Shown here: positions 1 through 64,000 of the stretch, in pieces | How the letters are laid out: the number at the start of each line of letters is the position of its first letter | Numbering within the stretch: position 1 is the stretch's first letter | Source: Candidatus Magasanikiibacteriota bacterium | GTDB lineage: Bacteria > Patescibacteriota > Patescibacteriia > Magasanikbacterales > UBA922 | NCBI GenBank assembly: GCA_041665025.1 | Contig: JBAYJP010000002.1 | Location: 691-64,690 of the forward strand | DNA length: 64,000 nt | Direction: 5' to 3' | The notes under the pieces: model-generated | Databases searched by the model: none | Told to the model about the DNA's origin: nothing | What the model saw: only the letters and a program-made list of their open reading frames with translations | Translations under genes and position numbers: made by a program

Positions 1-2630
<2,630 letters not shown>

Positions 2631-3242
2631 ATACCACAAATATTTATATACTACTTACTTGGTAAATTGTAATGATCATTCACTCAATATCTTCCGCAAA
2701 CATTCTTTCTTTCTTACACACTATACACAACTATGATTATGTACATTGTGCAAAATAAAATTGTTCTAATAAACGTGAAAGATAAATTTTGAAACAAAAT
2801 GACCGCTTCCGGCGGTCATAAACATACAAATATGTTTTGTCTATCCGCTTGGATGCTATGAGTAACGAATTGTCATTTGGTACATCATGATGAACAGGAT
2901 AGTACTAAAGTGTTACCCAGAGGTCCAAGCATATAGAGCGTGTGTCTTTGGACGTGGTTCCCGAGTAGTCGGGAGTGATATTCACGCTCGCATATAGTAT
3001 CTCAACCTCTTATATATGTCAAGCAGAGAGATGTGGATAAGATGTGGGAAAACCAAACAGTATTTTTATGTTAAAATAACTGACTTCTATCAATGTCTCA
3101 ACTCTCATAAAATGTCCCCAAATTCACCAAATTATTCTAATTTCTAATTCACCTAATAAAATTCCAAATACCAATTTGACCTTTTAATTTTTATTAGAAA
3201 TTAGGTGAATTGTAATTTAGGTGAATTTACAATTATTACAAA

Positions 3243-3515
3243 CTAAACAATATTTAAAACAACAATAGTACTTCCTCCATGTTCTTCTAATCCAAATCTT
3301 TTTACGAGTGCATTTTGTTTCAAAGATTCATGAACTTTTTGTTTCAAAATTCCTTCCCCTACTCCGTGAATTACACGGACCTGTTGTTCTCTTTTTTTAT
3401 AAAGATAAAATAATTGTGATTCCAAAAATTCCAGAGCATCTGTTGGATTAGAATATGTATGCAAATCAATAATAGGAAGATTTTGATTGTGATATAACAA
3501 TTCAATGTCTAACAT
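3243..3515 (-). CDS. Smr (small MutS-related) domain protein
   Basis: 90 aa. Motifs IDLHTY...ALEFL and VRVIHGVGEGILKQKV are typical of the Smr domain. Confidence 0.55.
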   Translation of the reverse strand: MLDIELLYHNQNLPIIDLHTYSNPTDALEFLESQLFYLYKKREQQVRVIHGVGEGILKQKVHESLKQNALVKRFGLEEHGGSTIVVLNIV

Positions 3516-3585
3516 GTTGGTATTAAAAAACCTCTCAACGAGGCGTTAAACAAATTTTAAATTATACAAAAATCTATACCAAAGA

Positions 3586-3903
3586 CTATCTAGAATATAA
3601 CAAGACGAAAATAATTTTTCCTAAGACAAATAAGACAGAAAATACACCCAGCATTACGAGAATCCAAAAAAAATAACCCGTACCCTTTATTATCAACTCA
3701 TAGTTGCCAACGTTCTTTTTTAGTTTTTTAAATATAAGACCCACCAACGGTGGCAGACCAATTAAGGCAATAAAAAGTACTATATCAAACCAAGTTTTAT
3801 TTGCATTCAATTTATATAAAAAATAGCCAATCAGAGGAAAATAAGCCAACACCCCGATGGGAATCAAAAAACCGATAACAGTATAAAATACTTTTTTGGT
3901 CAT
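3586..3903 (-). CDS. Small hydrophobic membrane protein, hypothetical
   Basis: The ORF is trimmed to the Met of MTKKVFYTV because the longer ORF runs into the tRNA. Two or three predicted TM helices. Confidence 0.45.
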   Translation of the reverse strand: MTKKVFYTVIGFLIPIGVLAYFPLIGYFLYKLNANKTWFDIVLFIALIGLPPLVGLIFKKLKKNVGNYELIIKGTGYFFWILVMLGVFSVLFVLGKIIFVLLYSR

Positions 3904-3917
3904 AAGAAAATACAATG

Positions 3918-4001
3918 TGCGGGTGAGAGGAATCGAACCTCCACTCCCTTTCGGGAACATGCTCCTAAGGCATGCGCCTATGCCAGTTCGGCTACACCCG
4001 C
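3918..4001 (-). tRNA. tRNA-Leu (anticodon UAG)
   Basis: The reverse complement folds as a cloverleaf with acceptor stem GCGGGTG/CACCCGC. The anticodon loop CTTAGGA gives anticodon TAG. It has a long variable arm TTCCCGAAAGGGAGT and T-arm GGTTCGATTCC. No CCA is encoded. Confidence 0.85.
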
Positions 4002-4134
4002 AGATATTTATGCTTACTTAAAATCTACAAACTAATTTATCCGGCGTAGTCCCGAGTACTCGAGACGAAGACGAACGTCGGCCTTTATTTTAACGCATAG
4101 ATTAAACCATAAAAAATAAATAAAATCAAGATAC

Positions 4135-4167
4135 AAAAAGAACACCCTTTCAGATGTTCTTTAATTT
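4135..4167. repeat. 33-nt direct repeat, copy 1 (aaaaagaacaccctttcagatgttctttaattt). It contains a terminator-like hairpin GAACA-N-TGTTC.
   Basis: Identical to 8406-8438. Confidence 0.8.
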
Positions 4168-4174
4168 CCAAATT

Positions 4175-5629
4175 TTAGGATTTAATGACTGTCACAGTAT
4201 TTTGGTCAGCATTAATCTCGACATTATCTCCATCTTTCAAAAAAGTCGTCGCAAATTTTGTTCCAACTATGCAGGGTATACCGAGTTCGCGTGAAATGAT
4301 AGCAGCATGGCACATTATCCCTCCCTGGTCAGTAATAATTGCGCCGGCCATTCGCATGGCAGTAATATATTCAGGACTAGTCATAGTGGCTACTAACACC
4401 TCCCCCTTCTTCATATTTTTTATTTCTTTTGAATCTCTTATGATATGAACTGTTCCTCTATACAAGCCAGGAGAAGCAGTAGTTCCTAAAAGCGTTGCTT
4501 CCCTCTGTTGTTCTTTTTTTACATGGCGTGATACATATGATTTTGCTTTATTCCCTACAAGCATTTTCACGGCATCATCTTTAAAAATAAACAGGCTATT
4601 TTGTCTACGTTTTTTTAGTTCACTTTCTTCAGTAAAATTTTGTTGCAGAAGTGCTCTTTCCAGTTCTTCAGGGAGATAATATTGCATGAGATCTGTCGAG
4701 GTATGTACGCGTAGAGCTATTTCAGACAACATACGAGCCATATGATAATGGACGATGGTAAATAATTTTTTCTTATGATCCTGCAAATAAACTGCACGGC
4801 GTAAACTACCAAACAATATACTATATTTTTCTTCAATTTTGTATGTTTGTTCTATTTCTTTTTGTCTTTTTTCTAAACTTTTAAAGTAATTTTTACTTTC
4901 AAATAATCGTCGCTCCATCTCATCTTGTTTTAGTAATCTATCCAAAATAACAGAAAAATATTTTTTATCCCACAGATCAAGCCCGTAATCGTAGGGCACC
5001 CAAGAATATGCTTGTTCGTGTTTTGTTATTGCTGCATCAATATTTTTTAGCCGTTTCTTTTTAATCTCTATTGCTATACGAAATAGGTCATCCTCTTCTT
5101 CTTTTGCAAATGACTTTTCTTTCGAAGCAGTCAATACAGAGAAAATAAAAGAGGCTCTCTCCTTATCATAAAAGTTCTCTGCTAGATACTGCTTCAGATA
5201 TGTCCCCAATGACTCTTCGAGACCAATCACTACGGGTTCACTCCAAGCATATGCGTCGGTATACAATGTTATGTGCCGAGAAAATAATTTCCATAGTTCA
5301 TGATTATTTTTTTTGTGTACATCAGTTTTGTATAAGAAAGCTGCGTGTGCACTTAATTTTTCCATTTTTTGATCATATGTCTTTATGGCAAAATCCAAAA
5401 AATTCCTACGTTTTATAACCAGCGCCAAGCTATGCTGTGCCACTTTTCGTACATATGTCTGCGAAGCATACCAATACATCACGCCATCTATATATTGGAC
5501 AAGCGTGGGACCAAACGATATACCAAGAGATTCGTGCATCTTTTTGCAATATGACTGGGCGATGATATATGCATGTGGGATAAGGTGAATGCCTTCTTTC
5601 CGTTGCATGAAAATATAATCTTTGTTCAT
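4175..5629 (-). CDS. Protein with a C-terminal PEP-utilizing mobile (phosphohistidine swivel) domain and no ATP-grasp domain
   Basis: The C-terminus GEVLVATMTSPEYITAMRMAGAIITDQGGIMCHAAIISRELGIPCIVG is the PEP-utilizers signature. The N-terminal ~380 aa match nothing I recognise. Confidence 0.7.
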   Translation of the reverse strand: MNKDYIFMQRKEGIHLIPHAYIIAQSYCKKMHESLGISFGPTLVQYIDGVMYWYASQTYVRKVAQHSLALVIKRRNFLDFAIKTYDQKMEKLSAHAAFLYKTDVHKKNNHELWKLFSRHITLYTDAYAWSEPVVIGLEESLGTYLKQYLAENFYDKERASFIFSVLTASKEKSFAKEEEDDLFRIAIEIKKKRLKNIDAAITKHEQAYSWVPYDYGLDLWDKKYFSVILDRLLKQDEMERRLFESKNYFKSLEKRQKEIEQTYKIEEKYSILFGSLRRAVYLQDHKKKLFTIVHYHMARMLSEIALRVHTSTDLMQYYLPEELERALLQQNFTEESELKKRRQNSLFIFKDDAVKMLVGNKAKSYVSRHVKKEQQREATLLGTTASPGLYRGTVHIIRDSKEIKNMKKGEVLVATMTSPEYITAMRMAGAIITDQGGIMCHAAIISRELGIPCIVGTKFATTFLKDGDNVEINADQNTVTVIKS

Positions 5630-5634
5630 AGAAT

Positions 5635-7122
5635 TTAATTATTATTTTGTGGAGTTAGAATTCGTACTGTACCATGATTGGCTCGCACGGCCACAATATC
5701 ACCAGTTTTAATTTGGGTAGTGGCAGTATGAGTATTTATTATACATGGCTTACCAGCCAAGCGAGCGTTAATAGCCGCATGACAGAGCATACCTCCCGCA
5801 TTGGTCACTATAGCTCCAGCTTTTTTTATAATTTCCAACATACTATCATCAGTCATTTCTGCAATTAAAATTTCTCCAATTTGAAACTTTTTTATATCTT
5901 CTTTTTTTTCTATCACCCGAGCAACCCCCTGGGCATAACCCTGGGCTCCAACTTTTCCTGCTACTGAATGGCCTAGTTCACTTTGTTGTAAAATTTCCTG
6001 TAATTCTTCATAGACTTTTTTAACCTCTGTTCCTTCAATTATTTTATAATCTTTGCCTAATATAGAAAGCAATAGACCCTGATTAAAACGATTTTTCAAA
6101 GTATGTTTTTTAATCAGACCATGCAACAAATTATCCAATTCTTCAAAAGTTAAAAAATATAAAAAATTTGCTTCTACTCCGGTAGTTTTTTCCAATCGTT
6201 TAAATAATTTATTCCACAATTCTTGAACTTGCACATTTACTGTCTGTCGATATTCACGCCATTGTCCCAACTCTTTGAAAAATTCCAAAGGATCCACACT
6301 TAATTTATATTTTTTCAAAATCGTTTTAATAAGCTGGCGATGTTTTTTGGCACGCGCCATTCTCTCTTTGGTCTGCAAGCTTTTGTCCAGAATATTTTCG
6401 CTGGTTAAAAGTTCCGCAATTTCTGCTTGAGTAAAATTATAAATCTTACCAATCCGCGCTACTTCTTTATTATCAAATCCCAAATCAAAGCTATCAATAA
6501 AAATTGCCGTGGACCAAAATTTTTCCAAAGTATTTTGCCACTGCTCCAAAAAATTCAACAATTCGTTAACACCCCATTCTAATGGAAAACCAGTTGCGTA
6601 TTCCTGGCAAAACGCTTCTACCTTTTTCCCATAATCAAAAAAACTTTCTTTTAACTCAAAATGTCGCCGACTTAATTCTCCATATTCTTTATAAACCGCC
6701 TCTGCCATTTCTGCAAATGAGGAAGTAGTATGCCAAAAAACTTCACACACGCCATTTTTAAAATAAACATCGCAAGTGCCCAATCCTTCATCAAAAAATT
6801 TTGGATTAGGATGAATAATGCCAGCAATTCTGGGCCAAAAAATTATAGGACTTAAAGTCAGTATCTGACGATACATTTTGGGGGTGCTTTCTTCATTTTG
6901 TTTGGGTTCAAATTCTACAATATCAGTAATATTCAATCCGTAGCGTTCACAAATCCGATCCAGAGTAGAAAACCATACCCCCTCAGCCTCACCATGATAC
7001 AAAGCTGTAATCGTGTTGCGATTGATACCAGTTTCTTGGCTAATCTCAGAGATATTTTTACCCAATTTTTTCGCTATAGTATGTATTTTTAACTTAATCA
7101 TAATGTAAGTGTTTATAATCAT
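5635..7122 (-). CDS. HTH (XRE-like) domain fused to a protein with a C-terminal PEP-utilizing mobile domain; paralog of 4175-5629
   Basis: The N-terminus IHTIAKKLGKNISEISQETGINRNTITALYHGE is a helix-turn-helix. The C-terminus ILIAEMTDDSMLEIIKKAGAIVTNAGGMLCHAAINARLAGKPCII is the swivel phosphohistidine motif. Confidence 0.7.
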   Translation of the reverse strand: MIINTYIMIKLKIHTIAKKLGKNISEISQETGINRNTITALYHGEAEGVWFSTLDRICERYGLNITDIVEFEPKQNEESTPKMYRQILTLSPIIFWPRIAGIIHPNPKFFDEGLGTCDVYFKNGVCEVFWHTTSSFAEMAEAVYKEYGELSRRHFELKESFFDYGKKVEAFCQEYATGFPLEWGVNELLNFLEQWQNTLEKFWSTAIFIDSFDLGFDNKEVARIGKIYNFTQAEIAELLTSENILDKSLQTKERMARAKKHRQLIKTILKKYKLSVDPLEFFKELGQWREYRQTVNVQVQELWNKLFKRLEKTTGVEANFLYFLTFEELDNLLHGLIKKHTLKNRFNQGLLLSILGKDYKIIEGTEVKKVYEELQEILQQSELGHSVAGKVGAQGYAQGVARVIEKKEDIKKFQIGEILIAEMTDDSMLEIIKKAGAIVTNAGGMLCHAAINARLAGKPCIINTHTATTQIKTGDIVAVRANHGTVRILTPQNNN

Positions 7123-7270
7123 ATTATGGCATATTTATATAATTTTGTCAATATTACACAGTTTTTGTATGGACTATATTACAAAATTAACCTATTTATC
7201 CTTGAAACTTTTAGTGATATATGATAACTTCTCTAGTTCCACCCAATGGACGGGTGGCCGGAGAGAAAAT

Positions 7271-7816
7271 ATGGAAGCTCTGATCATGGCGATCGTGGCC
7301 CTCTTGGGCCAGAGCAGGGGCGAACGGGACCTCAACAAGATTCTGGTCGGGGCAATCGTCAACTACCTGGAGGCTCGGTGCTACCGCACGCTCGAAGACC
7401 TCAAGCGCGCCAACGAGACGCTCATAACCTCGCACAAGGAAATGCGCGAGGCAGAGGGAAGGGCTACGGCAGCAGAGAGGGCTGACGAAAAAATGCGCCG
7501 GCTCTCAAAAAGAGTCGATAAGGCATACTCCCAAATGTTCGAGGCCATGAAGGCGTGCGCTGCTGTCGGGAACCCCGACGAGGGACCCGAGAGGGACAAG
7601 CTTCGGAGCACAACCACGGTGCATTTCCGTATTAGCAGAAAGCTCGGTGACCTGGAAAAGGAAATGGAAGCAGCACCAGAGTTGCTAAAACAGGCCACCA
7701 AAAAATGGGAGGACGCCAAAAAAAGGAAAGGAGATACAGAGGCACGTCTCGAACGTGCCCAGACGGCACTGCGGCATGGGCAGGCCGTCAGGGACTTCCT
7801 GGAGTCCCCTGAGTGA
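7271..7816 (+). CDS. Hypothetical coiled-coil protein, first gene of GC-rich islet 1
   Basis: The start was set at MEALIM, which is preceded by GGAGAG. The upstream part of the longer ORF is AT-rich low complexity. The gene is visibly GC-rich against AT-rich flanks. Confidence 0.5.
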   Translation: MEALIMAIVALLGQSRGERDLNKILVGAIVNYLEARCYRTLEDLKRANETLITSHKEMREAEGRATAAERADEKMRRLSKRVDKAYSQMFEAMKACAAVGNPDEGPERDKLRSTTTVHFRISRKLGDLEKEMEAAPELLKQATKKWEDAKKRKGDTEARLERAQTALRHGQAVRDFLESPE

Positions 7817-7931
7817 CCTTCACGTCGGAGCGGAATTCAACATCCGCCGCAACCAACGCTTCGCTCCGACACATTCGTTTCTTTAAAAACAAAGACGCGA
7901 GTGCAAAATAGCGAAGCGTTGAGATATAAAA

Positions 7932-7960
7932 AACACTGCCCATTACGGCGGTGTTTTTTC
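7932..7960 (+). terminator. Rho-independent terminator
   Basis: Stem cactgcc, loop cattac, stem ggcggtg, then TTTTTT. Confidence 0.6.
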
Positions 7961-8053
7961 TCAATTTGAAAATATGAATATCTTCACAGTCTCAAATCGA
8001 ACGGTGTGGCCTCCAACACACCTTGTTGCTCCCACCTTGAAAGACATTCTTTT

Positions 8054-8344
8054 TCATTGAACCCTCCAACCCTCACGGACGTCGATGCTGTCGCCAGCAT
8101 CCAACTGGCGGAGAACTTCCACGAGCGCGTCCCGAATCGTCAGAAATAGAAGCATCGGCGTGTCTGCCGCGACATCGTCGCCGAAGACATATTCGCCTCT
8201 ACTTTCGAGCATCGCCTGCAGAAGCAGGCGATATGTCCTTGTGCCCGTTTTGTAACCGGGCATGATTGAGATGCCACCCCCTTCTTCGCTGACTACGAAG
8301 AACGTTGCCTGGTTCGGAAGAGCCAAAAACTCTTGAACGGTCAT
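8054..8344 (-). CDS. Hypothetical 96-aa protein, GC-rich islet 1
   Basis: A GGAGGTGA Shine-Dalgarno precedes the ATG on the minus strand. GC-rich. Confidence 0.5.
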   Translation of the reverse strand: MTVQEFLALPNQATFFVVSEEGGGISIMPGYKTGTRTYRLLLQAMLESRGEYVFGDDVAADTPMLLFLTIRDALVEVLRQLDAGDSIDVREGWRVQ

Positions 8345-8405
8345 TGCTATTCACCTCCGTTGCGATTGTAAAATATAATAACATTTCGTATCTTTTTGGT
8401 CAACA

Positions 8406-8438
8406 AAAAAGAACACCCTTTCAGATGTTCTTTAATTT
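8406..8438. repeat. 33-nt direct repeat, copy 2; doubles as a bidirectional terminator downstream of pnp
   Basis: Identical to 4135-4167. Confidence 0.8.
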
Positions 8439-8493
8439 ATAATTTCCAATTTCTTTTTCCGCCTGCCACGTTCTACGTGGTGTCTCCGTGTTT

Positions 8494-10749
8494 TTATCGG
8501 TCTCGTCTAAATCCCCCGCCTCTATTTCCTCCACCACTATTTCCTCTAAACCCACCTCCACGTCTGTCAGATGAACCAGAAGCACTATGACTTGGCTGAT
8601 CTACATATCCTTCTGGCTTTGGTTTCAAGAGTTTCATGGATAAATTCACACGACCGAGTTGGTCAATTTCTTTTACTTTTACTTTTACCATGTCGCCAAT
8701 CTTCAATATATCAGAAGGCTTACCAACGCGTTCCCATGCAATCTCACTTACATGTACCAATCCATCTTGGCCTGGCAAGATTTCTACAAACGCGCCAAAA
8801 TCTTCCAAGCGAGACACTTTTCCTTCAAATTCTTCGCCTGCAGTGACTTCATGAGTCAAATCTTGAATCATCTTAACTGCTTTTCTCATTCCTTCTGCAT
8901 CGTTTGAAGTCACCATCACACGGCCATCTTGTTCAATGTCAATTTGAACACCGGTGTCTTCAATAATTTTATTGATAACTTTTCCACCAGGACCAATAAC
9001 GGCACGAATTTTTTCTGGATTGATTTGAATAGTTTCAATGCGTGGAGCATATTGGGATAATTCTTTGCGAGGTTCTGCAATAGCAGAAGCCATAACACCC
9101 AAAATCTGCAAACGCGCTTCACGAGCTTGTTTAATTGTCTGTTCAACGATATCCCATGTCAAACCATGTGTCTTGGTATCCATTTGAATCGCGGTAATAC
9201 CATCAGCTGTTCCAGCGATTTTGAAATCCATTCCTCCAGGACCATCTTCGACATCTTGCAAGTCAGTCAATACTTTCCAATTTTTTTCATCTGACGCAAG
9301 TCCCATAGCAATACCGGCAACTGGTTTTTGAATAGGTACGCCTGCTGCCATAAGTGACAATGTTGAACCGCATGTTGATGCCATAGAGCTCGATCCATTT
9401 GAACCCAACACTTCGGACACCACGCGAATGGCATAAGGAAAATCTACTTCTTTTGGCAAAACCGGTTCAAGAGCTCGCTCTGCCAAAGCGCCATGCCCAA
9501 TAGCACGACGACTTGGTCCACGCATAGGACCTGCTTCGCCATACGTATATGGACCATCGTTATAATGATGCATGTAACGTTTCTTTCCTTCTTCTTCCAT
9601 GGTATCAAGCGTCTGCACATCACCAGGAGCTCCAAGAGTTACGACAGACAACACCTGTGTGTCTCCACGCATAAACATGGCAGAACCATGCACGCGAGGA
9701 AGCATATCAATACCCACTTGAAGTTCACGAATGTCTGTGAGCTTTCGTCCATCCAAACGCTCAGTCTTACTCAAGATGCGTGCGCTAATTACCTCAGACA
9801 CATATTGCTTGATATTTTTTAATCCAGCTTTGTGTGTGTCTGCTTCAAATCCTTTTTCTGTAAGATATACCTTCAACTGTTCTTCAAATTTAGTAAGCAT
9901 GGTATTGCGTTCATCTTTTGAAACTTTTGGCGCGTCAAAAATCATGTCATCAGTATGATCAATAATATATTTCTTTACTGCTTGGCGAACTTGTTCCTCC
10001 ACATTGTCTTCAATACCTTTCACATCATCTGCAATAGCAGGCAATGCAATTTTTTCTTTTCCCACTTCTTTTTGAATTTTTGCAATCAAATCAATAACAG
10101 GTTTCAATTCCTTACATCCCCATTTCATAGCGTCAAGTGCGATAGATTCTGGAACTTCGTATGCACCAGCCTCTACCATGACTAACTTTTCTGGTGTACC
10201 TGCAACAACCAAATCAAGCTTATTATTTTCTTCTAACTCTTTGGATGTAACATTCAAAATAAATTCACCATTTTCTGTTTGACCAATACGTGCTGCTGCT
10301 ATTGGACCATTCCATTGGATGGGTGAAATAGCCAATGCACAACTGGCGGCAACAAGCGCAGTAACCGCGGCGTCATTTTCTCCGTCAACTGACAGAGCAG
10401 TAACCACAACTTGGACATCATTACGAACGCGTTCATCAAACAAAGGACGAATTGCGCGGTCAATTAGACGTCCCGCGAGAATTGCTTCGTCACTTGGTCT
10501 ACCTTCACGTTTGATAAATCGGGATCCTTTTATTTTCCCTGCGGCATACAATTTTTCTTCAAAATCTACCATGAGTGGAAAATAATCTATTCCATCACGG
10601 ATATTTTTACTCTTGACAACGGTTGCTAAAATCGTGGTGTCTCCATAACGGACAACACAAGAAGCTTGTGCCTGAAGCGCAAGTCTGCCGGTCTCGATGG
10701 AGAGAGTTCGTCCACCCCATTCGATAGACCACTGTTTTGGTTGAAGCAT
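8494..10749 (-). CDS. pnp: Polynucleotide phosphorylase
   Basis: 751 aa with two RNase PH domains, KH and S1 domains, and a C-terminal RGG-rich tail. Confidence 0.95.
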   Translation of the reverse strand: MLQPKQWSIEWGGRTLSIETGRLALQAQASCVVRYGDTTILATVVKSKNIRDGIDYFPLMVDFEEKLYAAGKIKGSRFIKREGRPSDEAILAGRLIDRAIRPLFDERVRNDVQVVVTALSVDGENDAAVTALVAASCALAISPIQWNGPIAAARIGQTENGEFILNVTSKELEENNKLDLVVAGTPEKLVMVEAGAYEVPESIALDAMKWGCKELKPVIDLIAKIQKEVGKEKIALPAIADDVKGIEDNVEEQVRQAVKKYIIDHTDDMIFDAPKVSKDERNTMLTKFEEQLKVYLTEKGFEADTHKAGLKNIKQYVSEVISARILSKTERLDGRKLTDIRELQVGIDMLPRVHGSAMFMRGDTQVLSVVTLGAPGDVQTLDTMEEEGKKRYMHHYNDGPYTYGEAGPMRGPSRRAIGHGALAERALEPVLPKEVDFPYAIRVVSEVLGSNGSSSMASTCGSTLSLMAAGVPIQKPVAGIAMGLASDEKNWKVLTDLQDVEDGPGGMDFKIAGTADGITAIQMDTKTHGLTWDIVEQTIKQAREARLQILGVMASAIAEPRKELSQYAPRIETIQINPEKIRAVIGPGGKVINKIIEDTGVQIDIEQDGRVMVTSNDAEGMRKAVKMIQDLTHEVTAGEEFEGKVSRLEDFGAFVEILPGQDGLVHVSEIAWERVGKPSDILKIGDMVKVKVKEIDQLGRVNLSMKLLKPKPEGYVDQPSHSASGSSDRRGGGFRGNSGGGNRGGGFRRDR

Positions 10750-10930
10750 ATCAGCTTATAGTTATGGCTGATCTTGATACGATAGACCCATATGGATCTA
10801 GGTGTCTCAAGACCAACTCTGGTTAATAATTTATAATTTCAAATTTTGAATTTTAAAACAATTTTAAATTCTAAAATTTTTTAATTCGAAATTGTTTCGA
10901 AATTTAAAATTCAAAATTCAAAATTTTGTC

Positions 10931-11497
10931 TTATCTTTTCACATTTCTCCTACCGCCGAGCATTCCATCTCCAATAAGAAACTTACTTTTGTCTTCCGAT
11001 AGATCAATAAAATCATCCGCTTCTTCTTTCATCTTGCCCGATGCAGTTTCTCCAAATGCCACGACTTCAACTTGTTTGCCCATACTTTGTAAATAGTCTA
11101 CGAGAGGCAAGTAATCTCCATCGCCAGAAACAATGACAATTGCATCCAAACTCGGAGACAAACGAATTGCGTCAACTGCAAGCCCGACATCCCAATCTGC
11201 TTTTTTCATTCCCGTGTTGAATATTTGCAAATCTTTTTCATGCGTCTCTATGCCCAAATTGTACAAGGCTTCAAAAAAAGGCTGTTCTTCTTTGCTTTCG
11301 GTGCGCACAACATAGGCAATCGCGCGAATCAACTTCCTACCTGCGACTGCTTCTTTTACAATATTACCAAAATTAACTTTCTTGCCAAATAAGTTTTTGG
11401 CAGAATAATACATATTCTGCACATCGATAAACACCCCTACGCGTTGGTCGGGGTGTTTCAAAGGATGATTTCTGTGTAGATTATTTTTCATCTTCAT
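10931..11497 (-). CDS. NYN/LabA-like (YacP-type) domain protein
   Basis: Motifs VGVFIDVQNMYY...DWDVGLAVDAI...IVIVSGDGDYLPLV. The start is uncertain; several Met codons overlap the end of rpsO. Confidence 0.7.
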   Translation of the reverse strand: MKMKNNLHRNHPLKHPDQRVGVFIDVQNMYYSAKNLFGKKVNFGNIVKEAVAGRKLIRAIAYVVRTESKEEQPFFEALYNLGIETHEKDLQIFNTGMKKADWDVGLAVDAIRLSPSLDAIVIVSGDGDYLPLVDYLQSMGKQVEVVAFGETASGKMKEEADDFIDLSEDKSKFLIGDGMLGGRRNVKR

Positions 11498-11849
11498 TGG
11501 TATTAGCATCTGCCTCATCTGCATGCGCTCCCTCTATCGCCTCTTCAATTTCCTCAATGTCTTCTTTTTCAATATATTGTTTTGCTTGTTTTAGGTTGAG
11601 TTTTTTCACAAGTTCCTCATACGAGGCGGCATTCTCGCGCTGTAAATATTTGAGTAATTTTCTGCGTTCTCCTACTTTTCGGAGAAGTCCACGGCGTGAT
11701 GAATGATCTTTGTGATGTTTCTTCAAGTGTGAAGCAAGTTCTTCGATTTCGGCAGTGAGAATAGCTACTTGCACTTCTACTGAACCGGTATCTCCCTCAT
11801 GAACTTGGTACTTCTTAATGAGACGCTGTTTTTTCTGTTTTGCGAGCAT
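11481..11849 (-). CDS. rpsO: Ribosomal protein S15 with an acidic C-terminal extension
   Basis: Typical S15 core (LTAEIEELASHLKKHHKDHSSRRGLLRKVGERRKLLKYL) followed by an E/D-rich tail. Confidence 0.85.
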   Translation of the reverse strand: MLAKQKKQRLIKKYQVHEGDTGSVEVQVAILTAEIEELASHLKKHHKDHSSRRGLLRKVGERRKLLKYLQRENAASYEELVKKLNLKQAKQYIEKEDIEEIEEAIEGAHADEADANTNEDEK

Positions 11850-11968
11850 ATCATGCGAATATTTAACGGGCGCATCGTGGGCATGTCCACTATGGTCCGC
11901 TCCCTAATGGGAAATAGATAAAGCGAAATGAGTATAACAAATGGGAGTGACTATGTCAATATCAAACA

Positions 11969-11995
11969 CAAAAACGCCGTACTGAGGCGTTTTTG
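11969..11995. terminator. Bidirectional terminator hairpin
   Basis: aaaaacgccgtactgaggcgtttttg. Confidence 0.55.
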
Positions 11996-12021
11996 TAATA
12001 TTATACTATGGCATGTCTATT

Positions 12022-13368
12022 TTATTGGAGAGGCACCGTAAATCGAAGAGTTTGTACGGTTGCATTTCCTTGGACATCTTCTGCCTCGACACGAACAGTA
12101 TATTGTTTACCAAATGTAAGTGTCCGGGTCTTGAATTCCTCGCCAAATGATTTAGCAAAATTTGGCATGGCATTATTCCAGTACAAGAAGTCTATTCCAA
12201 ATGGTTCATCTTCTGACAAGTACACGGCGACTTTTTTAAGGGGTGTTTGGCTGTCTTGCACTCGTACGTCTATTTCATACTGCCAACCTGTTTCTTTTAG
12301 CTTGCGAGGTATAGCCGCTATAGAAACTTCCGGCGCTGTCACATCATTTACTTTTGTACTTTTGACCGTAAGAATCGCACCGCCATATATATTGTAATTA
12401 TCGTAGCTCACCTTCATTTGATATTGCCCATTTGCGGTGGCAAATGTTTTGGCAGATTCTCCTAGTTTCAGAACTACTTGATTTCTGTCTGCACCCGTAA
12501 GATCCAACGTAACTTCAGAACCCTTGCTATAAAAATGCTGCGTCATGCTCACTTTGCTTGGAGAGTGATACAATGTCATCCCTTCGCACACAATATAGGT
12601 ACCATCAAATACTTTGGTATCTACACACGAGGGAATAGTATGCTTGAGATCTGTTGGAACTGGTGCCACAGAAGTTTCTATTGGTTTGATGTAGAAGTAC
12701 AAAGCGGCAACATCATCAACTTCTCCACCCATGTTTGGTATTGCAGAGACGCCGTCATTATTTTTCACCATTGCAACAAACAAAACATATTTACCTCGGT
12801 AATAATCAGTAACCGTAAAATGCTGCATTTGATTGGTAGTGGTGAACGTAGCATTTTGGAGAAGTGCCTTCACGCGCTGTGGTCCAAAATTTAAATCCTG
12901 TGCTTCGCTTGTATTCCAGATATATGCATATTGATTTGCACTGTTTGTTTGATTTGTTTGCAGAGAAAAATCAAATGCGTTTACTGAGTTTGGCACGTTT
13001 ACTACAGCAGGACGAATGTATGTCTTTGTGTCTTGATATGAAGCGTCATTGCGTGCAAAAACTCCATTTTGATTATATGCACTAAATTCTCCAATATTTG
13101 GCGTCTCACTTACTTCGACCCATTTTACTTTGTATTGCGTACTTGTTACGCAACTCAAACGATACTCACGCAACCCATGTCCCGCGTCACGAACTCCATT
13201 TTTTAGTACATATTCATTGGCGTTACCAAAACGACGCACCATAATGCCGTCCTCAACATTACGGCATGAATCAACGTTCACATTATTTGAATTTGCTCCC
13301 AAACTAACTTGAGGCGCAAGCACTGCAATAATACCAAGCAGTGCGATAGATGAAATTAATTTTTTCAT
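12022..13368 (-). CDS. Secreted hypothetical protein with an N-terminal signal peptide
   Basis: The N-terminus MKKLISSIALLGIIAVLAPQVSLGA is a signal peptide. No recognisable domain. Confidence 0.55.
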   Translation of the reverse strand: MKKLISSIALLGIIAVLAPQVSLGANSNNVNVDSCRNVEDGIMVRRFGNANEYVLKNGVRDAGHGLREYRLSCVTSTQYKVKWVEVSETPNIGEFSAYNQNGVFARNDASYQDTKTYIRPAVVNVPNSVNAFDFSLQTNQTNSANQYAYIWNTSEAQDLNFGPQRVKALLQNATFTTTNQMQHFTVTDYYRGKYVLFVAMVKNNDGVSAIPNMGGEVDDVAALYFYIKPIETSVAPVPTDLKHTIPSCVDTKVFDGTYIVCEGMTLYHSPSKVSMTQHFYSKGSEVTLDLTGADRNQVVLKLGESAKTFATANGQYQMKVSYDNYNIYGGAILTVKSTKVNDVTAPEVSIAAIPRKLKETGWQYEIDVRVQDSQTPLKKVAVYLSEDEPFGIDFLYWNNAMPNFAKSFGEEFKTRTLTFGKQYTVRVEAEDVQGNATVQTLRFTVPLQ

Positions 13369-13546
13369 AGTATAGGTAATTAAAGGTTATGTATAATTTT
13401 GCTCGATCTCCTTGTTCGACCTTGCATACTATAGAACGCTTCCTCACTATCTTTTATTACACATAGATTAAATTATGGCTAGAATAAGCAAAAAAAGAAC
13501 CCTCTTCTGAGAGTTCTTTTTAACTTAGGTACTTAGTCAACTTATC

Positions 13547-14197
13547 TTACTTAGATAACTGTTCTTCAACTTCTTTCACAAAATCAGTAGACTTTTTTTC
13601 CATTCCTTCACCTACTTCATAGCGGACAAAACGACGCAAGGTTATTTTCTCTCCAATTTCTCCAGTCATTGCGGTCAGCAATTGTTCAATTGTCTTGTCT
13701 TCATCTTTGATGAAAGGCTGTTCAAGCAAACACATTTCTGAATAAAATTTACTCATTTTTCCTTCGATGATTTTTTCCACAATCTCTGCCGGCTTATTTT
13801 CTTGTTTCATCTGTTCACGATATACATTTTTTTCGCGTTCCATATCCTCCACGGCAACTTCGGTTCGCGACAAATATCGTGGGTTCATAGCTGCAATATG
13901 CATAGCAATATCGGCACCCAATTGAGAAAACTTGTCATTCTTTGCGACAAAATCTGTTTCAGAATTCAACTCAACTAACACGCCAATTCTTCCGCCGGCA
14001 TGCAAATAACTAAATATTTTTCCTTCTGCGGCGATTTTGTCTGCGCGCTTTGCAGCTTTGGCTGCGCCTTTTTTGCGAAGGATATCAATAGCTTTTTCGT
14101 AATTTCCCTGTGCTTCTTCAAGTGCACTTTTGCAATCCATCATACCAGCGCCTGTTTGGGCACGGAGTTTGGCGATATCTTGTGCGGTAATGCTCAT
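13547..14197 (-). CDS. tsf: Elongation factor Ts
   Basis: The UBA-like N-terminus MSITAQDIAKLRAQTGAGMMDCKSALEEAQGNYEKAIDILRKKG. Confidence 0.9.
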   Translation of the reverse strand: MSITAQDIAKLRAQTGAGMMDCKSALEEAQGNYEKAIDILRKKGAAKAAKRADKIAAEGKIFSYLHAGGRIGVLVELNSETDFVAKNDKFSQLGADIAMHIAAMNPRYLSRTEVAVEDMEREKNVYREQMKQENKPAEIVEKIIEGKMSKFYSEMCLLEQPFIKDEDKTIEQLLTAMTGEIGEKITLRRFVRYEVGEGMEKKSTDFVKEVEEQLSK

Positions 14198-14287
14198 AAA
14201 ATTATTTTAAAATGAAAGAAATAGGGTTTTGGGTTAGGATGCCAGAAATGTAATTCCGGTTTCTTTGCCCAATTCCCAAAACCTATT

Positions 14288-15049
14288 TTATTTCTTATCT
14301 TCAACTTTAGCTTTTACAACAACTGGTGCTTTTGGAGCAAGTGGTTTTTGTATGACTTCTTTTGGAATCTCGGCTACGCCCTCTTTTATCGTATCGCGCA
14401 TAAGGCCGACGATCATTTCAATAGATTTTACTGCGTCGTCATTGGCTGGAATAACATACTGGACTTTGGTTGGATTTGCGTTTGCGTCGCAAACTCCGAT
14501 AATAGGCACGTTCATTCTGTTTGCTTCAGTCACTGCAGTTTTCTCGCGTTGAACAGAAGGGACAAACAACGCATCAGGCATGCGAGTAAGTGAACTCAAA
14601 CCTGCCAAATACGTATCTTGTTTTTCAAGCAATTTAGCAATATCCAATTGTTCTTTCTTCGTATAGTGTCCCAATTCTCCTTTTGCTTGTTTATCCTTGA
14701 GATCATTATACTTGCGAATCAACTTTTTGATTTCAACAAAATTGGTAAGCATACCACCGAGCCACCGCTCAGTCATATAGGGCATACCGCAATCTTGCGC
14801 TGCTTTTTTTACAATTTCGCGTGCTTGAGGCTTGGTGGTCACAAACAAAATTCTCTTCCCTTCGGAAGCCATTTTCTTTATTTCCGGCAACACTTTTTCA
14901 AGTTGCGCTTTTGTCTTGTCCAAATCCAATATATGGACTTGATTGCGTTGGGTAAAGATGAAAGGTTTCATCTTTGGGTGCCAACGCGAAACTCTGTGTC
15001 CAAAGTGGACACCTGCCTGGAGCATGTCCAGTACTGAAGGAATGTTCAT
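14288..15049 (-). CDS. rpsB: Ribosomal protein S2
   Basis: Motifs LQAGVHFGHRVSRWHPKMKPFIF and QVHILDLDKT. Confidence 0.95.
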   Translation of the reverse strand: MNIPSVLDMLQAGVHFGHRVSRWHPKMKPFIFTQRNQVHILDLDKTKAQLEKVLPEIKKMASEGKRILFVTTKPQAREIVKKAAQDCGMPYMTERWLGGMLTNFVEIKKLIRKYNDLKDKQAKGELGHYTKKEQLDIAKLLEKQDTYLAGLSSLTRMPDALFVPSVQREKTAVTEANRMNVPIIGVCDANANPTKVQYVIPANDDAVKSIEMIVGLMRDTIKEGVAEIPKEVIQKPLAPKAPVVVKAKVEDKK

Positions 15050-15068
15050 AATAGTATTTTCCTTTTTA

Positions 15069-15100
15069 ACCGCGTAGTTGCGAAAGCAACTTTACGCGGT
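15069..15100 (-). promoter_or_regulatory. Long hairpin in the rpsB 5' leader, a candidate S2 autoregulatory element
   Basis: accgcgta-gttgcgaaagcaac-tttacgcggt forms a perfect stem immediately upstream of rpsB. Confidence 0.3.
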
Positions 15101-15253
15101 GCCATGTGGTCGTGAAACGACATTGCATGGCCCGCTTCTCCGTTTGCCCCTTTAGGGGGAGGAAAACCTGCGGAGAATGAGGGATAAATAAATGTGCCTT
15201 CCTTTTTAGGAGAGGCGCGCATAGTGTAACAAAGCTCATTTCAGATGTCAAGT

Positions 15254-15451
15254 CTAAACAACTAAGTCACTTAGTTTGATCGCCCCTACAGGACATGAAT
15301 CAACAGCAGCCTGGATAGTACCGTCATCATCAGTTGGATTTTCCAAAGCTTCCGCCTTCCCATCTTCAGTCATGGTAAACGACCCACTACCTAGTGCGGC
15401 ACAAGTGCCACAGCCAATACAAAGATCTTTGTCTACTGTAAATTTGTTCAT
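15254..15451 (-). CDS. 4Fe-4S ferredoxin
   Basis: 65 aa with CIGCGTCAA...CP cluster ligands. Confidence 0.8.
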   Translation of the reverse strand: MNKFTVDKDLCIGCGTCAALGSGSFTMTEDGKAEALENPTDDDGTIQAAVDSCPVGAIKLSDLVV

Positions 15452-15532
15452 AATATATAAAAGAGATAAAACAGGCTTATTGTATCACATATACCTCTTC
15501 AGTCAAACGTGAATAACCTCTATCTTCCTCCC

Positions 15533-15560
15533 TTGACAAAAAACAAGGTTTTGATATAAT
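15533..15560 (+). promoter_or_regulatory. Sigma70-type promoter for rpmE
   Basis: TTGACA (15533-38), a 16-nt spacer, then TATAAT (15555-60). Confidence 0.55.
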
Positions 15561-15617
15561 CATCTGGCTTTTAATTTCTGCGCTTATCTGCGTAGTAATC
15601 TACATAATTCAACGTTT

Positions 15618-15962
15618 ATGAAAAAAGATACTCATCCAAAAGTATATCCCGTTGTTTTCATCGACACATCTTGTGGTGTTGAATTTGTGACTACCTCAAC
15701 CATGAAATCAGAAAAAACTCGCGATATTGACGGAGTTACTTATTTCGAGATACCTATTGAAATTTCTTCAGCTTCTCATCCTTTCTATACCGGCAAGCAA
15801 ATCTTTGTAGATACTGCCCGCCGTGTAGAAAAATTCCAAGAAAAGATGTCGAAAAAAGCTTCTGTTGCAGAAATACGCAAAGGAAAAAAGGTAAAACATG
15901 CCACCCGCGCTGCATCAAAACAAAATGACGAAAAAAAATCAGCGAAAAAAGAAGCTAAATAG
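15618..15962 (+). CDS. rpmE: Ribosomal protein L31 with a Lys-rich C-terminal tail
   Basis: Motifs MKKDTHPKVY...VDTARRVEKF. Confidence 0.85.
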   Translation: MKKDTHPKVYPVVFIDTSCGVEFVTTSTMKSEKTRDIDGVTYFEIPIEISSASHPFYTGKQIFVDTARRVEKFQEKMSKKASVAEIRKGKKVKHATRAASKQNDEKKSAKKEAK

Positions 15963-15978
15963 CAACGAAAAAACAAGA

Positions 15979-16006
15979 CAGGTGACCTTTGTGGCGCCTG
16001 TTTTTA
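15979..16006 (+). terminator. Terminator after rpmE
   Basis: Stem acaggtg/cgcctgt followed by TTTTTATTT. Confidence 0.5.
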
Positions 16007-16009
16007 TTT

Positions 16010-16118
16010 ACTCACGTATCACATAGCACGTAACACATAACAAATAATAATTGTTGTGCTATAATATGCAAGTTGATACGTGATACGTGTTATGTGATAT
16101 GTGTTACGTGACACCTGA
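16010..16118. repeat. Palindromic spacer of the acgtaacacataac / gttatgtgttacgt family; it encloses an extended -10 promoter for prfA
   Basis: The left arm cacgtatcacatagcacgtaacacataac is the reverse complement of the right arm gttatgtgatatgtgttacgtgac. The centre holds TGcTATAAT at 16056-16064. Confidence 0.6.
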
Positions 16119-16123
16119 AATAT

Positions 16124-17182
16124 ATGTTACAAAAATACCTTGACCTCAAAACTAAATACCAACAACTCGAAGCAGATTTACAAAATCCTGCTGTTATTAA
16201 TGATCAAAAAAAATTAAAACAAATTGCTCAGGAATATGATGATATCAAAGAAACTGCAGCAAAAATATTGGAACTTGAAACGACAGAAAAAAATATAGGT
16301 GAAAACGAAGCCATTATCACAGATGCCAGTGACGCCGAACTTTCTGAACTTGCACAAGCTGATATACCTATACTTGCTGAAAAAAAGACAACGCTTGAAC
16401 AAGAGCTAGCCGAACTAACTCGGACGAAAGATCCTATGGACAAAAAAGACGTCATCGTCGAAATACGCGCAGGTGCCGGGGGTGATGAAGCGGCACTGTT
16501 TGCCGGAGACCTCATGCGTATGTATATGAGATATGCAGAAAACAAAGGATGGAAAACAAAGCTCATTGATGAAAGCCGCATTGGCATTGGCGGATACAAA
16601 GAAATAATTTTTTCAATGGAAGGAACCCGCGTCTATGCTGACATGAAGTATGAAATGGGTGTACACCGTGTGCAACGCGTCCCTGAAACTGAAAAAGCCG
16701 GGCGCATACACACATCTACCGCAAGTGTTGCCGTGCTTCCTGAAATTGAAGAAGCTGAATTTGAAATCAATACAAAAGATTTGCGCATAGACACATTTTG
16801 CGCAGGGGGGCATGGTGGTCAAAGCGTCAACACCACACACAGTGCGGTACGTATTACCCATATTCCTACGAATACCGTGGTCCAATGCCAGGATGAACGA
16901 TCCCAACAACAGAATAAATTCAAAGCAATGAATGTCTTGCGTGCACGCTTGTATGAACTAGATAGAGAAAAAAAGATGGCAGCACTCGACGCCAAACGCA
17001 AAAGCCAAATTGGAAATGCAGACCGCAGTGAAAAAATCCGCACGTACAATTTTCCCCAAGACCGCATCACTGACCACAGAATCCACGAGAGTTGGAATAA
17101 TATTGGTATAATTTTAAATGGCGATTTGGAAAAAATTATTGAGGCATTGAGAAAGGTGGATTACGAAGGACAAAGCCAATGA
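16124..17182 (+). CDS. prfA: Peptide chain release factor 1
   Basis: GGQ motif ([12 protein letters not shown]). The RF1-type tripeptide region reads RVPETE (PET rather than PAT). The gene ends with TGA. Confidence 0.9.
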
Positions 17183-17194
17183 CGTTAATACATT

Positions 17195-19084
17195 ATGAAA
17201 AAAATAATCGTAAAATCCCTCATCTTTGCATTTTTATGTACGGCAGCATCAATAGTAATATCATTCCTTAATTTTATACTTGACAAGCAGCTCATTGCTC
17301 TTATAGATAATTTTAAACAACTTACCATTACTAACACAAATAGCCTTGCACCAATAATTTTGACATTTAGCAAGGCTATTTTTTTATACTTTATTTTTTT
17401 CTTCTCTATCTTCCTTATCGGATTTATTATTGCAAAAAAAACTAAAAAAAAACGTTACATCTTTCTAACAATAATTCCCCTACTATCTTTAGTCACACTT
17501 AGGTCCATGGCGGTCGAACCATTCCTCTATCAATTATTTTACAACAGCTCTTCAATTATAAAATGTATAATGGATGTCACGACAAAAATCCCCTACAGTA
17601 AGATCATTTTTGATGTCTTAATCACCGCACATATTATCACACTAACTTTGATTATCGCATACACCCAAAAACAACGTTACGTCATCCTATCATTATGGAT
17701 AATTCTTTTTTCGGGCTACTATATATTCAGGACATCGGTAACACAAATACGGAACACAGAACCAAATGAAGAAACTATCATATTTATTGTCGTAGACTCT
17801 CTTAGAAAAGACGCTATAAAAAATAATCCGCAGTTATTTTTGCACACGTTATATCAAAACTCATTCGTTGCAGAAAATATGTTTACTCCAAACCCCGCAA
17901 CTGTCCCGGCGATGGCAGCAATACTGAGCAGTAAATACCCATACACTTCGCGTTCGACAGCTATGTTTTTGGATAAACAACTTGATATTTCTTATATTAA
18001 TGAACTAAAAAAAGATTATCACATCTCCATCCACACAGATTCGACAGATGACGACATAATCAATCGCTCAAACTTCAACATACCCTTTGATTATATCAAT
18101 GCTCCATATATTGATAACACCTCACAATTTATAGCTGGTGTACTCAAAAAAAATGTTGTATTGCTCTCCTTTATCATCCCCGCGGTCAGAAATATATTCA
18201 TCCCTGAATATTATGAGTCAGATATTAATACCAATAGTGAGCATCTCATTGAACCCTTCATTAACTATCTCAAACAGAACAAGAAACAAAAAAAGATAGC
18301 ATTTTTAGGTTTAGGAAATTTACACATACCCTACGAAGCACGTTACCCATACTACCAAAAATATCCGAATGCGCGTGGGACGTATTTTAACTGGTCATTT
18401 GATCACGCAGATTATCTATACGAAGGAAATGACACAGTACTAAACCAAAATATAAAAAATTTGTATCTTACCAATCTGACTGTCGCAGATGACCAGGTGA
18501 AAAACATATTTATACTTCTTCAAAACAACAACCTGCTAGCAAATACCACGGTAGTTGTACTCTCCGACCATGGTGAAAGCTTATATGAAAATGACTTGCA
18601 TCTATATTCTCACAACAATATCGAATCATCATATGTGGTAAACGTACCTTTTTTGGTATATAAAAATGAAATCCGCGGCATACAAAACTCACAAAACTTT
18701 GCACTCATGGATGCCATAGAAATCGCGCGCCATCCAGAAAATGCAGAATCATTTCGACGTGAATTCATTTATTTAGAGACTGACCTAGACTTAAAGGACA
18801 AAAAAAGTCCTCTGTATATCGAGCATGCCGGCGATGTATATGACACGGATGACATGAATAATATGAAATTCAAAGATAAAAATATCTGGCAACAATTCAA
18901 AAAACGAGGTATTATATACAAACAATATCAGCTCACATACAACCCAACAGAAGAAACGTATTCTTTGTATAATCGGATTGATGACCCACTATACCAAACA
19001 AACATACAAAACGAAAATCCAGAGATATACGCTATTATGAAAAAACAACTTGACAAATTTATAGCCGAATCAAATATCTATTAA
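17195..19084 (+). CDS. Polytopic membrane protein with a sulfatase-like (LtaS/phosphoethanolamine-transferase family) domain
   Basis: Multiple N-terminal TM helices, then IIFIVVDSLRKD and VVVLSDHGES, which are alkaline-phosphatase-superfamily motifs. Confidence 0.65.
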   Translation: MKKIIVKSLIFAFLCTAASIVISFLNFILDKQLIALIDNFKQLTITNTNSLAPIILTFSKAIFLYFIFFFSIFLIGFIIAKKTKKKRYIFLTIIPLLSLVTLRSMAVEPFLYQLFYNSSSIIKCIMDVTTKIPYSKIIFDVLITAHIITLTLIIAYTQKQRYVILSLWIILFSGYYIFRTSVTQIRNTEPNEETIIFIVVDSLRKDAIKNNPQLFLHTLYQNSFVAENMFTPNPATVPAMAAILSSKYPYTSRSTAMFLDKQLDISYINELKKDYHISIHTDSTDDDIINRSNFNIPFDYINAPYIDNTSQFIAGVLKKNVVLLSFIIPAVRNIFIPEYYESDINTNSEHLIEPFINYLKQNKKQKKIAFLGLGNLHIPYEARYPYYQKYPNARGTYFNWSFDHADYLYEGNDTVLNQNIKNLYLTNLTVADDQVKNIFILLQNNNLLANTTVVVLSDHGESLYENDLHLYSHNNIESSYVVNVPFLVYKNEIRGIQNSQNFALMDAIEIARHPENAESFRREFIYLETDLDLKDKKSPLYIEHAGDVYDTDDMNNMKFKDKNIWQQFKKRGIIYKQYQLTYNPTEETYSLYNRIDDPLYQTNIQNENPEIYAIMKKQLDKFIAESNIY

Positions 19085-19114
19085 GCCAAACTCCTAAATT
19101 TATTTAACCCATAT

Positions 19115-20638
19115 ATGAAAATAATCAATTGGATCAAAAAACATTCCTTGTTTATTGTAATTCTTGTATGTTCATTGGGTTTACACATATTGTCTCTCCT
19201 CAATAGAGGAGATTTTTCATTTGATGAAACATTCAGTACATATTTTAGTTCTCTACCATGGATAGAATCCCTAAAATATTGGACAATTGAAACCAACCCG
19301 CCACTCCACATGTTATTGCTTAGATTATGGATCATACTATGGGGGAACAACGAGATAGCTATACGCTTTCTCTCTACGATCTTTAATCTACTGTCATTGG
19401 GGTCACTCTACTACCTCGTACATAAGTGGTATTCAAAAAATCATGCCCTACTCGCTGTGGCAATAATGAGCCTTTCAGATTATTTTATTGTACTTGGAAC
19501 TGAAGCCCGGACATACAGTCTATTAAGTTTTCTTACTATCTTTTCTTGCATCTATTTTCTAAAAATAACACAGGAAAACAATATATCCAACGTAACAATT
19601 CTTACTTATAGCATAATACAACTGCTCCTATTATATTCCCACCTGACCTCACTGCTGATTATAATTTTACAAATTCTTATAACCATCCTTATATACAAAG
19701 AGAAAGAAAAAACAAAAAAAATCATACAAGCAAATCTGTGGCCATTCTTGCTATTTCTTGTCTGGCTCATACCATCTATTATAGCCAAACTAAGTTCATC
19801 AGCCTCAACCGGTTGGTTTTTCAATGAGTCAAAAAGTGGAAGAAATCTTATGTACGTAGTAGCCGATTTATTTGTGTACGAACCACAAAATATTATTATG
19901 TTTCTAATTGTCATGGGTTTTATTGGGGTATGTGTATATAATATGTCAGCTCTTAGACACCTAGAAAAAACAAAAAAAAATATTCATACGATAATTATTT
20001 TGTGGGCCCTCACCCCAATGATTGCTGCCAGCTTGCTTGGGATACACCTCCCTAAATATATTACTTTTTCATTACCTGCGATTTCGATTTTGTTTGCTTT
20101 TTCAATTATTTCAATACCTGACAAAAAACTAAAAATCAGCGCCATAATAATATTCATATCTCTTTTATTGCCATATACATACGCCAGTGCTATTACACCC
20201 CTTAAATCATATCGCCAAATACTATCTTATATTGAAAAAAATAAGACAGAGCATAGCATGATTATGACAGTGCCTTTTAATCAAATTATGGAAATAAAAA
20301 GATATTATACAGGCACGATACCACTCGTGGGGGTCTATCCACGAGATGATGATTTCTCATTTGAAGAACGTACCGCAAAATTCAATTGGCAAGAAATTTC
20401 TATTACTCAAAAAGTACTCGATACCTACATGGAAGAAAAGACCAAGGATACGGATACTATCTTTTTTATTCAATATGCACCAAACCTCCTAGAACCACCC
20501 GTTCCAAAATGGTTTATCACACATGGGTGGAAGTTAACGGCATGTCTTAAACCTCAACTACGAAATAATGCATATGTTTTCATGTTTCAAGCCCCAAACT
20601 ATCAGACATCTACTTCAACAGTCACACAAGTTAATTGA
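19115..20638 (+). CDS. GT-C family glycosyltransferase (ArnT/PMT-like)
   Basis: About 12 TM helices. The first loop carries the DE motif (FDETFS), as in ArnT/PMT. Confidence 0.6.
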   Translation: MKIINWIKKHSLFIVILVCSLGLHILSLLNRGDFSFDETFSTYFSSLPWIESLKYWTIETNPPLHMLLLRLWIILWGNNEIAIRFLSTIFNLLSLGSLYYLVHKWYSKNHALLAVAIMSLSDYFIVLGTEARTYSLLSFLTIFSCIYFLKITQENNISNVTILTYSIIQLLLLYSHLTSLLIIILQILITILIYKEKEKTKKIIQANLWPFLLFLVWLIPSIIAKLSSSASTGWFFNESKSGRNLMYVVADLFVYEPQNIIMFLIVMGFIGVCVYNMSALRHLEKTKKNIHTIIILWALTPMIAASLLGIHLPKYITFSLPAISILFAFSIISIPDKKLKISAIIIFISLLLPYTYASAITPLKSYRQILSYIEKNKTEHSMIMTVPFNQIMEIKRYYTGTIPLVGVYPRDDDFSFEERTAKFNWQEISITQKVLDTYMEEKTKDTDTIFFIQYAPNLLEPPVPKWFITHGWKLTACLKPQLRNNAYVFMFQAPNYQTSTSTVTQVN

Positions 20639-21467
20639 CCCTCTTGATGCTGAACTGTTAATCGCACACGTGATACAAAAACCGCGGGAATTTGTTGTTG
20701 CGCATCCAAATTTTATGATTAGAAGATTAAGAGATTGGAAGATTGGAAGATTATTTAAAAAACGAGCACATGGTGTCCCACTTGCATATGTAACAGGGCA
20801 TAAAGAATTTTTTGGATTGGACTTTGTGATAAATAAACATGTATTGATACCCCGACCGGAGACGGAGATGATTGTCTCTCTGGCGCTTGAAAAATTGAAG
20901 ATTCAAGATTCAAGATTGAAGACTATTTTGACTGATGTGGGAACGGGGTCTGGCTGTATTCCTATTTCTGTCACTTCAACACTCAAGCACTTCAACACTC
21001 AAGCACTAACCGTCTGTGCAACGGACATTTCCAAATCTGCACTTAAAGTTGCGAAACAAAACGCACAAAAATATAATGTTAATATTACATTTCTACACGG
21101 AAATCTTTTGGAACCCGCGATTAAAAGATTAAAAATTAAAGACTCGAGATTGATTATAACGGCGAATTTACCATACTTAACTTTAGAACAATTTCAAAAT
21201 GAGCACTCAATCCAACACGAACCTAAACGAGCACTCGTGGCAGACAACAACGGACTTGGCTTATATGAACAACTCCTCAAACAGATCCGATTATTAGTTA
21301 CTAATTACCAATTACTAGTTACGTGTCTCTTCGAAATCGATCCGCGCCAATCTCCTCAAATCTCTGGACTTATCAAAAAATATTTACCAGATTCAACATT
21401 TGAAATAAAAAAAGACCTCGCCGGGCATGATCGAGTCGTCTGTATAACTATCCACAGCGTTTCTTGA
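20568..21467 (+). CDS. prmC: Release-factor glutamine N5-methyltransferase PrmC (HemK), carrying several in-frame repeat insertions
   Basis: Motifs LAYVTGHKEFFGLDFVINKHVLIPRPETE and DVGTGSGCI, plus NLPY (an NPPY variant). The start is uncertain because the ATG at 20568 overlaps the upstream gene by 70 nt. Confidence 0.8.
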   Translation: MHMFSCFKPQTIRHLLQQSHKLIDPLDAELLIAHVIQKPREFVVAHPNFMIRRLRDWKIGRLFKKRAHGVPLAYVTGHKEFFGLDFVINKHVLIPRPETEMIVSLALEKLKIQDSRLKTILTDVGTGSGCIPISVTSTLKHFNTQALTVCATDISKSALKVAKQNAQKYNVNITFLHGNLLEPAIKRLKIKDSRLIITANLPYLTLEQFQNEHSIQHEPKRALVADNNGLGLYEQLLKQIRLLVTNYQLLVTCLFEIDPRQSPQISGLIKKYLPDSTFEIKKDLAGHDRVVCITIHSVS

Positions 21468-21646
21468 CTCAAATTCAAGAGCGTGGCATAGTAAATTCAT
21501 TATGAAACTTTGGAATGTACAATTTGTTTCTTCTAGCTCATCAGACCTGCCCAAGGTCAGATGAGCTTTATGTTGTTGAATAACAAAAACATAACGCGCA
21601 GCTGGCCTAAGTGGGCCAGTTTTTGTTCACCCACAGGAGGATAACC

Positions 21647-21982
21647 GTGAGATATCGTGGCACTATGGGAGCGTTCATCCCGGTCGAAGAAGTCGCGAGA
21701 GCATTCCGCAAGCATGGATGGGAAGTTACCATCGACGAGGACAAGATCGTCTTCACCAAGGACGGCAGAAGCGGTTGGCATCGTTACACCACAGACGGCG
21801 GATGCAAGAAGGAGGACAGACGAATCAACTGCCCCTGCTACCCCACCATCAATCCGCCACAGCCTGGTGACACATGGGCGCAGGAAAGATTCGACATCTA
21901 CGAAGAGCTCGAGTTGATCCAAAAAGAAGCAAACCCACACTTCACGCCTGGGCGCCGCGGGTTCGACGGCCCAATCTGCTGA
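21647..21982 (+). CDS. Hypothetical 111-aa protein, GC-rich islet 2
   Basis: GTG start 7 nt after AGGAGG (21635-40). Alternative start at the ATG of MGAFIP. GC-rich; contains CPCYP. Confidence 0.5.
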   Translation: MRYRGTMGAFIPVEEVARAFRKHGWEVTIDEDKIVFTKDGRSGWHRYTTDGGCKKEDRRINCPCYPTINPPQPGDTWAQERFDIYEELELIQKEANPHFTPGRRGFDGPIC

Positions 21983-21996
21983 TGGAGGGCAACATG

Positions 21997-22302
21997 CCGC
22001 GAGACATCCTTGACATCGCCCGTCAAGCAGTTGTAGTCGATGCAACGGCCACTACTCCAGACGACCTCATTTTGACTCTTCAGTACTGGTGGACGGATGG
22101 AGCAGAAAGCCTCGGACTGCCCGTCAGAAAGTTCACCGAAGACATTCCACCCAACATCAAGGTCGGCATGAAGCTGGGGACCCTTATCAGAGTAGATGAC
22201 GAGGGGTACGTACTCATCGGGCTCATCACTGAACTCGATAAACACAACACTGAAGTCGTCACTACTATTGCTTTGGTCCCCACCAACGAACTCACTCTCT
22301 AG
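21997..22302 (+). CDS. Hypothetical 101-aa protein, GC-rich islet 2
   Basis: GGAGGG lies 5 nt before the ATG of MPRDIL. A terminator-like hairpin follows at about 22375-22410. Confidence 0.5.
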   Translation, partial: PRDILDIARQAVVVDATATTPDDLILTLQYWWTDGAESLGLPVRKFTEDIPPNIKVGMKLGTLIRVDDEGYVLIGLITELDKHNTEVVTTIALVPTNELTL

Positions 22303-22466
22303 CCTACTTTCACCCGCTGCCGAGTTGCCGGACTCGTTCAAAATCCGGCACACATACAATGCGCGTATTGTACAAAACAAACACCAGCCTATAGAGCTGG
22401 TTTTGTTTTTTATCCAAGTAGTAGTCAATATGATAATGTAGCAATTCTCAAAAATTTCTCCAATTT

Positions 22467-23642
22467 CTAATTACTTGTTTCCACTTTCCCCAATTGATTC
22501 ACCACTTCAACCCACGTCTTCCCTGGCTTATATATCATCTCATGAAAATCCACATCACGGAGTTGTAATTTTTCTTCCTTACTCCCCTTATACCATTGCG
22601 CGGGAATCTGATATCCATCACGAAATACAACAGCCTCGCCTTCGCCAATAGTCTCCATATCTATCCTCCCTATGCTGTCCAATACTTTTGTTTTTACATA
22701 TATGACGACAACATTGTCCGCTGTGATGAGAGTTCCATCCTGGTCAGCATGTGGCATACCAGATTGGTATCGTTCATATTTGTCAGTTGAAGAATTAAAT
22801 TTCCACGTTGCTTCATACGTCGGCGGCAAAAATGATACGGTAAATTCACTCACACAATCTGTTGTACATTTCTCACGTTCTTCAAATTTCCAAACAGTAC
22901 TCGTCACATCTAGTTTCTGGTTTCCTAGCCCAACTTCCCCATAATCTTCCCAGCCTTTGTTCCATAATTCAGACGACGTATACACATTATGTGGCGCATA
23001 CCTGTCTTGAGACCGCCAAAAATATCCGCCTTTATAAAATTCATTAAAATCAAATATGCCATATTCATCGATGACTTCAAGCGCATCAGGAGATCCGCCA
23101 CAATGCATATACATAATATTGTCATGTTCAGAGACCCAATCCAAATAATATGGGCGTGCGCTTCGAACGGGACCGACTTTGGACAGTACGGGCAGGTCTC
23201 GACCTGCCCCTTCGGCCCCAACAGGATAAATCGCCATAAATCTCGTATAATTTGACTCAACCGGCGCCTCATACACAATGGACGCTTGCGACAAACCAGA
23301 TTGTGGCCGTGCGTCTGGATGATTTTCTATCATGACCGCAACTAATTTTGGATTTACCTTATCTTGCGAATCTACGCATACGCCGTCTAACATTCTCTGA
23401 AATTTGCACGCCTTATTCTCTGCCCCGGCTTGTACGGGCAGGTCTAGGCCTGCCCCTTCATTGCCAATGCCTGAAACACGATTTTTAAAAACCCCATATC
23501 CAAAAAACCCTGCCAACCCAATCGCCACCACACACACAATGCCTGCCAATATATACAAATATTTAACCTCATCTATACCAAAATTATTTTTAATATATCC
23601 AAAAATTTTTTCTTTCATATGCGTATATAATACTCGAAACAT
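22467..23642 (-). CDS. DUF3048-family (YerB-like) membrane-anchored protein
   Basis: N-terminal TM helix. NHPDARPQSGLSQASIVYEAPVE...TRFMAIY is typical of DUF3048. It contains two copies of a GC-rich palindromic 27-mer. Confidence 0.65.
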   Translation of the reverse strand: MFRVLYTHMKEKIFGYIKNNFGIDEVKYLYILAGIVCVVAIGLAGFFGYGVFKNRVSGIGNEGAGLDLPVQAGAENKACKFQRMLDGVCVDSQDKVNPKLVAVMIENHPDARPQSGLSQASIVYEAPVESNYTRFMAIYPVGAEGAGRDLPVLSKVGPVRSARPYYLDWVSEHDNIMYMHCGGSPDALEVIDEYGIFDFNEFYKGGYFWRSQDRYAPHNVYTSSELWNKGWEDYGEVGLGNQKLDVTSTVWKFEEREKCTTDCVSEFTVSFLPPTYEATWKFNSSTDKYERYQSGMPHADQDGTLITADNVVVIYVKTKVLDSIGRIDMETIGEGEAVVFRDGYQIPAQWYKGSKEEKLQLRDVDFHEMIYKPGKTWVEVVNQLGKVETSN

Positions 23643-23726
23643 CTAAAATAATCAATCATTACCAAAACAAATACCAGCCCTCTCGGCTGGTATTTTTTAT
23701 CTCTATATATCTCAATTCATCTCCAT

Positions 23727-24431
23727 TTATTTCTTCTCTGCTGGCTTTTTATCTCCTGCTGCTTTGTCAGCACCTTCTGCTGCTCCTTCTTCACCCTCTT
23801 CTTCTTTCTTCTTCTCTACTACTTCAACAGCTTCGACGCCCTTCTGTCCTTCTTCTTCCATAGCCTTAATCTGTTCTTCAGTCAACGGAGGACTTACTTT
23901 GGCAACGGTCAAATCTGCAGGATCAGTTGATACAATACCTGCTGGTAATACGAGATCACGAACGTAAATAACATCATCAAATGTCTTAAGAACGCTCAAA
24001 TCAATAGATACGCTCGATACCAAATCTTTTGGCAAACATTTAATATTAAGTTCACTGTGCGCTTTGACAAGCGTACCGCCAAGTTCTTTGACTGCAGGAG
24101 CTTCGCCAACAAATTCAAGTTCCAGAGCAGCTTCCATTTCCTTATTCATATTGATTTGGCGGAAATCAACATGGATAATTTTATTTTTTACTGGATCATA
24201 TTGAACATCCTGAACCAAGACTTTCGTAACTGCCTTTTCCCCTTCTACGGTGCAGTCAATAAGGCTTGATTCGCCAGCTTCATTATACAATTTTTCAAAT
24301 TGAATAGCTGGAATCATGACTGACTCGGATTTTCGGTCAGCACCGTATACAATTGCCGGGATAAATCCCTGGGCACGTATAGCTTGTGCCTCATTTGAAT
24401 TTCTTTTTTGAAGTGTTATAGAAAATGTCAT
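23727..24431 (-). CDS. rplY: Ribosomal protein L25 / general stress protein Ctc with an E/K-rich tail
   Basis: N-terminus RAQGFIPAIVYG; two-domain Ctc architecture. Confidence 0.85.
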   Translation of the reverse strand: MTFSITLQKRNSNEAQAIRAQGFIPAIVYGADRKSESVMIPAIQFEKLYNEAGESSLIDCTVEGEKAVTKVLVQDVQYDPVKNKIIHVDFRQINMNKEMEAALELEFVGEAPAVKELGGTLVKAHSELNIKCLPKDLVSSVSIDLSVLKTFDDVIYVRDLVLPAGIVSTDPADLTVAKVSPPLTEEQIKAMEEEGQKGVEAVEVVEKKKEEEGEEGAAEGADKAAGDKKPAEKK

Positions 24432-24445
24432 ACAAACCGCGTTAA

Positions 24446-24802
24446 TTAAATCTTTGATAAAATATATTGATTAAATTTGTTTTTTTCCAAAATAATATGA
24501 TAGAGACCAAATAGATCATCTTCGGATAATGCAGACTTGCCACGCATCCGATTCATATCTTCGTAGGTAAGGTCGCTCAACAGTCCAACCAAACCAACAC
24601 CTATATCGGTCATACCAAGCAACACCACAAGCGCGTGTTTACATGATGAGCAGGTAATATGAAACACATGTGCTTTTGCTTGATTTTCAATGGTCTTGAT
24701 GCCGCTTGTCTCAAATGTGGTATTACACAAAGGACACTGCTTCATGACACCAAACTGGGTCTGCAGCGAATCAAAAGACAAGGGTAATGATGATAGGGAC
24801 AT
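24446..24802 (-). CDS. Hypothetical protein with an N-terminal CxxC...CxxC zinc-ribbon-like motif
   Basis: CPLCN...CSSCKH. Confidence 0.4.
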   Translation of the reverse strand: MSLSSLPLSFDSLQTQFGVMKQCPLCNTTFETSGIKTIENQAKAHVFHITCSSCKHALVVLLGMTDIGVGLVGLLSDLTYEDMNRMRGKSALSEDDLFGLYHIILEKNKFNQYILSKI

Positions 24803-24856
24803 ATATAAGCGGGGATACTATAGCAAAGGAATGTCTTTTAGTCAAGACAAATACCC

Positions 24857-25954
24857 TTAGGACGAACGAGCGGCACTTTGGGCAATTCCAATAAGCAAAA
24901 AATTCATAATAAGAGATGACCCTCCATAGCTTAGAAAGGGTAGGGTAACACCAGTTACCGGCAACAATCCCAGGGCGGCCCCCATGTTCACGACAATTTG
25001 AAAAAAGAATACAAATGCAATGCCAACGACAACATAACTACAAAAATCACTCCGAGAATGCTCGGCAATACGCACAATTCTCCAGACAAGTATGCTAAAC
25101 AACGTAAGTACTATGGCAGAACCTACAAATCCAAGCTCTTCGCCAATAACTGAAAAAATAAAGTCAGTTTGAGCTTCAGGTAAAAAATGAAGCTGGCTTT
25201 GTGAACCAAATCCCAGTCCCCTTCCTCGTAATTGTCCAGCTCCGATTGCAATAATTGACTGCGTCACATTATATCCAGAACCGAGTGGATCCCGCTCTGG
25301 ATTGATGAACGTAAGTACGCGTTCTTTTTGATAATCTTTGAATAAAAAAACCCAACCAATAGCGGCAACGGCAAGAGCTGCTACCACAATACCAATAATA
25401 TAGCGTCGTTTTGTGCCAACAACCAAAAGCAGACCAAACCAAGTAAACAACAATATTGATGAAGATCCCAAATCCGGCTGAAGCAAAATAAGACCAACCA
25501 ATATAAGTGTCATGACAAATGTTGCAACAACAAATTGCCATTTTTCAAAACGCCTGCCTTGCCGCTCTATACGCCATGCGAGAAACAAGACGAGAGCAAC
25601 TTTTGCAAATTCTGCTGGCTGGAATGAAAAACCAAACAAACGAAACCAGCCTGTCGTACCGCGCACCGTGACGCCAAACAACAACACTGAGATGAGCAAT
25701 ATCAGAGAAGCGAGGTATGCAAAACGAGCAGTTGATTCATAAAAGGATATGTGAAATTGAAATGCGACAAAACAAATTGCAATTCCCAAACATAACGCAA
25801 TAATTTGTGATGATGAAAAATTTAGTTCTTCCCCGCGTGACAAATCCACACTATAAATAGCCGCAAGTCCAACTAAAGAAAGAACAAGTGCTGTGAGGAA
25901 CAGCACCCAATCAAATTTTCTCCATGTTCCGCTCGCAAAAGAAAAACGTAACAT
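24857..25954 (-). CDS. FtsW/RodA/SpoVE-family peptidoglycan glycosyltransferase
   Basis: Ten TM helices and the motif LSYGGSSLIMNFLLIGI. The start was set at MLRFSF. Confidence 0.85.
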   Translation of the reverse strand: MLRFSFASGTWRKFDWVLFLTALVLSLVGLAAIYSVDLSRGEELNFSSSQIIALCLGIAICFVAFQFHISFYESTARFAYLASLILLISVLLFGVTVRGTTGWFRLFGFSFQPAEFAKVALVLFLAWRIERQGRRFEKWQFVVATFVMTLILVGLILLQPDLGSSSILLFTWFGLLLVVGTKRRYIIGIVVAALAVAAIGWVFLFKDYQKERVLTFINPERDPLGSGYNVTQSIIAIGAGQLRGRGLGFGSQSQLHFLPEAQTDFIFSVIGEELGFVGSAIVLTLFSILVWRIVRIAEHSRSDFCSYVVVGIAFVFFFQIVVNMGAALGLLPVTGVTLPFLSYGGSSLIMNFLLIGIAQSAARSS

Positions 25955-26070
25955 ACACTTCACGTGACACGAAGCACGCATCACGTAACATATCAATTAA
26001 CAAATTACACTATATAACTTTTCCCGCCACAGCGGGATCCCGCTCGCTGCGGGACAACTTTACAGCTTCG

Positions 26071-26976
26071 TCAACGTAATGGCATGTACGCATTTTTATC
26101 AAACACATTTACCAAGGGCTCTATTTTCACTACATCTACAGTTATCTCATCAGATAAAGACGCAAGAGAAATAGTCCTCTTCTCTCCTGCTCTAAATTGA
26201 TTTACGCGCAATAACGCAACACCGGTCATTTCTCCATTTTCGTCATAATACAAGACATTAAAATCTCCATCCCAATAACTAAACAATGAATCATTACTTA
26301 TGTCAAATGTTATCAGATGCGTACTACGTCCATCTTTGCCCGTCGCGGGCAGAAATGTTGGTTCGCCAACTGAAAACTGCAAGCGTTGTGCGATAAATTT
26401 GAGTGGCTCTGGCACGCCATGCGGATTTAAGCGCGTCCATTTTGTATCAACCAAATCAAATTGTGCAGAAGAAGGCGGGCGAGGAGATGTCTGCCCATAC
26501 GCAACAATATATCTCGTCTGCCCGGGCAAAAGCGTTGTTTCGAGCGTCTCAGTTTGCCCTCCGCCATAATTAAAACGATACGATGGTTTGGCAACCCAAT
26601 CCTCATTGGGGTTTGTCGCTTCAATCACAAAATCATATTTATCTTTTGCACTATTAAATACGTGTTGATTTCGTACAATCAAATCCTTAGGCTGTTGCAA
26701 CGCATGAACATTTTCATAGTTAATCTGTTCACTCACAAGCTGGGTGCGCAACTGTTCGTCTTTTGTATAATCAAATAATAAATATTTACCCCATACAAAT
26801 AACCCGATGCCAATCGTAATAACGCTCCATACACTAAGCACAGCAATAAACAACTTGCGCAATACTATCTTATGCTCGACATACCACGTGGCGAATTTTA
26901 ATGTCTTATTGCTAAATTCACCTGTTGGGTCTTGGTAGCGTTCAAATGGAGATTTGGTAGATGGTTTGAGAGGCAT
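26071..26976 (-). CDS. Single-pass membrane protein with an extracytoplasmic domain, hypothetical
   Basis: TM helix at about aa 40-62. Adjacent to ftsW/rodA. Confidence 0.5.
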   Translation of the reverse strand: MPLKPSTKSPFERYQDPTGEFSNKTLKFATWYVEHKIVLRKLFIAVLSVWSVITIGIGLFVWGKYLLFDYTKDEQLRTQLVSEQINYENVHALQQPKDLIVRNQHVFNSAKDKYDFVIEATNPNEDWVAKPSYRFNYGGGQTETLETTLLPGQTRYIVAYGQTSPRPPSSAQFDLVDTKWTRLNPHGVPEPLKFIAQRLQFSVGEPTFLPATGKDGRSTHLITFDISNDSLFSYWDGDFNVLYYDENGEMTGVALLRVNQFRAGEKRTISLASLSDEITVDVVKIEPLVNVFDKNAYMPLR

Positions 26977-27162
26977 ACGTTGTCTAAGTAGCTAAGTTAA
27001 CTAAGTTTTCTAGGCTGGCTAAGTTATAAAACTACTTAAGTGCTACAGTGCTTAAGTGATACCAGTATACCAAAAAAAATAGTAACAGAACATACCTTGA
27101 AATGGATAGACAAAGATGTTTTAATTACAATATCCAAAATACCCCGCAAAGAGGAGGTCGGG

Positions 27163-27399
27163 ATGATAGGAGTAATTGGACGAGGATATGGAGTGTACGG
27201 ACTACCACCTTCGAAAAAGGTGGCTACAGACCCAGCGGCCCCAACCCCGGGGGCACTTCTTCGCACCTATTGTGGTCAATGGTGTAGAGAAGATGAGCAC
27301 TTTTTTTGGAACTGCACAAATCCGGATTGCGGGAAGATTCTCATACCCGCATCGGAGTTTTTTTGCCGGTGCCGTGTGTGTACACGACCGGCAAGATAG
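27163..27399 (+). CDS. Small Cys-rich (zinc-ribbon-like) protein of 78 aa
   Basis: The start was set at MIGVIG, which follows a GAGGAGGT Shine-Dalgarno. Cysteine pattern CGQWC...CTNPDC...CRCRVC. Relatively GC-rich. A long hairpin terminator follows at 27414-27494. Confidence 0.45.
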   Translation: MIGVIGRGYGVYGLPPSKKVATDPAAPTPGALLRTYCGQWCREDEHFFWNCTNPDCGKILIPASEFFCRCRVCTRPAR

Positions 27400-27601
27400 A
27401 GGATGGTGGACGACCCCGCTCGATCCACCTACTGTATGTTTAATTTCTTAAATATATAGTAGGGAGACTATTCGAGCGGGGTTTTGTTGTTTTATAGATC
27501 GGTTGTTGATTTGTACCCACACATATGGTAAAATAAAGTCGTTAAAAAAGGAAAAAATTCTTATTTGAAATTTTATTAGGTGAATTAGGTGAATTGTAAT
27601 T

Positions 27602-29785
27602 TTGTCATTTTTTCAATATTGTATGCCAAAACATGTAACAAAAGGAAGGGTTGTTCATAAACCAGCAGAAAAGAAAACCCCCCCGCCAAAAATCAAAAAA
27701 CCTGTTGAAAAACCAGTGCCTAAAAAAGAACGAGCACCTGCTTCAAGCAGTTCTGATTATTCGGCAAAAAATATTCAGGTACTCGAAGGACTCGATGCTG
27801 TCCGCAAACGTCCAGGCATGTATATTGGTTCAACTGGAACGCAAGGTTTGCACCACCTTATTTGGGAAGTCGTTGACAACTCTATTGACGAATCCATGGC
27901 AGGACACTGTGATGAAATTATTGTGCGCCTCCTCCCCGATCATTGGGTAGAAGTCACCGACAACGGACGTGGCATTCCGGTAGATATTCATCCACAAAAA
28001 AAAGTAAGCGCACTACAATTGGTTTTGAGTACCCTGCATGCCGGAGGTAAATTTGGCGAAGAAGGCGGATACAAAGTATCCGGCGGTTTGCATGGCGTGG
28101 GTGTATCTGTAGTAAATGCATTGTCTCAAGATCTCAAAGCCACAGTGTATCGTGATGGAAAAATCTGGGAACAAAAATATAAACTCGGCAAACCAGTGAG
28201 CAAAGTAGCACCTGTAGGCAAAACAAATAAAACAGGGACAGTAATTGCATTTCGTCCAGATCCATCTATTATTGAAACCCTCACCTATGAATGGAACACT
28301 ATTCTTGACCATTTGCGCCAGCAAGCATACTTGACCAAAGGCGTGCGCATGGTTTTATTTGATGAACGAACCATGGAAGAAAAGGCGGAAGATAAATCCT
28401 CGATTCCATTTCCAAAAAACGAATATATTTTTTATTTCGAAGGCGGTATTGCCAGCTACACCAAACACATAAATAAAAACAAAGAGCCAAAACATGAAAA
28501 TGTTTTTTATACTGAAAAACAAGAAGGAAAAGTAAGTGTTGAAATCGCTTTACAATATACCGATGACTACAATGAATCTCTGTTTGCATTTGCAAACAAT
28601 ATAACCAACCCAGACGGCGGTATGCATGTTGCTGGTTTTCGTGGCGCACTCACACGAACCCTAAATGCATATGCACGCAACAAAGGAATCCTAAAAGAAA
28701 AAGATGCAAATCTTGGTGGTGAAGATGTGCGCGAAGGTCTGACTGCTATTATTTCTGTCAAAATTCCAGAGCCTCAATTCGAAGGACAAACCAAAGCAAA
28801 ACTGGGCAATCCAGAAGTCAAACCAATTGTTGAAAATATTTTTGCAGAGCAATTCATGATATTTTTGGAAGAACATCCCAAAGATGCCGAGGGTATTATT
28901 GGCAAATGTCTTATTGCCGCAAAAGCACGACAGGCAGCCAAGTCTGCACGTGATGCGGTATTACGAAAAAGCGCTTTGGAAGGATTTACGTTGCCAGGAA
29001 AACTTGCAGATTGTTCCAGCAGAAAAGCCGAGGAATCAGAACTCTATATCGTAGAGGGAGATTCTGCTGGTGGCAGCGCCAAACAAGGACGCGATCGCCA
29101 CACTCAGGCCATTCTCCCCTTGCGTGGTAAAGTCTTGAATGTGGAACGTGCTCGACTTGATAAAATTCTTGCCAATAACGAACTCAAATCACTCATTATT
29201 GCCATGGGTACCAATGTTGGAGAAATGTTTGATGTTACCAAACTGCGCTATCACAAAATTATTATCATGACCGATGCTGACGTAGACGGTGCACATATCC
29301 GCACCTTACTTCTCACATTATTTTTTCGTTATTTTCCCGACCTTATTTATCAAGGATACATCTATGTCGCCCAGCCTCCGCTCTTTAGTATAAAAAAAGG
29401 CAAAGAGGTTGAATGGATATTTAATGAAGAAGCCCTTGAAACATACAAAAAGAAATATGGGCTCAATGACGCGGCATTTGAAGCTGTAGAAGAAGAAACA
29501 GATACAGACGCTGATCAAGTAGAACAACCACGTAAAACTCAAGCTGCGCCTGAGTCACGCGGTACAAAATTAAATATTCAACGCTACAAAGGTCTTGGAG
29601 AAATGAACCCTGACCAACTGTGGGAAACAACTATGAACCCTGCCAATCGTCTCTTGAAACAAGTGACTGTAGAGGACGCAGAAAAGGCAAGCGAGGTATT
29701 TGATATACTTATGGGCAGTGAAGTTGCCCCGAGAAAAAAATTCATACAAACTCACGCTAAGTCTGTTAAAAACTTGGATATCTAG
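27602..29785 (+). CDS. gyrB: DNA gyrase subunit B with a Lys/Pro-rich N-terminal extension
   Basis: Motifs GLDAVRKRPGMYIGST, GLHGVGVSVVNALS and the toprim motif EGDSAGG. Confidence 0.95.
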   Translation: MSFFQYCMPKHVTKGRVVHKPAEKKTPPPKIKKPVEKPVPKKERAPASSSSDYSAKNIQVLEGLDAVRKRPGMYIGSTGTQGLHHLIWEVVDNSIDESMAGHCDEIIVRLLPDHWVEVTDNGRGIPVDIHPQKKVSALQLVLSTLHAGGKFGEEGGYKVSGGLHGVGVSVVNALSQDLKATVYRDGKIWEQKYKLGKPVSKVAPVGKTNKTGTVIAFRPDPSIIETLTYEWNTILDHLRQQAYLTKGVRMVLFDERTMEEKAEDKSSIPFPKNEYIFYFEGGIASYTKHINKNKEPKHENVFYTEKQEGKVSVEIALQYTDDYNESLFAFANNITNPDGGMHVAGFRGALTRTLNAYARNKGILKEKDANLGGEDVREGLTAIISVKIPEPQFEGQTKAKLGNPEVKPIVENIFAEQFMIFLEEHPKDAEGIIGKCLIAAKARQAAKSARDAVLRKSALEGFTLPGKLADCSSRKAEESELYIVEGDSAGGSAKQGRDRHTQAILPLRGKVLNVERARLDKILANNELKSLIIAMGTNVGEMFDVTKLRYHKIIIMTDADVDGAHIRTLLLTLFFRYFPDLIYQGYIYVAQPPLFSIKKGKEVEWIFNEEALETYKKKYGLNDAAFEAVEEETDTDADQVEQPRKTQAAPESRGTKLNIQRYKGLGEMNPDQLWETTMNPANRLLKQVTVEDAEKASEVFDILMGSEVAPRKKFIQTHAKSVKNLDI

Positions 29786-29813
29786 AATACATATCACATA
29801 ACATGTATTACAT

Positions 29814-29846
29814 AAAAAAACTCGGACGTAGTCCGGGTTTTTATTT
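29814..29846. terminator. Bidirectional terminator
   Basis: aaaaaaactcggacgtagtccgggttttt. Confidence 0.6.
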
Positions 29847-29935
29847 ATCCCCTGCCCAACTTGACAAACGCATGTATCTAGAGTATAGTTTTAGCGTAAT
29901 TCGGCCCAAGGCCGTTTTTAAATAGGCAAAAAACT

Positions 29936-30115
29936 ATGAATAAAATAACAAATTATCTACGAGAATCTATCGCAGAACTTAGAAAAGTCTCTTGGCCAAC
30001 CAAAAAACAAACAACGGCTTACACGTTGATAGTGTTGGCATTGAGTATTGGTATTGCACTTTTCTTTGCGTTACTCGACTGGATGTTTAACCTCGGACTT
30101 GAAAAGATTATTTAA
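29936..30115 (+). CDS. secE: Preprotein translocase subunit SecE (59 aa; below the ORF-track cutoff)
   Basis: Manual translation gives MNKITNYLRESIAELRKVSWPTKKQTTAYTLIVLALSIGIALFFALLDWMFNLGLEKII. It sits directly upstream of nusG and has the KVxWP motif. Confidence 0.75.
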   Translation: MNKITNYLRESIAELRKVSWPTKKQTTAYTLIVLALSIGIALFFALLDWMFNLGLEKII

Positions 30116-30165
30116 TCTTTTTTTCTTATCAATCCGTAAATCAGTATTATCAGTAATCCGTAACT

Positions 30166-30711
30166 ATGGCTAAACAACAAGCAAACTTAGGCCGTCGCTG
30201 GTATGTCATTCATACCTATAGCGGCTATGAAGAAAATGTAAAACACAATCTCGAACAACGTATTGACTCTTTTGACATGAAAGATAAGATTTTCCAGGTT
30301 CTTGTTCCAAAAGAAAAAAAGATCAAAATTAAAAATGGCAAACGAAATGTTATTGAGGAAAAAATATTTCCTGGTTATGTGCTCGTCGAAATGATGGTGA
30401 CCGATGATTCATGGTATGTCGTGCGCAACACGCCAAATGTGACCGGATTTATTGGCACCGGCACCACCCCAACTCCTATTGATCCAAAAGAAATGATGGA
30501 GCTCACCAAACGTATGACTGCTGACGAACCAACTCACAAAATTGACATGGAAGTCAACTCACCGGTTCGCATTGTGGATGGACCTTTCAAAAATTTTGAA
30601 GGAAAAGTTAGCGATGTAGATACTTCTCGCGGCAAAGTGAAAGTACTCGTCAATATGTTTGGACGAGAGACGCCGGTTGAATTAGATGCTCTCCAAGTTA
30701 AAAAGATATAA
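30166..30711 (+). CDS. nusG: Transcription antiterminator NusG
   Basis: The NGN domain WYVIHTYSGYE and a KOW domain. Confidence 0.9.
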   Translation: MAKQQANLGRRWYVIHTYSGYEENVKHNLEQRIDSFDMKDKIFQVLVPKEKKIKIKNGKRNVIEEKIFPGYVLVEMMVTDDSWYVVRNTPNVTGFIGTGTTPTPIDPKEMMELTKRMTADEPTHKIDMEVNSPVRIVDGPFKNFEGKVSDVDTSRGKVKVLVNMFGRETPVELDALQVKKI

Positions 30712-30874
30712 ATTGATTTAAAAAAAAGATATTGGGCATTGGGTCAAGATACCAGAAAAATGAAATAAAATTCTGGTTTCCTAGCCCATTACCCATCTCC
30801 CTTGTTCGGTCCACAAAGGACAGCTTCTCGACGAGGGTATCATAATAAGGATAATACTATATAAAAATAATACT

Positions 30875-31297
30875 ATGGCAAAAAAACTAGTCACTCAAAT
30901 CAAACTGCAAATCCCAGGTGGAGCTGCAAATCCAGCGCCTCCAGTTGGTCCTGCTTTGGGACAACACGGAGTAAATATCCAGGGTTTTTGTACTGAATTC
31001 AATGCAAAAACACAAGATAAAAAAGGAGAAATCGTTCCGGTAATTATCAGCGTATACGAAGATAGAAGTTTTGACTTTATCATGAAAGTCGCTCCAGCAA
31101 GCGAACTTATCAAAAAAGCTGCGGGCATCAAAAAAGGTGCGGGCAACCCACTCAAAGATAAAGTAGGTAAAATTACTAAAGCACAATTAAAAGAAATTGC
31201 TGAAAAGAAAATGCCAGACCTCAATGCAAACTCAGTAGAGGCTGCCATGAATTGCATCGCAGGAACTGCACGACAGATGGGCATAAAAGTAGAATAG
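30875..31297 (+). CDS. rplK: Ribosomal protein L11
   Basis: [14 protein letters not shown]. Confidence 0.95.
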
Positions 31298-31450
31298 ATT
31301 CACATAACACATATCACATAACACATAACAAACCTGAAAGGGTTTGTTTTTGTCATAATAATTAGCTAACTTCAATACATTTTGCTATAATTATCTATAA
31401 TCTTGAATCTTTTCTGCCTTGATTCTTTATATACTAACTAACCAATATAT

Positions 31451-32380
31451 ATGTCACATCACACTTCCTCCCCCAACAAAGTCGCCATTATTGGTGCTGG
31501 AGCTGTCGGTTCTACTGCCGCGTATGCAGCAACACTCAAAAACGTAGCCGCGGAAATCGTTCTCATTGATATTAATGACACAAAAGAAGAGGGAGAGGTC
31601 ATGGATATTCGAGATGGTATTTGTTTTGTAGAAACAGGATGCATAAAAGGTGCAGATTTCAAAGACGCAAAAGATGCGGACGTCATTGTCGTCACTGCCG
31701 GAGCTCCACAAAAGCCCGGAGAGACACGTCTAGATTTGGTGAAAAAAAATAAAGAGATTCTGTTATCAATTTTCAAAAAAATTGGAAAACTAAAACCAAC
31801 TGCCATTATCCTCATGATCGCAAATCCCGTGGATGTACTTACCTATTTGGCGCAAGAAATCACCGGCCTTCCCCATGCTCAAGTATTTGGCAGTGGAACT
31901 GGACTCGATACCGCGCGGCTCAAAACCGAACTCGGTAAATATTTTAATGTGAGCGCACAAAATATTCACGGCTACGTACTGGGTGAACACGGAGATACTG
32001 AATTTGTAGCGTGGAGCACCGTAACTATAGGGGGCGTGCCTATATCCCAAATTAAACAATTCAACGAACGTACTAAAAAAGAAATGGAACAACGCGTCCG
32101 CACAGAAGCCTATGAGATTATTAATAGAAAAGGTGCAACTTTTTACGGTATAGGACTTGTCATCTCAGAAATGCTCGAGGCCATACTTTACAACCAACAC
32201 AAAATTATGCCGGCATCAGTGCGACTTGAAAATTGGAACGGGGTGAGCAATGTATGTATTGGAGTTCCTGCAGTGATTGGCAGAAATGGGATTGAAAAAA
32301 TATGGCCACTCAAATTACCTTCAGTTGAATTAAAACGATTCAAGAGGTCAGCAGAGACCTTGAAGACTTACTTAAAATAA
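31451..32380 (+). CDS. ldh: L-lactate dehydrogenase (LDH/MDH family)
   Basis: Motifs IIGAGAVGS, TAGAPQKPGETRLDL and GEHGDTEF. Confidence 0.8.
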   Translation: MSHHTSSPNKVAIIGAGAVGSTAAYAATLKNVAAEIVLIDINDTKEEGEVMDIRDGICFVETGCIKGADFKDAKDADVIVVTAGAPQKPGETRLDLVKKNKEILLSIFKKIGKLKPTAIILMIANPVDVLTYLAQEITGLPHAQVFGSGTGLDTARLKTELGKYFNVSAQNIHGYVLGEHGDTEFVAWSTVTIGGVPISQIKQFNERTKKEMEQRVRTEAYEIINRKGATFYGIGLVISEMLEAILYNQHKIMPASVRLENWNGVSNVCIGVPAVIGRNGIEKIWPLKLPSVELKRFKRSAETLKTYLK

Positions 32381-32439
32381 TTAAAATTCACAGCCCTGCC
32401 CTGTACCCTTGTGGTACAGGGTTGACAAATTGGAAAAAG

Positions 32440-32470
32440 TGCGGTACTATAGCCGCACTTTTTATTTACC
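32440..32470 (+). terminator. Terminator after ldh
   Basis: agtgcggtactatagccgcactttttatt. Confidence 0.5.
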
Positions 32471-32606
32471 GCCACGTAAAGCGACTTCGTCGCCACGTGG
32501 CTAGCGTGGGACCCTGCCATCAGGGGTTTGAACCACTAACACGACTATAGAATATACTCTATCTACTTTCATAATTTCGTATATTTCGTAGTTCGTATAT
32601 AATTAT

Positions 32607-33290
32607 ATGGGAAAAAGAATAACTGCCCTCAAGGCACAGGTAGACCCCAAAAAAGTCTACACTCTCGACGAGGCAATCAAGCTCGTCAAAGAAACAAGCA
32701 ACGTAAAATTCGACGCATCTGTCGAAGTACATATACGCGTGGGCATTGATGCAAAAAAGAGTGACCAACAAATCCGTTCAACCGTCGTATTGCCACATGG
32801 CACCGGAAGAACGAAAAAGGTTGCTGCATTTGTCGGACCAAATGATGAGAAGAAAGCGCAAGAAGCGGGTGCAGACTTGGTCTGTGGAGAAGCTGAAATA
32901 AAACAAATTCAAACTTCAGGAAAAGTAAATTTCGACGTTGCAGTTGCAACTCCAGAAATGATGCCTAAACTTGCGATTGCCGCAAAAGTTTTGGGTCCAA
33001 AAGGCCTTATGCCTAACCCAAAGACTGGCACCGTCGGTCCTGATGTAAAAAAACTTATCGAAGAACTCAAAAAAGGAAAAGTAACATTCAAAAATGATGA
33101 CACCGCAAATGTTCATCTCGCGATTGGTAAAGTAAGTTTTGATGAGAAAAAACTTAAAGAAAATTTTGAAACCTATTTGGAAGCACTCAAAAAAGTGAGG
33201 CCAAACGGCGCAAAAGGAACATATATAAAAACAGTGTACTTGACCTCCAGCATGGGACCAAGCGTCCAAGTCGCTGTCTCTGCGGTCTAA
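32607..33290 (+). CDS. rplA: Ribosomal protein L1
   Basis: Typical L1 sequence. Two tandem terminators follow at 33302-33331 and 33340-33368. Confidence 0.9.
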   Translation: MGKRITALKAQVDPKKVYTLDEAIKLVKETSNVKFDASVEVHIRVGIDAKKSDQQIRSTVVLPHGTGRTKKVAAFVGPNDEKKAQEAGADLVCGEAEIKQIQTSGKVNFDVAVATPEMMPKLAIAAKVLGPKGLMPNPKTGTVGPDVKKLIEELKKGKVTFKNDDTANVHLAIGKVSFDEKKLKENFETYLEALKKVRPNGAKGTYIKTVYLTSSMGPSVQVAVSAV

Positions 33291-33399
33291 AAAATTATAT
33301 CAAAAAAGCTCCGTTTAATCGGGGCTTTTTTAATTGTGGAAGACCTTGAACCGCGTGGTCTTTTTTGATACACTTACCTGGTAAAAATTAATAATATAT

Positions 33400-33924
33400 A
33401 TGGAAGCAAACGCACCATCTTCAGCTCAAACAAGACCTTCGTGGGATGAATACTTTTTGAAACTAGCTATGCTTGCATCTGAAAGGGCTACGTGCCCACG
33501 CATGCATTGTGGTTGTGTTTTGGTCAAAGATAAAAACGTGGTAGCTACTGGATATAATGGTTCTATCCCTGGAGACGACCACTGTGAGGATGTTGGATGT
33601 CTAGTGATTAATAACCACTGTGAACGTACTGTCCACGCCGAAATGAATGCCCTAGTCCAAGCTGCCAAGAGAGGACATGCAGTAGAAGGCGCAACTGCTT
33701 ATATTACGAATATGTCTTGTACCAATTGTGCAAAAGCCCTCATTGCCGCGGGTGTGAAAAGAGTTGTGGTATTTTCGGATTTTCATGATACTCTGGCAGT
33801 GGAATTTTTCAATAAGGCCGGCGTCACCATTGATAAATTACCTATGCCGCCCCTGATGATCAACTATGACCTCAAAAATTATTCTTCAGCTAAGCCACTA
33901 GAAACCAAAACTAATGAACCATAA
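33400..33924 (+). CDS. dCMP deaminase (ComEB family)
   Basis: HAEMNAL and CTNCA zinc-ligand motifs. Confidence 0.8.
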   Translation: MEANAPSSAQTRPSWDEYFLKLAMLASERATCPRMHCGCVLVKDKNVVATGYNGSIPGDDHCEDVGCLVINNHCERTVHAEMNALVQAAKRGHAVEGATAYITNMSCTNCAKALIAAGVKRVVVFSDFHDTLAVEFFNKAGVTIDKLPMPPLMINYDLKNYSSAKPLETKTNEP

Positions 33925-33931
33925 ATACTAT

Positions 33932-34483
33932 ATGCCCAAACTTATCCTCGGTTTTGTCGGACAAATGGCTAGTGGTAAAGGAACAGCTGTCAGCTATCTC
34001 AAAGAAAAATATGGTGCGAGCACATACCGTTTTTCTGGTATGCTTACTGACGTTTTGAATCGTCTGTACTTGCCAAATGACCGGGAACATTTACAAAAAC
34101 TTTCTCAATCTTTGCGCGAAACGTTTGGAGAAGAAACACTCGCAAAAGTTATGGCAGAAGATGTAAAAAATGATACAAACAATGTTATTGCGATTGATGG
34201 TATTCGTCGTCCTGGCGATGTAGCACATTTGAAAAATGTCCCTGGCTTTATTCTTGTTCATATTAGCGCAGATATTGAAAAACGTTTTGAACGGCTTAGT
34301 AAACGCGGTGAAAAGACAGATGATCTTTCAAAGACGTTTGAACAGTTCAAGCAAGAACACAATAATGAAGCTGAGATAAAAATTGAGGAAGTGGCGAAAG
34401 ATGCAATCGGGTACATTAACAATAACGGGGGTATTAGTGAACTGTATAAACAACTAGATAAACTGGTTGATAAATTCACCTAA
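33932..34483 (+). CDS. P-loop nucleoside/nucleotide monophosphate kinase-like protein
   Basis: The Walker A motif GQMASGKGT. It lies between the dCMP deaminase and dut. Confidence 0.5.
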   Translation: MPKLILGFVGQMASGKGTAVSYLKEKYGASTYRFSGMLTDVLNRLYLPNDREHLQKLSQSLRETFGEETLAKVMAEDVKNDTNNVIAIDGIRRPGDVAHLKNVPGFILVHISADIEKRFERLSKRGEKTDDLSKTFEQFKQEHNNEAEIKIEEVAKDAIGYINNNGGISELYKQLDKLVDKFT

Positions 34484-34592
34484 TTACCTAATTCACCTAA
34501 TTTCTAATAAAATTCCAAATATCAAAATTAGAAATTGGGCATTAGAAATTTTATTAGGTGAATTAGATATTAGATGAATTAGGTGAATTTAA
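34484..34592. repeat. Palindromic intergenic element of the aattcacctaat...attaggtgaatt family
   Basis: The same architecture occurs at 3135-3232, with a partial copy at 27565-27602. Confidence 0.65.
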
Positions 34593-35044
34593 AGACTATG
34601 TCTTATAATCAAAACCTCACAGTAAGAATAAAGCGCCTTCGCCCAGACGCCAAACTCCCCACCTATGCTCACCCCGGTGATGTAGGCATGGATTTGTATT
34701 CTGTAGAGGATACGTGTGAATTAAAGCCCATGGAACGAAAAGTATTCAATGTAGGCTTTGCCCTTGAATTTGATACCGGTTATGGTGCTATAATAAAAGA
34801 TAAGGGCGGTCCTCCTTTTTACCATGGATTACACACTATGGGGGGTGTTTTTGACGCGGGTTATCGAGGGGAATACAATGTACTCCTCATAAACCTCGGA
34901 CAAGAGCCAACCACTATAGAAAAAGGGCAAAAAATTGCCCAGCTCATTATATACCCCGTGGTTATTGCTGAACTCGCAGAAACACAAGAACTATCAGACA
35001 GTTCGCGGGGAGCAGGAAGACTTGGCAGTACAGGTAAATTCTAA
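34583..35044 (+). CDS. dut: dUTP diphosphatase
   Basis: Motifs AHPGDVGMDLY and the C-terminal RGAGRLGSTG. Confidence 0.85.
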   Translation: MNLKTMSYNQNLTVRIKRLRPDAKLPTYAHPGDVGMDLYSVEDTCELKPMERKVFNVGFALEFDTGYGAIIKDKGGPPFYHGLHTMGGVFDAGYRGEYNVLLINLGQEPTTIEKGQKIAQLIIYPVVIAELAETQELSDSSRGAGRLGSTGKF

Positions 35045-35094
35045 ACTCATACAAAACAAATACAAACGTCTAAATCGACATAACTCCAACATAT

Positions 35095-35529
35095 ATGAAT
35101 AACTATCCTACACTATTTTTATTGACAAATACATCACACGCGCAATGGTATCGTGTCGTTGCAGAAAACAAGATAGAGCTCATAAAAGAATCAGAAGCTG
35201 AGGAATATGAATTATCCGATCACGAAGGTTCATTCCGTTCTCCAAACAAAACAGGAGCCCCTGATGTCATGAGCAAAGTAAAATTGGCTGAAGAAAAAAA
35301 ATTTTTGCAGCAAGTTGCAAATCACACCAAAGAAATTCTTCAGGGAGACACAGAAATGCACGAGATGACATACGCGGCTCCGGAACAACTCAAAAATGAA
35401 CTACATGATATATTGGAACGTGCATGTGGCCTGCGTACCTATCAATATATATCTGGAAATCACGTAGGCGCCTCGAAAGAAAAAATTATGAAGCTTATGA
35501 AACAAAATACCAAGACATCCGACAGATAA
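35095..35529 (+). CDS. Hypothetical protein within the dTMP cluster
   Basis: No recognisable motif. Confidence 0.4.
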   Translation: MNNYPTLFLLTNTSHAQWYRVVAENKIELIKESEAEEYELSDHEGSFRSPNKTGAPDVMSKVKLAEEKKFLQQVANHTKEILQGDTEMHEMTYAAPEQLKNELHDILERACGLRTYQYISGNHVGASKEKIMKLMKQNTKTSDR

Positions 35530-35530
35530 T

Positions 35531-36403
35531 ATGCAATCCTACCTCAACATTGTAAAAAAAATTCTTGAACACGGCACAAAAAAAGAAGACCGCACGGGCA
35601 CTGGCACCATTTCTGTTGCCGGTGTTTTGTTTGAACATGACATGAGTACGGGGTACCCCCTGCTTACCACCAAGAAAATGCCTTTCAAAGTTATGGCTAC
35701 TGAGCTTGAGTTTTTTATTAAGGGAATTACGGACAAACAGTGGCTTTTGGATAGAAACTGTCATATATGGGATGAGTGGGCAAATCCTATGAAAGCTCCG
35801 TATGGCCATGATGAAGAAAGCAAAAAGCGCATGGCAGAAGAACGAGATTTGGGACCAGTATATGGTTTTCAGTGGAGACATTTTAATGCACAATATCTCG
35901 GACTGGACGCAGACTATTCAGATCAAGGTGTGGATCAATTAAAATATGTAGTTGATACACTCAAAACCAATCCCAGCGACCGGCGGATGCTCATTGTCGC
36001 CTGGAATCCAACGATGAAAGACCAGATGGCACTTCCTCCATGCCATTACGCATTCCAAGTAACTGTTACGGGAAATAAATTGAATCTCATGTGGAACCAA
36101 CGATCAGTAGATGTTATGCTTGGACTGCCATTTAATATTTCAAGTTACGCATTGTTATTGCATTTACTGGCAAAAGAAGCAGGACTAGAAGAAGGCAGAC
36201 TCGTTGGTTTCCTTGGTGACACCCACATTTATCTGAATCATATTGAAGGTGCAAAAGAACAGTTATCACGAGATCCAGGCATACATCCATTGCCAAAAAT
36301 TGAAACTAACAATTTTACGAATATTTTTGATTGGCAATCCACAGATACCACTCTTATTGGATATGAAAGTTATCCGAGGATAAAATTTGATATAGCTGTT
36401 TAG
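35531..36403 (+). CDS. thyA: Thymidylate synthase (ThyA)
   Basis: Motifs DRTGTGT and PPCHYAFQ. Confidence 0.95.
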   Translation: MQSYLNIVKKILEHGTKKEDRTGTGTISVAGVLFEHDMSTGYPLLTTKKMPFKVMATELEFFIKGITDKQWLLDRNCHIWDEWANPMKAPYGHDEESKKRMAEERDLGPVYGFQWRHFNAQYLGLDADYSDQGVDQLKYVVDTLKTNPSDRRMLIVAWNPTMKDQMALPPCHYAFQVTVTGNKLNLMWNQRSVDVMLGLPFNISSYALLLHLLAKEAGLEEGRLVGFLGDTHIYLNHIEGAKEQLSRDPGIHPLPKIETNNFTNIFDWQSTDTTLIGYESYPRIKFDIAV

Positions 36404-36467
36404 ACAAGTTCAGAGTTCGGAGTTCACAGGAACTCTTCTCCGAACTACGAACTGTAAACTCCGAACT

Positions 36468-36941
36468 ATGTTTTCATTAATCGCCGCTATCTCCCAAAAC
36501 AATTGCATCGGCAAAGACAACAAAATTCCCTGGAACATCCCGGAAGATTTTCAGTATTTCAAAAAAATGACCTTAGGAAAAACCTGTCTTATGGGACAAA
36601 AAACGTTTGAATCAATTTTGGAATACTTAAAAAAACCATTACCAGAAAGAAAAAATGTGGTTATCACGAAAAATACTGAATACAAAGCACCAGAGGGAGT
36701 TGAAGTACTTCACTCCATCGATGACGCATTTGCCACATTAAAAGATGAAGATGTGTTTGTCTGTGGCGGTGCAAGTATTTATGCCCAAACAATTGATCGC
36801 GTGGATACGCTCTACATCACCCATGTTCATCAGGTTGTAGATGGAGATACTTTTTTCCCGGAGATTAAGAAAGATACGTGGGAGGAAACGTGGAGAGAAG
36901 ATCATGAAGGATTTTCATTTGTTAAGTACAAACGAATTTAA
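36468..36941 (+). CDS. folA: Dihydrofolate reductase
   Basis: IAAISQNNCIGKDNKIPW. Confidence 0.9.
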   Translation: MFSLIAAISQNNCIGKDNKIPWNIPEDFQYFKKMTLGKTCLMGQKTFESILEYLKKPLPERKNVVITKNTEYKAPEGVEVLHSIDDAFATLKDEDVFVCGGASIYAQTIDRVDTLYITHVHQVVDGDTFFPEIKKDTWEETWREDHEGFSFVKYKRI

Positions 36942-36966
36942 AATTTCGAATTTCGAAATTAAAACT

Positions 36967-37650
36967 ATGAATAAAGGTCTCTTTATCATGCTCGAGGGCA
37001 CCGACGGTTCTGGCAAAAGCACACAGACCAATCTTTTGGTTGAACGACTGAAACAAGAAAGACAGCAGGTTGAACAAATTAGTTTCCCCCAATACGGCAA
37101 ACCGAGTGCCGCGCTTGTTGAAGATTATCTAAATGGAAAATTTGGAAGCGCCGAGGAGGTAGGACCTTATCGTGCCTCTATCCTCTATGCAGTGGATCGC
37201 TTTGCCGCATCAGAGCAAATCAAAAAATGGCTGTCGGAAAACAAAATTGTCATCGCAAATAGATATGTAGCCTCAAACATGGGTCATCAGGGCGGAAAAA
37301 TAAAAAATCCTGCTGAACGCCAAAAATACTTTGATTGGAATTACGATTTGGAGTATACTATACTCGGTATTCCAAAACCTGAAGTCAACATCATTTTGCA
37401 TGTTACGCCCGATATATCTCAGCAACTAGTAGACAAGAAAGGCGACCGAGAATACTTAAAAGGCAAAAAACGCGATATTCATGAAGATGATCTACACCAT
37501 TTAGCTGATGCGGAGCAAGCGTATCTCGACATTGCAAAGCATTATCCTGAATTTACACTCATTGAATGCGTACAAAATAACAACATGCTTCCTCCAGATA
37601 TAATTCATAAAAAAATCTGGTCGGAAATAAAAAAGCATCTTAATTCATAA
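36967..37650 (+). CDS. tmk: Thymidylate kinase
   Basis: The start was trimmed to MNKGLFIMLEGTDGSGKST, which carries the P-loop. Confidence 0.9.
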   Translation: MNKGLFIMLEGTDGSGKSTQTNLLVERLKQERQQVEQISFPQYGKPSAALVEDYLNGKFGSAEEVGPYRASILYAVDRFAASEQIKKWLSENKIVIANRYVASNMGHQGGKIKNPAERQKYFDWNYDLEYTILGIPKPEVNIILHVTPDISQQLVDKKGDREYLKGKKRDIHEDDLHHLADAEQAYLDIAKHYPEFTLIECVQNNNMLPPDIIHKKIWSEIKKHLNS

Positions 37651-37662
37651 TGTACATAACCT

Positions 37663-38457
37663 ATGTTGCTATCTGCCGGTGATGTTATTTCACGAAGCGT
37701 GAAGCTTTGTCGAGACAACATGAACCTTTTCCTGAAATACTCAGGACTTATACTCGTGCCAACACTCCTCGTAACGCTTGCGGGGTATACGGTTGGAATT
37801 ACTATGGTTGCATCCCAAAGCTTTGCTATGGGACTTGGACTATATCTTATTCTCGTTATCGCCCTTGCGTTATTTGGTTTTATGGTAGGTATAGCGCTCA
37901 TGAAAGCAGTTGCTATGCGCTATGAGGGACAAACTGCAATGCCTTTGGGAGAAGCATTGAAAAACAGCATGAAATATATTCTCCCCGGAATTTTGGTGGC
38001 TATTTTGACGGGGCTTGCCACACTCGGTGGCTTCCTCCTTCTCATTATTCCTGGTATTATTTTTGGTATTTGGTTTGCATTTTCTTTTCAAGCTCTGGTA
38101 ATTGATGACAAACATGGCACAGACGCTCTCAAGACAAGCAAACATCTGGTACATGCAAGATGGTTTGGCGTATTTTGGAGACTATTTCTTCCTGCCCTTG
38201 TATTTGGACTGCTCTACATGGCACTCCAATGGATACTACAGCTCATCCTCGGCGTTCGAAGTGAAGCGGTAATAGACTCGACTGCTTCATTCACGGTGCG
38301 AATGGTTATGTATACTATTTTGACATCAATATTAAGCGCCTTACTTACACCATTCACCACAGCAGCGTCAACAATCCTCTATATTGAACTGAAAAAAAAT
38401 CCGGTTCAAATCGGCATGCCAACAGAGACAAAAGTGGAAGAACCACCAAAAGAATAA
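37663..38457 (+). CDS. Polytopic membrane protein, hypothetical
   Basis: About 6 TM helices. A terminator follows at 38471-38498. Confidence 0.45.
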   Translation: MLLSAGDVISRSVKLCRDNMNLFLKYSGLILVPTLLVTLAGYTVGITMVASQSFAMGLGLYLILVIALALFGFMVGIALMKAVAMRYEGQTAMPLGEALKNSMKYILPGILVAILTGLATLGGFLLLIIPGIIFGIWFAFSFQALVIDDKHGTDALKTSKHLVHARWFGVFWRLFLPALVFGLLYMALQWILQLILGVRSEAVIDSTASFTVRMVMYTILTSILSALLTPFTTAASTILYIELKKNPVQIGMPTETKVEEPPKE

Positions 38458-38625
38458 GTATTGCAGAACAAAAAGGCCCTCGAGAGAGGGTCTTTTAATT
38501 TAGCTAGGTTAGTGGTAAAATCAAACTATATTTTAATGTACGAAATACGAAAACTGCGAAAGGTACGAAAAAAATGTATTTCGAATATTTCGTAGTTTTC
38601 GTATTTCGTACATAATCATCAACCT

Positions 38626-40167
38626 ATGAGTAAAAACTATACGACTATAATTGGTATGGAAGTCCACGTCGAACTCAAGACCAAGAGTAAGATGTTTTGC
38701 AGTTGTAAAAATGACCCTGACTTCAAAGAAGCCAATACAAACATTTGCCCTGTTTGTCTTGCTCATCCAGGAACTCTACCCGTGCCAAACAAAACGGCTA
38801 TTGAATGGACCGTAAAAATTGGCAAAGCCCTCAATTCCTCTATTCGCGAACTATCCAAGTTTGACCGAAAACACTATTTTTATCCTGACTTGCCAAAGGG
38901 ATACCAAATATCACAGTATGATGAACCCATTGCAGAGCATGGTTTTATTGAACTTGATATGCGACTAGAAGACAACGTTCGTGAAACGGCAAAAATCGGC
39001 ATCACGCGTGTACACCTGGAAGAAGATACTGCAAAGTTGTTACACGACACTTCTGGAAACACACTCGTAGATTTCAACCGTGCGGGTACTCCCCTGGTAG
39101 AAATTGTGACAGACCCGGATTTCAAATCTGCCAAAGAAGCAAAAACATATTGCCAGGAGTTGCAAATGATTTTTCGCGCGCTTGGAGTAAGTGACGCAGA
39201 AATGGAAAAAGGACACATGCGCTGTGAAGCAAATATTTCTCTTCAGGAAGCAGGTCAATTTGAAATTGTGAATGGTGTTGTCAAACCTTTGGGTAATTAC
39301 CAATTAAACCCAAAAGTTGAAATAAAAAATATCAACTCATTTAGAGCGGTTGAAAAAGCGCTTGAATTTGAAACCAAACGCCAAACAGAAATGCTTAGAA
39401 AAGGCGAAATCTGGACCCAGCAAACACGCGGATGGGATGAAGACAAAGGAGAGACCATATTACAGCGTGAAAAAGAAAGTTCAGCAGATTATCGCTATTT
39501 TCCTGAACCAGACATTCCCCCATTTCATCCTCTCAAAATTGCAGGCGATACCCACATTTCTGAATTACCCCAAGCAAAACGCGCGCGCTTTCATGAAGAA
39601 TATGGTTTGTCGTATGCAGACGCATACATGCTTACGCAAGATAATGATTGGGCGAACTTTACCGAAGAAACCATGAGCGAACTTATGGAATGGATAGATT
39701 CATTACCTGAAAGCAAAAATAAAGCTGAAAATGTACCAGAAAAGGTTGTGAGACTTGCGGGTGGATGGATCACAAGCAAACTTGCCGGCGTGCTTAATGA
39801 AAAACAGATGAATATTGCCGATATTAAATTTACTCCGGAAAATTTTGCTGAACTTATTGCGCTTATTTACACCAATCGAGTCAACTCAACCAACGCACAA
39901 AAAATTCTTCTTATCATGGCGGGCAGTGACAAAAACCAAGACCCTACACATATTATGGAAGATAAGGGCTGGGGCCAGGTATCTGACGAAGGAAAACTCG
40001 GTGAAATTATCGAGCAAGTTATACAAGAATATCCCGCGCAAGTAGAACAATTTAAGGCTGGAAAAGAACCGATTCTTAAATTTCTCATTGGCATGGCCAT
40101 GAAAGCAACCGAAGGCAGCGCGGATCCAAAAGTGGTGGAGAAGATGTTGAGGGAAAAAATGGTTTGA
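38626..40167 (+). CDS. gatB: Asp-tRNA(Asn)/Glu-tRNA(Gln) amidotransferase subunit B
   Basis: Motifs IIGMEVHVEL and HYFYPDLPKGYQISQ. Confidence 0.9.
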   Translation: MSKNYTTIIGMEVHVELKTKSKMFCSCKNDPDFKEANTNICPVCLAHPGTLPVPNKTAIEWTVKIGKALNSSIRELSKFDRKHYFYPDLPKGYQISQYDEPIAEHGFIELDMRLEDNVRETAKIGITRVHLEEDTAKLLHDTSGNTLVDFNRAGTPLVEIVTDPDFKSAKEAKTYCQELQMIFRALGVSDAEMEKGHMRCEANISLQEAGQFEIVNGVVKPLGNYQLNPKVEIKNINSFRAVEKALEFETKRQTEMLRKGEIWTQQTRGWDEDKGETILQREKESSADYRYFPEPDIPPFHPLKIAGDTHISELPQAKRARFHEEYGLSYADAYMLTQDNDWANFTEETMSELMEWIDSLPESKNKAENVPEKVVRLAGGWITSKLAGVLNEKQMNIADIKFTPENFAELIALIYTNRVNSTNAQKILLIMAGSDKNQDPTHIMEDKGWGQVSDEGKLGEIIEQVIQEYPAQVEQFKAGKEPILKFLIGMAMKATEGSADPKVVEKMLREKMV

Positions 40168-40249
40168 TAATGTAATTTTTAGGTATATTATGCAAGAGAA
40201 TTCCACATAACTGATAGCTAAGCAAAATGCATGTTTTTAAAATTGATAT

Positions 40250-40870
40250 ATGGAAGAAAATGCAACTAAAGAAGTATTGGATTATTTTAGAACTAACATA
40301 TTTGAGGCTTTTTCCGCATACAACGCATGGAAAATAATCTTTCTTTCTAAATCTGAGACAGTAGTTCCGAAAGAAATGGCTGAAAAATATGTAGAGGTAC
40401 AAAACTATCACAAAGATTTCTTTATCACAACCGAAAGAGCATTACTAACAAACTTTGTACTATTATCTCTACATTCTTTTGACAAAAGAGATGATTCGTT
40501 TTCATTGTATAAGGTTGATGAGCCTGCAACAGAGAAATTTATTAGTGATAACAAAGAAACAATTGAACAACTCATAAAACTTCGTCATAAACTTTTTGCA
40601 CATAGAGATCATAAGTTAAAAATTACTGAATTTCAGATACCCTCTGTTGAGAAACTTGATACCTATTTCAAAAATTTAATCGACTTTTATAATAAAAAAA
40701 CTCAATCACTCCTTTCTTCTACAACACTATTTACCAACGCAGTGGAGATAAAAAGAGATGTTGAATCACTATTACAAAATTTGTATAGAGGTGAAAAAAT
40801 TAGAAAATTAGCAATAAGTATTGAGTGGGAATGGGAGAAAAACCTAAAAAAGGCCTGCGACGTGATTTAA
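40250..40870 (+). CDS. Hypothetical protein with a possible HEPN-like Rx5H motif, in an AT-rich segment
   Basis: The motif LRHKLFAHRD reads as R-x5-H. This is my own reading, not a database result. Confidence 0.35.
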   Translation: MEENATKEVLDYFRTNIFEAFSAYNAWKIIFLSKSETVVPKEMAEKYVEVQNYHKDFFITTERALLTNFVLLSLHSFDKRDDSFSLYKVDEPATEKFISDNKETIEQLIKLRHKLFAHRDHKLKITEFQIPSVEKLDTYFKNLIDFYNKKTQSLLSSTTLFTNAVEIKRDVESLLQNLYRGEKIRKLAISIEWEWEKNLKKACDVI

Positions 40871-40915
40871 AAAAACATGCACATTGCTTAACAGCGCATA
40901 TATCACATTAAAAAG

Positions 40916-41206
40916 ATGACATATGCGCGAACGTTAGCTGAAATAAAATCAACTATGTCCACGCTAGATCAACAAATCAAAGAAATCCAAGATCGCAACA
41001 AACGCGTTGAGGCAGACAAAGCATGGGAGACAAGTTGGACGCGAAGAATTATTATTCTTCTGCTCACCTATTGTGTCATCGTCAGTTTTTTTCTTATCAC
41101 AAGACTTCCCGATCCATTTTTGAATGCACTTGTACCAGTACTTGCGTTTGCTATTTCGACAATGACGGTTGGTGTGGTAAAAAGTGTGTGGATGAAGAAT
41201 AAATAA
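40916..41206 (+). CDS. Small protein with an N-terminal coiled coil and two C-terminal TM helices, hypothetical
   Basis: A terminator follows at 41215-41247. Confidence 0.45.
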   Translation: MTYARTLAEIKSTMSTLDQQIKEIQDRNKRVEADKAWETSWTRRIIILLLTYCVIVSFFLITRLPDPFLNALVPVLAFAISTMTVGVVKSVWMKNK

Positions 41207-41306
41207 GGACAACACCTCTCCCCCTCTCTACTATAGAGAGGTTTTTTATCTCTTGCACTAAACCAAAAACTGCGATATGATGTGCTCTATTACCTAACAC
41301 ATTTTT

Positions 41307-42167
41307 ATGGAACAAAATACCTTTGAACTCAAATCTGGTCTTGCCCAAATGCTTAAAGGCGGGGTTATTATGGACGTCATGACCGCCGAGCAAGCCAAAA
41401 TTGCCGAAGCCGCCGGGGCTGTGGCAGTCATGGCATTGGAACGCATCCCATCCATTATCCGTCGCGATGGAGGCGTTGCCCGCATGTCTGATCCAGAACT
41501 TATTATACAAATAAAAAATTCAGTAACTATCCCGGTCATGGCAAAAGTGCGCATTGGACACTTTGTCGAGGCTCAAATTCTTGAAGCCCTTGATATTGAT
41601 TTTATAGATGAATCCGAAGTTTTGACGCCTGCTGATGAAGAATTCCATATTGAAAAAAACAAATTTAGATTGCCATTTGTATGTGGATGTAGAAATCTTG
41701 GCGAAGCTGTTCGCAGAATTTCCGAAGGTGCGGCAATGATTCGTACCAAAGGTGAAGCGGGAACTGGAAATGTGGTCGAGGCAGTGCGACATTTACGATT
41801 AATTCAACGAGAAATTAATGCTCTCACATTAGAAAATATCTCTGAAAAGGCAAAAGAATATCGCGTATCAGAAGATGTAGTAAAAAATATTTTTGAACAC
41901 AAACGGCTCCCCGTGGTTATGTTTGTCGCAGGAGGTCTTGCTACTCCGGCTGATGCAGCCATGATGATGCAAATGGGAGCAGAAGGTGTGTTTGTTGGAT
42001 CAGGTATTTTTGCGTCAGAAAATCCGGAAAAAATGGCGCGCGCGATTGTAAAAGCTACGATGAATTATGATAAACCAGAAATTCTTGCAGAAGTTTCACG
42101 GGGGTTGGGTGGAACGATGAAGAGTTTGGAAATTGATAAATTGGAAACGAAATTTGCAAATAGATAA
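41307..42167 (+). CDS. pdxS: Pyridoxal 5'-phosphate synthase lyase subunit PdxS
   Basis: LKGGVIMDV...AVMALERIP. Confidence 0.95.
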
Positions 42168-42250
42168 ATTAATAGAACACGAATAAAACGAATTAAACGA
42201 ATTTCAACAAATTCGTCCTGATTCGTTAGATTAGTTAAATTCGTGTCCTA
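42168..42250. repeat. Palindromic spacer of the gaacacgaat...attcgtgttc family
   Basis: A second member with the same architecture lies at 55085-55170. Confidence 0.6.
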
Positions 42251-42258
42251 TTATATAT

Positions 42259-42798
42259 ATGATAGAAAACAAAAAAATAGGTGTTCTCTCAATCCAAGGA
42301 TCTTTTGCAGAACATGGAAAAATACTCACAAAACTCCATGTTCCTTTTATTTTTGTCAGATCAAAAGAAAAACTGCAGACAATCACCCATCTTATCATTC
42401 CTGGTGGAGAATCGACCACCCTGACAAAACTTCTTCATGAATATGATATGTGGAATATGCTTGAAGAAAAAATAAAAAGTAAATTACTCCAAGTATTTGG
42501 AACCTGTGCAGGAACGATACTCTGTGAAAAACTTGGCATGGATATTAAAGTCGATAGAAATGCATACGGCGCGCAACAACATTCATTTTCAGCAGAACTC
42601 GATTCTACTTTATTTCCCCATCTTCGCGGTGTATTTATCCGTGCGCCGAGGTTTATCTCAAATGGAGAATCTGTAAAAATACTGGTAACACACCAGCAAG
42701 AGCCTTGTCTGGCCGAGCAGGAAAATTTTTTAGCTGCAAGCTTTCATCCTGAACTTGCAGGCGAGACCAGAATTCATGAGTATTTCCTCAAAAAATAA
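42259..42798 (+). CDS. pdxT: PLP synthase glutaminase subunit PdxT
   Basis: GVLSIQG...IIPGGEST. A terminator follows at 42936-42966. Confidence 0.9.
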   Translation: MIENKKIGVLSIQGSFAEHGKILTKLHVPFIFVRSKEKLQTITHLIIPGGESTTLTKLLHEYDMWNMLEEKIKSKLLQVFGTCAGTILCEKLGMDIKVDRNAYGAQQHSFSAELDSTLFPHLRGVFIRAPRFISNGESVKILVTHQQEPCLAEQENFLAASFHPELAGETRIHEYFLKK

Positions 42799-43004
42799 CC
42801 AAATATATCCCCACTTCACAACCCTTGCGGGCTATGTGGCAACCTGATACAATAGCTTGCGGTATGCTTGAAATGAAGACCCACATTTTGCAAGGAGGAT
42901 CAACAGTTTCAACAAAGGATAAACTGTACCCAGACGCCACCAAAAAATAGGTGGCATTTTGTTTTTAATAGATAAGATATTGAAAAAAATCTTAAATACA
43001 ATCT

Positions 43005-43100
43005 AGAAAGTTAGAAGATTGAAGATTACGGCCCTACGGGCCTAAGATTAAAGGATTACGACAAACAAATCACTAATCTTCTAATCTTTCAATCTTTAAT
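43005..43100. repeat. Inverted array of AAGATT/AATCTT oligomer repeats (gttagaagattgaagattacgg ... aatcttctaatctttcaatctttaatctt)
   Basis: Same motif family as 51743-51790 and the in-frame insertions. Confidence 0.6.
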
Positions 43101-43158
43101 CTTGAGTCTTAAATCTTACGTACTAAAAAAGACTAACATTTCAAACTACTTACGCTCT

Positions 43159-44592
43159 ATGTCCCTCATCCCCCTCGCCCTCACCTACGACGACGTCCTC
43201 ATCGTCCCCCGCCGATCTACATTTGAATCGCGCAGTGAAGCACACACGCGTACCAGACTTACCAAAAAACTTAGCCTCAATATTCCTGTTGTCTCTGCAA
43301 ACATGGACACAGTCACGGGAGCTGAAATGGCAATTGCCTTGGCACGCCTTGGCGGTATTGGTATTTTGCATCGCTTCATGTCTATAGAAGACAATGCTGA
43401 GGAAGTAAAAAAAGTGAAACGTGCACAAAACCTCATTGTCCAAGATCCCTATACTATTGATCCTGAAAAAACGGTAGAAGAAGCAAAAGGATACGCAAAT
43501 TCAGTTGGCGTTACTGGATTACTCGTGGCGAATGGGGACAGAAAATTGCAGGGTATCTTATCTCGCAGAGATTTTTTATTTGCCAATGGTGATGACAAAA
43601 AAGTGAGAGACATCATGACTCCGCGCGAAAAATTGATAGTGGGTAATGCATACACAACATTTGAACAAGCAAAAAAAATATTTTCAGAATATAAAGTGGA
43701 AAAATTACCGCTTGTAGACGAAGAAAATCACGTGATTGGACTTATTACGAGTGATGATATAAAAGCAATTATTGAATACCCTCTTGCAAATCGTGACGTG
43801 GAAGGACAGCTTATAGTCGGCGCGGCAGTTGGTGTTCATGGGGACTTCGTGGAACGCGCGCAAGAAATGGTTAGTGCTGGTACTGATGTATTAGTTATTG
43901 ATATCGCGCACGGACACTCAGACAATATGTTTAAAGCCATTGAGAAATTACGCGACGCAGTTGGAGACATTCAAATTATTGCAGGAAATATTGCGACCGC
44001 CCAAGCAGCAAAAGAATTGTGCGAGGCTGGCGTGGACGCAGTAAAAGTTGGCGTAGGCCCAGGCTCAATTTGCATTACTCGTCTTGTCACTGGCTGCGGT
44101 ATGCCTCAGCTTACTGCGGTAATGGAGGTAGTAAAAATTGCACGACAATATGGCGTGCCTGTAATTGCAGATGGCGGTATTTCAAAATCAGGTGACATAG
44201 TAAAAGCCATTGGTGCAGGCGCAGACAGCGTGATGATGGGCAGTATGTTTGCAGGAACTGACGAAAGCCCAGGAGTCGTTATGACCAAAGGAGACAAAAA
44301 ATTCAAAGTATGCCGTGGCAGCGCAAGTTTCACTCAATCACATACACGTAAGAGAGTTGGACTAGAAAGCAAAAATCTAAAAGAAGTTGTGCCTGAAGGC
44401 GTTGAATCATTGGTTCCTTACAAAGGACCTGTTGCAGATATTGTCGGTCAGCTCGTTGGTGGTTTAAAATCAGGTATGAGTTATACCAATTCACACACCA
44501 TTCCTGAATTACAACATAATTGCGATTTTGTACGCATTTCAAATGCGGGATTGAGAGAGAGTGGTGCGCATGATGTACAAGCTCTTACATAG
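43159..44592 (+). CDS. guaB: IMP dehydrogenase
   Basis: The start was trimmed to [16 protein letters not shown]. Contains a CBS pair and [11 protein letters not shown]. Confidence 0.9.
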
Positions 44593-44714
44593 GATAGTGG
44601 GCAAGGAAACCAGAAACCAGATTATTATTTTAAAAATTTGGTATCCAAATCTATTGTCCAATATATTCCGGTTTCCTGACCCAACGCCCAAAACCCACAA
44701 CAAAAAACACATAA

Positions 44715-47380
<2,666 letters not shown>

Positions 47381-47459
47381 TATCCACATACCACATCTTG
47401 CCGTGCACATTCTGTCATGATACTATACACTCGGTATGCCAAATAGAAATATCCCATAC

Positions 47460-47548
47460 ATGACAAAAGAAAATTTCTGCTCACATCGTGAGCTATACGT
47501 TACTATTTCATTATTTCATGACCGTTACCAATCGTAACGGTCTTTTTT
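47460..47548 (+). promoter_or_regulatory. Candidate pyrBI attenuator: a 25-codon leader ORF ending inside a rho-independent terminator 10 nt upstream of pyrB
   Basis: ATG at 47460, peptide MTKENFCSHRELYVTISLFHDRYQS, stop TAA at 47535-37. The stop lies in the 3' arm of the hairpin gaccgttac-caatc-gtaacggtc (47520-47542), which is followed by TTTTTT. Confidence 0.45.
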
Positions 47549-47558
47549 ATAAAAATCT

Positions 47559-48479
47559 ATGGACTCATTTGCCGGAAAAGATATCATTTCCATAAACCAG
47601 CTCACCAAAGATGGCATCATGCATATTTTGAAGCATGCTCGTCTGCTCAAACAGACTCCAAACAAAGAACTTTTGAAAGGTCATGTCATGGCAAGCTGTT
47701 TTTTTGAACCTTCCACTCGAACAAGACTTTCGTTTGAAACTGCCATGGAAAGACTGGGCGGCCAAGTCATGGGATTTGCAGATGCCGGGGTCACTTCTGC
47801 AAAGAAAAAAGAAAGTTTGTATGATTCTATGAAAATTATAGGACAATATGCAGACGTCATCGCTATGAGGCATCCTTTGGAAGGTGCAGCACGAAGAGCG
47901 TCAGAGGCAACGGACAAACCCATCCTCAATGGCGGAGACGGTGCAAATCAGCACCCAACACAAACACTTCTCGATCTATTTTCCATACTTGAAACTCAGG
48001 GTACCCTTGAAAATCTCCATATTGCCATGGTCGGAGATCTAAAATATGGTCGTACCGTCCATTCACTCGCGCAAGCCTTAAAACACTTTGGCGCACGCCT
48101 CTACTTCGTGGCTCCAGAATCACTCAAAATGCCCAGTTACATTGCGAGAGAGCTTGAGACAAGCGGGATTGTGGTTACTGAACATGAGCGCATTGAGGAA
48201 ATAATCAATGCCGTAGATATACTGTACATGACACGCATCCAGGCAGAGCGGTTTGCAGACCAAATGGAATATGAAAAGATAAAAAATGTATATGTACTCA
48301 CTGCAGATATGCTGGAAAATGCAAAATCAAATCTCCGTGTCATGCATCCCCTGCCTCGTGTAAATGAAATCCATGTGAATGTAGACGAAACACCTCATGC
48401 ATATTATTTTGAACAAGCAGAAAATGGTCTATATGTACGGCAAGCATTGCTTGGGCTTGTGTTAGGTAAACTCACTTAG
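47559..48479 (+). CDS. pyrB: Aspartate carbamoyltransferase catalytic subunit
   Basis: Motifs STRTR, HPTQ and HPLP. Confidence 0.95.
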
Positions 48480-48647
48480 CCAACAGTTCAAAGCCAATAG
48501 CCCATAAAAACAATTTATTCAACATGTAATCAAATTGATTCGTATTACATAATATTTTATTAACAAAAGCCGTTAGGACACCCATAATTTCCTGATAAAC
48601 TTTATCAAAAACTATTGGTTGTGAACTATTGGCTGTGAACTAACTAT

Positions 48648-49124
48648 ATGGACCGACAAAAAGACATCCGCGCTTTCAAAGTATTTACTATTGAAAATGG
48701 AACAGTTATTGATCATATTGATGCAGGCCAAGCCATTCGTATTATTCAAGTTTTAAATCTCCCTGCGGGACAAAAGATTGTGACTGCCGGGCTCAACTTT
48801 CCCAGCAGCAAAATGGGGTTCAAAGATATTATCAAAGTAGAACACAGAGAACTAACTCAGGAAGAAGCAAACAAAGTTGCTATTTTTGCCCCTCATGCAA
48901 CAATAAATATTATTCAGAATTTTGAAATAACCAAAAAATTTAAAATTACCATCCCCCCGGTCATTCAATCTCTCGTCGTCTGCCCTAATCCCAAATGCAT
49001 TACCAATAATGAACCAATGGAAAGTATATTTTATGTGAAAGAAAATGATACGGGTTTAGAATTCCATTGTAAATATTGTGAAAAAGTGTTCGGAAGAGAT
49101 GATGTACGGGAATATAAACAATAG
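48648..49124 (+). CDS. pyrI: Aspartate carbamoyltransferase regulatory subunit
   Basis: Four-Cys zinc domain (CPNPKC...CKYC). Confidence 0.9.
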   Translation: MDRQKDIRAFKVFTIENGTVIDHIDAGQAIRIIQVLNLPAGQKIVTAGLNFPSSKMGFKDIIKVEHRELTQEEANKVAIFAPHATINIIQNFEITKKFKITIPPVIQSLVVCPNPKCITNNEPMESIFYVKENDTGLEFHCKYCEKVFGRDDVREYKQ

Positions 49125-49209
49125 TATTTAGACCATAGGTAATGGGCAAGGAAGCCAGACAACAACGTCATCTCCGGTATCTTAACCCGACGCCTAATAT
49201 CTTCTACTG

Positions 49210-50400
49210 ATGTTAATCAAGACCTATAATAACCAAAATATTAAACTAAACCTCGATTACACCAGAGGTAATTTATTTGCACTCCCGGCTCTCATTGACC
49301 CTCATGTTCATTTTAGAACTCCGGGTGCTGAGCATAAAGAAAATTGGATTACCGGAGCACAGGCTGCGCTGGCTGGCGGGGTGACAACGGTGTTTGATAT
49401 GCCGAACAACACACCGAGCACAATAAGTACTTCAGCACTTCAGCACAAAATAAACTTGATTGACTACCAACTAAAAGAAGCTGGCATTCTGTTACGGTAT
49501 AAACTATGGTTTGGAGCAACGCCGAATAACCTTGGCGAGATTGAAAAACTTCAGGAATATAAAGATCAGATCTGTGGTATAAAAATATTTATGGGATCAA
49601 GTACAGGAAATCTGCTCGTGAATAAAAAAGAAGATCAAGCAAAAATTTTTGAACAGGCTGCACGTCTTGATCTGGTGGTAGCGGTACATGCGGAGAGTGA
49701 GTCTAAAATCCAAGACTCAAGATCGAAGATTAGTAATCCAAAGATTCAAGACCATTCTATAGTTCGTTCTCGTGAAGCAGCTGCTGAGGCCACAAACCAA
49801 GCGATTGAACTAGCCAAACAATTTGGAACCAAGTTATACATACTACATGTAAGTACAAAAGAAGAAATTGAAATTATAAGCCAAGCAAAACGGCAAGGTA
49901 TACAGATGTATGCAGAAGTCACGCCACATCATTTATTTTTAGACGAATCCGCGTATGATAAACTGGGAACCAAAGCACAGATGAATCCTCCGCTCCGGAC
50001 TACAGAGGATCGTAAGGCTTTATGGCAAGCTATTGATGATGGAACAATTGATACTATAGGGACTGACCACGCTCCACATACGCTTGAGGAAAAAGCTTTA
50101 ACGTATCCAAACTCGCCCTCTGGCGTACCAGGAATTGAAACTTCGCTTCCCCTGTTGCTTGATGCCCACAATAAAGGTAAAATAAGCTTAGAAAAAATAG
50201 TTCAACTAACCAGAAAAAATATTGAAAAAATATTTAAACTTGAACCAAATAACGACTGGGTCATCGTCGACTTGAATATGGAAAAAGAGGTGCGAGATGA
50301 AGATCTAAAAACAAAATGTGGGTGGAGCCCGTTTGAAGGGTGGGAGTTGAAAGGATGGCCGGTCGCGGTTATTTTACAAGGAAAGCTATTTCACATATAA
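49210..50400 (+). CDS. pyrC: Dihydroorotase, carrying an in-frame KIQDSR repeat insertion
   Basis: DPHVHFR...GGVTTVFDMPN. Confidence 0.9.
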   Translation: MLIKTYNNQNIKLNLDYTRGNLFALPALIDPHVHFRTPGAEHKENWITGAQAALAGGVTTVFDMPNNTPSTISTSALQHKINLIDYQLKEAGILLRYKLWFGATPNNLGEIEKLQEYKDQICGIKIFMGSSTGNLLVNKKEDQAKIFEQAARLDLVVAVHAESESKIQDSRSKISNPKIQDHSIVRSREAAAEATNQAIELAKQFGTKLYILHVSTKEEIEIISQAKRQGIQMYAEVTPHHLFLDESAYDKLGTKAQMNPPLRTTEDRKALWQAIDDGTIDTIGTDHAPHTLEEKALTYPNSPSGVPGIETSLPLLLDAHNKGKISLEKIVQLTRKNIEKIFKLEPNNDWVIVDLNMEKEVRDEDLKTKCGWSPFEGWELKGWPVAVILQGKLFHI

Positions 50401-50428
50401 TAAAGGCGCTATCCTAATCCATACAGAT

Positions 50429-50782
50429 ATGTTTACCAAACGGTATCACTATATATTTGACATAGACCATTGCCATGAAAAAAATATTAGAAATAGAAAA
50501 CTGATTCCTAAATTTTTACGTGAAACAGTGACTACCATAGGCATGAAAATACTTATGGGGCCATATATTAGGCAAGGCGTCCCTGAAAATCCGGGAATAA
50601 CCGGCATCGCAGTATTGGATTTTTCTCATATGTCGGTGCATACATTTACCAAAACAAACGAAGTTCTCATAGACGTATTCTCGTGCAAACCATATGAAAA
50701 AAAGATGGTACGAGATATTTGTATAAAATATTTCGGCACTCCAAAATCAAAGGTTCGCGAGAAAAAAGTGTGGTGGGGCTAA
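50429..50782 (+). CDS. Pyruvoyl-dependent decarboxylase of the SpeH/AdoMetDC class 1b family
   Basis: GITGIAVLDFSHMSVHTF aligns with the SpeH self-cleavage region (ESHxxxHTWPE). Confidence 0.6.
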   Translation: MFTKRYHYIFDIDHCHEKNIRNRKLIPKFLRETVTTIGMKILMGPYIRQGVPENPGITGIAVLDFSHMSVHTFTKTNEVLIDVFSCKPYEKKMVRDICIKYFGTPKSKVREKKVWWG

Positions 50783-50812
50783 CACCTCATTTTTTTATTT
50801 TTTAAAAATTAT

Positions 50813-51742
50813 ATGAAAGCAAAAAACATTGTAGAGGTCACTGATTTTACGCAAAACGAATGGAAAAAATTGATTGACGAAGCTATAAAATTCAAAGAAA
50901 ATAAGTTACGAAAACCACGCGCGCTTGATAAAAAAAGAGTTGGTCTTTTATTTGACAGTAATTCTCTGCGTACTCGAATATCGTTTGAAACTGCGGTTTA
51001 TCTGCTTGGTGGAGACAGCTACTTCATTAATATTCACAATCTAACGCATGAACAAGACGGCACCAGACGGGAATCATTTGAAGATATCATTGATACTGCA
51101 GATCGGATGCTTGATGCCTATGTACTCCGCGACTATTCGCAAAAAATGCTAGAGGTGTTCAAACGAAAAAATAATCCCCCGTTTATCAATGGTTTTTGCC
51201 AAATCGGCCACCCGAGCCAAGCTCTCGCTGACATGAGCGCTATCAAATGGCATAAAAAAAATCTACAAGGACTCAACTACGTAGGAGTCGTTCCAAGCCA
51301 GGGCAGCGGAGTCATGGAATCTTTTGTATACGCCGTATTACTTTTAGGAGAACATATCACGCTTATTACAGAGACAGGAAAATTCAAAGGAAAAAATCAG
51401 GATTTTCATGAACAAGTAAAAAAACTGACAAATAAGTTCAAGGGATCCTTAACTATAACAAAAAATATTGAACATACTATACAAAATGCTGATGTACTCT
51501 ATGCAGATGAATGGTGGAAGAATACAAAAAACTATCTAAAACGAAATATAGGAAAATATAGGGTTGATGATGCATTTTTGAAAGGTAGCAAGAAAGACTT
51601 ATCCATATTGCATTGTCTGCCAGCGCATCCTGGACGTGAAATCACCGAAGAAGTCATGGACAGCCCTCAATCCATTATTTTTGATGAAGCCGAATTTAGA
51701 GTATATTCTGCCATGGCGTTGCTATCATATTTGGCTGAATAA
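50813..51742 (+). CDS. Ornithine-carbamoyltransferase-family protein, paralog 1
   Basis: SLRTR, HPSQALAD and HCLP motifs. Confidence 0.75.
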   Translation: MKAKNIVEVTDFTQNEWKKLIDEAIKFKENKLRKPRALDKKRVGLLFDSNSLRTRISFETAVYLLGGDSYFINIHNLTHEQDGTRRESFEDIIDTADRMLDAYVLRDYSQKMLEVFKRKNNPPFINGFCQIGHPSQALADMSAIKWHKKNLQGLNYVGVVPSQGSGVMESFVYAVLLLGEHITLITETGKFKGKNQDFHEQVKKLTNKFKGSLTITKNIEHTIQNADVLYADEWWKNTKNYLKRNIGKYRVDDAFLKGSKKDLSILHCLPAHPGREITEEVMDSPQSIIFDEAEFRVYSAMALLSYLAE

Positions 51743-51790
51743 ACCTACACAAAAATTACTAATCTTTAATCTTCAATCTTGAATCTATGC
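51743..51790. repeat. AATCTT-family repeat; its reverse complement is agattcaagattgaagattaaagattag
   Basis: Its reverse complement equals the in-frame element found in prmC. Confidence 0.6.
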
Positions 51791-52740
51791 GCCACCTCAT
51801 CTCTCTCAAAGAACAATCCCGCGAAGATTTGTTAACTATTTTAAATCTCGCACAAAAACTGAAAGCAAAACGAAGCGCAGGTGAAATTACCAATTACCTT
51901 CTGAACAAAACACTCATCATGTTATTCCAAAAATCTTCAACCCGCACTCGGTTGTCATTTGAGGCTGGGATGACAGAGCTTGGCGGCCATGGTATTTTTC
52001 TTGATTCACGTACATCCCAATTTTCTCTCACCGATTATACAGATGAGATAAAAGCTGTCATGCGGTATGGTTCTGTCCTTATGTTTCGTGCCATGAAAGT
52101 ACAGGATGTAATAACCGCAGCGTCACTCAATAAAATTCCAGTCATTGACGCATGTAGTGAAAAATATCATCCATGTCAGGCACTCGGGGATATCTTGACG
52201 ATGATCGAACACTCAAATGGTCTTGAAAATATCAAAAAAATAACCTGGCTTGGAATTGAAAATAACGTTTCAAATACACTTAAATTGGCTTGTGCCAAAT
52301 TGGGTATTGCCGTTGCGATTGCCGCACCAGAAGCAAATCCTCCTAGTATTGACGAGGAATTGAACACAATGGCTGACGCAACTGGGCTCGTAAAAAAGAC
52401 GTTGGATCTGTCAGAGGCTATGCAAGGAACAAACTATGTACATACCGACACCTGGATTGATATGGAATTTTTCAAAGACGGCAAAGTGCTCCCTGAATTC
52501 CAGGCAGAATATGATCGCCGCGTACAGACATTCAAACCATACCAACTTAACGCGAACCTGGTAAATACCTACGCGCCAAAAGCTGGCATTATGCACTGTA
52601 TGCCGTGCCATATTGGCTATGAAATCACCCGCGACGCCGTAGATCATCCAAATTCAATAATCTTTGACCAAGCGGAAAATAGAATGCACATACAGAAGGC
52701 GATAATACTCTGGTTGTTGGAAATGGAAAATAAATTATAA
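51787..52740 (+). CDS. Ornithine-carbamoyltransferase-family protein, paralog 2
   Basis: STRTR, HPCQALGD and HCMP motifs. Confidence 0.75.
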   Translation: MRHLISLKEQSREDLLTILNLAQKLKAKRSAGEITNYLLNKTLIMLFQKSSTRTRLSFEAGMTELGGHGIFLDSRTSQFSLTDYTDEIKAVMRYGSVLMFRAMKVQDVITAASLNKIPVIDACSEKYHPCQALGDILTMIEHSNGLENIKKITWLGIENNVSNTLKLACAKLGIAVAIAAPEANPPSIDEELNTMADATGLVKKTLDLSEAMQGTNYVHTDTWIDMEFFKDGKVLPEFQAEYDRRVQTFKPYQLNANLVNTYAPKAGIMHCMPCHIGYEITRDAVDHPNSIIFDQAENRMHIQKAIILWLLEMENKL

Positions 52741-52852
52741 GAAACAAGAAACAAATAAAATTCCAAACTCCAAAACATAAATTGATTATTATAATTTGGA
52801 TCTTTATTTGGAAATTGTATCTTGTGTCTTAATTCTGTGTTGATTAAATACT

Positions 52853-54172
52853 ATGCCTCTCTACGGACCAGAAACACAAAAAGCTATAACAAACTTTCCT
52901 ATTACCGGAATTACTTTTTCACGCGATATAGCTCACGATATTGCGCTTATAAAAAAATGTTGTGCAAGAGCCCACAAAAAACTCGGCACTCTCGAAGCAA
53001 ATATCGCCGATGCAATTATACAGGCATCACAAGAATTAATTGACGGGACGTATGACGACCAAATCATGGTAGACCAAATTCAGGGTGGTGCAGGCACCTC
53101 CATGAACATGAACGTAAATGAGATTATTGCGACGCGTGCTTCGGCTTTGTGTGGAGTACCAGTGCATTCGCTCGACCATGTAAATAAATCCCAATCAACT
53201 AACGACGTTGTCCCCACTGCATTCAAAATTACGCTTCTCAAACAACTAGACAAGCTTACTACGGTGTACCAACATTATTATGAAAAGGCAAAACACAAAA
53301 GCAAAGAATTTGAACATATTCTCAAAGTCGGACGAACACATCTGCAAGACGCAGTGCCCATAACTTTGGGCCAAGAATTTGGCGCACATGCTATAGCTAT
53401 TGCCCATGATATCGGACGGCTTAAGCATACACAACATGCACTGTATGAAATCAATGTCGGCGGCACGGCTATCGGCACAGGATTAAATGCTTCGAGACGA
53501 TTCACTGATTGTGTTGTCGATTTTCTACAAAAGGAAACTGACTATCCACTCACCTTGTCACCTGACCTTATATACAACACTCAATATTGGGATAGTATTA
53601 TGGAAGTAAGTGCGACGCTAACCGTACTTGCGACAAACATCATTAAATTCATGAACGACCTAAGATTGCTTGCCTCAGGACCACATGCGGGCATCGCAGA
53701 AATTTCATTTGCCGAAGCACAAAAAGGCTCATCCATCATGCCCGGTAAAGTAAACCCAGTCATGGCAGAAATGATGACACAGATTGCATTCCAAGTTCTA
53801 GGCAATCACGAGACAGTTCGCATGGCTGTACAAGCAGGACAATTGGAACTCAATGTGATGGGACCAATTATTATAAAAAATTTACTTGAGTCATTACATA
53901 TTATCACCACCGGCACGGTACAATTCACCACACAGGGCCTTTCACTCATTACAGCAAATGAAAGACGATGTGCTGAACTTCTTGAACATAGTTTTGCGCT
54001 TGCAACAGTGCTCTGTCCTATTATTGGATATGATAAAACAACTGAACTGGTAAATGAAGCTCAAAGACAACATAAAACTCTCAAACAAATAGCGCAAGAA
54101 AAAGGAATTATAAATGATGAAGAATATAATAATTTGCTTAATGATCCAAACTTAACCCAGATCAGACCTTAG
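52853..54172 (+). CDS. Class II fumarase / aspartate ammonia-lyase family enzyme
   Basis: The GSSIMPGKVNPV signature. Confidence 0.8.
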   Translation: MPLYGPETQKAITNFPITGITFSRDIAHDIALIKKCCARAHKKLGTLEANIADAIIQASQELIDGTYDDQIMVDQIQGGAGTSMNMNVNEIIATRASALCGVPVHSLDHVNKSQSTNDVVPTAFKITLLKQLDKLTTVYQHYYEKAKHKSKEFEHILKVGRTHLQDAVPITLGQEFGAHAIAIAHDIGRLKHTQHALYEINVGGTAIGTGLNASRRFTDCVVDFLQKETDYPLTLSPDLIYNTQYWDSIMEVSATLTVLATNIIKFMNDLRLLASGPHAGIAEISFAEAQKGSSIMPGKVNPVMAEMMTQIAFQVLGNHETVRMAVQAGQLELNVMGPIIIKNLLESLHIITTGTVQFTTQGLSLITANERRCAELLEHSFALATVLCPIIGYDKTTELVNEAQRQHKTLKQIAQEKGIINDEEYNNLLNDPNLTQIRP

Positions 54173-54174
54173 GT

Positions 54175-55083
54175 ATGTTGAAAACAAATTTCCTTAATAC
54201 AGTATTTGATAATCCCCTTGTCCTCGCCTCGGGTATTCGTGGCGTCACAGCCGCGAGCATGGCGCGCATGGTAAAAGAAAATGGCGCGGGTGGAGTGACG
54301 GTAAAATCTATTTCACTTGAGCCAAGAACTGGACACCCAAACCCAACCATGGCTCCATTTAAACATTATTTTATCAATGCAGTAGGGTTATCCAATCCAG
54401 GTATTGCGGAAGGTTTGAAAGAATTAAAAAAGTTTAAAGAATTATGTGATGCCCCACTCATTGGTAGTATTTTTGCAGGCACGCCCGATGAATTTGCACA
54501 GGTTGCCGAAAAAATAAGCGAAGCGCCAATAGATTTTCTTGAGATAGACATCTCATGCCCCAATGTAAGTAAAGAATTTGGTGACCCATTTGCCTATTCT
54601 ATTCCGGCCGTTGAACTCATCACCAAAAAAGTAAAAGAAAAGACGAAAGTTCCTATTTCAATCAAACTATCACCTAATGCATGGAATATTGACACAATAG
54701 CAAAAGCAGCAGAAAACGCTGGGGCCGATGCAATTACAGCCGTAAACACCGTAAGTGGCATGGCAATAGATGTACACGCAAAACGGCCCATACTTCATAA
54801 CAAGCAGGGTGGGGTTTCCGGCCCAGCACTCTTTCCTATTGCACTCAAATGCGTGTATGACATTTACAAAGCAGTAAAAATCCCGATTATTGGTACAGGC
54901 GGTGTGACAACAGGTGAAGATGCACTCGCGATGATTATGGCAGGTGCGACTTTGGTAGGTGTTGGGTCAGCAGTATATTTTAGAGGCGAAGATTGTTTTA
55001 AAAAGATTACCAGTGAGATGGAAGAGATAATGCGAGAAGAAAACATAAATTCTTTAGAGGAAATTAGAGGATGTGTACATTAG
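54175..55083 (+). CDS. pyrD: Dihydroorotate dehydrogenase (class 1B) catalytic subunit
   Basis: Typical PyrD 1B sequence. Confidence 0.9.
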   Translation: MLKTNFLNTVFDNPLVLASGIRGVTAASMARMVKENGAGGVTVKSISLEPRTGHPNPTMAPFKHYFINAVGLSNPGIAEGLKELKKFKELCDAPLIGSIFAGTPDEFAQVAEKISEAPIDFLEIDISCPNVSKEFGDPFAYSIPAVELITKKVKEKTKVPISIKLSPNAWNIDTIAKAAENAGADAITAVNTVSGMAIDVHAKRPILHNKQGGVSGPALFPIALKCVYDIYKAVKIPIIGTGGVTTGEDALAMIMAGATLVGVGSAVYFRGEDCFKKITSEMEEIMREENINSLEEIRGCVH

Positions 55084-55173
55084 TAAATAGAACACTAATT
55101 TAACGAATGAAACGAATAAAAACAAATTTGTTGAAATTCGTTGAATTAGTTCAATTCGTGTTCCATTAAACTT

Positions 55174-55980
55174 ATGGACAAATCACAATACATTCAAATT
55201 ACAAAAATAGTAAATGAAAATCCCCAAGTAAAGACATTTTACTTTAATTTTAAATTGCAAAGCAAACCCGGCCAATTTGTCATGCTCTGGATTCCGGGCA
55301 TTGACCAAAAACCATTCTCAATTGCATATGACGATGGCGCACAATTTGGCCTCACTATTTTCAACCGCGGACCATTGACACAAAAACTATTTGAAATGAA
55401 TGTCGGAGATAGAGTAGGTATTGTGGGTCCTTATGGCACTTCATTTTCTCAAAAACCAAACATTCACTACATTATGGTTGCCGGTGGATATGGTGCTGCG
55501 CCGTTAGGATTTCTAGCGGAACAGTTACAACAATACGATAATATAACAGTTGATTTCCTCATTGGTGCGCGTACTAAAGATTTACTTTTATTTGAAGGAC
55601 GAATATTAAAAATTCCAAATACAAAATTACACATTGCAACTGACGATGGCAGTATAGGACACCACGGTTATATTACGGACTTACTCAAAAATATTATCTG
55701 TGAAATCAGTGACAAAAAATCTGCGGCAGTTGTCACCTGCGGCCCTGAACTCATGGAAAAGAAAGTCCTCGACATTTGCAATGAGTTTGATGTACCATGC
55801 GAGGTGAGCATTGAGCGATATATGAAGTGCGGTTATGGTGTCTGTGGCCAATGTGTCGTAGATGACTTGGGAATTTGCATGTGTACACATGGACCAGTGG
55901 TAAATAGTGAACTAGCAAACAAACTAATTGAATTTGGGAAATATCATCGGGAGAAGAGTGGTATTGCCACGAATTTTTAA
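55174..55980 (+). CDS. pyrK: Dihydroorotate dehydrogenase electron-transfer subunit
   Basis: The C-terminal 2Fe-2S motif CGYGVCGQC...CMC. Confidence 0.85.
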   Translation: MDKSQYIQITKIVNENPQVKTFYFNFKLQSKPGQFVMLWIPGIDQKPFSIAYDDGAQFGLTIFNRGPLTQKLFEMNVGDRVGIVGPYGTSFSQKPNIHYIMVAGGYGAAPLGFLAEQLQQYDNITVDFLIGARTKDLLLFEGRILKIPNTKLHIATDDGSIGHHGYITDLLKNIICEISDKKSAAVVTCGPELMEKKVLDICNEFDVPCEVSIERYMKCGYGVCGQCVVDDLGICMCTHGPVVNSELANKLIEFGKYHREKSGIATNF

Positions 55981-56025
55981 ATAAGCACGTTTATAAGTTT
56001 AAACATAGTTACTAAAGGCCAACAT

Positions 56026-56922
56026 ATGAGAAGAATGATTGAGCTTAATAGGGAGGGAATTGCGACACGCAACGGGGGCGCAGAATCATTTCAACATACT
56101 GAAATAGACCCTAAAACAGGAAAAAGATTTTTAATTAAAAATCTTTGCGTAGATGAGCATGGTTTTGCAAACCAACGCGAAGAAAACGCCGACACAAGAC
56201 TCCTAACTTCTACAGAAGGCTTCAATTATGGAATAAAAGAAGAATTGGAACGCCATTATACTAAATTGGTCGCCTGTTATGGAGAGTATATTGTTAAACA
56301 AAGGATAAAGAGAAAAATCAGCCGCAAAGATAGATTTGAAATTGAGCAAGAATTTTTAAAACTTGCCAAACCAGCTGATATTTTTGAATATGATACCGGC
56401 ATGTTAAGTGAGAAGACACTTGGACAGTTGGAAGATTTACTAAAAAAATTAAAGGGAGTGTATGCCTATTTTCAGGGCTTGATGACAAGTTTTCAAGTAC
56501 CCATAATGGACCCTAAAATAAATGGATATAGCAGGTCTATGCTAGTCCCTTTAGATTTACGAGGTAGCGGAAATTTGTGTGTAACGAAAAATGGAGATAT
56601 ACGATACATAGACACCGGTCTCAAAATTTCTTCTTTTGATGAGCCTTTTTTCAAATATAACCAACATGAGTTTTTCCGTCAGGTAGCCGCACGTATAGCA
56701 GCCCTTGAGTGTGTCCTTGGTCGAAAACCGCCTGAATTTTTAGATGAACCTGTCTACAGAAAGCTAGCAACGTATTGCAGAGAAGATGGTATCAGTGAAC
56801 TTTGGACAAAATTGCAAACACAGTCGTCTGAGGAGTGCAAAAGATTACTTATGGATTTGGAAAAACATACCAAAAAAAAGGAAACATCCTTTAAACACTT
56901 TGAAGAGATGTGGCTTAATTAA
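56026..56922 (+). CDS. Hypothetical 298-aa protein inserted between pyrK and pyrE
   Basis: No confident domain. LDLRGSGNLCVTKNGDIRYIDTG is weakly reminiscent of an atypical-kinase catalytic loop. Confidence 0.45.
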   Translation: MRRMIELNREGIATRNGGAESFQHTEIDPKTGKRFLIKNLCVDEHGFANQREENADTRLLTSTEGFNYGIKEELERHYTKLVACYGEYIVKQRIKRKISRKDRFEIEQEFLKLAKPADIFEYDTGMLSEKTLGQLEDLLKKLKGVYAYFQGLMTSFQVPIMDPKINGYSRSMLVPLDLRGSGNLCVTKNGDIRYIDTGLKISSFDEPFFKYNQHEFFRQVAARIAALECVLGRKPPEFLDEPVYRKLATYCREDGISELWTKLQTQSSEECKRLLMDLEKHTKKKETSFKHFEEMWLN

Positions 56923-56953
56923 TACTTAAATTAATCCCTTTAAATCAACCAAT

Positions 56954-57559
56954 ATGAGCCACACAACCCTCATCTCAAAACTTTTCGAAATAAACGCTAT
57001 CAAATTTGGCGAATTTAAACTCAAAACTGGTTCTCTATCCCCCATTTACATTGATCTCCGTGTTACTATTTCATATCCAGACGTCCTCAAAATGGTGGCT
57101 GAAGCTATGTGGGATAAAGTAAAAAACCTAGAGTTTGATATAATTTGTGGAGTACCTTATACTGCCTTGCCTATTGCTACAGCCATATCGCTAGAACACA
57201 ATAAACCCATGATCATGCGCAGAAAAGAAGTAAAAGACTATGGCACGCGTAAAGCGATAGAAGGTGCATTTCAGCCCGGGCAACACGTGCTCGTGGTAGA
57301 AGACTTAGTTACCAGCGGGTCAAGTGTATTTGAAACAATTGAACCATTAGAATTAGAACAATTAAAAGTTAAGGACATTGTAGTTCTTTTAGATCGTGAA
57401 CAGGGTGGAAAAGAAAATATTAATTCACGCGGTTGCAATCTACATTCAGTTCTAACCATGTCTGTTTTACTTGATACCTTACGAAACGAAAAGAAGATTG
57501 ATCAAGCTATGTTTGATAAGGTGCAAGAATATATAAAAAGTACACAAGTTAAAAAATAA
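56954..57559 (+). CDS. pyrE: Orotate phosphoribosyltransferase
   Basis: PRPP-binding motif VLVVEDLVTSGSS. Confidence 0.9.
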   Translation: MSHTTLISKLFEINAIKFGEFKLKTGSLSPIYIDLRVTISYPDVLKMVAEAMWDKVKNLEFDIICGVPYTALPIATAISLEHNKPMIMRRKEVKDYGTRKAIEGAFQPGQHVLVVEDLVTSGSSVFETIEPLELEQLKVKDIVVLLDREQGGKENINSRGCNLHSVLTMSVLLDTLRNEKKIDQAMFDKVQEYIKSTQVKK

Positions 57560-57604
57560 TATCCAATATTAAAATATCCCAATATCCTAATATCTAAATA
57601 TTTT

Positions 57605-58372
57605 ATGTCATCCTATTCAGAACGTGCCAAACAATGTTCAAATCCTACAGCTATTCGTCTGTTAAATCTCATGGACTCAAAACAATCTAACCTCGCCATT
57701 GCCACTGATGTTATTACCAAAGCAGAACTTTTAAAAATAGCAGATGAACTCGGTCCAGAAATTTGCATTTTGAAGACTCACATAGATATTGTAGAAGATT
57801 TTGATGATAATTTGATTATTCAATTGCAACGACTTTCAGAACAGCACAACTTTTTATTGTTTGAAGATAGAAAATTTGCAGACATTGGCAACACGGTCAT
57901 GCACCAATATCAAGATGGCATATACCATATCGCTGACTGGGCGCACATAACCAATGCCCATACTGTCCCAGGTCCAGGCATTATTGACGGCCTTAAAGAA
58001 GTAGGTCTCCGAAAAGGACGGGGGCTTTTACTTCTGGCTGAAATGAGTTCAAAAGGAACTCTCGCACAAGGTGAATATACACAAAAAACACTGGAAATGG
58101 CACAGGCAAACAAAGACTTTGTAATCGGCTTTATCACGATGAAAAAATTACTCGATGACCCATGTTTTATCAATATGACGCCAGGAGTTAAACTAGCGAC
58201 AGGCAGTGATTCACTTGGGCAACAATACAATACCCCTGAAAAAGTTATTGGAGAAAATGGAAGTGATATTATCATTGTCGGACGGGGCATTTACGAAGCA
58301 TCTGACCCTGTTGCAGAAGCACGAAAATATAGAGAGGCAGGGTGGAAGGCGTATGAATCACGTAACACGTAA
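57605..58372 (+). CDS. pyrF: Orotidine 5'-phosphate decarboxylase
   Basis: The motif [11 protein letters not shown]. Confidence 0.9.
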
Positions 58373-58379
58373 CACATAA

Positions 58380-58452
58380 CAAAAATAAACTCCTATCCGG
58401 GAGTTTATTTGATACGTGATACGTGATACGTGATACGTGATACGTGTTATGT
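58380..58452. repeat. Bidirectional terminator hairpin flanked by acgtaacacataac and a 4x gatacgt tandem
   Basis: cgtaacacgtaacacataac - aaaaataaactcctatccgggagtttattt - gatacgtgatacgtgatacgtgatacgtgttatgtg. Confidence 0.6.
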
Positions 58453-58453
58453 G

Positions 58454-59164
58454 CTAACTGAGTTTATCAACTATCTTCTTCATATCTTTTGAGTCAGCTG
58501 TGCTAATTGTTCCTTTTTTTCGCGCTTGTTCAACCTCTATTTTCATACGCTTACGGTCACCATACAAATATCCTGTACCAGTACGGCGTGCTCCAGCATG
58601 CTTTTGGACAATATCTCCCAAAACTTTTCTATCTGCCTTTGAAATATTTTTAAATGACGCGGGATTTTTACGAACCATCTTCCCAAACGTTTTATCAAAA
58701 CCTCCCCTAATCTTTCTACTAAATGAAACGCCGGTACCCATATTGAGCGTATATTTTTTATCATCTGGAGAAATAGTTTTTGCAGCCGCGGCCTGTTGAG
58801 TCTGTCTTTCTTTCGCCATTTTGCGTATATACTGATAACGCAATCTATCACGAACTTCCTGATCTGAACCAAGATCCTCGCTCTGCGAAGTGGAAACCCC
58901 CGGATGTGATATAGACGTTGTTGGCCCAGTATTTTGTGACCCTACTCGAGTAATTGAAGAGGTGGCGGGGGTACTAGCCGCCTGCCCCACATGTGTTATA
59001 GATGTCTTTGCTTGTTCACGATCAATTTTCTGTTGCAATTTCATCGTAGACAAATCTTGGGCATGCAAAGAAACCGACGGCTTTAGAGACGAACCAGAGC
59101 TTGAAGATGGAATGGAAGACAGTGGAAGAGGATTGATAGACATAAAATAAATAATTACAGCCAC
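58454..59164 (-). CDS. Hypothetical protein with a Ser/Thr-rich N-terminus and a basic C-terminal region
   Basis: No known domain. Confidence 0.45.
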   Translation of the reverse strand: MAVIIYFMSINPLPLSSIPSSSSGSSLKPSVSLHAQDLSTMKLQQKIDREQAKTSITHVGQAASTPATSSITRVGSQNTGPTTSISHPGVSTSQSEDLGSDQEVRDRLRYQYIRKMAKERQTQQAAAAKTISPDDKKYTLNMGTGVSFSRKIRGGFDKTFGKMVRKNPASFKNISKADRKVLGDIVQKHAGARRTGTGYLYGDRKRMKIEVEQARKKGTISTADSKDMKKIVDKLS

Positions 59165-59309
59165 CTTATCTACAACTCAAAAGTCAAATCTCAAAGCTCA
59201 AACTTAAAACTGAAAATGGTAAATTAGAAAGTTTTGATTTTTAAAATATAGATTTGAATCTTGACTTTTAAGTTTTGAGTTGAATATTCATGAATTAGAT
59301 AGCTACACA

Positions 59310-60251
59310 TTAGGTACCCAAGAATTCTTCGACCAACTTCTGTGCTTCATCATATGTAGCACACCACTTAATTCTCTGATCCCGACGAAACCACGTGAGC
59401 TGACGTTTGGCATAGTGTCTGGTGTCTCTTTTTAAATTTTCTATGGCCTCATCAAGTTCTCCATTATTTTCTAAATGTTCTTTAAACTGTCGGTACCCTA
59501 TACCACTCATGCTCGGCAAATGCCATGTATATTTTTGCCGCAAAAGATTACGCACCTCTTCTACCAACCCTTCTTTAATCATAATATCGACTCGCCTTTC
59601 AATTCTCTCATACAACACATCTCGAGGGACATCAATGCCTATTTGCAAAATATCAAAAAGAGGTTCACCTTTTTTTTGTTGTCCTGAAAAAGGTTCTCCG
59701 CTCAAAATACAAACTTCAAGCGCGCGCACAATGCGCCTCTTGTTGTTTGGGTCAACTGTTTCCGCGGTTTTAGGATCCAAATTTTTAAGCCATGCTAATA
59801 ACTCCTCAAGACTTTTTTCTTCAAAACTATCACGCAATTTTTTATTTGGCGGTACACGCGGAATTTCTAAATTATCTACCAGCGAATGTATGTATAAACC
59901 CGTACCACCCACCACAAAAGGTATGCGTTGCGCCTTATGTGATGCCTTAACGTGTTTAACAGCTTCATCTCTAAATTCAGCAACTGTAAAAGATTTTCCT
60001 GGATCTAAAAAGTCTACTAAATAATGAGGAATATCTTCAACATAGTATACTTTTCGTAGACCACTTCTGCGCCATTCTCCAGGGACTTTTGCAGTCCCAA
60101 TAGTCATTTTTTGATAAATCTGCCGTGAATCAGCAGAAATAATTTCTCCGTTATGCTTTTTTGCCAATCGTAAACCCCAATCGGTCTTGCCACAGGTCGT
60201 AGCCCCGAGCAACACCACTAATTTAGGGAATTGTTCAGTCTGGATACCCAT
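59310..60251 (-). CDS. miaA: tRNA dimethylallyltransferase
   Basis: P-loop GATTCGKT...ISADSRQIY. The start was set at MGIQTEQ. Confidence 0.9.
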   Translation of the reverse strand: MGIQTEQFPKLVVLLGATTCGKTDWGLRLAKKHNGEIISADSRQIYQKMTIGTAKVPGEWRRSGLRKVYYVEDIPHYLVDFLDPGKSFTVAEFRDEAVKHVKASHKAQRIPFVVGGTGLYIHSLVDNLEIPRVPPNKKLRDSFEEKSLEELLAWLKNLDPKTAETVDPNNKRRIVRALEVCILSGEPFSGQQKKGEPLFDILQIGIDVPRDVLYERIERRVDIMIKEGLVEEVRNLLRQKYTWHLPSMSGIGYRQFKEHLENNGELDEAIENLKRDTRHYAKRQLTWFRRDQRIKWCATYDEAQKLVEEFLGT

Positions 60252-60300
60252 AAAACTTAGATAACTTAGCAAACTTAATTACTTAGTCAACTTACCATTA

Positions 60301-61626
60301 TTATACCACGTCCCCCTCCAAAATCCATGTGCTTGGGGAAGTTATTTTTACGGTCTGGATAGTCCCCACAAGAGATCTATCGCCTTTAAAACGGCACAAT
60401 TTCATCTCCCTGCTATTCCCCATACAGTATTCTTTGTTCCATTGATCAACAAAAATCTCTAATTTCCCCCCGTCGTAAACCTTATTTTTTCGTGCGGTAA
60501 CATCTTCCATAAGTTCTTGCAAGGCGTCCCAACGTCTCTTCTTCTCTTGTTTGGTGACATCGTCCTTAAATGCTTTTGCGGCAGGCGTACCAGGGCGCAC
60601 TGAATACTGCGCATTGTATGAAATGTCAAAATCACATGCGCGATATAGCGACAGGGTGTCTTCAAAATCCTTTTCTGTTTCTCCGCTAAATCCAACAATG
60701 ATATCAGTTCCAATTGCGATATCTGGTTTCTTATTACGGATTTTTTTTATGGTTTCCAGATAAAATTCCCGGTTATGTCTTCTGTTCATTCGTTTTAAAA
60801 CATCCGAACTCCCTGACTGCACCGGCAAATGGATATAATTCACTTGTTTTGGCAGTGTAAGTGCATCAATCACTTCATCATCCATATACAATGGATGCGC
60901 CGCAGTGAAATGAATTCGCTCAATGTCATCAATTTGATTTATTTCCCATAACAATTTTGCAAAATCATTTTCTTTATATGGATTATTAACACTAAAATTC
61001 TCTGGATCAGAGGCACTCCAATGATTTACAATCTGTCCGAGTAATGTAATTTCTTTACATCCAGAAGATGCCAAACTTTTTGCTTCGTCCAAAATATCTT
61101 TCAAAGATCTATTTCGTTCAAGTCCACGTGCAGATGGTACCACACAATAGGTACAAAAATGATTGCACCCGGTCTGAATCGTAACAAAAGCTTGAAATCT
61201 ATTGCTATGTGCTGGTTTTACCGACAAATAATCTTCGTGCAGATCTATAGGACGCAAGTTTGGGTTCAATTCACTGAGCCATTGTGGTAGCATGACCATG
61301 TCTTTTGTGGGAAAATATAAATCCACACCATGCAATCGAGATTTCATCGCCTGCTTTGCATCCCGGCCTGGCATACACCCAGTTATTCCGACAACAAGAT
61401 GTGGTTTTTCTTCTTTAAGCCTCAAAAATGTTTCTGCATATCCAAAAATTCTATTTTCTGCAGTTTCACGCACTGAACAGGTATTCAAAAGTATGACATC
61501 TGCACTCTCCATCTTTTCTGTAGACTTTAAACCCATGGACTGCAAAATAGACTCTATGCGCTCTGAGTCGTTCTTATTCATTTGGCAACCAAACGTAAGT
61601 ATATGATAATAATATTGCTTTTTCAT
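60301..61626 (-). CDS. miaB: tRNA-i6A37 methylthiotransferase
   Basis: An N-terminal FGCQMN cysteine motif and a radical-SAM CNHFCTYC. The start was set at MKKQYYY. Confidence 0.9.
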   Translation of the reverse strand: MKKQYYYHILTFGCQMNKNDSERIESILQSMGLKSTEKMESADVILLNTCSVRETAENRIFGYAETFLRLKEEKPHLVVGITGCMPGRDAKQAMKSRLHGVDLYFPTKDMVMLPQWLSELNPNLRPIDLHEDYLSVKPAHSNRFQAFVTIQTGCNHFCTYCVVPSARGLERNRSLKDILDEAKSLASSGCKEITLLGQIVNHWSASDPENFSVNNPYKENDFAKLLWEINQIDDIERIHFTAAHPLYMDDEVIDALTLPKQVNYIHLPVQSGSSDVLKRMNRRHNREFYLETIKKIRNKKPDIAIGTDIIVGFSGETEKDFEDTLSLYRACDFDISYNAQYSVRPGTPAAKAFKDDVTKQEKKRRWDALQELMEDVTARKNKVYDGGKLEIFVDQWNKEYCMGNSREMKLCRFKGDRSLVGTIQTVKITSPSTWILEGDVV

Positions 61627-61738
61627 ATAAAAAGGACTGGTAGTATACAAAAATATGCTAAAAAATCAAGATTTTGATTGACAAAAGCACATAAATATGG
61701 TATTATTACTTCTATTAACCCAATCTTAATACATATAT

Positions 61739-62926
61739 ATGACTCTTAGAGAATCAAAGCAATATGAGCCTAACGGAAGTCTCCACAGAGTTGACTCAGA
61801 TTTACGAAATGGTAAAGATTTGCGCACAAAAAAACCACCATCGCACGCACGTGCCAGAACAAGACCTGGTGAAGTGTATGACTTGCAACCAAGACTTAAA
61901 TCCGGCTTGGACAAAAATCGATTAGATTCTCGATATATTATTACCTATAAAAATGGAAAAGTTGAAACTGGATTGAGTAGAGAAGAGGTAGAATTAGAAC
62001 AACGAGGCGGCCTTGTCGAAACAGTAAGTTTAGAACATAACCCATTGGAATCAGGGGTAGACTATCAAACATTGGCACAAGCGGCAGATCAGACTCCCGC
62101 AAACGGCAAAGATATAAGAAATAGACTTGCATCTCCTTTGTTACCAACTGGAGAGTTAAAAGGTTATCAAGCATTGGCACAAGCGACAGACTTAGACAAA
62201 AACCCGAGAATCGGCAAGGACGTCAGGAACAAACTTAATGCTTCTTTACCAGAGGCGGAGGTTAGTTACCAAACATTGGCACAAGCGGCAGATCAGACTC
62301 CCGCAAACGGCAAAGATATAAGAAATAGACTTGCTAAATCTTCTCTGTTACCAACCGAGGAATTAGAGGGCTATGATGCGCTGGCGCAGGCAACAGAAAA
62401 AGTTGAAAATCATCGCACGGCTATACTGCGAGCAGAAATTGCAAAAGCTCAGCAAGGAGAAAACCCTAAAATAGGAATCTCTAATATTTCTATTGAAAAT
62501 GATGTTTTATCTAAAGCCGTTCACCAGTATAGAACTGACAGGACAAAACGTAAGGAACAGCAAAATCCCGAAGCTGTCAAAGCTGATATTATTAATACTG
62601 TTCTAAATTATGGATCAAAAACTGTTATTCCACCGGGATGGGAAAAAGAATATAAACAGATTTTAACTGGACATTATCAAACTCTCGATCAAGCATATCG
62701 TGAAGCTGCACAAAAAGTGCAGGAAGAAAAACAATCTATGGGATTTCTTGCTCGATTAAAAAATCGTCTCATAAGCACTGATGCCGAAAAAGCTGCAGAG
62801 ACTGCGAAACAAGAAGCAGTAAAATTTTATCAAATACTTGTAGAATTAAAACTAGCTACGCCTTTAGATGGAGAAAAAGTTGTACGATCCCTACAGCCCC
62901 CACACGTAAATAAATTTATGAGATAA
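61739..62926 (+). CDS. Hypothetical protein with internal ~35-40 aa repeats
   Basis: An identical 68-nt DNA segment at 62052-62119 and 62265-62332 encodes YQTLAQAADQTPANGKDIRNRLA. More diverged copies follow. Confidence 0.5.
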   Translation: MTLRESKQYEPNGSLHRVDSDLRNGKDLRTKKPPSHARARTRPGEVYDLQPRLKSGLDKNRLDSRYIITYKNGKVETGLSREEVELEQRGGLVETVSLEHNPLESGVDYQTLAQAADQTPANGKDIRNRLASPLLPTGELKGYQALAQATDLDKNPRIGKDVRNKLNASLPEAEVSYQTLAQAADQTPANGKDIRNRLAKSSLLPTEELEGYDALAQATEKVENHRTAILRAEIAKAQQGENPKIGISNISIENDVLSKAVHQYRTDRTKRKEQQNPEAVKADIINTVLNYGSKTVIPPGWEKEYKQILTGHYQTLDQAYREAAQKVQEEKQSMGFLARLKNRLISTDAEKAAETAKQEAVKFYQILVELKLATPLDGEKVVRSLQPPHVNKFMR

Positions 62927-62963
62927 TATGCTACGCACCCCTACGAAAAGGGGTGTTTTACTT

Positions 62964-63722
62964 ATGGCTCTTGTTCGCCTCCAAAAACACATCGCTGACC
63001 TCGGAATTTGTTCTCGCCGCAAGGCAGAGGAGCTTATTGTCGCGGGAAAAGTGAAAGTAAATGAAATTGTAGTTGCTAAATTAGGAACAAAAGTTGATCC
63101 AGAATATGATGAGATTATAGTAAATGGAGAAAAGATTAAAAGATTAAAAGATTCGAAGATTAAAAATTTTGTATATGTGGCGTTGAATAAACCAGTGGAC
63201 TACATTACCTCGACTACCGACGAACAAGGTGCTTCGGTTCTAGATCTCATAATACCTCAAAATCATTTCAAACCAATAGACGATGCATCAAAAAAGCTTA
63301 TCCAGTCCGTCCGTCTATACCCTGTTGGACGTTTGGATAAGGATTCAGAAGGGTTAATACTACTTACCAATGACGGTGAATTAACCAACAGGCTCACCCA
63401 CCCTCGCTACGAACATGAAAAAGAATATGAAGTGATTATAGATAGCATTTTGAGCAAAGACGCCAAGAATATTTTACAAAAAGGAATGACGATTGAGGGT
63501 GAATCGTTGCAAGGTATTCAGATTATAAAAGAATTTAATAAAGGAAGAGTTACCATCATTACCGTCATTTTGAAAGAAGGGAAAAATAGACAAATTAGAA
63601 AAATGTTTGGACGACTGGGGTATCATATGGTATCATTAAAACGAACACGTATTGGCAAACTAAATCTAGGGGTATTGCCCATAGGCAGATGGAAATTTGT
63701 AAAAAAAGAACATATTATTTAA
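62964..63722 (+). CDS. Pseudouridine synthase of the RsuA/RluB family with an S4 domain
   Basis: The motif VGRLDKDSEGLILLTNDG. The start was set at MALVRLQKH. Confidence 0.85.
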   Translation: MALVRLQKHIADLGICSRRKAEELIVAGKVKVNEIVVAKLGTKVDPEYDEIIVNGEKIKRLKDSKIKNFVYVALNKPVDYITSTTDEQGASVLDLIIPQNHFKPIDDASKKLIQSVRLYPVGRLDKDSEGLILLTNDGELTNRLTHPRYEHEKEYEVIIDSILSKDAKNILQKGMTIEGESLQGIQIIKEFNKGRVTIITVILKEGKNRQIRKMFGRLGYHMVSLKRTRIGKLNLGVLPIGRWKFVKKEHII

Positions 63723-63747
63723 TTTTTATAATCTAACGAAAAATAAT

Positions 63748-64000
63748 ATGGTGAGATTAGAAACTGGAACGCAATTTATAGATGACGATAAAGATTTACC
63801 ATTTTATACAGAAGAAGAGCTAGAAAATAGAAGGCAAATACAACGTCTGACAGATGCGGCCCAAAACTTGGAAACTGCATTTGCACAACAAGATGCGCGC
63901 GAAGTACATCTAGAAGATGATGAATTAGCCACTAGACGTGCTCAGAGGGAATTAGATGCTGTACATGATGACGGGGATAACGAAGATTTGGTGGATTGGG
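63748..64000 (+). CDS. Partial ORF, hypothetical; continues beyond the window end
   Basis: Open frame from ATG 63748 (MVRLETGTQFIDDDKDLPFY...) to the edge. Confidence 0.3.
   Translation, partial: MVRLETGTQFIDDDKDLPFYTEEELENRRQIQRLTDAAQNLETAFAQQDAREVHLEDDELATRRAQRELDAVHDDGDNEDLVDW

Follow-up and report, generated by a model that had tools for sequence, protein, structure and literature searches.

The GC-rich islet at 7239–8351 of the window, by which we mean the whole 64,000-nucleotide stretch of DNA analysed here, carries two small genes, ORF1 and ORF2. Our preferred interpretation, held with modest confidence, is that both are genuine orphan genes of foreign origin. They would be variable cargo carried by an accessory block of 4.27 kb, which has a mobile core and a swappable slot. 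The shifted composition, the boundaries of the insertion, the absence from relatives, the conservation of the slot flanks around unrelated ORFs and the mobility of the core were observed directly. The main features of the block are the following:

4135–4174, no strand assigned: left copy of a direct repeat, which duplicates the hairpin of the pnp terminator and directly follows the PEP2 stop codon
4175–5629, minus strand: PEP2 (core gene 2), 484 aa, whose N-terminal part is helical and whose C-terminus carries a phosphohistidine swivel domain (PF00391); GC content ~35%
5635–7122, minus strand: HTH-PEP (core gene 1), with an Xre-type HTH (PF13443), a rifampin phosphotransferase-like helical domain and a swivel His domain
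7271–7816, plus strand: ORF1, 181 aa, a helical or coiled-coil-like orphan (NCBI WCW16_01470)
8054–8344, minus strand: ORF2, 96 aa, an acidic orphan (NCBI WCW16_01475)
8406–8445, no strand assigned: right copy of the direct repeat, which holds the pnp intrinsic terminator (8408–8433, minus strand)

The sequence-only reading of this DNA had reported an abrupt change in base composition, and the change is real. Change-point analysis placed a jump in GC content at 7239 and a drop at approximately 8324–8351, with 54% GC in between (7239–8351) compared with 40% for the genome; the background of about 35% assumed earlier applies only to the immediate flanks (31–36%). By segment, GC content was 22.6% in the intergenic region 7123–7237, 58% at 7238–7870 and 53% at 7990–8351, and the islet consists of two GC-rich blocks with a spacer of 35% GC between them (7871–7989). 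Except for the 23S rRNA, it has the highest GC content among 1.1-kb windows (0.540 versus a mean of 0.396, sd 0.031). GC3 was 0.687 for ORF1 and 0.619 for ORF2 against a median of 0.347 (MAD-sd 0.037) for 62 ORFs of the window, corresponding to robust z values of 9.1 and 7.3, and the overall GC content of the two genes was 0.58 and 0.55. The shift towards a GC-richer proteome is seen at all three codon positions and in the amino-acid composition, with GARP residues increased, FYMINK residues decreased and a K/(K+R) of 0.13–0.44 compared with a host median of 0.67. Composition and codon usage of the ORF1/ORF2 islet are atypical for the host, as in genomic islets. A second, similar GC-rich islet (islet 2) lies at 21595–22365; no direct repeats were found around it.

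The islet makes up the right third of a block of 4,271 bp (4135–8405) located between pnp and tRNA-Leu, the latter 134 nt away. A direct repeat, perfect over 33 nt (4135–4167 = 8406–8438; 37/40 over a longer alignment), bounds the block. The empty site as reconstructed (pnp, terminator, 134 nt, tRNA-Leu) reproduces the gene order of the relatives, in 79 of which pnp directly precedes tRNA-Leu. A tblastn comparison with 79 related pnp loci revealed none of the four block genes; at locus L084 the site is filled, but with different cargo. Like a genomic islet, the islet is absent at the syntenic site in relatives and has direct repeats and a tRNA gene nearby, although the repeats bound 4.27 kb and not the 1.1-kb islet. 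Because the inserted unit also carries two AT-rich genes at 35% GC, the GC boundaries are edges of transcription units rather than insertion junctions, and the assumption of a stand-alone 1.1-kb insert had to be given up. Horizontal acquisition, as proposed earlier, is supported by the absence from the 79 pnp loci, the repeat-bounded insertion and the shifted composition; that it was recent is not, since the slot is GC-enriched family-wide (see below). A lipoprotein gene close to tRNA-Leu in the relatives is hypervariable, with a GC-rich variable body between conserved AT-rich flanks.

Neither a recombinase, integrase or transposase nor replication or packaging genes were found in the block. 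The only end-like inverted repeat pairs 7194–7212 with 8627–8645, and one of its arms lies within pnp. An exact search of metagenome and viral contigs did not find the 33-nt repeat and thus yielded no contig of an empty site or a circular junction.

The core genes differ from the islet in composition, as exemplified by HTH-PEP (GC 35%, GC3 0.28), for which a start at 7101 (488 aa) was preferred by three annotation pipelines and by alignment. In NCBIfam the core yielded partial matches, and the best Foldseek match was RPH-Lm (E = 2.5e-10). HTH-PEP and PEP2 occur at 86% amino-acid identity in L082/L083, where they lie between pilus genes; the L082 core locus is flanked by a 21-nt repeat (20/21), which is a duplicated local terminator. 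In L085 the core pair (93% identity) adjoins the rpoC terminator. The L084 genome shares 92% identity with the window in its pnp but just 46–51% in the core. No direct repeats were found around the L084, L103 and L107 loci. As judged by sequence comparison, the core pair moves between chromosomal sites. A literature search for HTH plus swivel-domain systems in CPR bacteria returned none.

The regulatory elements around ORF1 and ORF2 are listed below, with promoters called by consensus scans only:

7123–7151, minus strand: HTH-PEP promoter, sigma-70-like (TTGACA, 17 nt, CATAAT; 11/12 matches)
7163–7186, no strand assigned: palindrome TTTTGTA-N10-TACAAAA between two divergent promoters, kept in the window, L085, L082 and L084
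7202–7230, plus strand: promoter-like site of the cargo slot (TTGAAA, 17 nt, TAACTT)
7239–7265, plus strand: 5′UTR hairpin CCACCC-AATGGAC-GGGTGG with the SD GGAGAG downstream, shared with L084 despite different ORFs
7820–7921, plus strand: 3′ flank of the slot, comprising the motif TCACGTCGGAG and a long imperfect hairpin (arms 7854–7884 and 7891–7921), ~88% identical to L084
7928–7959, no strand assigned: bidirectional intrinsic terminator T1 (AAAAAACACTGCC...GGCGGTGTTTTTT), common to ORF1 and ORF2
8352–8358, minus strand: ORF2 SD GGAGGTG, 7 nt before the ORF2 ATG
8375–8403, minus strand: ORF2 promoter, AT-rich and sigma-70-like (TTGACC, 17 nt, TATTAT)

ORF1 sits in the divergent promoter slot of the core. 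Upstream of it, DNA homology to the window ends at 7205 (L082) and 7186 (L085), and the spacing of the slot promoter is the same in L084, L085 and L082, with TAATTT, TATTAT or TATAAT in place of the −10 element of the window. L084 shares the promoter, palindrome, 5′UTR hairpin, SD and the first letters ATGGA with the window; the ORF bodies show no relationship, and homology (88%) returns right after the stop codon. Since these bodies are non-homologous, unequal in length and located between conserved flanks, the ORF body was replaced rather than diverged. Thus the flanks of the slot are conserved around unrelated ORFs, and each genome has its own cargo, namely ORF1, a protein that binds B12, a protein of 141 aa, one of 121 aa, or histidine phosphatases.

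The slot gene had a higher GC3 than HTH-PEP in 19 of the 21 family loci (mean difference +0.18; Wilcoxon p = 2.4e-4), loci that are phylogenetically non-independent and among which some ORF picks are possibly spurious; at 14 of 16 loci its GC content was above that of the remaining locus sequence. Conserved histidine-phosphatase partners were GC-rich as well (0.62 versus 0.47 in L103 and 0.56 versus 0.33 in L107). GC-rich relatives are known within the CPR, L061 (54.5% GC) being one example.

These data bear on two other explanations of the composition. A GC-rich orphan islet alone is an ordinary sign of gene transfer, and the islet might simply be a lone 1.1-kb piece from a high-GC bacterium or phage which has not yet drifted to host composition. 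The extreme composition at every codon position and in amino-acid usage, the absence of the genes from relatives, the orphan proteins and the similar islet 2 all agree with such a transfer. We nevertheless consider it rather unlikely, because the repeats enclose 4.27 kb rather than 1.1 kb, the GC boundaries coincide with a promoter and 5′UTR shared with other genomes, and an un-ameliorated transfer does not predict a GC-enriched slot gene in 19/21 family loci. Neither a relative with an empty slot and an AT-rich core nor a donor of >90% identity was found, which makes simple transfer less likely. A phage source, suggested earlier as one option, lost its footing: the block contains no phage genes, and there was no match in PHROG, INPHARED or IMG/VR.

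The second explanation holds that GC enrichment arose in place, with the slot as a recombination hotspot whose resident gene stays GC-rich through GC-biased gene conversion or some other local bias; ORF1 and ORF2 may then not be imported but newly born or evolving very fast. A link between recombination and GC enrichment has been suggested in bacteria (PMC4450053), and the GC3 difference across the loci, the GC-rich conserved partners in L103 and L107 and the same GC pattern of the lipoprotein gene near tRNA-Leu argue for it. On the other hand, non-homologous ORF bodies of unequal length point to replacement, ORF2 is equally GC-rich though outside the slot, and the loci of the GC3 test are not phylogenetically independent. 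Taken together, enrichment in place seems to us quite unlikely.

According to the preferred interpretation, the accessory block would have entered between pnp and tRNA-Leu and thereby duplicated the pnp terminator, giving rise to the 33-bp direct repeats. Its core would be the Xre-HTH/rifampin-phosphotransferase-like phosphotransfer pair, which would move among chromosomal sites and provide ORF1 with its promoter, palindromic operator, 5′UTR hairpin plus SD and first few codons, while the ORF body would be swapped between genomes as a cassette. ORF2, with a promoter and SD of its own and the shared terminator, would be a further, ‘moron-like’ unit added between the slot and pnp, and the two genes would be transcribed as separate units. 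Horizontal transfer, with recombination in the conserved flanks, probably brought in the cargo from a pool of GC-richer genes that are mostly of CPR origin. Several findings count against this interpretation: the block is recombinase-free, the repeats are unequal in length and missing at L084, L103 and L107, no donor was found, the conserved 3′ flank is present in the window and L084 only, the ORF2 frame does not exceed chance length, and GC enrichment extends even to the conserved histidine phosphatase, which repeated transfer does not readily account for.

A broader version of this interpretation, which we regard as unlikely, is that the block represents a small mobile platform of CPR bacteria, consisting of a recombinase-free HTH/phosphotransferase-like pair, a terminator-duplicating insertion and one operator-controlled GC-rich slot, with ORF1 and ORF2 as payloads. 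Such a platform may be previously undescribed, may insert at intrinsic terminators of housekeeping genes and may have its payload swapped at ORF boundaries; the GC-rich payload may come from a shared pool of GC-rich cassettes or from recombination-driven GC-biased gene conversion.

The palindrome at 7163–7186 is a putative operator of the HTH protein, and this protein probably controls transcription of ORF1. The start of GC-rich DNA coincides with the 5′UTR hairpin (7239). Strong ribosome-binding sites had been noted for both genes, and each was found again: GGAGAG at 7260–7265, 5 nt upstream of the ORF1 ATG, and GGAGGTG, 7 nt before that of ORF2. Sequestration of the ORF1 SD by the 5′UTR hairpin was considered and rejected, as the fold was not significant (z = −1.6) and the outer stem lies upstream of the predicted transcription start. 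Instead of a terminator of its own for each gene, one bidirectional terminator (7928–7959) serves both, and an extra ORF2 hairpin at 8003–8022 is weak at most.

The fold of the 3′ region is very stable (−62.8 kcal/mol, z = −8.4), and strong structure is confined to the 3′UTR. The L084 version of the 3′ hairpin contains a G-T pair, and pairing at the RNA rather than the DNA level is suggested. A search of ~2 Mb of related loci with a covariance model of the 3′ flank revealed no copies beyond the window and L084; the flank may be local chromosomal sequence and not part of the cassette platform.

Both open reading frames reported earlier are present with the lengths given (181 and 96 aa), but they are convergent, tail to tail, and not divergent. 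Codon-position GC periodicity favours coding in both cases (chi-square p = 1.7e-6 for ORF1 and 0.0016 for ORF2), and GC2 < GC1 < GC3 holds in the annotated frames. The length of the ORFs is weak evidence by itself because chance open frames are frequent in GC-rich DNA: 3% of shuffles reached the open-frame length of ORF1 and 17% that of ORF2, so that the ORF2 frame is no longer than chance. One or both ORFs might accordingly be a structured RNA or inert foreign DNA with chance open frames, a possibility that gains from the stop-poor GC-rich DNA, the stable 3′ fold and the omission of ORF2 from ENA gene calling. We consider it very unlikely, given the codon periodicity, the SD at correct spacing, promoter and terminator of each ORF, and the searches: no islet match at gathering score or with a convincing E-value was obtained in Rfam, a low-threshold scan was likewise empty, and alternative reading frames of the islet matched nothing.

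The earlier statement that the proteins are unrecognisable held throughout. Comparison of ORF1, ORF2 and two islet-2 ORFs with Pfam, PHROGs, PADLOC and NCBIfam gave coiled-coil noise for ORF1 only. A word-indexed search of 5.8 billion proteins returned nothing for ORF1 and ORF2 except self-matches, and no donor lineage or homologue elsewhere emerged. For ORF2, exhaustive phmmer against 1.84 billion representatives yielded itself and three tandem-repeat proteins; the latter were discarded as spurious, their scores being sums of weak repeats. The islet gave no match in a PDB sequence search with its proteins, in phage and plasmid collections searched by blastn and tblastn, or in IMG/VR and INPHARED. 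AlphaFold2 without an alignment produced an unusable model of ORF2 (pLDDT 44). We infer that both proteins are accessory and that ORF1, helical or coiled-coil, has a structural or adaptor role.

The two orphans are small, adjacent and fast-evolving and lie in a mobile context, which, together with weak coiled-coil matches of ORF1 to SMC-like defence proteins, could also indicate a functional pair, either a toxin-antitoxin system or an anti-phage effector with its immunity protein. This is highly improbable: the genes are convergent with separate promoters, as is not expected of a type II toxin-antitoxin system, the L084 slot has one gene and no counterpart of ORF2, and PADLOC, Pfam and NCBIfam were empty save for the coiled-coil noise.

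An assembly chimera, in which reads of foreign origin would have been wrongly joined to a CPR contig, had been raised as an alternative to horizontal acquisition, and an abrupt composition shift within a metagenome-assembled genome is what such an error could look like. The islet and both junctions were, however, 100% identical in the NCBI/JGI contig (278 kb), the ENA MEGAHIT k141 contig (440 kb) and a Logan contig; the four SNPs between assemblies all lie at 16582–16606 and none in the islet. A false join from a 33-nt repeat is impossible in a MEGAHIT k141 assembly. Two junctions per block would be required, the flanks are homologous to those of L084, a related genome in which they surround a different GC-rich ORF, and AT-rich, host-style promoters adjoin the GC-rich ORFs. 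A chimera is thus exceedingly improbable and is rejected. When population variants were sought with the exact protein sequences of pnp and of the neighbour of islet 2, only the same ENA contig was returned.

What is less ordinary than the islet itself is its tie to a conserved, mobile and recombinase-free gene pair, the exact ORF replacement between conserved regulatory flanks and the GC enrichment of the slot over many CPR genomes of differing base composition. If true, this would mean that ultra-small bacteria, in which gene flow is little understood, exchange genes by a cassette-like route, or, alternatively, that nature offers a clean case for testing a link between recombination and GC bias in bacteria. 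The HTH protein, palindrome and divergent promoter offer a concrete regulatory context for studying the two orphan proteins. The host, Candidatus Magasanikbacteria (CPR/Patescibacteria), is an uncultured ultra-small bacterium.

Among known systems, the phage moron or genomic islet (Hendrix/Juhala) is a single ORF of odd composition with its own promoter and factor-independent terminator, located between existing genes. ORF2 fits this description closely, and ORF1 fits except for its promoter; by consensus scans only, each gene has a promoter and both use the intrinsic terminator T1. Unlike a moron, the islet is not in a prophage, with no phage genes nearby and no PHROG or viral-contig match. 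In integrons, too, a conserved gene diverges from the promoter of a variable ORF, as at HTH-PEP/ORF1, and their payloads, like ORF1, are small, mostly orphan and compositionally atypical, end in an imperfect inverted repeat and differ between close relatives. An exchangeable payload behind a platform promoter is likewise indicated by the conserved promoter/5′UTR and the unrelated ORFs in the window, L084, L085 and L082. The platform gene here, however, is an HTH/phosphotransfer protein with no adjacent IntI tyrosine recombinase, the attC cores RYYYAAC/GTTRRRY are absent from the inverted repeat 7854–7921 (its ends are AACCAAC and GTTGAGA), and there is one slot and no array, with a 3′ element not found at other loci. 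The block also does not resemble a transposon or IS element, as it has no transposase and repeat length varies (33–40 nt in the window versus 21 nt in L082). Nor does the islet resemble a structured RNA, given the strong codon periodicity and no convincing Rfam match.

In the cargo hotspots of integrative elements and satellites, core genes likewise flank a position at which unrelated accessory genes are swapped. HTH-PEP faces a divergent promoter as do the Xre-type master repressors of the SaPI Stl type, and its N-terminal 190 residues weakly resemble SaPI2 Stl (8q86, E = 3.7e-4; PMC11846896), though the similarity is marginal. Unlike satellites, the block is just 4.3 kb in size, without integrase, packaging or replication genes. 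The core proteins, but not the islet proteins, share with rifampin phosphotransferase, PEP synthase and PigC a C-terminal swivel phosphohistidine domain and the preceding helical domain. HTH-PEP and PEP2 both differ from this family in having no ATP-grasp and PEP-binding domains, and HTH-PEP in its N-terminally fused Xre HTH. In L103, a separate PPDK_N-like gene, as read from sequence, is located nearby.

The abrupt change in base composition described in the sequence-only reading was borne out. The intergenic region 7123-7237 has 22.6% GC; the value then jumps to 58% over 7238-7870, drops to 35% in 7871-7989, reaches 53% in 7990-8351 and is lower again beyond. With a GC fraction of 0.540 (window mean 0.396, sd 0.031), this islet is the most GC-rich 1.1-kb stretch outside the rRNA. 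ORF1 and ORF2 have GC3 values of 0.687 and 0.619, respectively, compared with a median of 0.347 among 62 ORFs of the window, none of which exceeds 0.46 apart from those in the two GC islets. The host belongs to the CPR/Patescibacteria and has a genome GC content of about 40%; the window also carries ordinary housekeeping genes. The features of this region are:

1-2609, minus strand, 23S rRNA gene
3917-4001, minus strand, tRNA-Leu
4175-5629, PEP2, swivel domain (PF00391) only
5635-7122, HTH-PEP, Xre-type HTH (PF13443) and C-terminal phosphohistidine swivel domain (PF00391)
7271-7816, plus strand, ORF1, 181 aa
8054-8344, minus strand, ORF2, 96 aa

The two ORFs, first taken to be divergent with a terminator each, are convergent and share a bidirectional terminator (T1, 7928-7959), ORF2 having merely a weak extra hairpin. 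The Shine-Dalgarno sequence of ORF2 is GGAGGTG, 7 nt 5′ of the ATG, and that of ORF1 is GGAGAG, 5 nt 5′ of its ATG. A promoter-like site is present for each. Open frames as long as those of ORF1 and ORF2 arose in 3% and 17% of shuffles, respectively; in GC-rich DNA, length by itself does not settle whether an ORF is coding. The codon-position pattern GC2 < GC1 < GC3 was significant for ORF1 (p = 1.7e-6) and ORF2 (p = 0.0016), and searches of the islet for RNA families and alternative reading frames gave no match. We have good confidence that ORF1 is a gene, and moderate confidence in the case of ORF2. Their amino-acid composition (GARP 0.27-0.32, FYMINK 0.19-0.22, K/(K+R) 0.13-0.44 versus 0.67 for the host median) matches that of a GC-richer proteome.

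Both proteins are as unrecognizable as initially stated. Among 5.8 billion proteins they match only themselves, and Pfam, PHROGs, PADLOC and NCBIfam scans gave nothing beyond weak coiled-coil-type hits for ORF1. The PDB, phage and plasmid records, IMG/VR and some 2 Mb of related loci contained no match to either. An exhaustive HMMER pass with ORF2 yielded no credible match, and its single-sequence AlphaFold model was unusable. ORF1 and ORF2 are identical to NCBI WCW16_01470 and WCW16_01475 from a Candidatus Magasanikbacteria MAG (278,561-bp contig).

The assembly chimera that had been offered as an alternative is excluded, as the sequence recurs in contigs of other assemblies. The ORF1 cluster includes gene calls from an ENA MEGAHIT k141 contig (440 kb) and a Logan contig (4,298 bp). 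The former differs from window 1-17816 by 4 mismatches, all at 16582-16606, and the latter matches 4138-8435 exactly. We infer that a false join via a 33-nt repeat is impossible at k = 141. The islet is real.

The Logan contig starts and ends in the same sequence, which drew attention to a 33-nt direct repeat without mismatches (4135-4167 and 8406-8438; 37/40 identical over 4135-4174 versus 8406-8445), the sole one of its kind in the window. It corresponds to the intrinsic terminator 3′ of pnp (8408-8433, minus strand). Between the copies lie 4,271 bp with PEP2, HTH-PEP, ORF1 and ORF2. Removal of this block and one repeat copy in silico leaves pnp, the terminator, 134 nt and tRNA-Leu, the arrangement of related Magasanikbacteria, and tblastn with the four block genes found none of them at 79 pnp loci of GTDB species representatives. 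The AT-richness of the two core genes (35.5% GC) brings the whole block to the genome-average GC of 39.9%. It contains no transposase, and the length of the duplicated terminator varies between loci. A horizontal origin, as first proposed, is supported, but the inserted unit is larger than the 1.1-kb islet. A 19-nt inverted repeat around the islet (7194-7212/8627-8645, 17/19 complementary) was considered as element ends and judged a chance occurrence, since its right arm lies within the pnp coding sequence. Four relatives share a conserved, GC-rich element resembling a hairpin, GGGTGAGGTGGA...CCACCCCACCC, in the interval from the pnp terminator to tRNA-Leu (locus L007, 12290-12480, with equivalents in L008, L016 and L005); the window lacks it.

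The AlphaFold model predicted for HTH-PEP (alignment of 16 homologues, pLDDT 82.8) had Listeria rifampin phosphotransferase as its best Foldseek match (E = 2.5e-10). NCBIfam models of PEP synthase, PigC and RPH match the core genes only with their C-terminal halves, and no ATP-grasp domain was detected in these genes. The N-terminal 190 residues of HTH-PEP show a weak resemblance to Stl, the master repressor of SaPI2 (PMC11846896). The pair had no match in PADLOC or IMG/VR. At the related-genome loci L082 and L083, core homologues (86% identity) are sited between pilus genes, in a unit bordered by a 21-nt repeat (20/21 identical) of the local terminator hairpin; at L085 (93%) the homologue adjoins the rpoC terminator. 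At L084 the same pnp/tRNA-Leu site is filled, and the core genes are merely 46% and 51% identical to those of the window despite a pnp identity of 91.6%. The core pair moves between chromosomal sites. Two distant HTH-PEP loci have a histidine-phosphatase-like slot gene with an RH motif:

L103, 3874-4821 and 4929-5681, histidine-phosphatase-like slot gene and, next to it, a separate gene with a GGKGASLGEM motif, putatively that of the PEP-synthase ATP-grasp domain
L107, 209-979 and 1087-1662, distant HTH-PEP locus with histidine-phosphatase-like slot gene

Such gene content suggests that the full system may be a split rifampin-phosphotransferase/PEP-synthase-like enzyme with a phosphatase.

DNA homology to the window extends over 4180-7205 in L082 and 4200-7186 in L085, ending in both at the onset of GC-rich DNA. 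When the intergenic region between the divergent genes was aligned across four loci, a palindrome (TTTTGTA-N10-TACAAAA) and a TTGAAA -35 box with the -10 box 16-17 nt downstream proved conserved. Only the window and L084 share a 5′UTR hairpin (CCACCC...GGGTGG), the Shine-Dalgarno sequence and the first codons; past about codon 5 their ORFs are unrelated. Homology to L084 returns about 4 nt 3′ of the ORF1 stop and continues, at about 88% identity, across a long hairpin and T1. This conserved 3′ region (fold -62.8 kcal/mol, z = -8.4) was found in these two loci only. Conserved flanks around unrelated ORFs indicate that the ORF body was replaced. The slot is occupied by a B12-binding-domain protein in L085, by unknowns of 141 and 121 aa in L082 and L084, and by histidine-phosphatase-like proteins at more distant loci. 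L084 has nothing corresponding to region 7960-8500, which holds ORF2 with its promoter and the adjoining repeat copy, so that ORF2 is a separate, added unit. Both ORFs are most likely accessory cargo, and the HTH protein most likely controls the expression of ORF1.

HTH-PEP has a divergent upstream ORF at 21 loci, and in 19 of them GC3 of this slot ORF exceeded that of HTH-PEP (mean difference +0.18, Wilcoxon p = 2.4e-4), and slot ORF GC exceeded that of the rest of the locus in 14/16 (p = 0.005); these p-values are indicative only, given the non-independence of the loci and the chance that some ORFs were wrongly chosen. The enrichment includes conserved histidine-phosphatase partners as well as orphans, a pattern not predicted by simple recent transfer. 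It may reflect a shared pool of GC-rich cassettes or recombination-linked GC bias (PMC4450053). GC-rich relatives exist (e.g. L061, 54.5% GC), and gene flow among Patescibacteria is known to be frequent (PMC12455944). We class the islet as orphan cargo that is exchanged horizontally, within a novel variant of the cargo-slot arrangement. Phage morons are similar units, but no phage is present here; the topology resembles an integron platform, but IntI, attC core sites and an array are missing. With no transposase either, the islet was not assigned to phage morons, integrons or transposons.

Four relatives carry an islet of about 800 nt (51-54% GC, 200-nt windows peaking at 0.58) between tRNA-Leu and the Smr/23S genes:

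L007, 12712-13524
L008, 5286-6053
L016, 14097-14999
L005, 13507-14349

It encodes a lipoprotein-like protein (signal peptide, L-x-G-C lipobox) without Pfam or Rfam match. The AT-rich promoter (TTGACA...TATACT), 5′ end and 3′ hairpin are conserved and the GC-rich body is hypervariable, the same pattern as in the ORF1 slot. The second islet of the window (21595-22365, 55% GC) holds two small co-directional ORFs with GGAGG-type Shine-Dalgarno sequences and hairpin terminators on either side:

21647-21982, 111 aa, GTG start, GC3 0.67
21994-22302, 102 aa, GC3 0.60

Neither matched Pfam, PHROG, PADLOC or NCBIfam, and this islet has no flanking direct repeat or HTH-PEP neighbour.

The 23S rRNA gene contains about 115 nt (1740-1874), possibly an expansion segment or intervening sequence, without counterpart in the 23S genes of relatives, in which only about 20 nt separate the flanking segments. 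A small Smr-domain gene, not a 16S gene, precedes the 23S gene. Polynucleotide phosphorylase (pnp) ends, also in relatives, in a glycine/arginine-rich tail, GGGFRGNSGGGNRGGGFRRDR (8494-8560). ORF 61739-62926 contains a 68-nt direct repeat (62063-62130/62267-62334, 99% identical, copies 204 nt apart). Heptamer-like repeats (TGATACG/TGTTATG and complement, ACACATAAC) are clustered between genes, arranged as inverted pairs in a REP-like manner, at 16018-16118, 29793-29819, 31306-31332 and 58357-58475, and in L082 such a cluster (9020-9090) directly adjoins the duplicated terminator.

Follow-up and report, generated by a model that had tools for sequence, protein, structure and literature searches.

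Short tandem repeat arrays and their inverted partners in the intergenic spacers of a Candidatus Magasanikbacteria genome

The spacer in front of prfA in an uncultured Candidatus Magasanikbacteria organism of the candidate phyla radiation contains two arrays of short tandem units that mirror each other around a promoter-like site. What generates such a structure, and does it serve the cell as an insulator, a terminator or a protein-binding array, or is it a mobile element of the REP or MITE kind, as the original prediction had suggested? The question extends beyond this locus: a short run of 7-9 base units followed by a mirror-image run is found in many intergenic gaps of the window, i.e. the whole 64-kb stretch of DNA analyzed here, and transcripts crossing a gap that holds an array and its mirror image would therefore fold into long hairpins. 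The explanation that we find best, at a probability of roughly 45%, is that these fast-evolving arrays of 7-9 base units represent the Magasanikbacteria counterpart of the short tandemly repeated repetitive (STRR) heptamers of cyanobacteria, and arise by slippage and inverted copying. The resemblance to STRR is one of kind, not of family, and the arrays are not a new kind of system.

The prfA-upstream element and the array families of the window

The element in front of prfA occupies positions 16012-16118 (strands are given as + or -). Upstream of it and separate from its arrays, the rpmE (L31) gene is followed by a terminator-like GC-rich hairpin with a T-run (15975-16006, +; identified from sequence and fold), and orthologous hairpins are present in nearly all relatives. 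The left array (16012-16047, +; Tandem Repeats Finder, TRF, 16013-16047, also found as an inverted-repeat arm) is composed of the units CACGTAT, CACATAG, CACGTAA, CACATAA and CAAATAA, with a period of 7 and the consensus CACRTAW. Its reverse complement, the right array (GTGATAC/GTGTTAT)n with the unit GTGATAC (16073-16118, +; TRF 16074-16111), ends 5 nt ahead of the prfA start at 16124. Between the two arrays, the loop carries TGCTATAAT (16057-16065, +), found by a regex scan 58 nt 5' of the prfA ATG and a putative promoter by its match to the extended -10 consensus alone; the same motif, as TGGTATAAT, is aligned in relatives L005 and L008. All promoter-like sites considered here are extended -10 consensus matches only, and a generic sigma-70 scan was uninformative (62 sites found, 52.8 expected). 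The arms of the element are 84% and 81% complementary, and its RNA fold has an energy of -37.3 kcal/mol (z -4.5).

The same unit family recurs at four other places in the window. At 58357-58453 (TRF, alignment to the prfA-upstream element), where pyrF and 58454-59164 converge, CACGTAA and TGATACG arrays surround the two-way terminator hairpin AAACTCCTATCCGGGAGTTT (58388-58407), with a fold of -41.1 kcal/mol (z -6.7); the tandem gatacgt run predicted near 58410-58437 is present there as TGATACG repeated 5.3 times at 100% match. Single arrays of the CACATAA type lie between stop codon and terminator hairpin downstream of gyrB (29786-29815, +; no inverted partner) and of rplK (31301-31330, +; 4.3 copies by TRF), and a GTG-type array is on the sense strand of the ftsW leader (25960-25992, -; Pfam FTSW_RODA_SPOVE). 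The idea that 3' CACAUAA arrays act in trans on GUGAUAC 5' leaders agreed with the polarity of 6 of 6 cases in this family, but several of these are orthologous and other families occur in both polarities.

Most of the remaining arrays have units of their own. Inverted AATTCACCT / AGGTGAATT arrays, centred on ATAAAATTCCAAATA, separate an Smr-domain gene from the leader of the 23S rRNA (3129-3228, -). A second such pair is found between a kinase-like gene and dut (34473-34589, +; fold -37.4 kcal/mol, z -6.7); its left arm overlaps with the stop codon, and its right arm stops 8 nt short of the ATG at 34598. The gyrB leader has a single ATTAGGTGA array of 2.3 copies (27575-27595, +; TRF) downstream of TGGTAAAAT (27526). 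The TACGAAA / TTTCGTA arrays of the gatB leader (38536-38613, +), with 35-nt arms that are 89% complementary, stand entirely downstream of the promoter-like TGGTAAAAT (38513) and have a fold of -42.2 kcal/mol (z -10.4); this hairpin is not in the same spacer of relatives L081-L089. A single TTTCGTA-type array is found immediately upstream of rplA (32567-32601, +). Between thyA and folA, AGTTCGG / CCGAACT arrays (36407-36470, +; TRF, fold z -3.2) extend with their right arm to the folA ATG. Inverted AATTTTG / CAAAATT arrays separate an NYN-domain gene from pnp (10826-10934, -; fold z -4.5), and CTCAAA / TTTGAG arrays separate miaA from 58454-59164 (59171-59274, -; TRF).

Further examples, absent from the original prediction, were found at nine places. 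These are a GGTTTTGGG / CCCAAAACC hairpin between rpsB and tsf (14216-14296, -), an ATTGGGC / GCCCATT hairpin between nusG and rplK (30727-30798, +), AAGATT / AATCTT arrays in the guaB leader (43005-43117, +; TRF 43073-43117), a GGAAACC / GGTTTCC hairpin between guaB and purA (44598-44683, +), CCAATAG / CTATTGG arrays between pyrB and pyrI (48485-48641, +; arm pair, TRF 48610-48642), AAGAAAC / GTNTCTT arrays that separate a carbamoyltransferase gene from a lyase gene (52728-52834, +; arm pair), CTAAGTT arrays followed by CTTAAGTG arrays that adjoin the start of the - strand gene 26071-26976 (26984-27058; TRF), and the arrays inside the 23S rRNA (1744-1872) and prmC (20717-21322) genes described below. 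The idea of a replication origin at the strand switch near 26-27 kb was dropped, as no cluster of DnaA boxes is present.

The sites originally listed thus exist, in place or shifted by a few bases, and the common layout holds: a left array, a centre that may hold a promoter-like site or a terminator hairpin or may be empty, and an inverted right array. One grouping did not survive intact, since of the arrays assigned to a AAATTCAAAATT unit the one at 10826-10934 exists, while 59171-59274 (CTCAAA) and 36933-36972 do not really have this unit. Altogether, the 64 kb hold at least ten unit families that are unrelated to one another, each with just two or three copies in the window.

This diversity bears on the proposal that each family is an operator for a separate regulator or nucleoid protein, placed symmetrically around promoters. 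Repeated short cores with variable spacing do resemble binding-site arrays, some cores recur across genomes, and three genomes conserve the prfA-upstream units on both sides of the promoter-like -10 site. However, so many unrelated families within 64 kb, in a genome of small size, make binding unlikely, a single family can be found at a promoter-like site in one spacer, between convergent genes in another and in 3' regions elsewhere, a 7-bp spacing would put successive sites on different faces of the helix, arrays are also found within rRNA and coding sequence, and the elements are dispensable in close relatives. The families are also independent of gene function, which ruled out the related idea of a regulon. 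We therefore regard protein binding as a very improbable explanation.

Excess over chance and turnover among relatives

With TRF set to periods of 6-10 and at least 2.5 copies, 33 arrays were detected in the window as compared with 2 after shuffling in 60-base blocks; a period of 7 is the most frequent, followed by 8-9. Self-matches of 5-mers within the window spacers peak at distances of 7 (115 observed, 10 expected), 14 (79 and 9) and 21 (55 and 10). The same peaks appear in the loci of 38 relatives and are missing from control loci of other phyla. Spacers contribute only ~11% of the window DNA, yet contain 20 of its 31 scored arrays. An inverted partner within 150 bases accompanies 11 of the 20 spacer arrays in the window (~0.1 expected per array) and 41 of 76 in relatives (0.10-0.16 expected per array for window and relatives). 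Watson-Crick inverted repeats scoring at least 28 are present in 9 of 30 co-directional spacers as compared with 1.7% of shuffles. The array elements are predicted to form RNA hairpins of 25-60 bp with z scores from -3.2 to -10.4, and 8 of the 9 folded elements are more stable than all of 200 dinucleotide shuffles.

These data leave a negligible chance to the view that the arrays are a product of AT-rich low complexity, coincidence or faulty assembly. The genome does have a GC content of 40%, many units are A/T-rich, and both the window and the comparison sequences are metagenome assemblies. Against this view, the shuffled sequences yield few arrays and flat distance spectra, GC-rich units occur too (relative L083 has GC-richer ones), the arrays are far below sequencing-read length, and the features are shared by dozens of assemblies that different studies produced independently. 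A Rfam scan of the window, at the gathering score and also at E<=0.5, matched only the 23S rRNA and tRNA-Leu, leaving the spacers unexplained.

Nor are the arrays confined to the window, as their architecture recurs across relatives in the Magasanikbacteria and in some more distant metagenome contigs. The closest relatives in the genome and metagenome scans reach at most 75% (PrfA) and 72% (GatB) identity. In their orthologous spacers the architecture is kept and the unit is usually changed. The arrays are a trait of the clade, and they turn over far faster than the adjoining sequence. We did not find such repeats described for Patescibacteria or Magasanikbacteria in the literature.

The prfA spacer shows that an element can be dispensed with. 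An element of roughly 110 bp is located there in L007, L001 and L037 and is missing from L003 and L002, among genomes with 88-90% identical prfA DNA. The two flanking arrays of L001 and L007 are not complementary. In L037 each ACGGAT unit stands opposite ATTCGT, an arrangement that gives G:U pairs in the sense RNA.

Several observations count against entirely free turnover: the prfA-upstream CACATAMC / GTGATACGTG units are conserved in the window, L005 and L008 despite ~75% identity of PrfA; AAGATT cores recur in 21 of 246 arrays from 11 genomes; distant arrays within the window share units ~2.5 times more often than a composition-matched null (21 versus 8.6); and the ends of one family, described below, are conserved over four genomes.

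According to the explanation by slippage and inverted copying, replication slippage would create and homogenize the arrays, with the heptamer bias noted for bacterial simple repeats, and intrastrand template switching would make the mirror-image arm or keep an existing arm matched. Whole hairpin units of ~90-100 bp may sometimes be copied to new sites in the fashion of REPINs. Any effect would be physical and independent of the sequence, with transcripts that contain both arms folding into imperfect hairpins of 25-60 bp. Such a hairpin, if it follows a stop codon or separates two cistrons, should block 3' exonucleases, present RNase III with a target and mask the start of the next gene. If the loop contains a promoter-like site, the hairpin would form in read-through transcripts alone, and those initiated at the promoter would carry just the right arm. 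We see most copies as passengers that the cell tolerates, whose influence on expression would be modest at best and would vary with the locus.

Hairpins at gene junctions, dispersed copies and arrays inside genes

A stronger role for the transcript is conceivable, in which selection preserves the inverted arrays for the sake of the RNA hairpin. In untranslated regions and between cistrons, the hairpin would provide a cleavage site for RNase III or hold back 3' exonucleases. In a coupling variant, it would keep the next start, with no Shine-Dalgarno motif of its own, hidden until the stem is opened by the ribosome translating the upstream gene; tandem units would then be an easy way of building and repairing long stems. 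We consider such selected punctuation possible and rather doubtful.

On its side, the predicted hairpins are strong and long inverted repeats are 3.6 times more common in transcribed-through than in divergent spacers (Fisher p=0.013). Hairpins are situated between the co-transcribed partners pdxS|pdxT, pyrD|pyrK, pyrB|pyrI, thyA|folA and rpsB|tsf, and many of the long inverted repeats separate two subunit genes of one enzyme (pdxS/T, pyrD/K, pyrB/I). A long hairpin upstream of pnp is retained in 4 of 5 genomes, where L001, L007 and L037 also have a long inverted repeat made of other units than the window. In E. coli, pnp is autoregulated through a leader hairpin that is cut by RNase III. The enrichment in transcribed-through spacers, the subunit-gene junctions and the kept pnp hairpin are hints of selection at the RNA level. 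Several stems begin no more than a few bases from a stop codon and leave just 0-9 bases free ahead of the next ATG, and the fold of the pyrD|pyrK spacer pairs the AUG itself. The start regions of the window are without Shine-Dalgarno motifs (6 of 57 have one), so that local RNA structure should matter. The G:U-compatible units of L037 and the 23S insertion described below point the same way, and STRR hairpins have been proposed to act in transcript stability or translational coupling (PMC2670836).

On the other side, mismatches on the sense strand of 50 stems gave no signal of RNA-strand selection (G:T 41, A:C 35), and the hairpins are overall not anchored to codons, with 25 nearer the stop and 25 nearer the start. 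Many arrays are without a partner arm, the two flanking arrays in the prfA spacers of L001 and L007 are not complementary, the same spacers of close relatives can be without elements, a promoter-like site in the loop would leave the main transcript unable to form the hairpin, and the arrays in the prmC loops are without an obvious RNA role.

The proposed function as a dedicated insulator or terminator is not supported. The arrays surround a promoter-like site at prfA, follow one at gatB, gyrB and guaB, precede the terminator at the 3' ends of gyrB and rplK, flank it at pyrF, and occur inside rRNA and coding sequence, and these varied locations do not fit any single role of either type. Unlike intrinsic terminators, the array stems are without a U-run (e.g. 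position 42253 is followed by ATATATATG); a GC-rich hairpin with a U-run is found only in central hairpins such as 58388-58407 and in 15975-16006.

The suggestion of REP- or MITE-like elements finds support in one family, GAACACGRAT, which behaves like a dispersed palindromic element, and not in most arrays, which are locus-specific tandem heptamers without a conserved consensus. One copy of the GAACACGAAT (GAACACGRAT) element, with the inverted ends AATAGAACACGAAT, fills the pdxS|pdxT spacer (42170-42253, +; fold -26.3 kcal/mol, z -6.5), beginning 2 nt past the stop codon and ending 5 nt ahead of the ATG; a second lies between pyrD and pyrK (55086-55167, +; fold z -4.5) and is 86% identical to the first, centre included. 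The family has conserved 14-base inverted ends AATRGAACACGRAT around a variable hairpin-forming interior, is 84-100 bp long, and occupies five different gene junctions, at sites that are not orthologous, in four genomes. Within the ~1.9 Mb compared, AATRGAAYACKRA has 8 matches, every one of which is the end of a family member, again in four genomes. The family alone has the terminal inverted repeats, small size and lack of coding capacity of a MITE, and it has the layout that defines a REPIN, two conserved inverted ends and a less conserved hairpin spacer (PMC3116915), most other arrays having no such layout.

Could all the arrays be non-autonomous mobile units of this sort, moved by a transposase encoded elsewhere, with the tandem units as internal decoration or decay products? 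Besides the GAACACGRAT family, the presence and absence of the element in the prfA spacer do not track the prfA tree, the two AATTCACCT / AGGTGAATT elements at 3129-3228 and 34473-34589 align with arms and centre in common, and L014 and L019 have GC-rich palindromic elements in spacers and, translated, within PrmC, which recall the Rickettsia palindromic elements. The usual marks of mobility are nevertheless missing: no flanking direct repeat indicative of target-site duplication was seen at the five GAACACGRAT insertion contexts inspected, a Pfam scan of the 60 window ORFs detected no transposase, REP-associated tyrosine transposase (RAYT, IS200/IS605-like) or integrase domain, and no insertion sequence was found in the 64-kb window. 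Moreover, most arrays do not share their ends, each family has few copies, and transposition does not account for the heptamer periodicity. As a general account, mobile DNA is in our judgment unlikely.

Two genes have arrays inside them. The 23S rRNA has an insertion of ~125 nt (1744-1872, -; cmscan alignment) with inverted AAAGTTAT / ATAACTTT arrays. Its place is between positions 583 and 584 of the Rfam LSU model, inside the loop that the ~573-594 helix closes, which we take to be the helix 25 region. It is predicted to fold as a single hairpin of -61.9 kcal/mol (z -9.1), and its unit is also present in a spacer of relative L023. At the helix 25 position, intervening sequences excised by RNase III are known from other bacteria (Salmonella, Leptospira).

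The prmC coding sequence has five arrays (20717-21322, +; TRF, period 7-8, one scored as 16) in variable loops, at 20717-20753, 20894-20922, 20972-21007, 21119-21140 and 21290-21322. L005 and L008 have unrelated arrays in the same loops; between these two genomes the conserved blocks of prmC are 90-100% identical and the cassettes 17-50% identical, built of unrelated units, some of them as perfect repeats. An apparent rule that loops 2 and 3 are always complementary holds in L005, L021 and L023 and was discarded, as it fails in the window and L008.

Every genome compared has prmC as a hot spot for arrays, a fact for which slippage does not account. A more radical reading would have a dedicated, site-directed and templated renewal system, in place of passive slippage, rewrite the arrays in spacers, 23S helix 25 and the five PrmC loops, replacing whole cassettes between ~90% identical genomes and keeping paired cassettes complementary. 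We hold this to be quite unlikely; if it were true, prmC and, through it, translation termination could be switchable.

Relation to known repeats and significance for the lineage

Heptameric repeats are over-represented in bacterial genomes, an excess that polymerase slippage has been proposed to explain, and in Xanthomonas and Nostoc they lie near the ends of ORFs, either singly or as inverted pairs (PMC4692102). The closest parallel to the Magasanikbacteria arrays is STRR in heterocyst-forming cyanobacteria, likewise tandem 7-bp units in non-coding DNA with several unit families per genome. STRR form hairpins of 7-bp repeats inside an operon, between hupS and hupL (PMC2670836), as the arrays do here at pdxS|pdxT, pyrD|pyrK, pyrB|pyrI and thyA|folA, and they enter a structural RNA gene, which is RNase P RNA there, going by the title of Vioque 1997 as cited in PMC2858038, and 23S rRNA here. 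The differences are that cyanobacteria are the hosts in one case and the candidate phyla radiation in the other, that the unit sequences are unrelated, and that the units described here show greater degeneracy (7-9 bases), are A/T-rich for the most part and change from locus to locus. Inverted pairing, the exception in STRR, is the rule here, and arrays are also present in protein loops.

The GGGNATC heptamers of Xanthomonas and Nostoc (PMC4692102) are similar in being mostly intergenic, between co-oriented ORFs and near ORF ends, in being single or in inverted pairs, and in differing in length and sequence among close relatives while retaining their position. They differ in having one G-rich, G-quadruplex-capable unit per genome, in contrast to the many unrelated units without G-runs found here. 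REPINs and REP/BIME elements (PMC3116915) are also extragenic, with several families per genome, and REPINs have two conserved inverted ends with a spacer that folds in single-stranded DNA or mRNA, a description into which the GAACACGRAT family fits. Borg tandem repeats (PMC9879509) are likewise described as pervasive, fast-evolving, independently arising, of locus-specific unit sequence, and both intergenic and coding; they are located on archaeal extrachromosomal elements and are described as tandem direct repeats, whereas the units here have 7-9 bases, are imperfect and commonly form inverted pairs. The tandem heptamer interior of the arrays is no REPIN trait, and the window differs further from REPIN systems in that no RAYT is among its 60 ORFs and most of its arrays are without conserved ends.

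Rickettsia palindromic elements, which form families of 100-150 bp, are inserted in-frame in conserved protein genes and also occur in spacers and RNA genes. Palindromic repeats are tolerated in all three locations here too, but the Rickettsia families are conserved, whereas the prmC cassettes measure ~20-45 bp and have a new sequence in every genome. The 23S insertion, known from its sequence and predicted fold, resembles the intervening sequences at helix 25 in adding an extended stem-loop to that region, and differs from them in having the same tandem-unit build as the spacers.

In practice, the arrays can mislead gene callers and the assignment of start codons, and they are possible strain markers in metagenomes. 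If the favored explanation is true, a large share of the non-coding DNA in a lineage of candidate phyla radiation bacteria with near-minimal genome size would consist of rapidly renewed repeat hairpins and not of classical regulatory sequence. With start codons that are without Shine-Dalgarno motifs, nearby RNA structure should matter for translation in such organisms. The replaced prmC cassettes would allow the mutational process behind the arrays to be read out cleanly, and the clade as a whole would offer a second, independent natural system in which to address the role of heptamer arrays, a question that has stood since 1990 for STRR.

Inverted arrays and expression signals in the window

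The spacer between rpmE (L31; 15618-15962) and prfA (16124-17182) begins with a terminator-like hairpin (15975-16006). Next come a left array of five CACGTAT/CACATAA-type heptamers (16012-16047), an extended -10 consensus match, TGCTATAAT (16057-16065), and a right array of six heptamers, GTGATAC/GTGTTAT (16073-16118). The right array is the reverse complement of the left one, and its last base lies 5 nt before the prfA ATG. The original prediction had proposed several families of such inverted arrays, and all of its other array sites were recovered at or near their expected positions. The only loose group among its families is the one defined by aaattcaaaatt, whose sites exist but are built from other units at 59171-59274 and 36933-36972. 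Additional elements were found at rpsB|tsf (14216-14296), nusG|rplK (30727-30798), the guaB leader (43005-43117), guaB|purA (44598-44683), pyrB|pyrI (48485-48641), a carbamoyltransferase|lyase junction (52728-52834), and at 26984-27058.

The arrays are real and exceed chance expectation. Counting non-overlapping arrays whose period is 6-10 and whose copy number is 2.5 or more, Tandem Repeats Finder reports 33 in the window, versus 2 in a shuffle that preserves composition in 60-base blocks. Self-matches of 5-mers in 45 window spacers peak at distances of 7 (115 vs 10 expected), 14 (79 vs 9) and 21 (55 vs 10), with minor peaks at 8, 9 and 16, and thus the basic unit is a heptamer, extended to 8-9 bases at some loci. 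An inverted partner, defined as at least three reverse-complement core matches at most 150 bases away, accompanies 11 of the 20 window spacer arrays, while random positions would give ~0.1 per array. Watson-Crick inverted repeats scoring at least 28 occur in 9 of 30 co-directional spacers and in 1.7% of shuffles. RNA folds of nine elements range from -21 to -62 kcal/mol (z -3.2 to -10.4), eight of them beating all 200 dinucleotide shuffles. That the arrays are an artefact is very improbable in view of these controls.

No Rfam family accounts for any window spacer. Three spacers without tandem arrays or Rfam matches are also strongly structured: the convergent spacer 7817-8053 (z -9.6), 32381-32560, where three GC-rich hairpins precede rplA (z -9), and 27421-27490, in which a long hairpin lies 5' of the promoter-like site of gyrB. 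A lactate/malate dehydrogenase gene (31451-32380) lies between rplK (L11) and rplA (L1), which are normally neighbours. At ~26-27 kb, next to gyrB, gene orientation and cumulative GC skew turn as at a replication origin, and no cluster of DnaA-box-like sites was found at this switch. The minus strand at 4175-7122 carries two neighbouring paralogous genes with a C-terminal PEP-utilising-enzyme mobile domain, one of which bears, in addition, a Cro/C1-type helix-turn-helix domain at its N terminus. An ORF between gatB and pdxS (40250-40870) has a weak HEPN AbiU2 abortive-infection match (E 8e-6) that falls slightly short of the curated cut-off.

Distribution and turnover among relatives

PrfA of the window is 65-75% identical to that of Candidatus Magasanikbacteria metagenome-assembled genomes, with which gene order around prfA is conserved. 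In 38 loci from relatives (~0.6 Mb) arrays occur at a mean density of ~3.5 per 10 kb, whereas 39 loci of other phyla average ~1. Self-matches in the relatives' loci peak at distances of 7 (297 vs 90 expected) and 14 (251 vs 78), peaks that are absent from the 5-mer spectrum of the other phyla's loci, and 41 of 76 spacer arrays in relatives have an inverted partner. Some remoter metagenome contigs (GatB 46-68% identical) are as array-rich as the relatives, and therefore the trait extends beyond the window genome. One of these remoter contigs, L083 (51% GC), uses units richer in GC, among them GAACGCC and TTAGGTGG, which together with the composition-preserving shuffle excludes AT-rich low complexity as the cause. 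The other doubt raised with the original prediction, occurrence in the window only, is likewise removed.

Comparison of orthologous spacers shows that the architecture is retained, while the unit usually differs and some relatives lack any array upstream of prfA. The units at this position are TTATTGTTTA/TAAACAATAA in three relatives (L020, L021, L023), CAGTCAG/CTGACTG in L034, and ACGGAT/ATTCGTA in L037. In the relatives L003 and L002 the spacer is a minimal one of terminator, promoter and ATG, whereas L007, L001 and L037 carry ~110 extra array bases 3' of the -10 site, despite prfA DNA 88-90% identical to that of L003/L002; presence of the array is out of step with the prfA tree. The ~110-bp element and adjacent promoter-like sequence pair L003 with L002 and L007 with L001, whereas prfA DNA pairs L003 with L007 (90%) and L001 with L002 and L037 (88%). 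Since spacer and gene group these loci differently, this conflict suggests that spacer alleles have been exchanged between lineages. The 35-bp stem of the window gatB leader is absent from all nine closest GatB loci, where the leader consists of a terminator and a promoter-like site only. The elements, being missing from prfA and gatB spacers of relatives, are thus dispensable add-ons. The proposal that they are protein-binding arrays we consider improbable given the diversity of units.

Besides the arrays there is a second repeat type, GC-rich palindromic spacer elements of the form CCCCT/AGGGG, seen in L014 (both 5' of prfA and within prmC), L019, L003 and L007. It is also translated in frame inside PrmC, e.g. 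SPTRGGETNNSSPYKGEVGGG in L014 (inverted-repeat score 52).

Dispersal, possible effects on RNA and possible origin

Some families are conserved and dispersed. The pdxS|pdxT (42170-42253) and pyrD|pyrK (55086-55167) elements are 86% identical over ~100 bases, centre included, and their ends AATRGAACACGRAT recur at three further gene junctions in L001, L007 and L037; all eight matches to this pattern in the ~1.9 Mb examined are ends of such elements. Arms and centre are also common to 3129-3228 and 34473-34589, CACATAMC and GTGATACGTG are retained in the prfA-upstream element of the window, L005 and L008, and 21 of 246 arrays from 11 genomes have AAGATT/AATCTT cores. Distant window arrays have a 7-mer in common 21 times, versus 8.6 expected for composition-matched units. 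Local growth is therefore insufficient, and some units are copied, or else are constrained. Transposase-driven REPIN- or MITE-like elements are one rival reading, and REPINs have, like the family at pdxS|pdxT and pyrD|pyrK, two conserved inverted ends and a hairpin spacer (PMC3116915); as the main cause we consider them unlikely, as Pfam annotation of 60 window ORFs revealed no transposase, REP-associated tyrosine transposase or integrase.

Selected RNA punctuation is a somewhat better candidate, although still a doubtful one. It is favoured by the operon positions of the hairpins, which lie between partner genes (pdxS|T, pyrD|K, pyrB|I, thyA|folA, rpsB|tsf, NYN|pnp). Other hairpins lie in leaders 3' of a promoter-like site (gatB, gyrB, guaB). 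At prfA, arrays stand on both sides of the promoter-like site; 3' of gyrB and rplK, elements precede terminators, and arrays flank the two-way terminator of pyrF versus 58454-59164. Spacers that are transcribed through hold long inverted repeats 3.6 times as often as divergent ones (50/241 vs 4/59, p=0.013), a count to which strong ordinary terminators contribute. RNA punctuation is also favoured by the pnp case, where a long inverted repeat lies upstream of the gene in four of five genomes. Under selection on the RNA, sense-strand G:U mismatches should be permitted and A:C mismatches should not; no such signature was found in 50 stems (1,442 pairs, 161 mismatches; G:T 41 vs A:C 35), a test that a bias below ~1.9-fold could escape. 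Hairpins are anchored to neither codon, 25 being nearer the start and 25 nearer the stop. Only 6 of 57 window starts have Shine-Dalgarno-like 4-mers; T precedes ATG in 46 of 57 (consensus T-ATG), and positions -15 to -1 are poor in G. At pdxT, pyrK, folA, pyrI and prfA the stem ends 0-9 nt before the ATG and could plausibly gate initiation.

A second structured segment, GGTCTTGAGAC ... GATC (10750-10825), lies 3' of the array hairpin just upstream of the pnp start. Its sequence is conserved in orthologous spacers of L001, L003, L007 and L037, and the segment is a possible pnp leader element.

The reading that we prefer, with a probability of roughly 45%, is that heptamer arrays are generated and homogenised by slippage, that template switching makes the mirror arm or keeps it matched, and that some hairpin units now and then gain copies at new sites. 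The effect they have in common would be physical, an RNA hairpin in any transcript spanning both arms, and most copies would be tolerated passengers. Periodicity, pairing, clade distribution, rapid turnover, dispensability, the dispersal of one family and the absence of a strand signature are observations; the mutational mechanisms and any RNA effect are inferences from them. The closest precedent, by analogy, is the short tandemly repeated repetitive (STRR) elements of heterocyst-forming cyanobacteria, 7-bp tandem repeats of unknown function, hairpin-capable between hupS and hupL, with a proposed effect on transcript stability or translational coupling (PMC2670836); a title cited in PMC2858038 also places STRR in the gene for RNase P RNA. 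Bacterial genomes contain more heptamer repeats than expected, for which slippage tied to the polymerase active site has been put forward as the cause, and GGGNATC repeats occur near ORF ends in Xanthomonas and Nostoc, singly or in inverted pairs (PMC4692102).

Array replacement inside genes

The 23S rRNA gene (1-2609, minus strand) contains an insertion of ~125 nt (1744-1872) in the loop at Rfam model positions ~573-594, which we take to be the helix 25 region. It is made of inverted AAAGTTAT arrays, folds as one hairpin, and has its unit also in a spacer of L023. Upstream of the 23S gene, the 633-base region 2610-3242 shows strong structure (z -7). As the remainder of the window holds no 16S rRNA gene, the rRNA genes appear unlinked.

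The window prmC (20568-21467) carries arrays at five variable loops of its coding sequence, and L005 (12502-13410) and L008 (11639-12514) carry them at the same loops with unrelated units, e.g. CTTACTC x3.4 versus GTCAGAT x4.3, both perfect. Conserved blocks of the L005-L008 prmC alignment are 90-100% identical and the cassettes 17-50%, so the cassettes are replaced much faster than by point substitution, with loop length about constant. Two cassettes are inverted copies in L005, L021 and L023 (scores 37-44 vs at most 32 in codon shuffles); no such pair was found in the window or L008. Every relative checked (L005, L008, L021, L034, L037) has, like the window, 7-8 base arrays at the identical five loops, with unrelated units per genome. 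In relatives prfA adjoins prmC; in the window two genes stand between them (17195-20638), one sulfatase-like (17195-19084) and the other PMT_2 glycosyltransferase-like (19115-20638).

Our literature search found no description of such repeats in Patescibacteria. New here are the lineage, the large number of locus-specific units, their almost regular arrangement as inverted pairs about expression signals, and the cassette replacement within prmC and 23S rRNA. Among the loci compared, prmC is the most telling case of how the elements evolve, and among all results its cassette turnover most deserves attention.

Follow-up and report, generated by a model that had tools for sequence, protein, structure and literature searches.

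A small GC-rich foreign cassette between prmC and DUF3048 in a Candidatus Magasanikbacteria chromosome, with a possible serine attenuator

Mobile insertion cassettes (MICs, such as MIC231 of Bacillus cereus) and cargo-carrying MITE-like elements are small, carry passenger ORFs and no transposase, end in short terminal inverted repeats next to a duplicated target site, and have empty-site counterparts in relatives (PMC6542083; PMC4337579). The trpL, hisL, pheL, thrL, and leuL attenuators of amino-acid operons combine a promoter-proximal ORF containing a run of codons for a single amino acid with 1:2, 2:3, and 3:4 hairpins, the last being a terminator with a U-run, and the position of the ORF's stop codon lets a terminating ribosome sit over segment 2 (PMC1183508). 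TCN serine codons sense serine starvation in sinR of B. subtilis (PMC3862929). Integron gene cassettes are short, promoterless units of ORFans that use a resident upstream promoter, and the cargo varies by lineage. Phage morons are compact insertions of one or two genes between resident genes, with a composition unlike that of the neighbours and transcription signals at their bounds. Type II toxin–antitoxin modules such as HicAB consist of two small adjacent genes in a mobile context, with possible translational coupling and an acidic second protein. We know of no classical attenuator that uses serine.

Next to nothing is known of the accessory genes and the regulation of CPR bacteria (Patescibacteria), which live as tiny, auxotrophic episymbionts. 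In the 64-kb stretch of a Candidatus Magasanikbacteria (CPR) chromosome analysed here (the window), positions 21589-22377 form a block, islet 2, with 55% GC against 39% GC for the chromosome. The GC content is 0.55-0.57 over positions 21600-22200 and 0.31-0.40 in the flanks. The block contains two ORFs on the same strand, ORF1 and ORF2, which encode small, cytoplasmic-looking proteins with foreign codon usage (GC3 of 0.62-0.67 in both, compared with ~0.3 in the host). It is flanked by convergent prmC and DUF3048 genes, identified by Pfam, in agreement with the preliminary description of the locus. The neighbours within +/-10 kb (prfA, prmC, DUF3048, rplY, ftsW, gyrB, secE, nusG, and rplK) are housekeeping genes, and neither recombinase nor phage genes are found over this distance. 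The compositional foreignness claimed in that description is borne out by the GC content, the codon usage, an empty site in relatives, and insertion-like ends. An assembly chimera, which would have undone the claim, is contradicted by the recurrence of the same junctions in contigs from ENA (440 kb), NCBI/JGI (278 kb), and Logan (10 kb), which were made by different assemblers and may come from one sample. The block is 100% identical wherever these assemblies were compared. A search of population data for same-species variants with an empty site returned no contigs beyond those already carrying the block. We consider it very probable that islet 2 is a real foreign insertion that encodes real proteins.

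ORF1 (21647-21982, plus strand) encodes 111 aa from a GTG start, with a single serine and the motif CPCYP. Its Shine-Dalgarno site AGGAGG (21635-21640, plus strand) lies 6 nt, rather than the 7 nt first given, upstream of the GTG; the other features reported for ORF1 are correct. ORF2 (plus strand, stop codon TAG at 22300-22302) can start at ATG 21982, giving 106 aa over 21982-22302, or at ATG 21994, giving 102 aa. The former start overlaps the ORF1 stop codon (TGA, 21980-21982) by 1 nt in the sequence TGATG. The latter lies 11 nt downstream of ORF1 and is preceded, at a distance of 4 nt, by GGAGGG (21984-21989). The start behind GGAGGG is better supported, and it does not overlap ORF1. The TGATG overlap and the GGAGGG site were thus described correctly, whereas the length of 101 aa and the 5-nt spacing were not. 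ORF2 is acidic (17 D+E, 8 K+R) and, like ORF1, has one serine. The 3' untranslated region holds a weak GC hairpin (GCCGGA, 11 nt, TCCGGC; 22327-22349, plus strand), for which thermodynamic support is poor.

ORF length alone is no evidence of coding here, because the longest open frames in shuffles of the 731-nt block measure 107 +/- 26 aa, and ORFs of 162 and 176 aa, longer than ORF1 and ORF2, lie on its minus strand. Codon periodicity, by comparison, is clear in two plus-strand frames only. GC1/2/3 values of the two ORFs are 0.55/0.47/0.67 and 0.59/0.36/0.62, with purine fractions of 0.64-0.71 and G fractions of 0.35-0.37 at codon position 1. Evidence that both ORFs probably code for protein comes from this periodicity, the two Shine-Dalgarno sites, and a homologue of ORF1 encoded in AT-rich DNA.

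This homologue (P0123, locus L087) is the only true one in a full HMMER search of 1.84 billion representatives, and it matches ORF1 over its full length with E = 1.6e-13 and 39% identity. The P0123 gene has a GC content of ~40%. Both proteins keep the motif CYPxINPP and a C-terminal GPIC. In addition, the N-terminus of P0123 (MSYRGT) matches that of ORF1 ((V/M)RYRGT), which favours the GTG start over ATG 21665, the start chosen by NCBI. P0123 stands at the end of another operon of small genes, with unrelated small paralogues upstream and a hairpin downstream. The operon is phage-like in that its small genes have 4-nt overlaps. The contig stops 28 nt past the stop codon of P0123, and this stretch contains the hairpin but no overlapping ORF2-like gene. 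Three other HMMER matches of ORF1, the 1313-6791-aa proteins P0124-P0126, were rejected as short beta-hairpin motif matches summed over 7-13 stretches; the motif has the form GWAVG..G.I..T.DGG..W and belongs to BNR/Ycf48-like and cadherin-like repeats. No homologue of ORF2 was found among the 1.84 billion representatives or in JGI and IMG/VR scans. As judged by sequence similarity, the ORF1 family has two members and ORF2 is a singleton.

The preliminary description could assign neither protein to a known family, and wider searches agree. Pfam, NCBIfam, PADLOC, and PHROGs contain no family for ORF1 or ORF2 (for toxin and antitoxin families, none at E <= 1), a word-indexed search of 5.8 billion proteins gave self matches only, and a PDB sequence search with both proteins gave nothing. 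Nor was there a match in tblastn searches against phages and plasmids, or a further match in IMG/VR and JGI metagenome scans with the single proteins and with the ORF1–P0123 alignment. A phage origin of the cassette, suggested earlier, has no direct support, as PHROGs, the phage tblastn, and IMG/VR are without matches. Comparisons by hhalign of ORF1 and ORF2 with the A2 family, which occupies the same intergenic position in some relatives, and with the paralogues upstream of P0123 revealed no relationship. At the RNA level, Rfam 15 at the gathering threshold finds only LSU rRNA and tRNA-Leu in the whole window, and an E-value search of 21400-22500 returns miRNA noise and no family even at E <= 1.

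AlphaFold2, run on the single sequence, gives a mediocre model of ORF1 (pLDDT 60.8). The N-terminal part of ORF1 is modelled as alpha-beta-beta-beta with pLDDT 75-85 and may loosely resemble a dsRBD or HicA; the match to the dsRBD structure 1di2_B is weak (E = 0.68). The model of ORF2 (pLDDT 40) is unusable. Foldseek searches of the predicted models against PDB and BFVD, a check proposed in the preliminary description, gave nothing at E <= 0.001 and hence no significant fold match.

The ends of the block resemble those of a mobile element. A left terminal inverted repeat, ACATAACGCGCA (21589-21600), and a right one, TGCGCGTATTGT (22360-22371), agree in 10 of their 12 positions. Immediately outside them lie two perfect copies of the 6-bp direct repeat ACAAAA (21583-21588 and 22372-22377), a putative target-site duplication. 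Within 64 kb, the two cassette ends are the sole matches to the inverted-repeat motif. Among 5000 shuffles, a single one combines an inverted repeat with a perfect 6-bp direct repeat, and none of 2518 control zone pairs from real sequence does, with parameters set after the site was seen in both cases; when duplications of 5-10 bp are allowed, none of 1997 control pairs does. In-silico removal of 21589-22377 yields GTTGAATAACAAAACAAACACCAGC, which is collinear with CTTGAATCAAAACAAAACCAGC of the empty site in a relative (L006). Two points weaken this signature: the inverted repeat is short, and the A-rich tract around the ACAAAA target has repeats of its own.

The cassette would have arrived by a transposition-type event that used the 12-nt imperfect inverted repeat and duplicated the ACAAAA target. 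Inside the block there is no match to a transposase family, only the passenger ORFs. With repeat ends and a duplicated target but without a transposase, the cassette would act as mobile insertion cassettes do when mobilized in trans. It resembles MICs in its small size, its passenger ORFs, its lack of a transposase, its short terminal inverted repeats, its target-site duplication, and the empty site in relatives. It differs from MICs in having repeats of only 12 nt (10/12), in its CPR host, and in its target, the A-tract of an intrinsic terminator. Moreover, the 64-kb window and 1.04 Mb of related loci yielded neither a second copy of the ACAWWACGCGCA-type ends nor a cognate transposase or insertion sequence. 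The repeat-end signature is also absent from 12 other GC-rich islets, except for one AT-rich case at the right half of islet 1. We give a transposon-like mechanism about an even chance.

Loci of relatives were found by a contig scan with a DUF3048 alignment as the query. In L003 and L007, whose DUF3048 is 73% identical, and in L006, the slot is empty: prmC and DUF3048 are separated by 76-83 bp that contain only a bidirectional terminator. The corresponding terminator in the window, ancestral and shared by prmC and DUF3048, spans 22371-22412 (AAAACAAACA-CCAGC...GCTGG-TTTTGTTTT). Its hairpin, at 22383-22401 with a T-run, is the terminator that the preliminary description had placed after the gene pair. 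The alignment score of the window terminator with those of L003, L004, and L006 is 56, compared with 17 +/- 2 for shuffles, indicating that the terminators are homologous. The insertion point of the cassette is the A-tract of this terminator. Weighing against this simple picture, the nearest relatives also lack the AT-rich stretch of 107 nt that separates prmC from the left end of the cassette.

In other relatives the same slot is filled, by unrelated GC-rich small ORFs in L004/L089, L088, L008, and L014 and by the A2 family in L011, L013, L015, L016, and L019. The cargo is mostly one gene, and repeat ends are not detectable at these occupied slots. In being short, promoterless, and composed of ORFans, in its resident upstream promoter, and in the variation of slot cargo by lineage, islet 2 is similar to integron gene cassettes. 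It differs from them in that an attC-like RYYYAAC...GTTRRRY site is absent from both strands of 21400-22520, no integrase lies within +/-10 kb, and each slot holds one cassette.

Islet 2 had been likened to another GC-rich islet of the window, islet 1 (7250-8350), and a common donor had been proposed. The likeness holds for composition (GC3 of 0.62-0.69; RSCU r = 0.56) and fails for the small-gene-pair architecture, since the two ORFs of islet 1 are convergent and do not overlap. The case for a common donor is weak, as GC3 and RSCU (r = 0.56) favour it, while the islets have no protein or end sequence in common. All-vs-all BLAST of the islet ORFs found no family shared by islet 2 and islet 1 or other islets. 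The insertion-site structure, the repeated use of the slot in relatives, and the attenuator-like leader were all absent from the preliminary description.

Upstream of the cassette, a consensus scan identifies a promoter-like site (TTGACT, 17 nt, TGgCATAGT; 21464-21492, plus strand), whose -35 element includes the stop codon of prmC (TGA, 21465-21467). A TTGAC(A) at or beside the end of prmC, followed 17 nt on by a -10 element, is present in all eight occupied slots of relatives (alignment A3). Transcription would have to start at the TTGACT/CATAGT promoter over the prmC stop codon, because the cassette has no room for a promoter of its own. A leader ORF of 20 codons follows (MKLWNVQFVSSSSSDLPKVR and a stop codon; 21502-21564, plus strand). 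It contains five serine codons in a row, TCT TCT AGC TCA TCA, at 21529-21543. Serine runs of at least five occur just three times in the six frames of the 64-kb window, and at this window-wide rate the chance of such a run in the leader is ~0.004. The AUG of the leader ORF is 2-4 nt past the predicted transcription start and lacks a Shine-Dalgarno site; therefore, its translation would need the leaderless mode.

The leader of ~130 nt would have the anatomy of a ribosome-mediated attenuator of the trp/his type, with a serine-codon ORF and hairpins 1:2, 2:3, and 3:4. Hairpin A (segments 1:2; 21535-21567, plus strand) has a predicted energy of -20 kcal/mol and is followed by UUUAUGUUGUUG. Hairpin B (segments 3:4; 21600-21629, plus strand; -13.7 kcal/mol), followed by TTTTTGTT, is intrinsic-terminator-like; its U-run is at 21620-21627, and it lies 6 nt upstream of the ORF1 Shine-Dalgarno site. 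An alternative helix of segments 2:3 (21554-21608, plus strand; -21.3 kcal/mol) excludes both hairpins. The stop codon of the leader ORF lies inside segment 2. With segment 1 masked in silico, the minimum-energy fold contains the 2:3 helix in place of A+B, and hairpin B no longer forms. The z-score of the leader fold is -3.8. With plentiful seryl-tRNA, the ribosome would get as far as the stop codon within segment 2, the terminator would form, and the genes would be off. With scarce seryl-tRNA, it would stall on the serine codons, the 2:3 helix would form, and transcription would read through.

This starvation-induction logic fits ORF1 and ORF2, because each has one serine. Together they contain 0.9% serine, compared with a mean of 5.5% and a minimum of 2.5% among 61 ORFs of the window (binomial P = 5e-4), and serine poverty is not seen in the ORFs of other GC-rich islets. 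P0123, in a different context, is also serine-poor (1.8%), so serine poverty may be a family trait rather than an adaptation. The leader shares with the known amino-acid attenuators its promoter-proximal ORF, its single-amino-acid codon run, its three hairpins with a 3:4 terminator and U-run, a stop codon so placed that a terminating ribosome would cover segment 2, and the logic of control (PMC1183508). It differs in that its codons are serine codons, it has no Shine-Dalgarno site and would be near-leaderless, it is not conserved in relatives, and it is a prediction from sequence. The controlled genes also differ, being serine-poor ORFans rather than serine-biosynthesis genes. No leader peptide like that of the window is present in relatives, including the other occupied slots, and the leader as a whole was dropped as a conserved feature of the slot after the window and L004 turned out to have no significant similarity past the -35 element. 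The predicted attenuator extends across the left inverted repeat, which leaves two options: one of these signals is a coincidence, or the leader came together only once the cassette was in place. A serine attenuator, as modelled from these folds, is a tentative proposal to which we assign somewhat less than an even chance. The broader view, that the prmC/DUF3048 terminator is a recurrent capture slot for unrelated GC-rich ORFan cassettes with a conserved promoter and, in addition, a working serine attenuator, is more doubtful still.

We estimate a probability of roughly 0.5 for the explanation as a whole, namely that islet 2 is a horizontally acquired passenger cassette of ~0.78 kb (21589-22371), including transposition and the attenuator. 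The strongest competitor, which we judge rather unlikely, is that a phage or other foreign fragment was captured by illegitimate recombination or, following DNA uptake, by homology-facilitated recombination, with the repeats and the serine leader coincidental and the genes either silenced by two terminators or expressed through leaky read-through alone. Such an event would account for the unrelated GC-rich ORFs that fill the slots of relatives without detectable repeat ends, the conserved flanks could serve as homology arms, and the small-gene operon of P0123 with its 4-nt overlaps is phage-like. Hairpins A and B, both terminator-like and both upstream of ORF1, would fit silent genes. The cassette also resembles phage morons in its compact gene content, its composition, the transcription signals at its bounds, and its position between resident genes, although its context is housekeeping with no prophage and the block has no promoter. 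A captured fragment does not explain why the combined inverted and direct repeats occur in none of the real-sequence controls, or why in-silico excision restores the empty site. A serine-run leader together with two proteins of 0.9% serine is specific and jointly improbable as a coincidence. Further, both ORFs are intact with strong ribosome-binding sites, and the phage and viral collections are without a match.

A type II toxin–antitoxin module, the other suggestion of the preliminary description, would have ORF1 as the toxin and the acidic ORF2 as the antitoxin, co-translated through TGATG. The two small, adjacent, co-oriented genes with a stop/start overlap, the excess of acidic residues in ORF2 (17 vs 8), the foreign and mobile-looking cassette, and the loosely dsRBD/HicA-like N-terminal fold of ORF1 are consistent with this. 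However, no toxin, antitoxin, HTH, RHH, or AbrB family is detected with Pfam, NCBIfam, or PADLOC at E <= 1, and no fold match is significant. The better-supported start of ORF2 leaves no overlap, the slot cargo of relatives is mostly single-gene, and the lone homologue of ORF1 ends its operon before a hairpin, with no overlapping partner in the 28 nt that remain of its contig. The cassette differs from HicAB-type modules in that searches found no family or domain homology and no DNA-binding domain, and in that no partner is kept beside the homologue within that contig. We regard a toxin–antitoxin pair as improbable. For ORF1 and ORF2, an accessory role connected with starvation or conflict is our best guess. 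Far less probable again, and largely refuted, is the absence of a protein-coding cassette, whether because the block is a GC-rich structured RNA or because it is an assembly or binning chimera, with ORFs that arise from stop-poor GC-rich DNA. The chance ORFs of 107 +/- 26 aa in shuffles, the longer minus-strand ORFs, and the omission of ORF1 by one gene caller would be expected in that case. The lack of an Rfam family even at E <= 1, the restriction of codon periodicity to two plus-strand frames, and the full-length homologue of ORF1 from AT-rich DNA argue for protein coding, and the identical junctions in the 440-kb, 278-kb, and 10-kb contigs of different assemblers and the comparable GC-rich inserts in the slot of other MAGs argue for a genuine insert.

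Should the attenuator and the repeat signature both be coincidental, what remains is an ordinary ORFan islet, small and horizontally acquired. The locus is a precise filled-site versus empty-site example of gene gain in a streamlined CPR genome, in which a cassette without a transposase landed in a terminator and disrupted nothing. The slot downstream of prmC, repeatedly filled by fast-evolving GC-rich small ORFs across the class, offers a handle on the accessory gene pool. If the serine attenuator is real, no earlier one of its kind would have been specific for serine or reported from a CPR bacterium, and classical attenuation would reach a further amino acid, another phylum-level group, and cargo that is not biosynthetic. 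A mobile module of two nearly serine-free proteins would then be switched on when a host-dependent cell lacks seryl-tRNA, which would suggest that these ORFans act during amino-acid starvation, the central stress of such a cell. The prmC/DUF3048 terminator, in turn, would be an integrase-less gene-capture platform across Magasanikbacteria.

Islet 2 lies on a chromosomal stretch (~39% GC) of a Candidatus Magasanikbacteria (CPR/Patescibacteria) MAG. The GC content is 0.55–0.57 at 21600–22330 and 0.31–0.40 in the adjoining genes, prmC on the left (20568–21467, plus strand) and a DUF3048 gene on the right (22467–23642, minus strand), which are mutually convergent. ORF1 (NCBI WCW16_01540; 21647–21982, plus strand) starts with a GTG 6 nt past AGGAGG and encodes a 111-aa protein containing INCPCYPTINPP. 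ORF2 (WCW16_01545, plus strand) has two possible starts, ATG 21982 (106 aa), which overlaps the ORF1 stop as TGATG, and ATG 21994 (102 aa), which sits 4 nt past GGAGGG. When the sequence is re-read, the preliminary description of the ORF pair, its Shine–Dalgarno sites, and the overlap proves right, apart from small differences in counting.

ORF length alone means nothing as evidence of coding here, because the longest open frames in shuffles of the block measure 107 ± 26 aa and its minus strand holds ORFs of 162 and 176 aa. Codon periodicity is found in exactly the frames of ORF1 and ORF2 (GC1/2/3 = 0.55/0.47/0.67 and 0.59/0.36/0.62, respectively, against a host GC3 of 0.29–0.38), and the first codon positions of both are purine-rich and G-rich. 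This periodicity, the ribosome-binding sites on both genes, and a full-length homologue of ORF1 argue for coding. An assembly artefact is very unlikely: the block and both its junctions recur in two contigs, one from ENA (440 kb) and one from Logan (10.4 kb), each with 100% identity over 1.1 kb, and both proteins are also on record for a 278-kb NCBI/JGI contig. An RNA gene is very unlikely as well; an Rfam search of the block gives no match even at E ≤ 1.

Relatives were gathered through the DUF3048 protein. The convergent DUF3048–prmC order is widespread across Magasanikbacteria and Uhrbacteria. The site is empty in the nearest relatives (loci L003 and L007, DUF3048 73% identical) and in locus L006, where the genes are 76–83 bp apart and the spacer contains only a bidirectional terminator, AAAACAAAACCAGC...GCTGGTTTTGTTTT. 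This terminator aligns with window positions 22371–22412 with a score of 56, compared with 17 ± 2 for shuffles, and by this alignment the two are clearly homologous. Because the spacer of these relatives holds nothing else, islet 2 is an insertion.

The block is bounded by a left inverted repeat, ACATAACGCGCA (21589–21600), and a right one, TGCGCGTATTGT (22360–22371), an imperfect inverse of the left. Outside each lies the direct repeat ACAAAA (21583–21588 and 22372–22377). The control configuration was a repeat with at least 10/12 matches and, directly outside it, a perfect direct repeat of 6 bp, inside 121-nt boundary zones; with these parameters, picked after the site had been seen, it occurs in 1/5000 shuffles, in 0/2518 zone pairs from the remaining window, and in 0/1997 when duplications of 5–10 bp are allowed. 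In-silico deletion of 21589–22377 yields GTTGAATAACAAAACAAACACCAGC, which aligns base for base with the L006 empty site, CTTGAATCAAAACAAAACCAGC. Since the inverted and direct repeats are rare in controls and the empty site is restored, we take the ends and the excision product, subject to the post hoc parameters, to mark a transposition-type insertion that hit the terminator A-tract. As caveats, the terminal repeat is short, no further copy of it occurs in the sequence searched, and the ACAAAA target is A-rich.

There is no transposase inside the block, and therefore its nearest known kind is the mobile insertion cassette (PMC6542083), which it resembles in its inverted repeats, its duplicated target, the empty site in relatives, and the absence of any transposase. 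No attC-like site is found around islet 2 and no recombinase within ±10 kb; it differs from an integron cassette in having neither attC nor integrase. Phage morons have a similar architecture, but islet 2 is promoterless and does not lie in a prophage.

In other lineages, the prmC/DUF3048 slot holds other small, GC-elevated ORFs, none of them related to ORF1 or ORF2. The cargo is a 192-aa signal-peptide ORFan in L004 and L089, different again in L088, a 128-aa ORF in L008, a 239-aa ORF in L014, and the A2 protein family (124–162 aa) in L011, L013, L015, L016, and L019, the last with a pair. A TTGAC(A) −35 and a TGn-type −10 stand directly at the prmC end in 8/8 fully sequenced occupied slots. 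The A2 family (L011 2863–3351, L016 7031–7405; also L013, L015, and L019) has no Pfam match in its five lineages, and its GC3 stays at 0.52–0.74 even under vertical inheritance together with the flanks, as in the 4.2-kb block common to L013 and L015 (84% identity). A2 diverges much faster than the flanks (L013 versus L016, protein 27% and flank DNA 71–74% identical). A purine-rich 3′ element, AAGGAGRAAAGGAGGGAAAGA...GGATAAAA-N-ATTTTATC, is common to L004 (9140–9240), L089 (1590–1720), and L088 (1600–1700) and sits between the cargo, which differs between L004/L089 and L088, and the ancestral terminator. The prfA–prmC interval (window 17195–20638) is variable too, with a sulfatase-like gene and a PMT_2 glycosyltransferase in the window, GT2 and methyltransferase genes in L003, and prfA adjoining prmC in L004 and L006.

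ORF1 and ORF2 match nothing at E ≤ 1 in Pfam, PHROGs, PADLOC, and NCBIfam, and have no match among PDB sequences or phage, plasmid, IMG/VR, and JGI contigs. An exhaustive HMMER search with ORF1 against 1.84 billion representatives gives one accepted match, P0123 (109 aa, 39% identity, full-length, E = 1.6e-13), encoded in AT-rich DNA; giant repeat proteins also matched are regarded as spurious, motif-level matches. In the alignment, ORF1 and P0123 have in common an N-terminal YRGT, GW, CYPxINPP, EEL.LI, and a C-terminal GPIC. The N-terminus of P0123 (MSYRGT) aligns with (V/M)RYRGT of ORF1, which supports the GTG as the likely start rather than the NCBI-chosen ATG 21665. For ORF1, AlphaFold2 run on the single sequence yields a mediocre model (pLDDT 60.8), with a better-defined N-terminal β-α-β-β-β unit and no significant match in a fold search. 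The model of ORF2, an acidic protein (D+E 17, K+R 8), is not usable (pLDDT 40).

On its 987-bp contig (locus L087), the gene for P0123 closes a run of three small genes that overlap by 4 nt. The two upstream of it form a paralogous pair with no relation to ORF2. A hairpin begins directly after the P0123 stop, and the contig ends 28 nt past that stop; as far as this sole available comparison reaches, the ORF1–ORF2 pairing is not conserved. The paralogues (L087 2–633; 105 aa each, 35% identical) both have GC.LIL.C.P and a C-terminal PERRK and match no family; their 4-nt stop/start overlap is phage-like gene packing. Two small genes side by side had suggested a toxin–antitoxin-like module. However, the pair shows no homology to support this and no DNA-binding antitoxin, and no ORF2-like gene lies next to P0123 within its short contig, so that such a module is very unlikely.

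The gap between the left repeat and ORF1 is only 46 nt long. It is taken up by hairpin B (21600–21621, −13.7 kcal/mol), a strong, terminator-like hairpin followed by TTTTTGTT, and by the Shine–Dalgarno site, and because of this the cassette, as judged from its sequence, cannot hold a promoter of its own. The sole promoter-like site, TTGACT-17-TGgCATAGT (21464–21492, plus strand), overlaps the prmC stop, and its position is conserved in relatives. The stretch of transcript between ~21499 and ORF1 has more structure than shuffled sequences do (z = −3.8) and folds into hairpin A (21535–21567, −20 kcal/mol), hairpin B, and a small AU hairpin. In an alternative helix (21554–21608, −21.3 kcal/mol), segment 2, the 3′ arm of A, is paired with segment 3, the 5′ arm of B. 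When the 5′ arm of A is masked in silico, this helix becomes the minimum-energy fold and hairpin B vanishes.

A 20-codon leader ORF, MKLWNVQFVSSSSSDLPKVR, starts at 21502, 2–4 nt past the predicted transcription start. Its five consecutive Ser codons (TCT TCT AGC TCA TCA; 21529–21543) extend into the 5′ arm of A, and its stop (21562–21564) falls in the 3′ arm. Across the six frames of the 64-kb window there are only three Ser runs of at least five. Four of the five leader Ser codons belong to the TCN class, through which B. subtilis sinR senses serine depletion (PMC3862929). ORF1 and ORF2 have one Ser each (0.9%; 2 in 213 residues, binomial P = 5e-4), 61 other window ORFs average 5.5% (minimum 2.5%), and Ser is not scarce in the ORFs of other GC-rich islets. 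A trp/his-type attenuator has this geometry (PMC1183508). If the ribosome stalled at the Ser codons, segment 2 would be left free, and the anti-terminator would form; a ribosome at the leader stop codon would cover segment 2, and terminator B would form. The structural features of an attenuator are thus present in silico, but the leader is absent from every relative examined. In addition, the leader ORF has no Shine–Dalgarno site, the transcription start is a predicted one, and P0123 is likewise Ser-poor (1.8%). The leader structure also straddles the left inverted repeat, in partial conflict with the insertion-end reading unless the leader was assembled after insertion. A serine-sensing ribosome-mediated attenuator is coherent but unproven, and we place it a little below even odds.

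Islet 1 (7250–8350), a second GC-rich block, holds a 181-aa coiled-coil ORFan (7271–7816, plus strand) and a convergent 96-aa ORFan (8054–8344, minus strand), with GC3 of 0.69 and 0.62 and no family match for either. Its right half is bounded by CAATTT followed by GAAAATATGAAT (7962–7979) and by ATTTATAATTTC followed by CAATTT (8435–8452), a second inverted repeat with a 6-bp direct repeat, AT-rich and possibly due to chance. A 40-nt terminator-containing repeat (AAAAAGAACACCCTTTCAGATGTTCTTTAATTT..., 93% identity) occurs at 4135–4174, after a 484-aa PEP-utilizer-like gene near tRNA-Leu, and at 8406–8445, after pnp at the right edge of islet 1; two paralogous genes (484 and 495 aa) and islet 1 lie between the copies. 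A third GC-rich mini-islet (27163–27399, plus strand, GC 0.52) encodes a zinc-ribbon-like, Cys-rich ORF of 78 aa (CGQWC...CTNPDC...CRCRVC), preceded by AGAGGAGG and with a terminator behind.

The DUF3048 gene (minus strand) contains a 28-nt GC-rich palindromic repeat, GTACGGGCAGGTCTCGACCTGCCCCTTC, twice. The copy at 23432–23459 encodes EGAGLDLPV in the N-terminal linker and is present in relatives too. The copy at 23186–23213 adds 8 aa in frame, GAGRDLPV, to the conserved core; none of the 13 nearest homologues in the alignment shown has this insertion. The 9-mer GACCTGCCC, part of this repeat, has four matches in the window against 0.14 expected, including 21544–21552 in hairpin A of the islet 2 leader, where it codes D-L-P.

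Other Magasanikbacteria-like loci also contain scattered, compact GC-rich islets whose ORFs are small or medium-sized (GC3 0.66–0.86), the clearest seven being L006 13785–14351, L010 2751–4000, L022 10451–11500, L035 11921–12400, L041 11475–11816, L042 3714–4061, and L064 11301–12250. With a few dozen GC-rich blocks flagged in the 716 kb of relatives' loci scanned, such islets appear to be a general feature of Magasanikbacteria-like genomes.

Islet 2 is a real two-gene ORFan cassette, horizontally acquired, and a transposon-like event most likely brought it into the prmC/DUF3048 terminator. Its expression probably depends on the upstream resident promoter and a leader that may sense serine. 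The significance of the cassette would be clearly greater if the attenuator or a recurrent capture slot holds true.

Follow-up and report, generated by a model that had tools for sequence, protein, structure and literature searches.

A SpeH-like decarboxylase, two transcarbamylases and an aspartase-like lyase in a CPR pyrimidine operon: a possible substrate supply for aspartate transcarbamylase

Why does a pyrimidine operon carry four additional enzymes between pyrC and pyrD? We analyzed 64,000 nucleotides (the window) of a 440-kb contig of Candidatus Magasanikbacteria. Gene identities, motifs, operon layout and conservation of linkage in other genomes were read directly from the sequences. 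All features described here are on the + strand. First come pyrB (aspartate carbamoyltransferase catalytic chain, 47559..48479; TIGR00670 385.8 bits, cut-off 236.95), pyrI (ATCase regulatory chain, 48648..49124; TIGR00240 177.2 bits, cut-off 148.55) and pyrC (dihydroorotase, 49210..50400; TIGR00857 331.2 bits, cut-off 279.05). The four-gene insert follows. It encodes a SpeH-like pyruvoyl decarboxylase of the class 1b AdoMetDC fold (50429..50782, 117 aa; Pfam AdoMet_dc PF02675 69.6 bits), a divergent transcarbamylase named OTC1 (50813..51742, 309 aa), a putative ornithine/citrulline transcarbamylase named OTC2 (51787..52740, 317 aa), and an aspartase-like class II lyase (52853..54172, 439 aa; Lyase_1 and FumaraseC_C). 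Both transcarbamylases have OTCace_N and OTCace domains. ORF coordinates and Pfam/NCBIfam profile scores thus agreed with an earlier note on this DNA, which had placed these four genes, with these identities, between pyrC and pyrD. The insert is co-directional with the pyr genes, and the gaps are 2–112 bp.

Downstream of the insert are pyrD (dihydroorotate dehydrogenase type 1B catalytic subunit, 54175..55083; NF005574 339.6 bits, cut-off 269), pyrK (DHOD electron-transfer subunit, 55174..55980; NF000796 273.4 bits, cut-off 224), a 298-aa orphan ORF (56026..56922), pyrE (orotate phosphoribosyltransferase, 56954..57559; NF010382 227.6 bits, cut-off 208) and pyrF (OMP decarboxylase, 57605..58372; TIGR01740 201.8 bits, cut-off 92.3). 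The orphan ORF had no Pfam or NCBIfam match and 26 homologs among 1.84 billion representatives, with G18, K38, D177, N183 and D196 invariant in the family. Its AlphaFold 2 model (pLDDT 82) matched PknB and other kinases weakly in Foldseek (TM 0.3–0.4), which points to a protein-kinase-like fold. Immediately 5' of the operon lie guaB, purA and purB (43102..47380). A terminator-like hairpin (47520..47542; 9-bp stem and T-run) is located 17 nt 5' of pyrB; it is a consensus match, and the total of such sites was not above shuffled expectation. It could terminate the guaB-purA-purB unit or be a pyr leader attenuator.

The arrangement of the insert is not a chance one, because OTC2 orthologs adjoin at least two pyr genes in 36 of 80 species-level genomic loci, and because an OTC1–OTC2 tandem recurs between pyrC and pyrE on an independent contig (L119). 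In the latter, which is from a different lineage, the two genes are separated by 2 bp and the decarboxylase is absent. The usual order around OTC2 is pyrB-pyrI-pyrC-OTC2-pyrD-pyrK-pyrE-pyrF.

OTC2 contains the motifs FQKSSTRTR, HPCQ, Asn-Asn and HCMP, and it keeps the equivalents of K53, STRTR, HPxQ, the Asn-Asn pair, D231 and R319. It shares FxKxSTRTR, HPxQ, HxLP, the Asn-Asn pair and D231 with the OTC (ArgF/ArcB) family. Its best PDB matches were OTCs. In a neighbor-joining tree, it grouped with canonical, largely anabolic OTCs, apart from OTC1. A difference from the family is that DxxxSMG is changed to DTW(I/M)(D/N)M with an insertion of about nine residues; in the window, the loop reads DTWIDM and S235 is replaced by D. 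OTC2 also scored just under the NCBIfam cut-offs (TIGR00658 275.5 bits, cut-off 280.85; NF001986 286.2 bits, cut-off 306). It has more than 120 homologs at 72% identity or higher and occurs in 190 GTDB species. By its sequence, OTC2 belongs to a highly conserved ornithine/citrulline transcarbamylase clade that spans CPR and DPANN.

Using tblastn with CPR protein queries, we found no match to CarB, CarA, carbamate kinase (CK), ArgG, DDAH/ADI-like or ArcE-like proteins in the window, where the longest ORF is at most 751 aa; no carbamoyl-phosphate synthetase (CPS) is visible in the window, as had been noted before. Over the following 10 kb of contig sequence, none of carAB, CK, argG, DDAH/ADI-like or ArcE-like genes was present, and no argH was found within ~74 kb of the 440-kb contig. 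With no carAB, CK or argGH nearby, OTC2 would most likely be phosphorolytic. By analogy with Thermococcus, it would convert citrulline and Pi to ornithine and carbamoyl phosphate (CP), and the CP would be passed to PyrBI.

In CPS-less Thermococcus kodakarensis, CP for pyrimidines is provided by the arginine synthetase/arginine deiminase pathway, ArcE/ArcA–ArcB–ArcC (PMC13260591, PMC11032458). Deletion of arcE or arcB (OTC) resulted in pyrimidine auxotrophy, whereas deletion of arcC did not (PMC13260591, 2026). A shared point is that genes for de novo pyrimidine synthesis are linked to an enzyme of the OTC family where no CPS is visible, and related CPR loci hold the full set of ArcE-like or DDAH/ADI-like protein, OTC2 and CK. 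They differ in that the OTC of the window lies physically within the pyr operon, with no visible arginine-to-citrulline enzyme or CK in the window. In addition, the window has another transcarbamylase, together with a pyruvoyl decarboxylase and an aspartase, and it is known from its genes, whereas the T. kodakarensis pathway was demonstrated genetically.

The neighbors of OTC2 in other genomes bear on its direction. CK was present in 17 of the 80 loci, mostly directly upstream of OTC2 (TIGR00746 409 bits, cut-off 358), and an ArcE-like P-loop protein was present in five, always together with CK. In the closest relatives (L012 and L014), a DDAH/ADI-like gene and CK are interleaved with OTC2 inside the pyr operon. 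CPR loci elsewhere have the order ArcE-like–CK–OTC2 or CK–OTC2–ornithine decarboxylase (ODC). A PLP ornithine decarboxylase follows OTC2 in two loci, one of which has a SpeD–SpeE fusion downstream. An alternative is that OTC2 is an ArgF, converting salvaged ornithine to citrulline and arginine with CP from carAB or an anabolic CK encoded elsewhere. It would be co-transcribed with the pyr genes since both pathways draw on CP, while the decarboxylase would lead to polyamines and the aspartase to aspartate. The grouping of OTC2 with largely anabolic OTCs fits this, as do six relatives with carAB directly upstream of the pyr-OTC2 operon, argG at OTC2 or its operon in three loci, and argH in three. 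Given these genes, an OTC2 located in a pyr operon can be a consumer of CP, its presence does not imply that carAB is absent, and it may run anabolically in some genomes. However, carAB, CK, argG and argH are all absent within ~74 kb of this contig, CK, ArcE-like, DDAH/ADI-like and ODC neighbors are commoner than argG or carAB (17 loci with CK versus 6 with carAB), and OTC1 is left unexplained. We consider the anabolic alternative unlikely. The earlier proposal that a catabolic transcarbamylase feeds CP to PyrB gained support from the DDAH/ADI-like, CK, ArcE-like and ODC contexts and from Thermococcus genetics, and carAB in six relatives spoke against it. Within ~74 kb of the contig, we found neither an arginine deiminase or ArcE nor a citrulline transporter, which also argues against such a supply.

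OTC1 is clearly separate from OTC2 in sequence. The two had been described as tandem paralogs that both carry STRTR and HCxP. They are tandem family members but not close paralogs, with an identity of only 22–24% (24% by BLASTP) and separate clades in the neighbor-joining tree, where only OTC2 grouped with canonical OTCs. The motifs hold for OTC2, whereas OTC1 has HCLP but reads S-L-R-T-R in place of STRTR. The CP site of OTC1 is intact (S-L-R-T-R, R106, HPSQ, HCLP and R296), and its residues do not vary among 45 family members. Ornithine binding is determined by Lys53, Asn167 and the SMG loop (PMC4581275, PMC3282769). Unlike the OTC (ArgF/ArcB) family, OTC1 lacks all three: it has Ser for Lys53, GSG for Asn-Asn and D-E-W-W-K-N for DxxxSMG. 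Across its family, Ser/Ala stands at Lys53 and Ser-Gly at Asn167/168, and the SMG loop has been lost. OTC1 is therefore predicted to bind CP normally but to lack the residues holding the ornithine alpha-carboxylate. It belongs to a separate, uncharacterised CPR/DPANN transcarbamylase clade.

OTC1 was also compared with putrescine transcarbamylase (PTC; E. faecalis AgcB/PtcA, PDB 4a8h and 4a8p). Like PTC, it lacks the ornithine-carboxylate-binding Lys and the SMG loop and has an aromatic residue after D-x-W. Its AlphaFold 2 model (pLDDT 91.9) matched PTC and OTC structures equally well in Foldseek (TM 0.85). Unlike PTC, it forms its own clade, has no agmatine deiminase partner and failed every PTC signature: Ser replaces Gln in FxQxSTRT, W-K-N-T replaces YGLY, and C-terminal helix 13 is missing. 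The TIGR04384 score was 173 bits against a cut-off of 500.

The SpeH-like protein aligned to T. maritima SpeH (1tlu) with E = 1.7e-4. A word search found only 12 homologs. Self-cleavage is predicted at Phe65-Ser66, the second of the Glu-Ser or Phe-Ser sites suggested for checking, and His71 and Cys86 are spaced as in T. maritima S63/H68/C83. The Ser66/His71/Cys86 triad is invariant across the homologs, which share the motifs GVPENPG, D(F/Y)SH, HTFT and IDVFSCK. The protein is thus a predicted self-processing pyruvoyl amino-acid decarboxylase. It does not fit AdoMetDC, as it scored 49.9 bits with TIGR03330 (cut-off 75.65) and does not have the HTWPE proline found in true AdoMetDCs. It resembles the SpeDC (L-ornithine) and SpeDA (L-arginine) decarboxylases (PMC10407285) in its small size, class 1b fold, Ser/His/Cys triad, missing HTWPE proline, occurrence in CPR and absence of a spermidine synthase partner. 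It differs from them in having Phe/Tyr rather than Glu or Thr before the pyruvoyl Ser, in its own invariant GVPENPG, and in its partner, which is a transcarbamylase and not speE, speY, hss or casdh. All four residues diagnostic of SpeDC are missing, which rules against the characterised pyruvoyl ODC clade. On its sequence, the protein belongs to a new small clade.

The protein had been suggested to be an arginine decarboxylase, and such enzymes with an AdoMetDC fold do exist in CPR and DPANN (PMC10407285). Its agmatine would be converted to N-carbamoylputrescine, from which OTC1, acting as a PTC, would release CP. One SpeH-like homolog lies 4 bp after arginyl-tRNA synthetase (L095), and OTC1 shares with PTC the loss of carboxylate-binding residues. 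Nevertheless, no arginine assignment was possible for the decarboxylase, no gene of the window and no annotated or recurrent neighbor across ~120 loci was recognised as an agmatine deiminase, and the PTC signatures are missing from OTC1. An agmatine route is highly doubtful.

An AdoMetDC-fold decarboxylase adjoins OTC1 or an OTC1-like gene four times independently: in the window and in L097, L112 and L114. The L112 and L114 decarboxylases carry QxIETS...H(F/A)...IDIFSC, the pattern of characterised pyruvoyl ornithine decarboxylases. The conserved SpeH-like/OTC1 pair would most likely act on a decarboxylated amine related to ornithine or citrulline, namely putrescine or N-carbamoylputrescine. 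By removing ornithine it may pull the unfavorable OTC2 reaction, and it may serve as an additional source of CP through phosphorolysis. The majority of OTC1 genes occur singly, among unrelated neighbors and in neighborhoods lacking pyr genes, and most SpeH-like homologs have no adjoining transcarbamylase; both facts argue against a role in substrate supply. The pair could instead be self-contained, its product being an amine that is carbamoylated or modified in another way (for example a derivative of a polyamine, or a precursor used in modifying a macromolecule), and could have reached the pyr operon by rearrangement, with no part in pyrimidine synthesis. In L097 it lies outside any pyr operon, and in L112 and L114 distant versions of it border a gene for a RaSEA-like radical-SAM protein (with or without a HemK-like methyltransferase), which hints at a different, biosynthetic role. 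Against this, L119 joins OTC1 tightly to OTC2 in another pyr operon with no decarboxylase, the L097 pair is near pyrG and an aspartase-like gene, and all four insert genes lie close together and in the same direction as the pyr genes. We regard an unrelated, self-contained pair as distinctly unlikely.

The fourth gene had been called a class II aspartase/fumarase. The family assignment stands, and the protein resembles aspartase more closely than fumarase. It scored 514.6 bits with NF008909 (cut-off 510) versus 401.3 bits with fumC TIGR00979, and its best PDB match was Bacillus YM55-1 aspartase (AspB, 1j3u; 380.6 bits), whereas fumarases gave at most 320 bits. Like AspA/AspB, it has the GSSIMPGKVNP SS-loop, GRTHLQDAVP and QSTND. 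Unlike them, it falls under the cut-off of the equivalog TIGR00839, is shorter than AspB by ~20 residues at the N-terminus and is part of a pyr operon. A lyase homolog adjoins CK–OTC2 in L028. PurA consumes aspartate, and PurB releases fumarate. As fumarate is released by the adjacent PurB, the lyase would combine it with NH4+ to form aspartate, supplying both the second ATCase substrate and PurA.

Taken together, the preferred explanation of the sequences and their contexts, about as likely as not, is that the insert is a recruited module that feeds PyrBI both substrates, CP from citrulline-type phosphorolysis and aspartate from fumarate. OTC2 would then be a hub of CP metabolism kept by many CPR and DPANN genomes. 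The pyrimidine operon of this ultra-small CPR bacterium carries four inserted enzymes, two of them from uncharacterised enzyme groups.

Four open reading frames lie between pyrC and pyrD, exactly where the earlier note had claimed them: a SpeH-like decarboxylase gene (50429–50782), the transcarbamylase genes OTC1 (50813–51742) and OTC2 (51787–52740), and an aspartase-like lyase gene (52853–54172). Gaps between neighboring genes are 2–112 bp. The proteins of the window are identical to those encoded on a 440-kb contig (ENA ERZ27249449 k141_138385; NCBI locus-tag prefix WCW16) of a metagenome-assembled genome (MAG) of Candidatus Magasanikbacteria (CPR/Patescibacteria). The genes are part of a nucleotide-metabolism island on the + strand, from 33 kb of the window onward. 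A compact deoxynucleotide block (dCMP deaminase, P-loop kinase, dUTPase, thyA, folA, and tmk; 33400–38457, + strand) is followed by gatB, pdxST, guaB, purA, purB, pyrB, pyrI, pyrC, and the four genes, and then by pyrD, pyrK, a 298-aa orphan ORF, pyrE, and pyrF. The island is unusually complete for a CPR genome.

The Rfam scan of the window detected a bacterial 23S rRNA gene at its start and one tRNA, and nothing else; no known pyr leader or riboswitch was found. Promoter and terminator scans gave a count not above the shuffled expectation. The sole notable site was a hairpin before pyrB (47520–47542, + strand), with a 9-bp GC-rich stem followed by a T-run, located 17 nt 5' of the pyrB start and without an Rfam match. 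It could be the terminator of the guaB–purA–purB unit or a pyrimidine-responsive attenuator. Two further sites are consensus matches only: a near-consensus sigma-70-like promoter (TTTACA-17-TATAAT; 50373–50401, + strand) at the pyrC end just 5' of the SpeH-like gene, and a weak terminator-like hairpin (50772–50791, + strand) overlapping the SpeH-like stop codon.

The orphan ORF between pyrK and pyrE (56026–56922, + strand) had no Pfam or NCBIfam match and just 26 homologs among 1.84 billion representative proteins; no homolog was present in the other pyr operons examined. Its residues G18, K38, D177, N183, and D196 are invariant, and weak Foldseek matches to PknB-type kinases were obtained, suggesting an atypical kinase-like protein. 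A 206-aa ORF between gatB and pdxS (40250–40870, + strand) gave a sub-threshold HEPN AbiU2 match (25.9 bits vs 26.8) and could be a defense or toxin gene. Two tandem proteins of ~490 aa (4175–5629 and 5635–7122, − strand) have a C-terminal PEP-utilizers mobile domain and no other domain except an N-terminal HTH in one of them. Three DPANN loci (L003, L009, and L011) have comparable pairs of paralogs within a few kb of OTC1. On the contig beyond the window end, six tandem ABC2_membrane_6 paralogs of ~263 aa precede a single ABC ATPase (L122, 11247–16129).

The motifs of the transcarbamylase superfamily are Fx(E/K/N/D/A/Q)xSxRT, HPxQ, and HxLP (PMC4581275). OTC2 belongs to this superfamily, with FQKSSTRT, HPCQ, and HCMP, the last replacing HCLP. 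The determinants of ornithine transcarbamylase (OTC) described by Shi et al. are Lys in FxKxSxRT, the Asn167 equivalent, D231, and DxxxSMG (PMC4581275). Among 120 members of the OTC2 family, the Lys was conserved in 98%, each residue of the Asn-Asn pair in 100%, and D231 in 100%, which is the residue pattern of OTCs. OTC2 itself keeps FxKxSTRTR, HPxQ, the Asn-Asn pair, D231, and the distal Arg. DxxxSMG was not found; the family has DTW(I/M)(D/N)M plus an insertion of ~9 residues, and Ser is changed to Asp in 93% of members. OTC2 fell narrowly under the NCBIfam cut-offs (TIGR00658, 275.5 vs 280.85 bits; NF001986, 286.2 vs 306 bits). Its best PDB matches were OTCs, and the NJ tree grouped it with canonical OTCs. 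The family is both very large and conserved to an unusual degree, with more than 120 homologs at 72% identity or higher, and is carried by 190 GTDB species of many CPR phyla and DPANN archaea. OTC2 proteins labeled Woesearchaeota or Nanoarchaeota are 67–74% identical to bacterial CPR ones (loci L012–L091), suggesting cross-domain transfer or mis-binning. Among the records that bear the label "uncultured Gammaproteobacteria", many have CPR-type gene content.

We fetched 80 species-level OTC2 loci and mapped the window proteins and recurrent neighbors onto each. At least two pyr genes were beside OTC2 in 36 of the 80 loci, typically in the order pyrB–pyrI–pyrC–OTC2–pyrD–pyrK–pyrE–pyrF. Carbamate kinase (CK) was present in 17 loci, mostly directly upstream (TIGR00746, 409 bits, above cut-off). 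Besides OTC2, the pyr operons of the two closest relatives, both Magasanikbacteria (L012 and L014; OTC2 81–83% identical), have a gene of the DDAH/arginine-deiminase (ADI) superfamily before pyrB and CK between pyrI and pyrC (2/80). In these operons, pyrimidine genes are interspersed with what amounts to a pathway of the arginine-deiminase type. CK, OTC2, and a PLP-dependent ornithine decarboxylase (ODC) were clustered in 2/80 loci (L016 and L022), one of them with a SpeD–SpeE fusion downstream; argG and argH were each found in 3/80, and the order CK–OTC2–aspartase-like gene in one (L028). A YgeW-type transcarbamylase was present in 2/80 loci. It is a bona fide knotted enzyme by score (NF005538, 599 bits vs 453) and lies directly upstream of CK–OTC2 in L026 (1021–2247) and L046, which are labeled Bathyarchaeia and "Gammaproteobacteria".

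A 440-aa P-loop protein accompanied CK in 5/80 OTC2 loci (L039, L049, L062, L064, and L068). Its only PDB relative was cyclic-2,3-diphosphoglycerate synthetase (9sxb, E = 1e-7, weak). The arginine synthetase ArcE has been described by a P-loop and a relationship to cyclic-2,3-diphosphoglycerate synthetase (PMC11032458). We termed the protein ArcE-like from its P-loop, this weak similarity, and its position by CK and OTC2. It is consistent with ArcE and would then extend the arginine synthetase pathway to CPR bacteria. OTC2 is thus associated with citrulline/ornithine enzymes through its CK, ArcE-like, argG, argH, PLP-dependent ODC, and DDAH/ADI-like neighbors. From the locus counts, OTC2 is the predicted ornithine/citrulline enzyme at the center of CPR carbamoyl phosphate (CP) metabolism; it is a regular member of CPR pyr operons.

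As noted earlier, carAB is not visible in the window: the largest ORF is at most 751 aa, and Pfam scans and tblastn with CPR CarA and CarB were negative. The same searches with CPR proteins found no CK, ArgG, ArgH, DDAH/ADI-like, or ArcE-like protein in the window, and these CP/arginine genes were not found in the 10 kb past its end either. The operon may simply gather CP consumers, with carAB encoded elsewhere in this MAG. Indeed, carAB is directly upstream of pyrB in 6/80 OTC2 loci, and carAB and argGH accompany the same pyr–OTC2 operon in some relatives; the 74 kb that we read of the 440-kb contig contain no carAB, arcA, arcE, or arcC.

OTC1 is only 22–24% identical to OTC2. That the two are recent paralogs was rejected on the 24% identity and the separate clades of the two proteins. 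The OTC1 clade consists of ~67 proteins (54–100% identity) from Magasanikbacteria, Kerfeldbacteria, Woesearchaeota, and Nanoarchaeota, and outside it similarity falls abruptly to 35% (ordinary OTCs). OTC1 carries the superfamily motifs as FDSNSLRT, HPSQ, and HCLP. The third position of the first motif is Ser (Ser or Ala in the family), and Ser is outside the published list (PMC4581275). The CP site is invariant (S-L-R-T-R/K, R106, HPSQ, H-C-L-P, and R296). S-L-R-T-R was uninformative as an OTC1 marker, as one or more of the canonical OTCs compared carry it too. The ornithine-carboxylate determinants are all gone, family-wide: Lys53 is replaced by Ser/Ala, the Asn-Asn pair by Ser-Gly inside an inserted GSG loop, and the SMG loop, now lacking M and G, is a shorter D-E-W-W-(K/E)-N. 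The TIGR00658 score was 208 bits vs the cut-off of 280.85. Since every CP-binding residue is invariant, we consider it unlikely that OTC1 is a non-catalytic paralog.

Loss of the Lys and the SMG loop explains the preference of putrescine transcarbamylase (PTC) for carboxylate-free putrescine (PMC3282769). The signatures of PTC were not found in OTC1. It has Ser for Gln in FxQxSTRT and no YGLY (DVWYGLY); its W-(K/E)-N-T fits the PTC loop (Y/W)(G/W)(V/L/I)x only at the first aromatic position; it ends at residue 309 with no extension, lacking the C-terminal helix 13 of PTC; and it scored 173 bits with TIGR04384 (cut-off 500). The AlphaFold 2 model (pLDDT 91.9) did not discriminate, as Foldseek ranked PTC and OTC structures equally. 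As one possible CP source, the earlier note had proposed phosphorolysis of carbamoyl-putrescine by the transcarbamylases, following processing of arginine or agmatine by the SpeH-like decarboxylase. No agmatine deiminase partner was found in the window or the OTC1 loci examined, and OTC1 has no PTC signature, so the agmatine route was not supported. With the CP site kept, the ornithine-carboxylate site lost, and the PTC signatures missing, OTC1 is a predicted transcarbamylase whose second substrate is plausibly an amine without an α-carboxylate.

The SpeH-like protein matched Pfam AdoMet_dc (PF02675, 69.6 bits), and its TIGR03330 score (49.9 bits) was under the cut-off of 75.65. A PDB sequence search returned only the AdoMet decarboxylases (AdoMetDCs) of Thermotoga maritima and A. 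aeolicus with weak scores, offering no substrate clue; similarity to T. maritima SpeH (1tlu) was 24.7 bits (E = 1.7e-4). Ser66, His71, and Cys86 align to T. maritima S63, H68, and C83, the processing and catalytic residues (PMC10407285), and are invariant in 11 homologs. The Glu-Ser or Phe-Ser self-cleavage site that the earlier note suggested checking for is predicted at Phe65-Ser66 from this alignment. A word search yielded just 12 homologs, with the common motifs GVPENPG, D(F/Y)SH, HTFT, and IDVFSCK. The genes next to these homologs differ: one homolog lies by a response regulator gene, and another has arginyl-tRNA synthetase 4 bp upstream. The family has HTFTK and lacks the conserved proline of HTWPE, the mark of a true AdoMetDC (PMC10407285), and the window has no speE, the spermidine synthase partner. 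Of a bona fide class 1b AdoMetDC, the protein thus has the fold and the Ser/His/Cys triad, without the proline, the cut-off score, or speE.

Neofunctionalized relatives of SpeD were also compared. SpeDC is a pyruvoyl ornithine decarboxylase (PMC10407285). Its diagnostic positions were inferred here from supplementary alignment Fig. S5 of PMC10407285 (Q-L-I-E-T-S...G-H-F...Y-I-D-I-F-S-C) as Gln, Thr before the pyruvoyl Ser, Phe after His, and Tyr before IDxFSC. The window family has 0/4 of them, with Ala, Phe/Tyr, Thr, and Leu/Met instead. SpeDA, a pyruvoyl arginine decarboxylase, is polyphyletic and has no sharp sequence signature beyond loss of the proline (PMC10407285); in the SpeH-like protein the proline is absent, but the rest of the family is far from AdoMetDC too (24.7 bits to 1tlu), and it may or may not be a SpeDA-type enzyme. 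With 0/4 SpeDC residues and no HTWPE proline, it appears to represent a new clade of the neofunctionalized SpeD group, with a substrate not assignable from sequence.

Most OTC1 genes are singletons; in DPANN genomes, some are located after AspRS. Another Magasanikbacteria genome (L097) has OTC1 (72% identity) preceded at 13 bp by a SpeH-like gene (48%), outside any pyr operon, with pyrG and an aspartase-like gene within 7 kb. Contig L119 has the order pyrB–pyrI–pyrC–OTC1–OTC2–pyrE–pyrF, with no decarboxylase and with a 2-bp gap between OTC1 and OTC2 that suggests coupled expression. On two uncultured CPR-like contigs, a distant branch of the OTC1 clade (41–44% identity) forms a cluster in which the OTC1-like gene is followed by a RaSEA-like radical-SAM gene and an AdoMetDC-fold decarboxylase gene (L112, 7995–11184; L114, 145–2685). 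The radical-SAM proteins scored 54–80 bits with TIGR01210, below the cut-off, and the one in L112 is fused to a HemK-like methyltransferase. The decarboxylases have a SpeDC-type pattern, QxIETS...H(F/A)...IDIFSC, with 3/4 diagnostic residues in L112 and 2/4 in L114; Phe replaces Tyr. A P-loop AAA_33 kinase is encoded upstream of the L112 cluster. These linkages tie OTC1 to pyruvoyl decarboxylases as well as to the pyr/OTC2 context. Alternatively, the SpeH-like/OTC1 pair may form a biosynthetic module unrelated to the operon, a view favored by the radical-SAM genes of L112 and L114.

The lyase passed the NCBIfam subfamily cut-off of aspartases (NF008909, 514.6 vs 510 bits), scored well above fumarase models, and did not reach the equivalog TIGR00839 (455 vs 681 bits). 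Its best PDB match was Bacillus aspartase AspB (1j3u, 380.6 bits); fumarases gave at most 320. It contains GSSIMPGKVNPV, GRTHLQDAVP, and QSTND; its SS-loop reads GSSIMPGKVNP. Aspartases typically have STND, fumarases SSND. We took the SS-loop GSSxMPxKxN, the subfamily cut-off, and closer similarity to aspartases than to fumarases as defining aspartate ammonia-lyase, and the lyase shows all three. A fumarase was judged less likely, as aspartase scores were higher (NF008909 and 1j3u).

With gene identities, motif status, and conserved linkage as observed, we infer reaction directions and substrates as follows. On the most likely reading, the insert fits a supply module for both substrates of ATCase (PyrBI), CP and aspartate. 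OTC2 would yield ornithine and CP by phosphorolysis of citrulline. From fumarate, which the neighboring PurB releases, the aspartase would form aspartate by amination, for use by PyrB and PurA. The OTC equilibrium strongly favors citrulline. The decarboxylase/OTC1 pair might remove ornithine as putrescine and so pull this equilibrium; the CK–OTC2–ODC clusters of L016 and L022 would be a PLP-dependent analog of this option. Alternatively, the pair might provide CP through a second branch that starts from a decarboxylated ureido compound. There is genetic proof of the principle: in Thermococcus kodakarensis, which lacks carbamoyl-phosphate synthetase (CPS), deleting arcE or arcB (OTC) causes pyrimidine auxotrophy, and deleting arcC does not (PMC13260591).

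A broader reading is possible, though we hold it to be rather unlikely. The decarboxylase would act on citrulline or ornithine, and OTC1, as a new amine transcarbamylase, would phosphorolyse the decarboxylated ureido product (N-carbamoylputrescine or something related), giving ultra-small CPR and DPANN cells a two-enzyme route, not described before, that yields CP irreversibly for pyrimidines or ATP and needs neither CPS nor the arginine and agmatine deiminases. Independently, an OTC hard-wired into the pyr operon of dozens of CPR species would mean that host-scavenged citrulline or arginine is the normal carbamoyl donor for pyrimidine synthesis in CPR bacteria.

That catabolic CP feeds pyrimidine synthesis is already known as a concept. 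In the searched literature, we found no description of an OTC systematically embedded in CPR pyr operons, of the OTC1 clade or the decarboxylase clade, or of an OTC-like/AdoMetDC-like gene pair; "citrulline decarboxylase" appeared in plant polyamine reviews only. CPR bacteria and DPANN archaea are believed to obtain the majority of their building blocks from a host. To the question of how the minority with de novo pyrimidine synthesis acquires CP, the OTC in many CPR pyr operons offers a directly testable answer, CP from scavenged citrulline or arginine as recently demonstrated in Thermococcus, which is especially pointed because the alternative neighbors of OTC2 are CK, ArcE-like, or ADI-like genes. 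The two uncharacterized clades also carry assayable predictions, a transcarbamylase without an ornithine-carboxylate site and a pyruvoyl decarboxylase apparently outside the known AdoMet, ornithine, and arginine groups. If confirmed, they would extend by one the few transcarbamylase specificities known so far.
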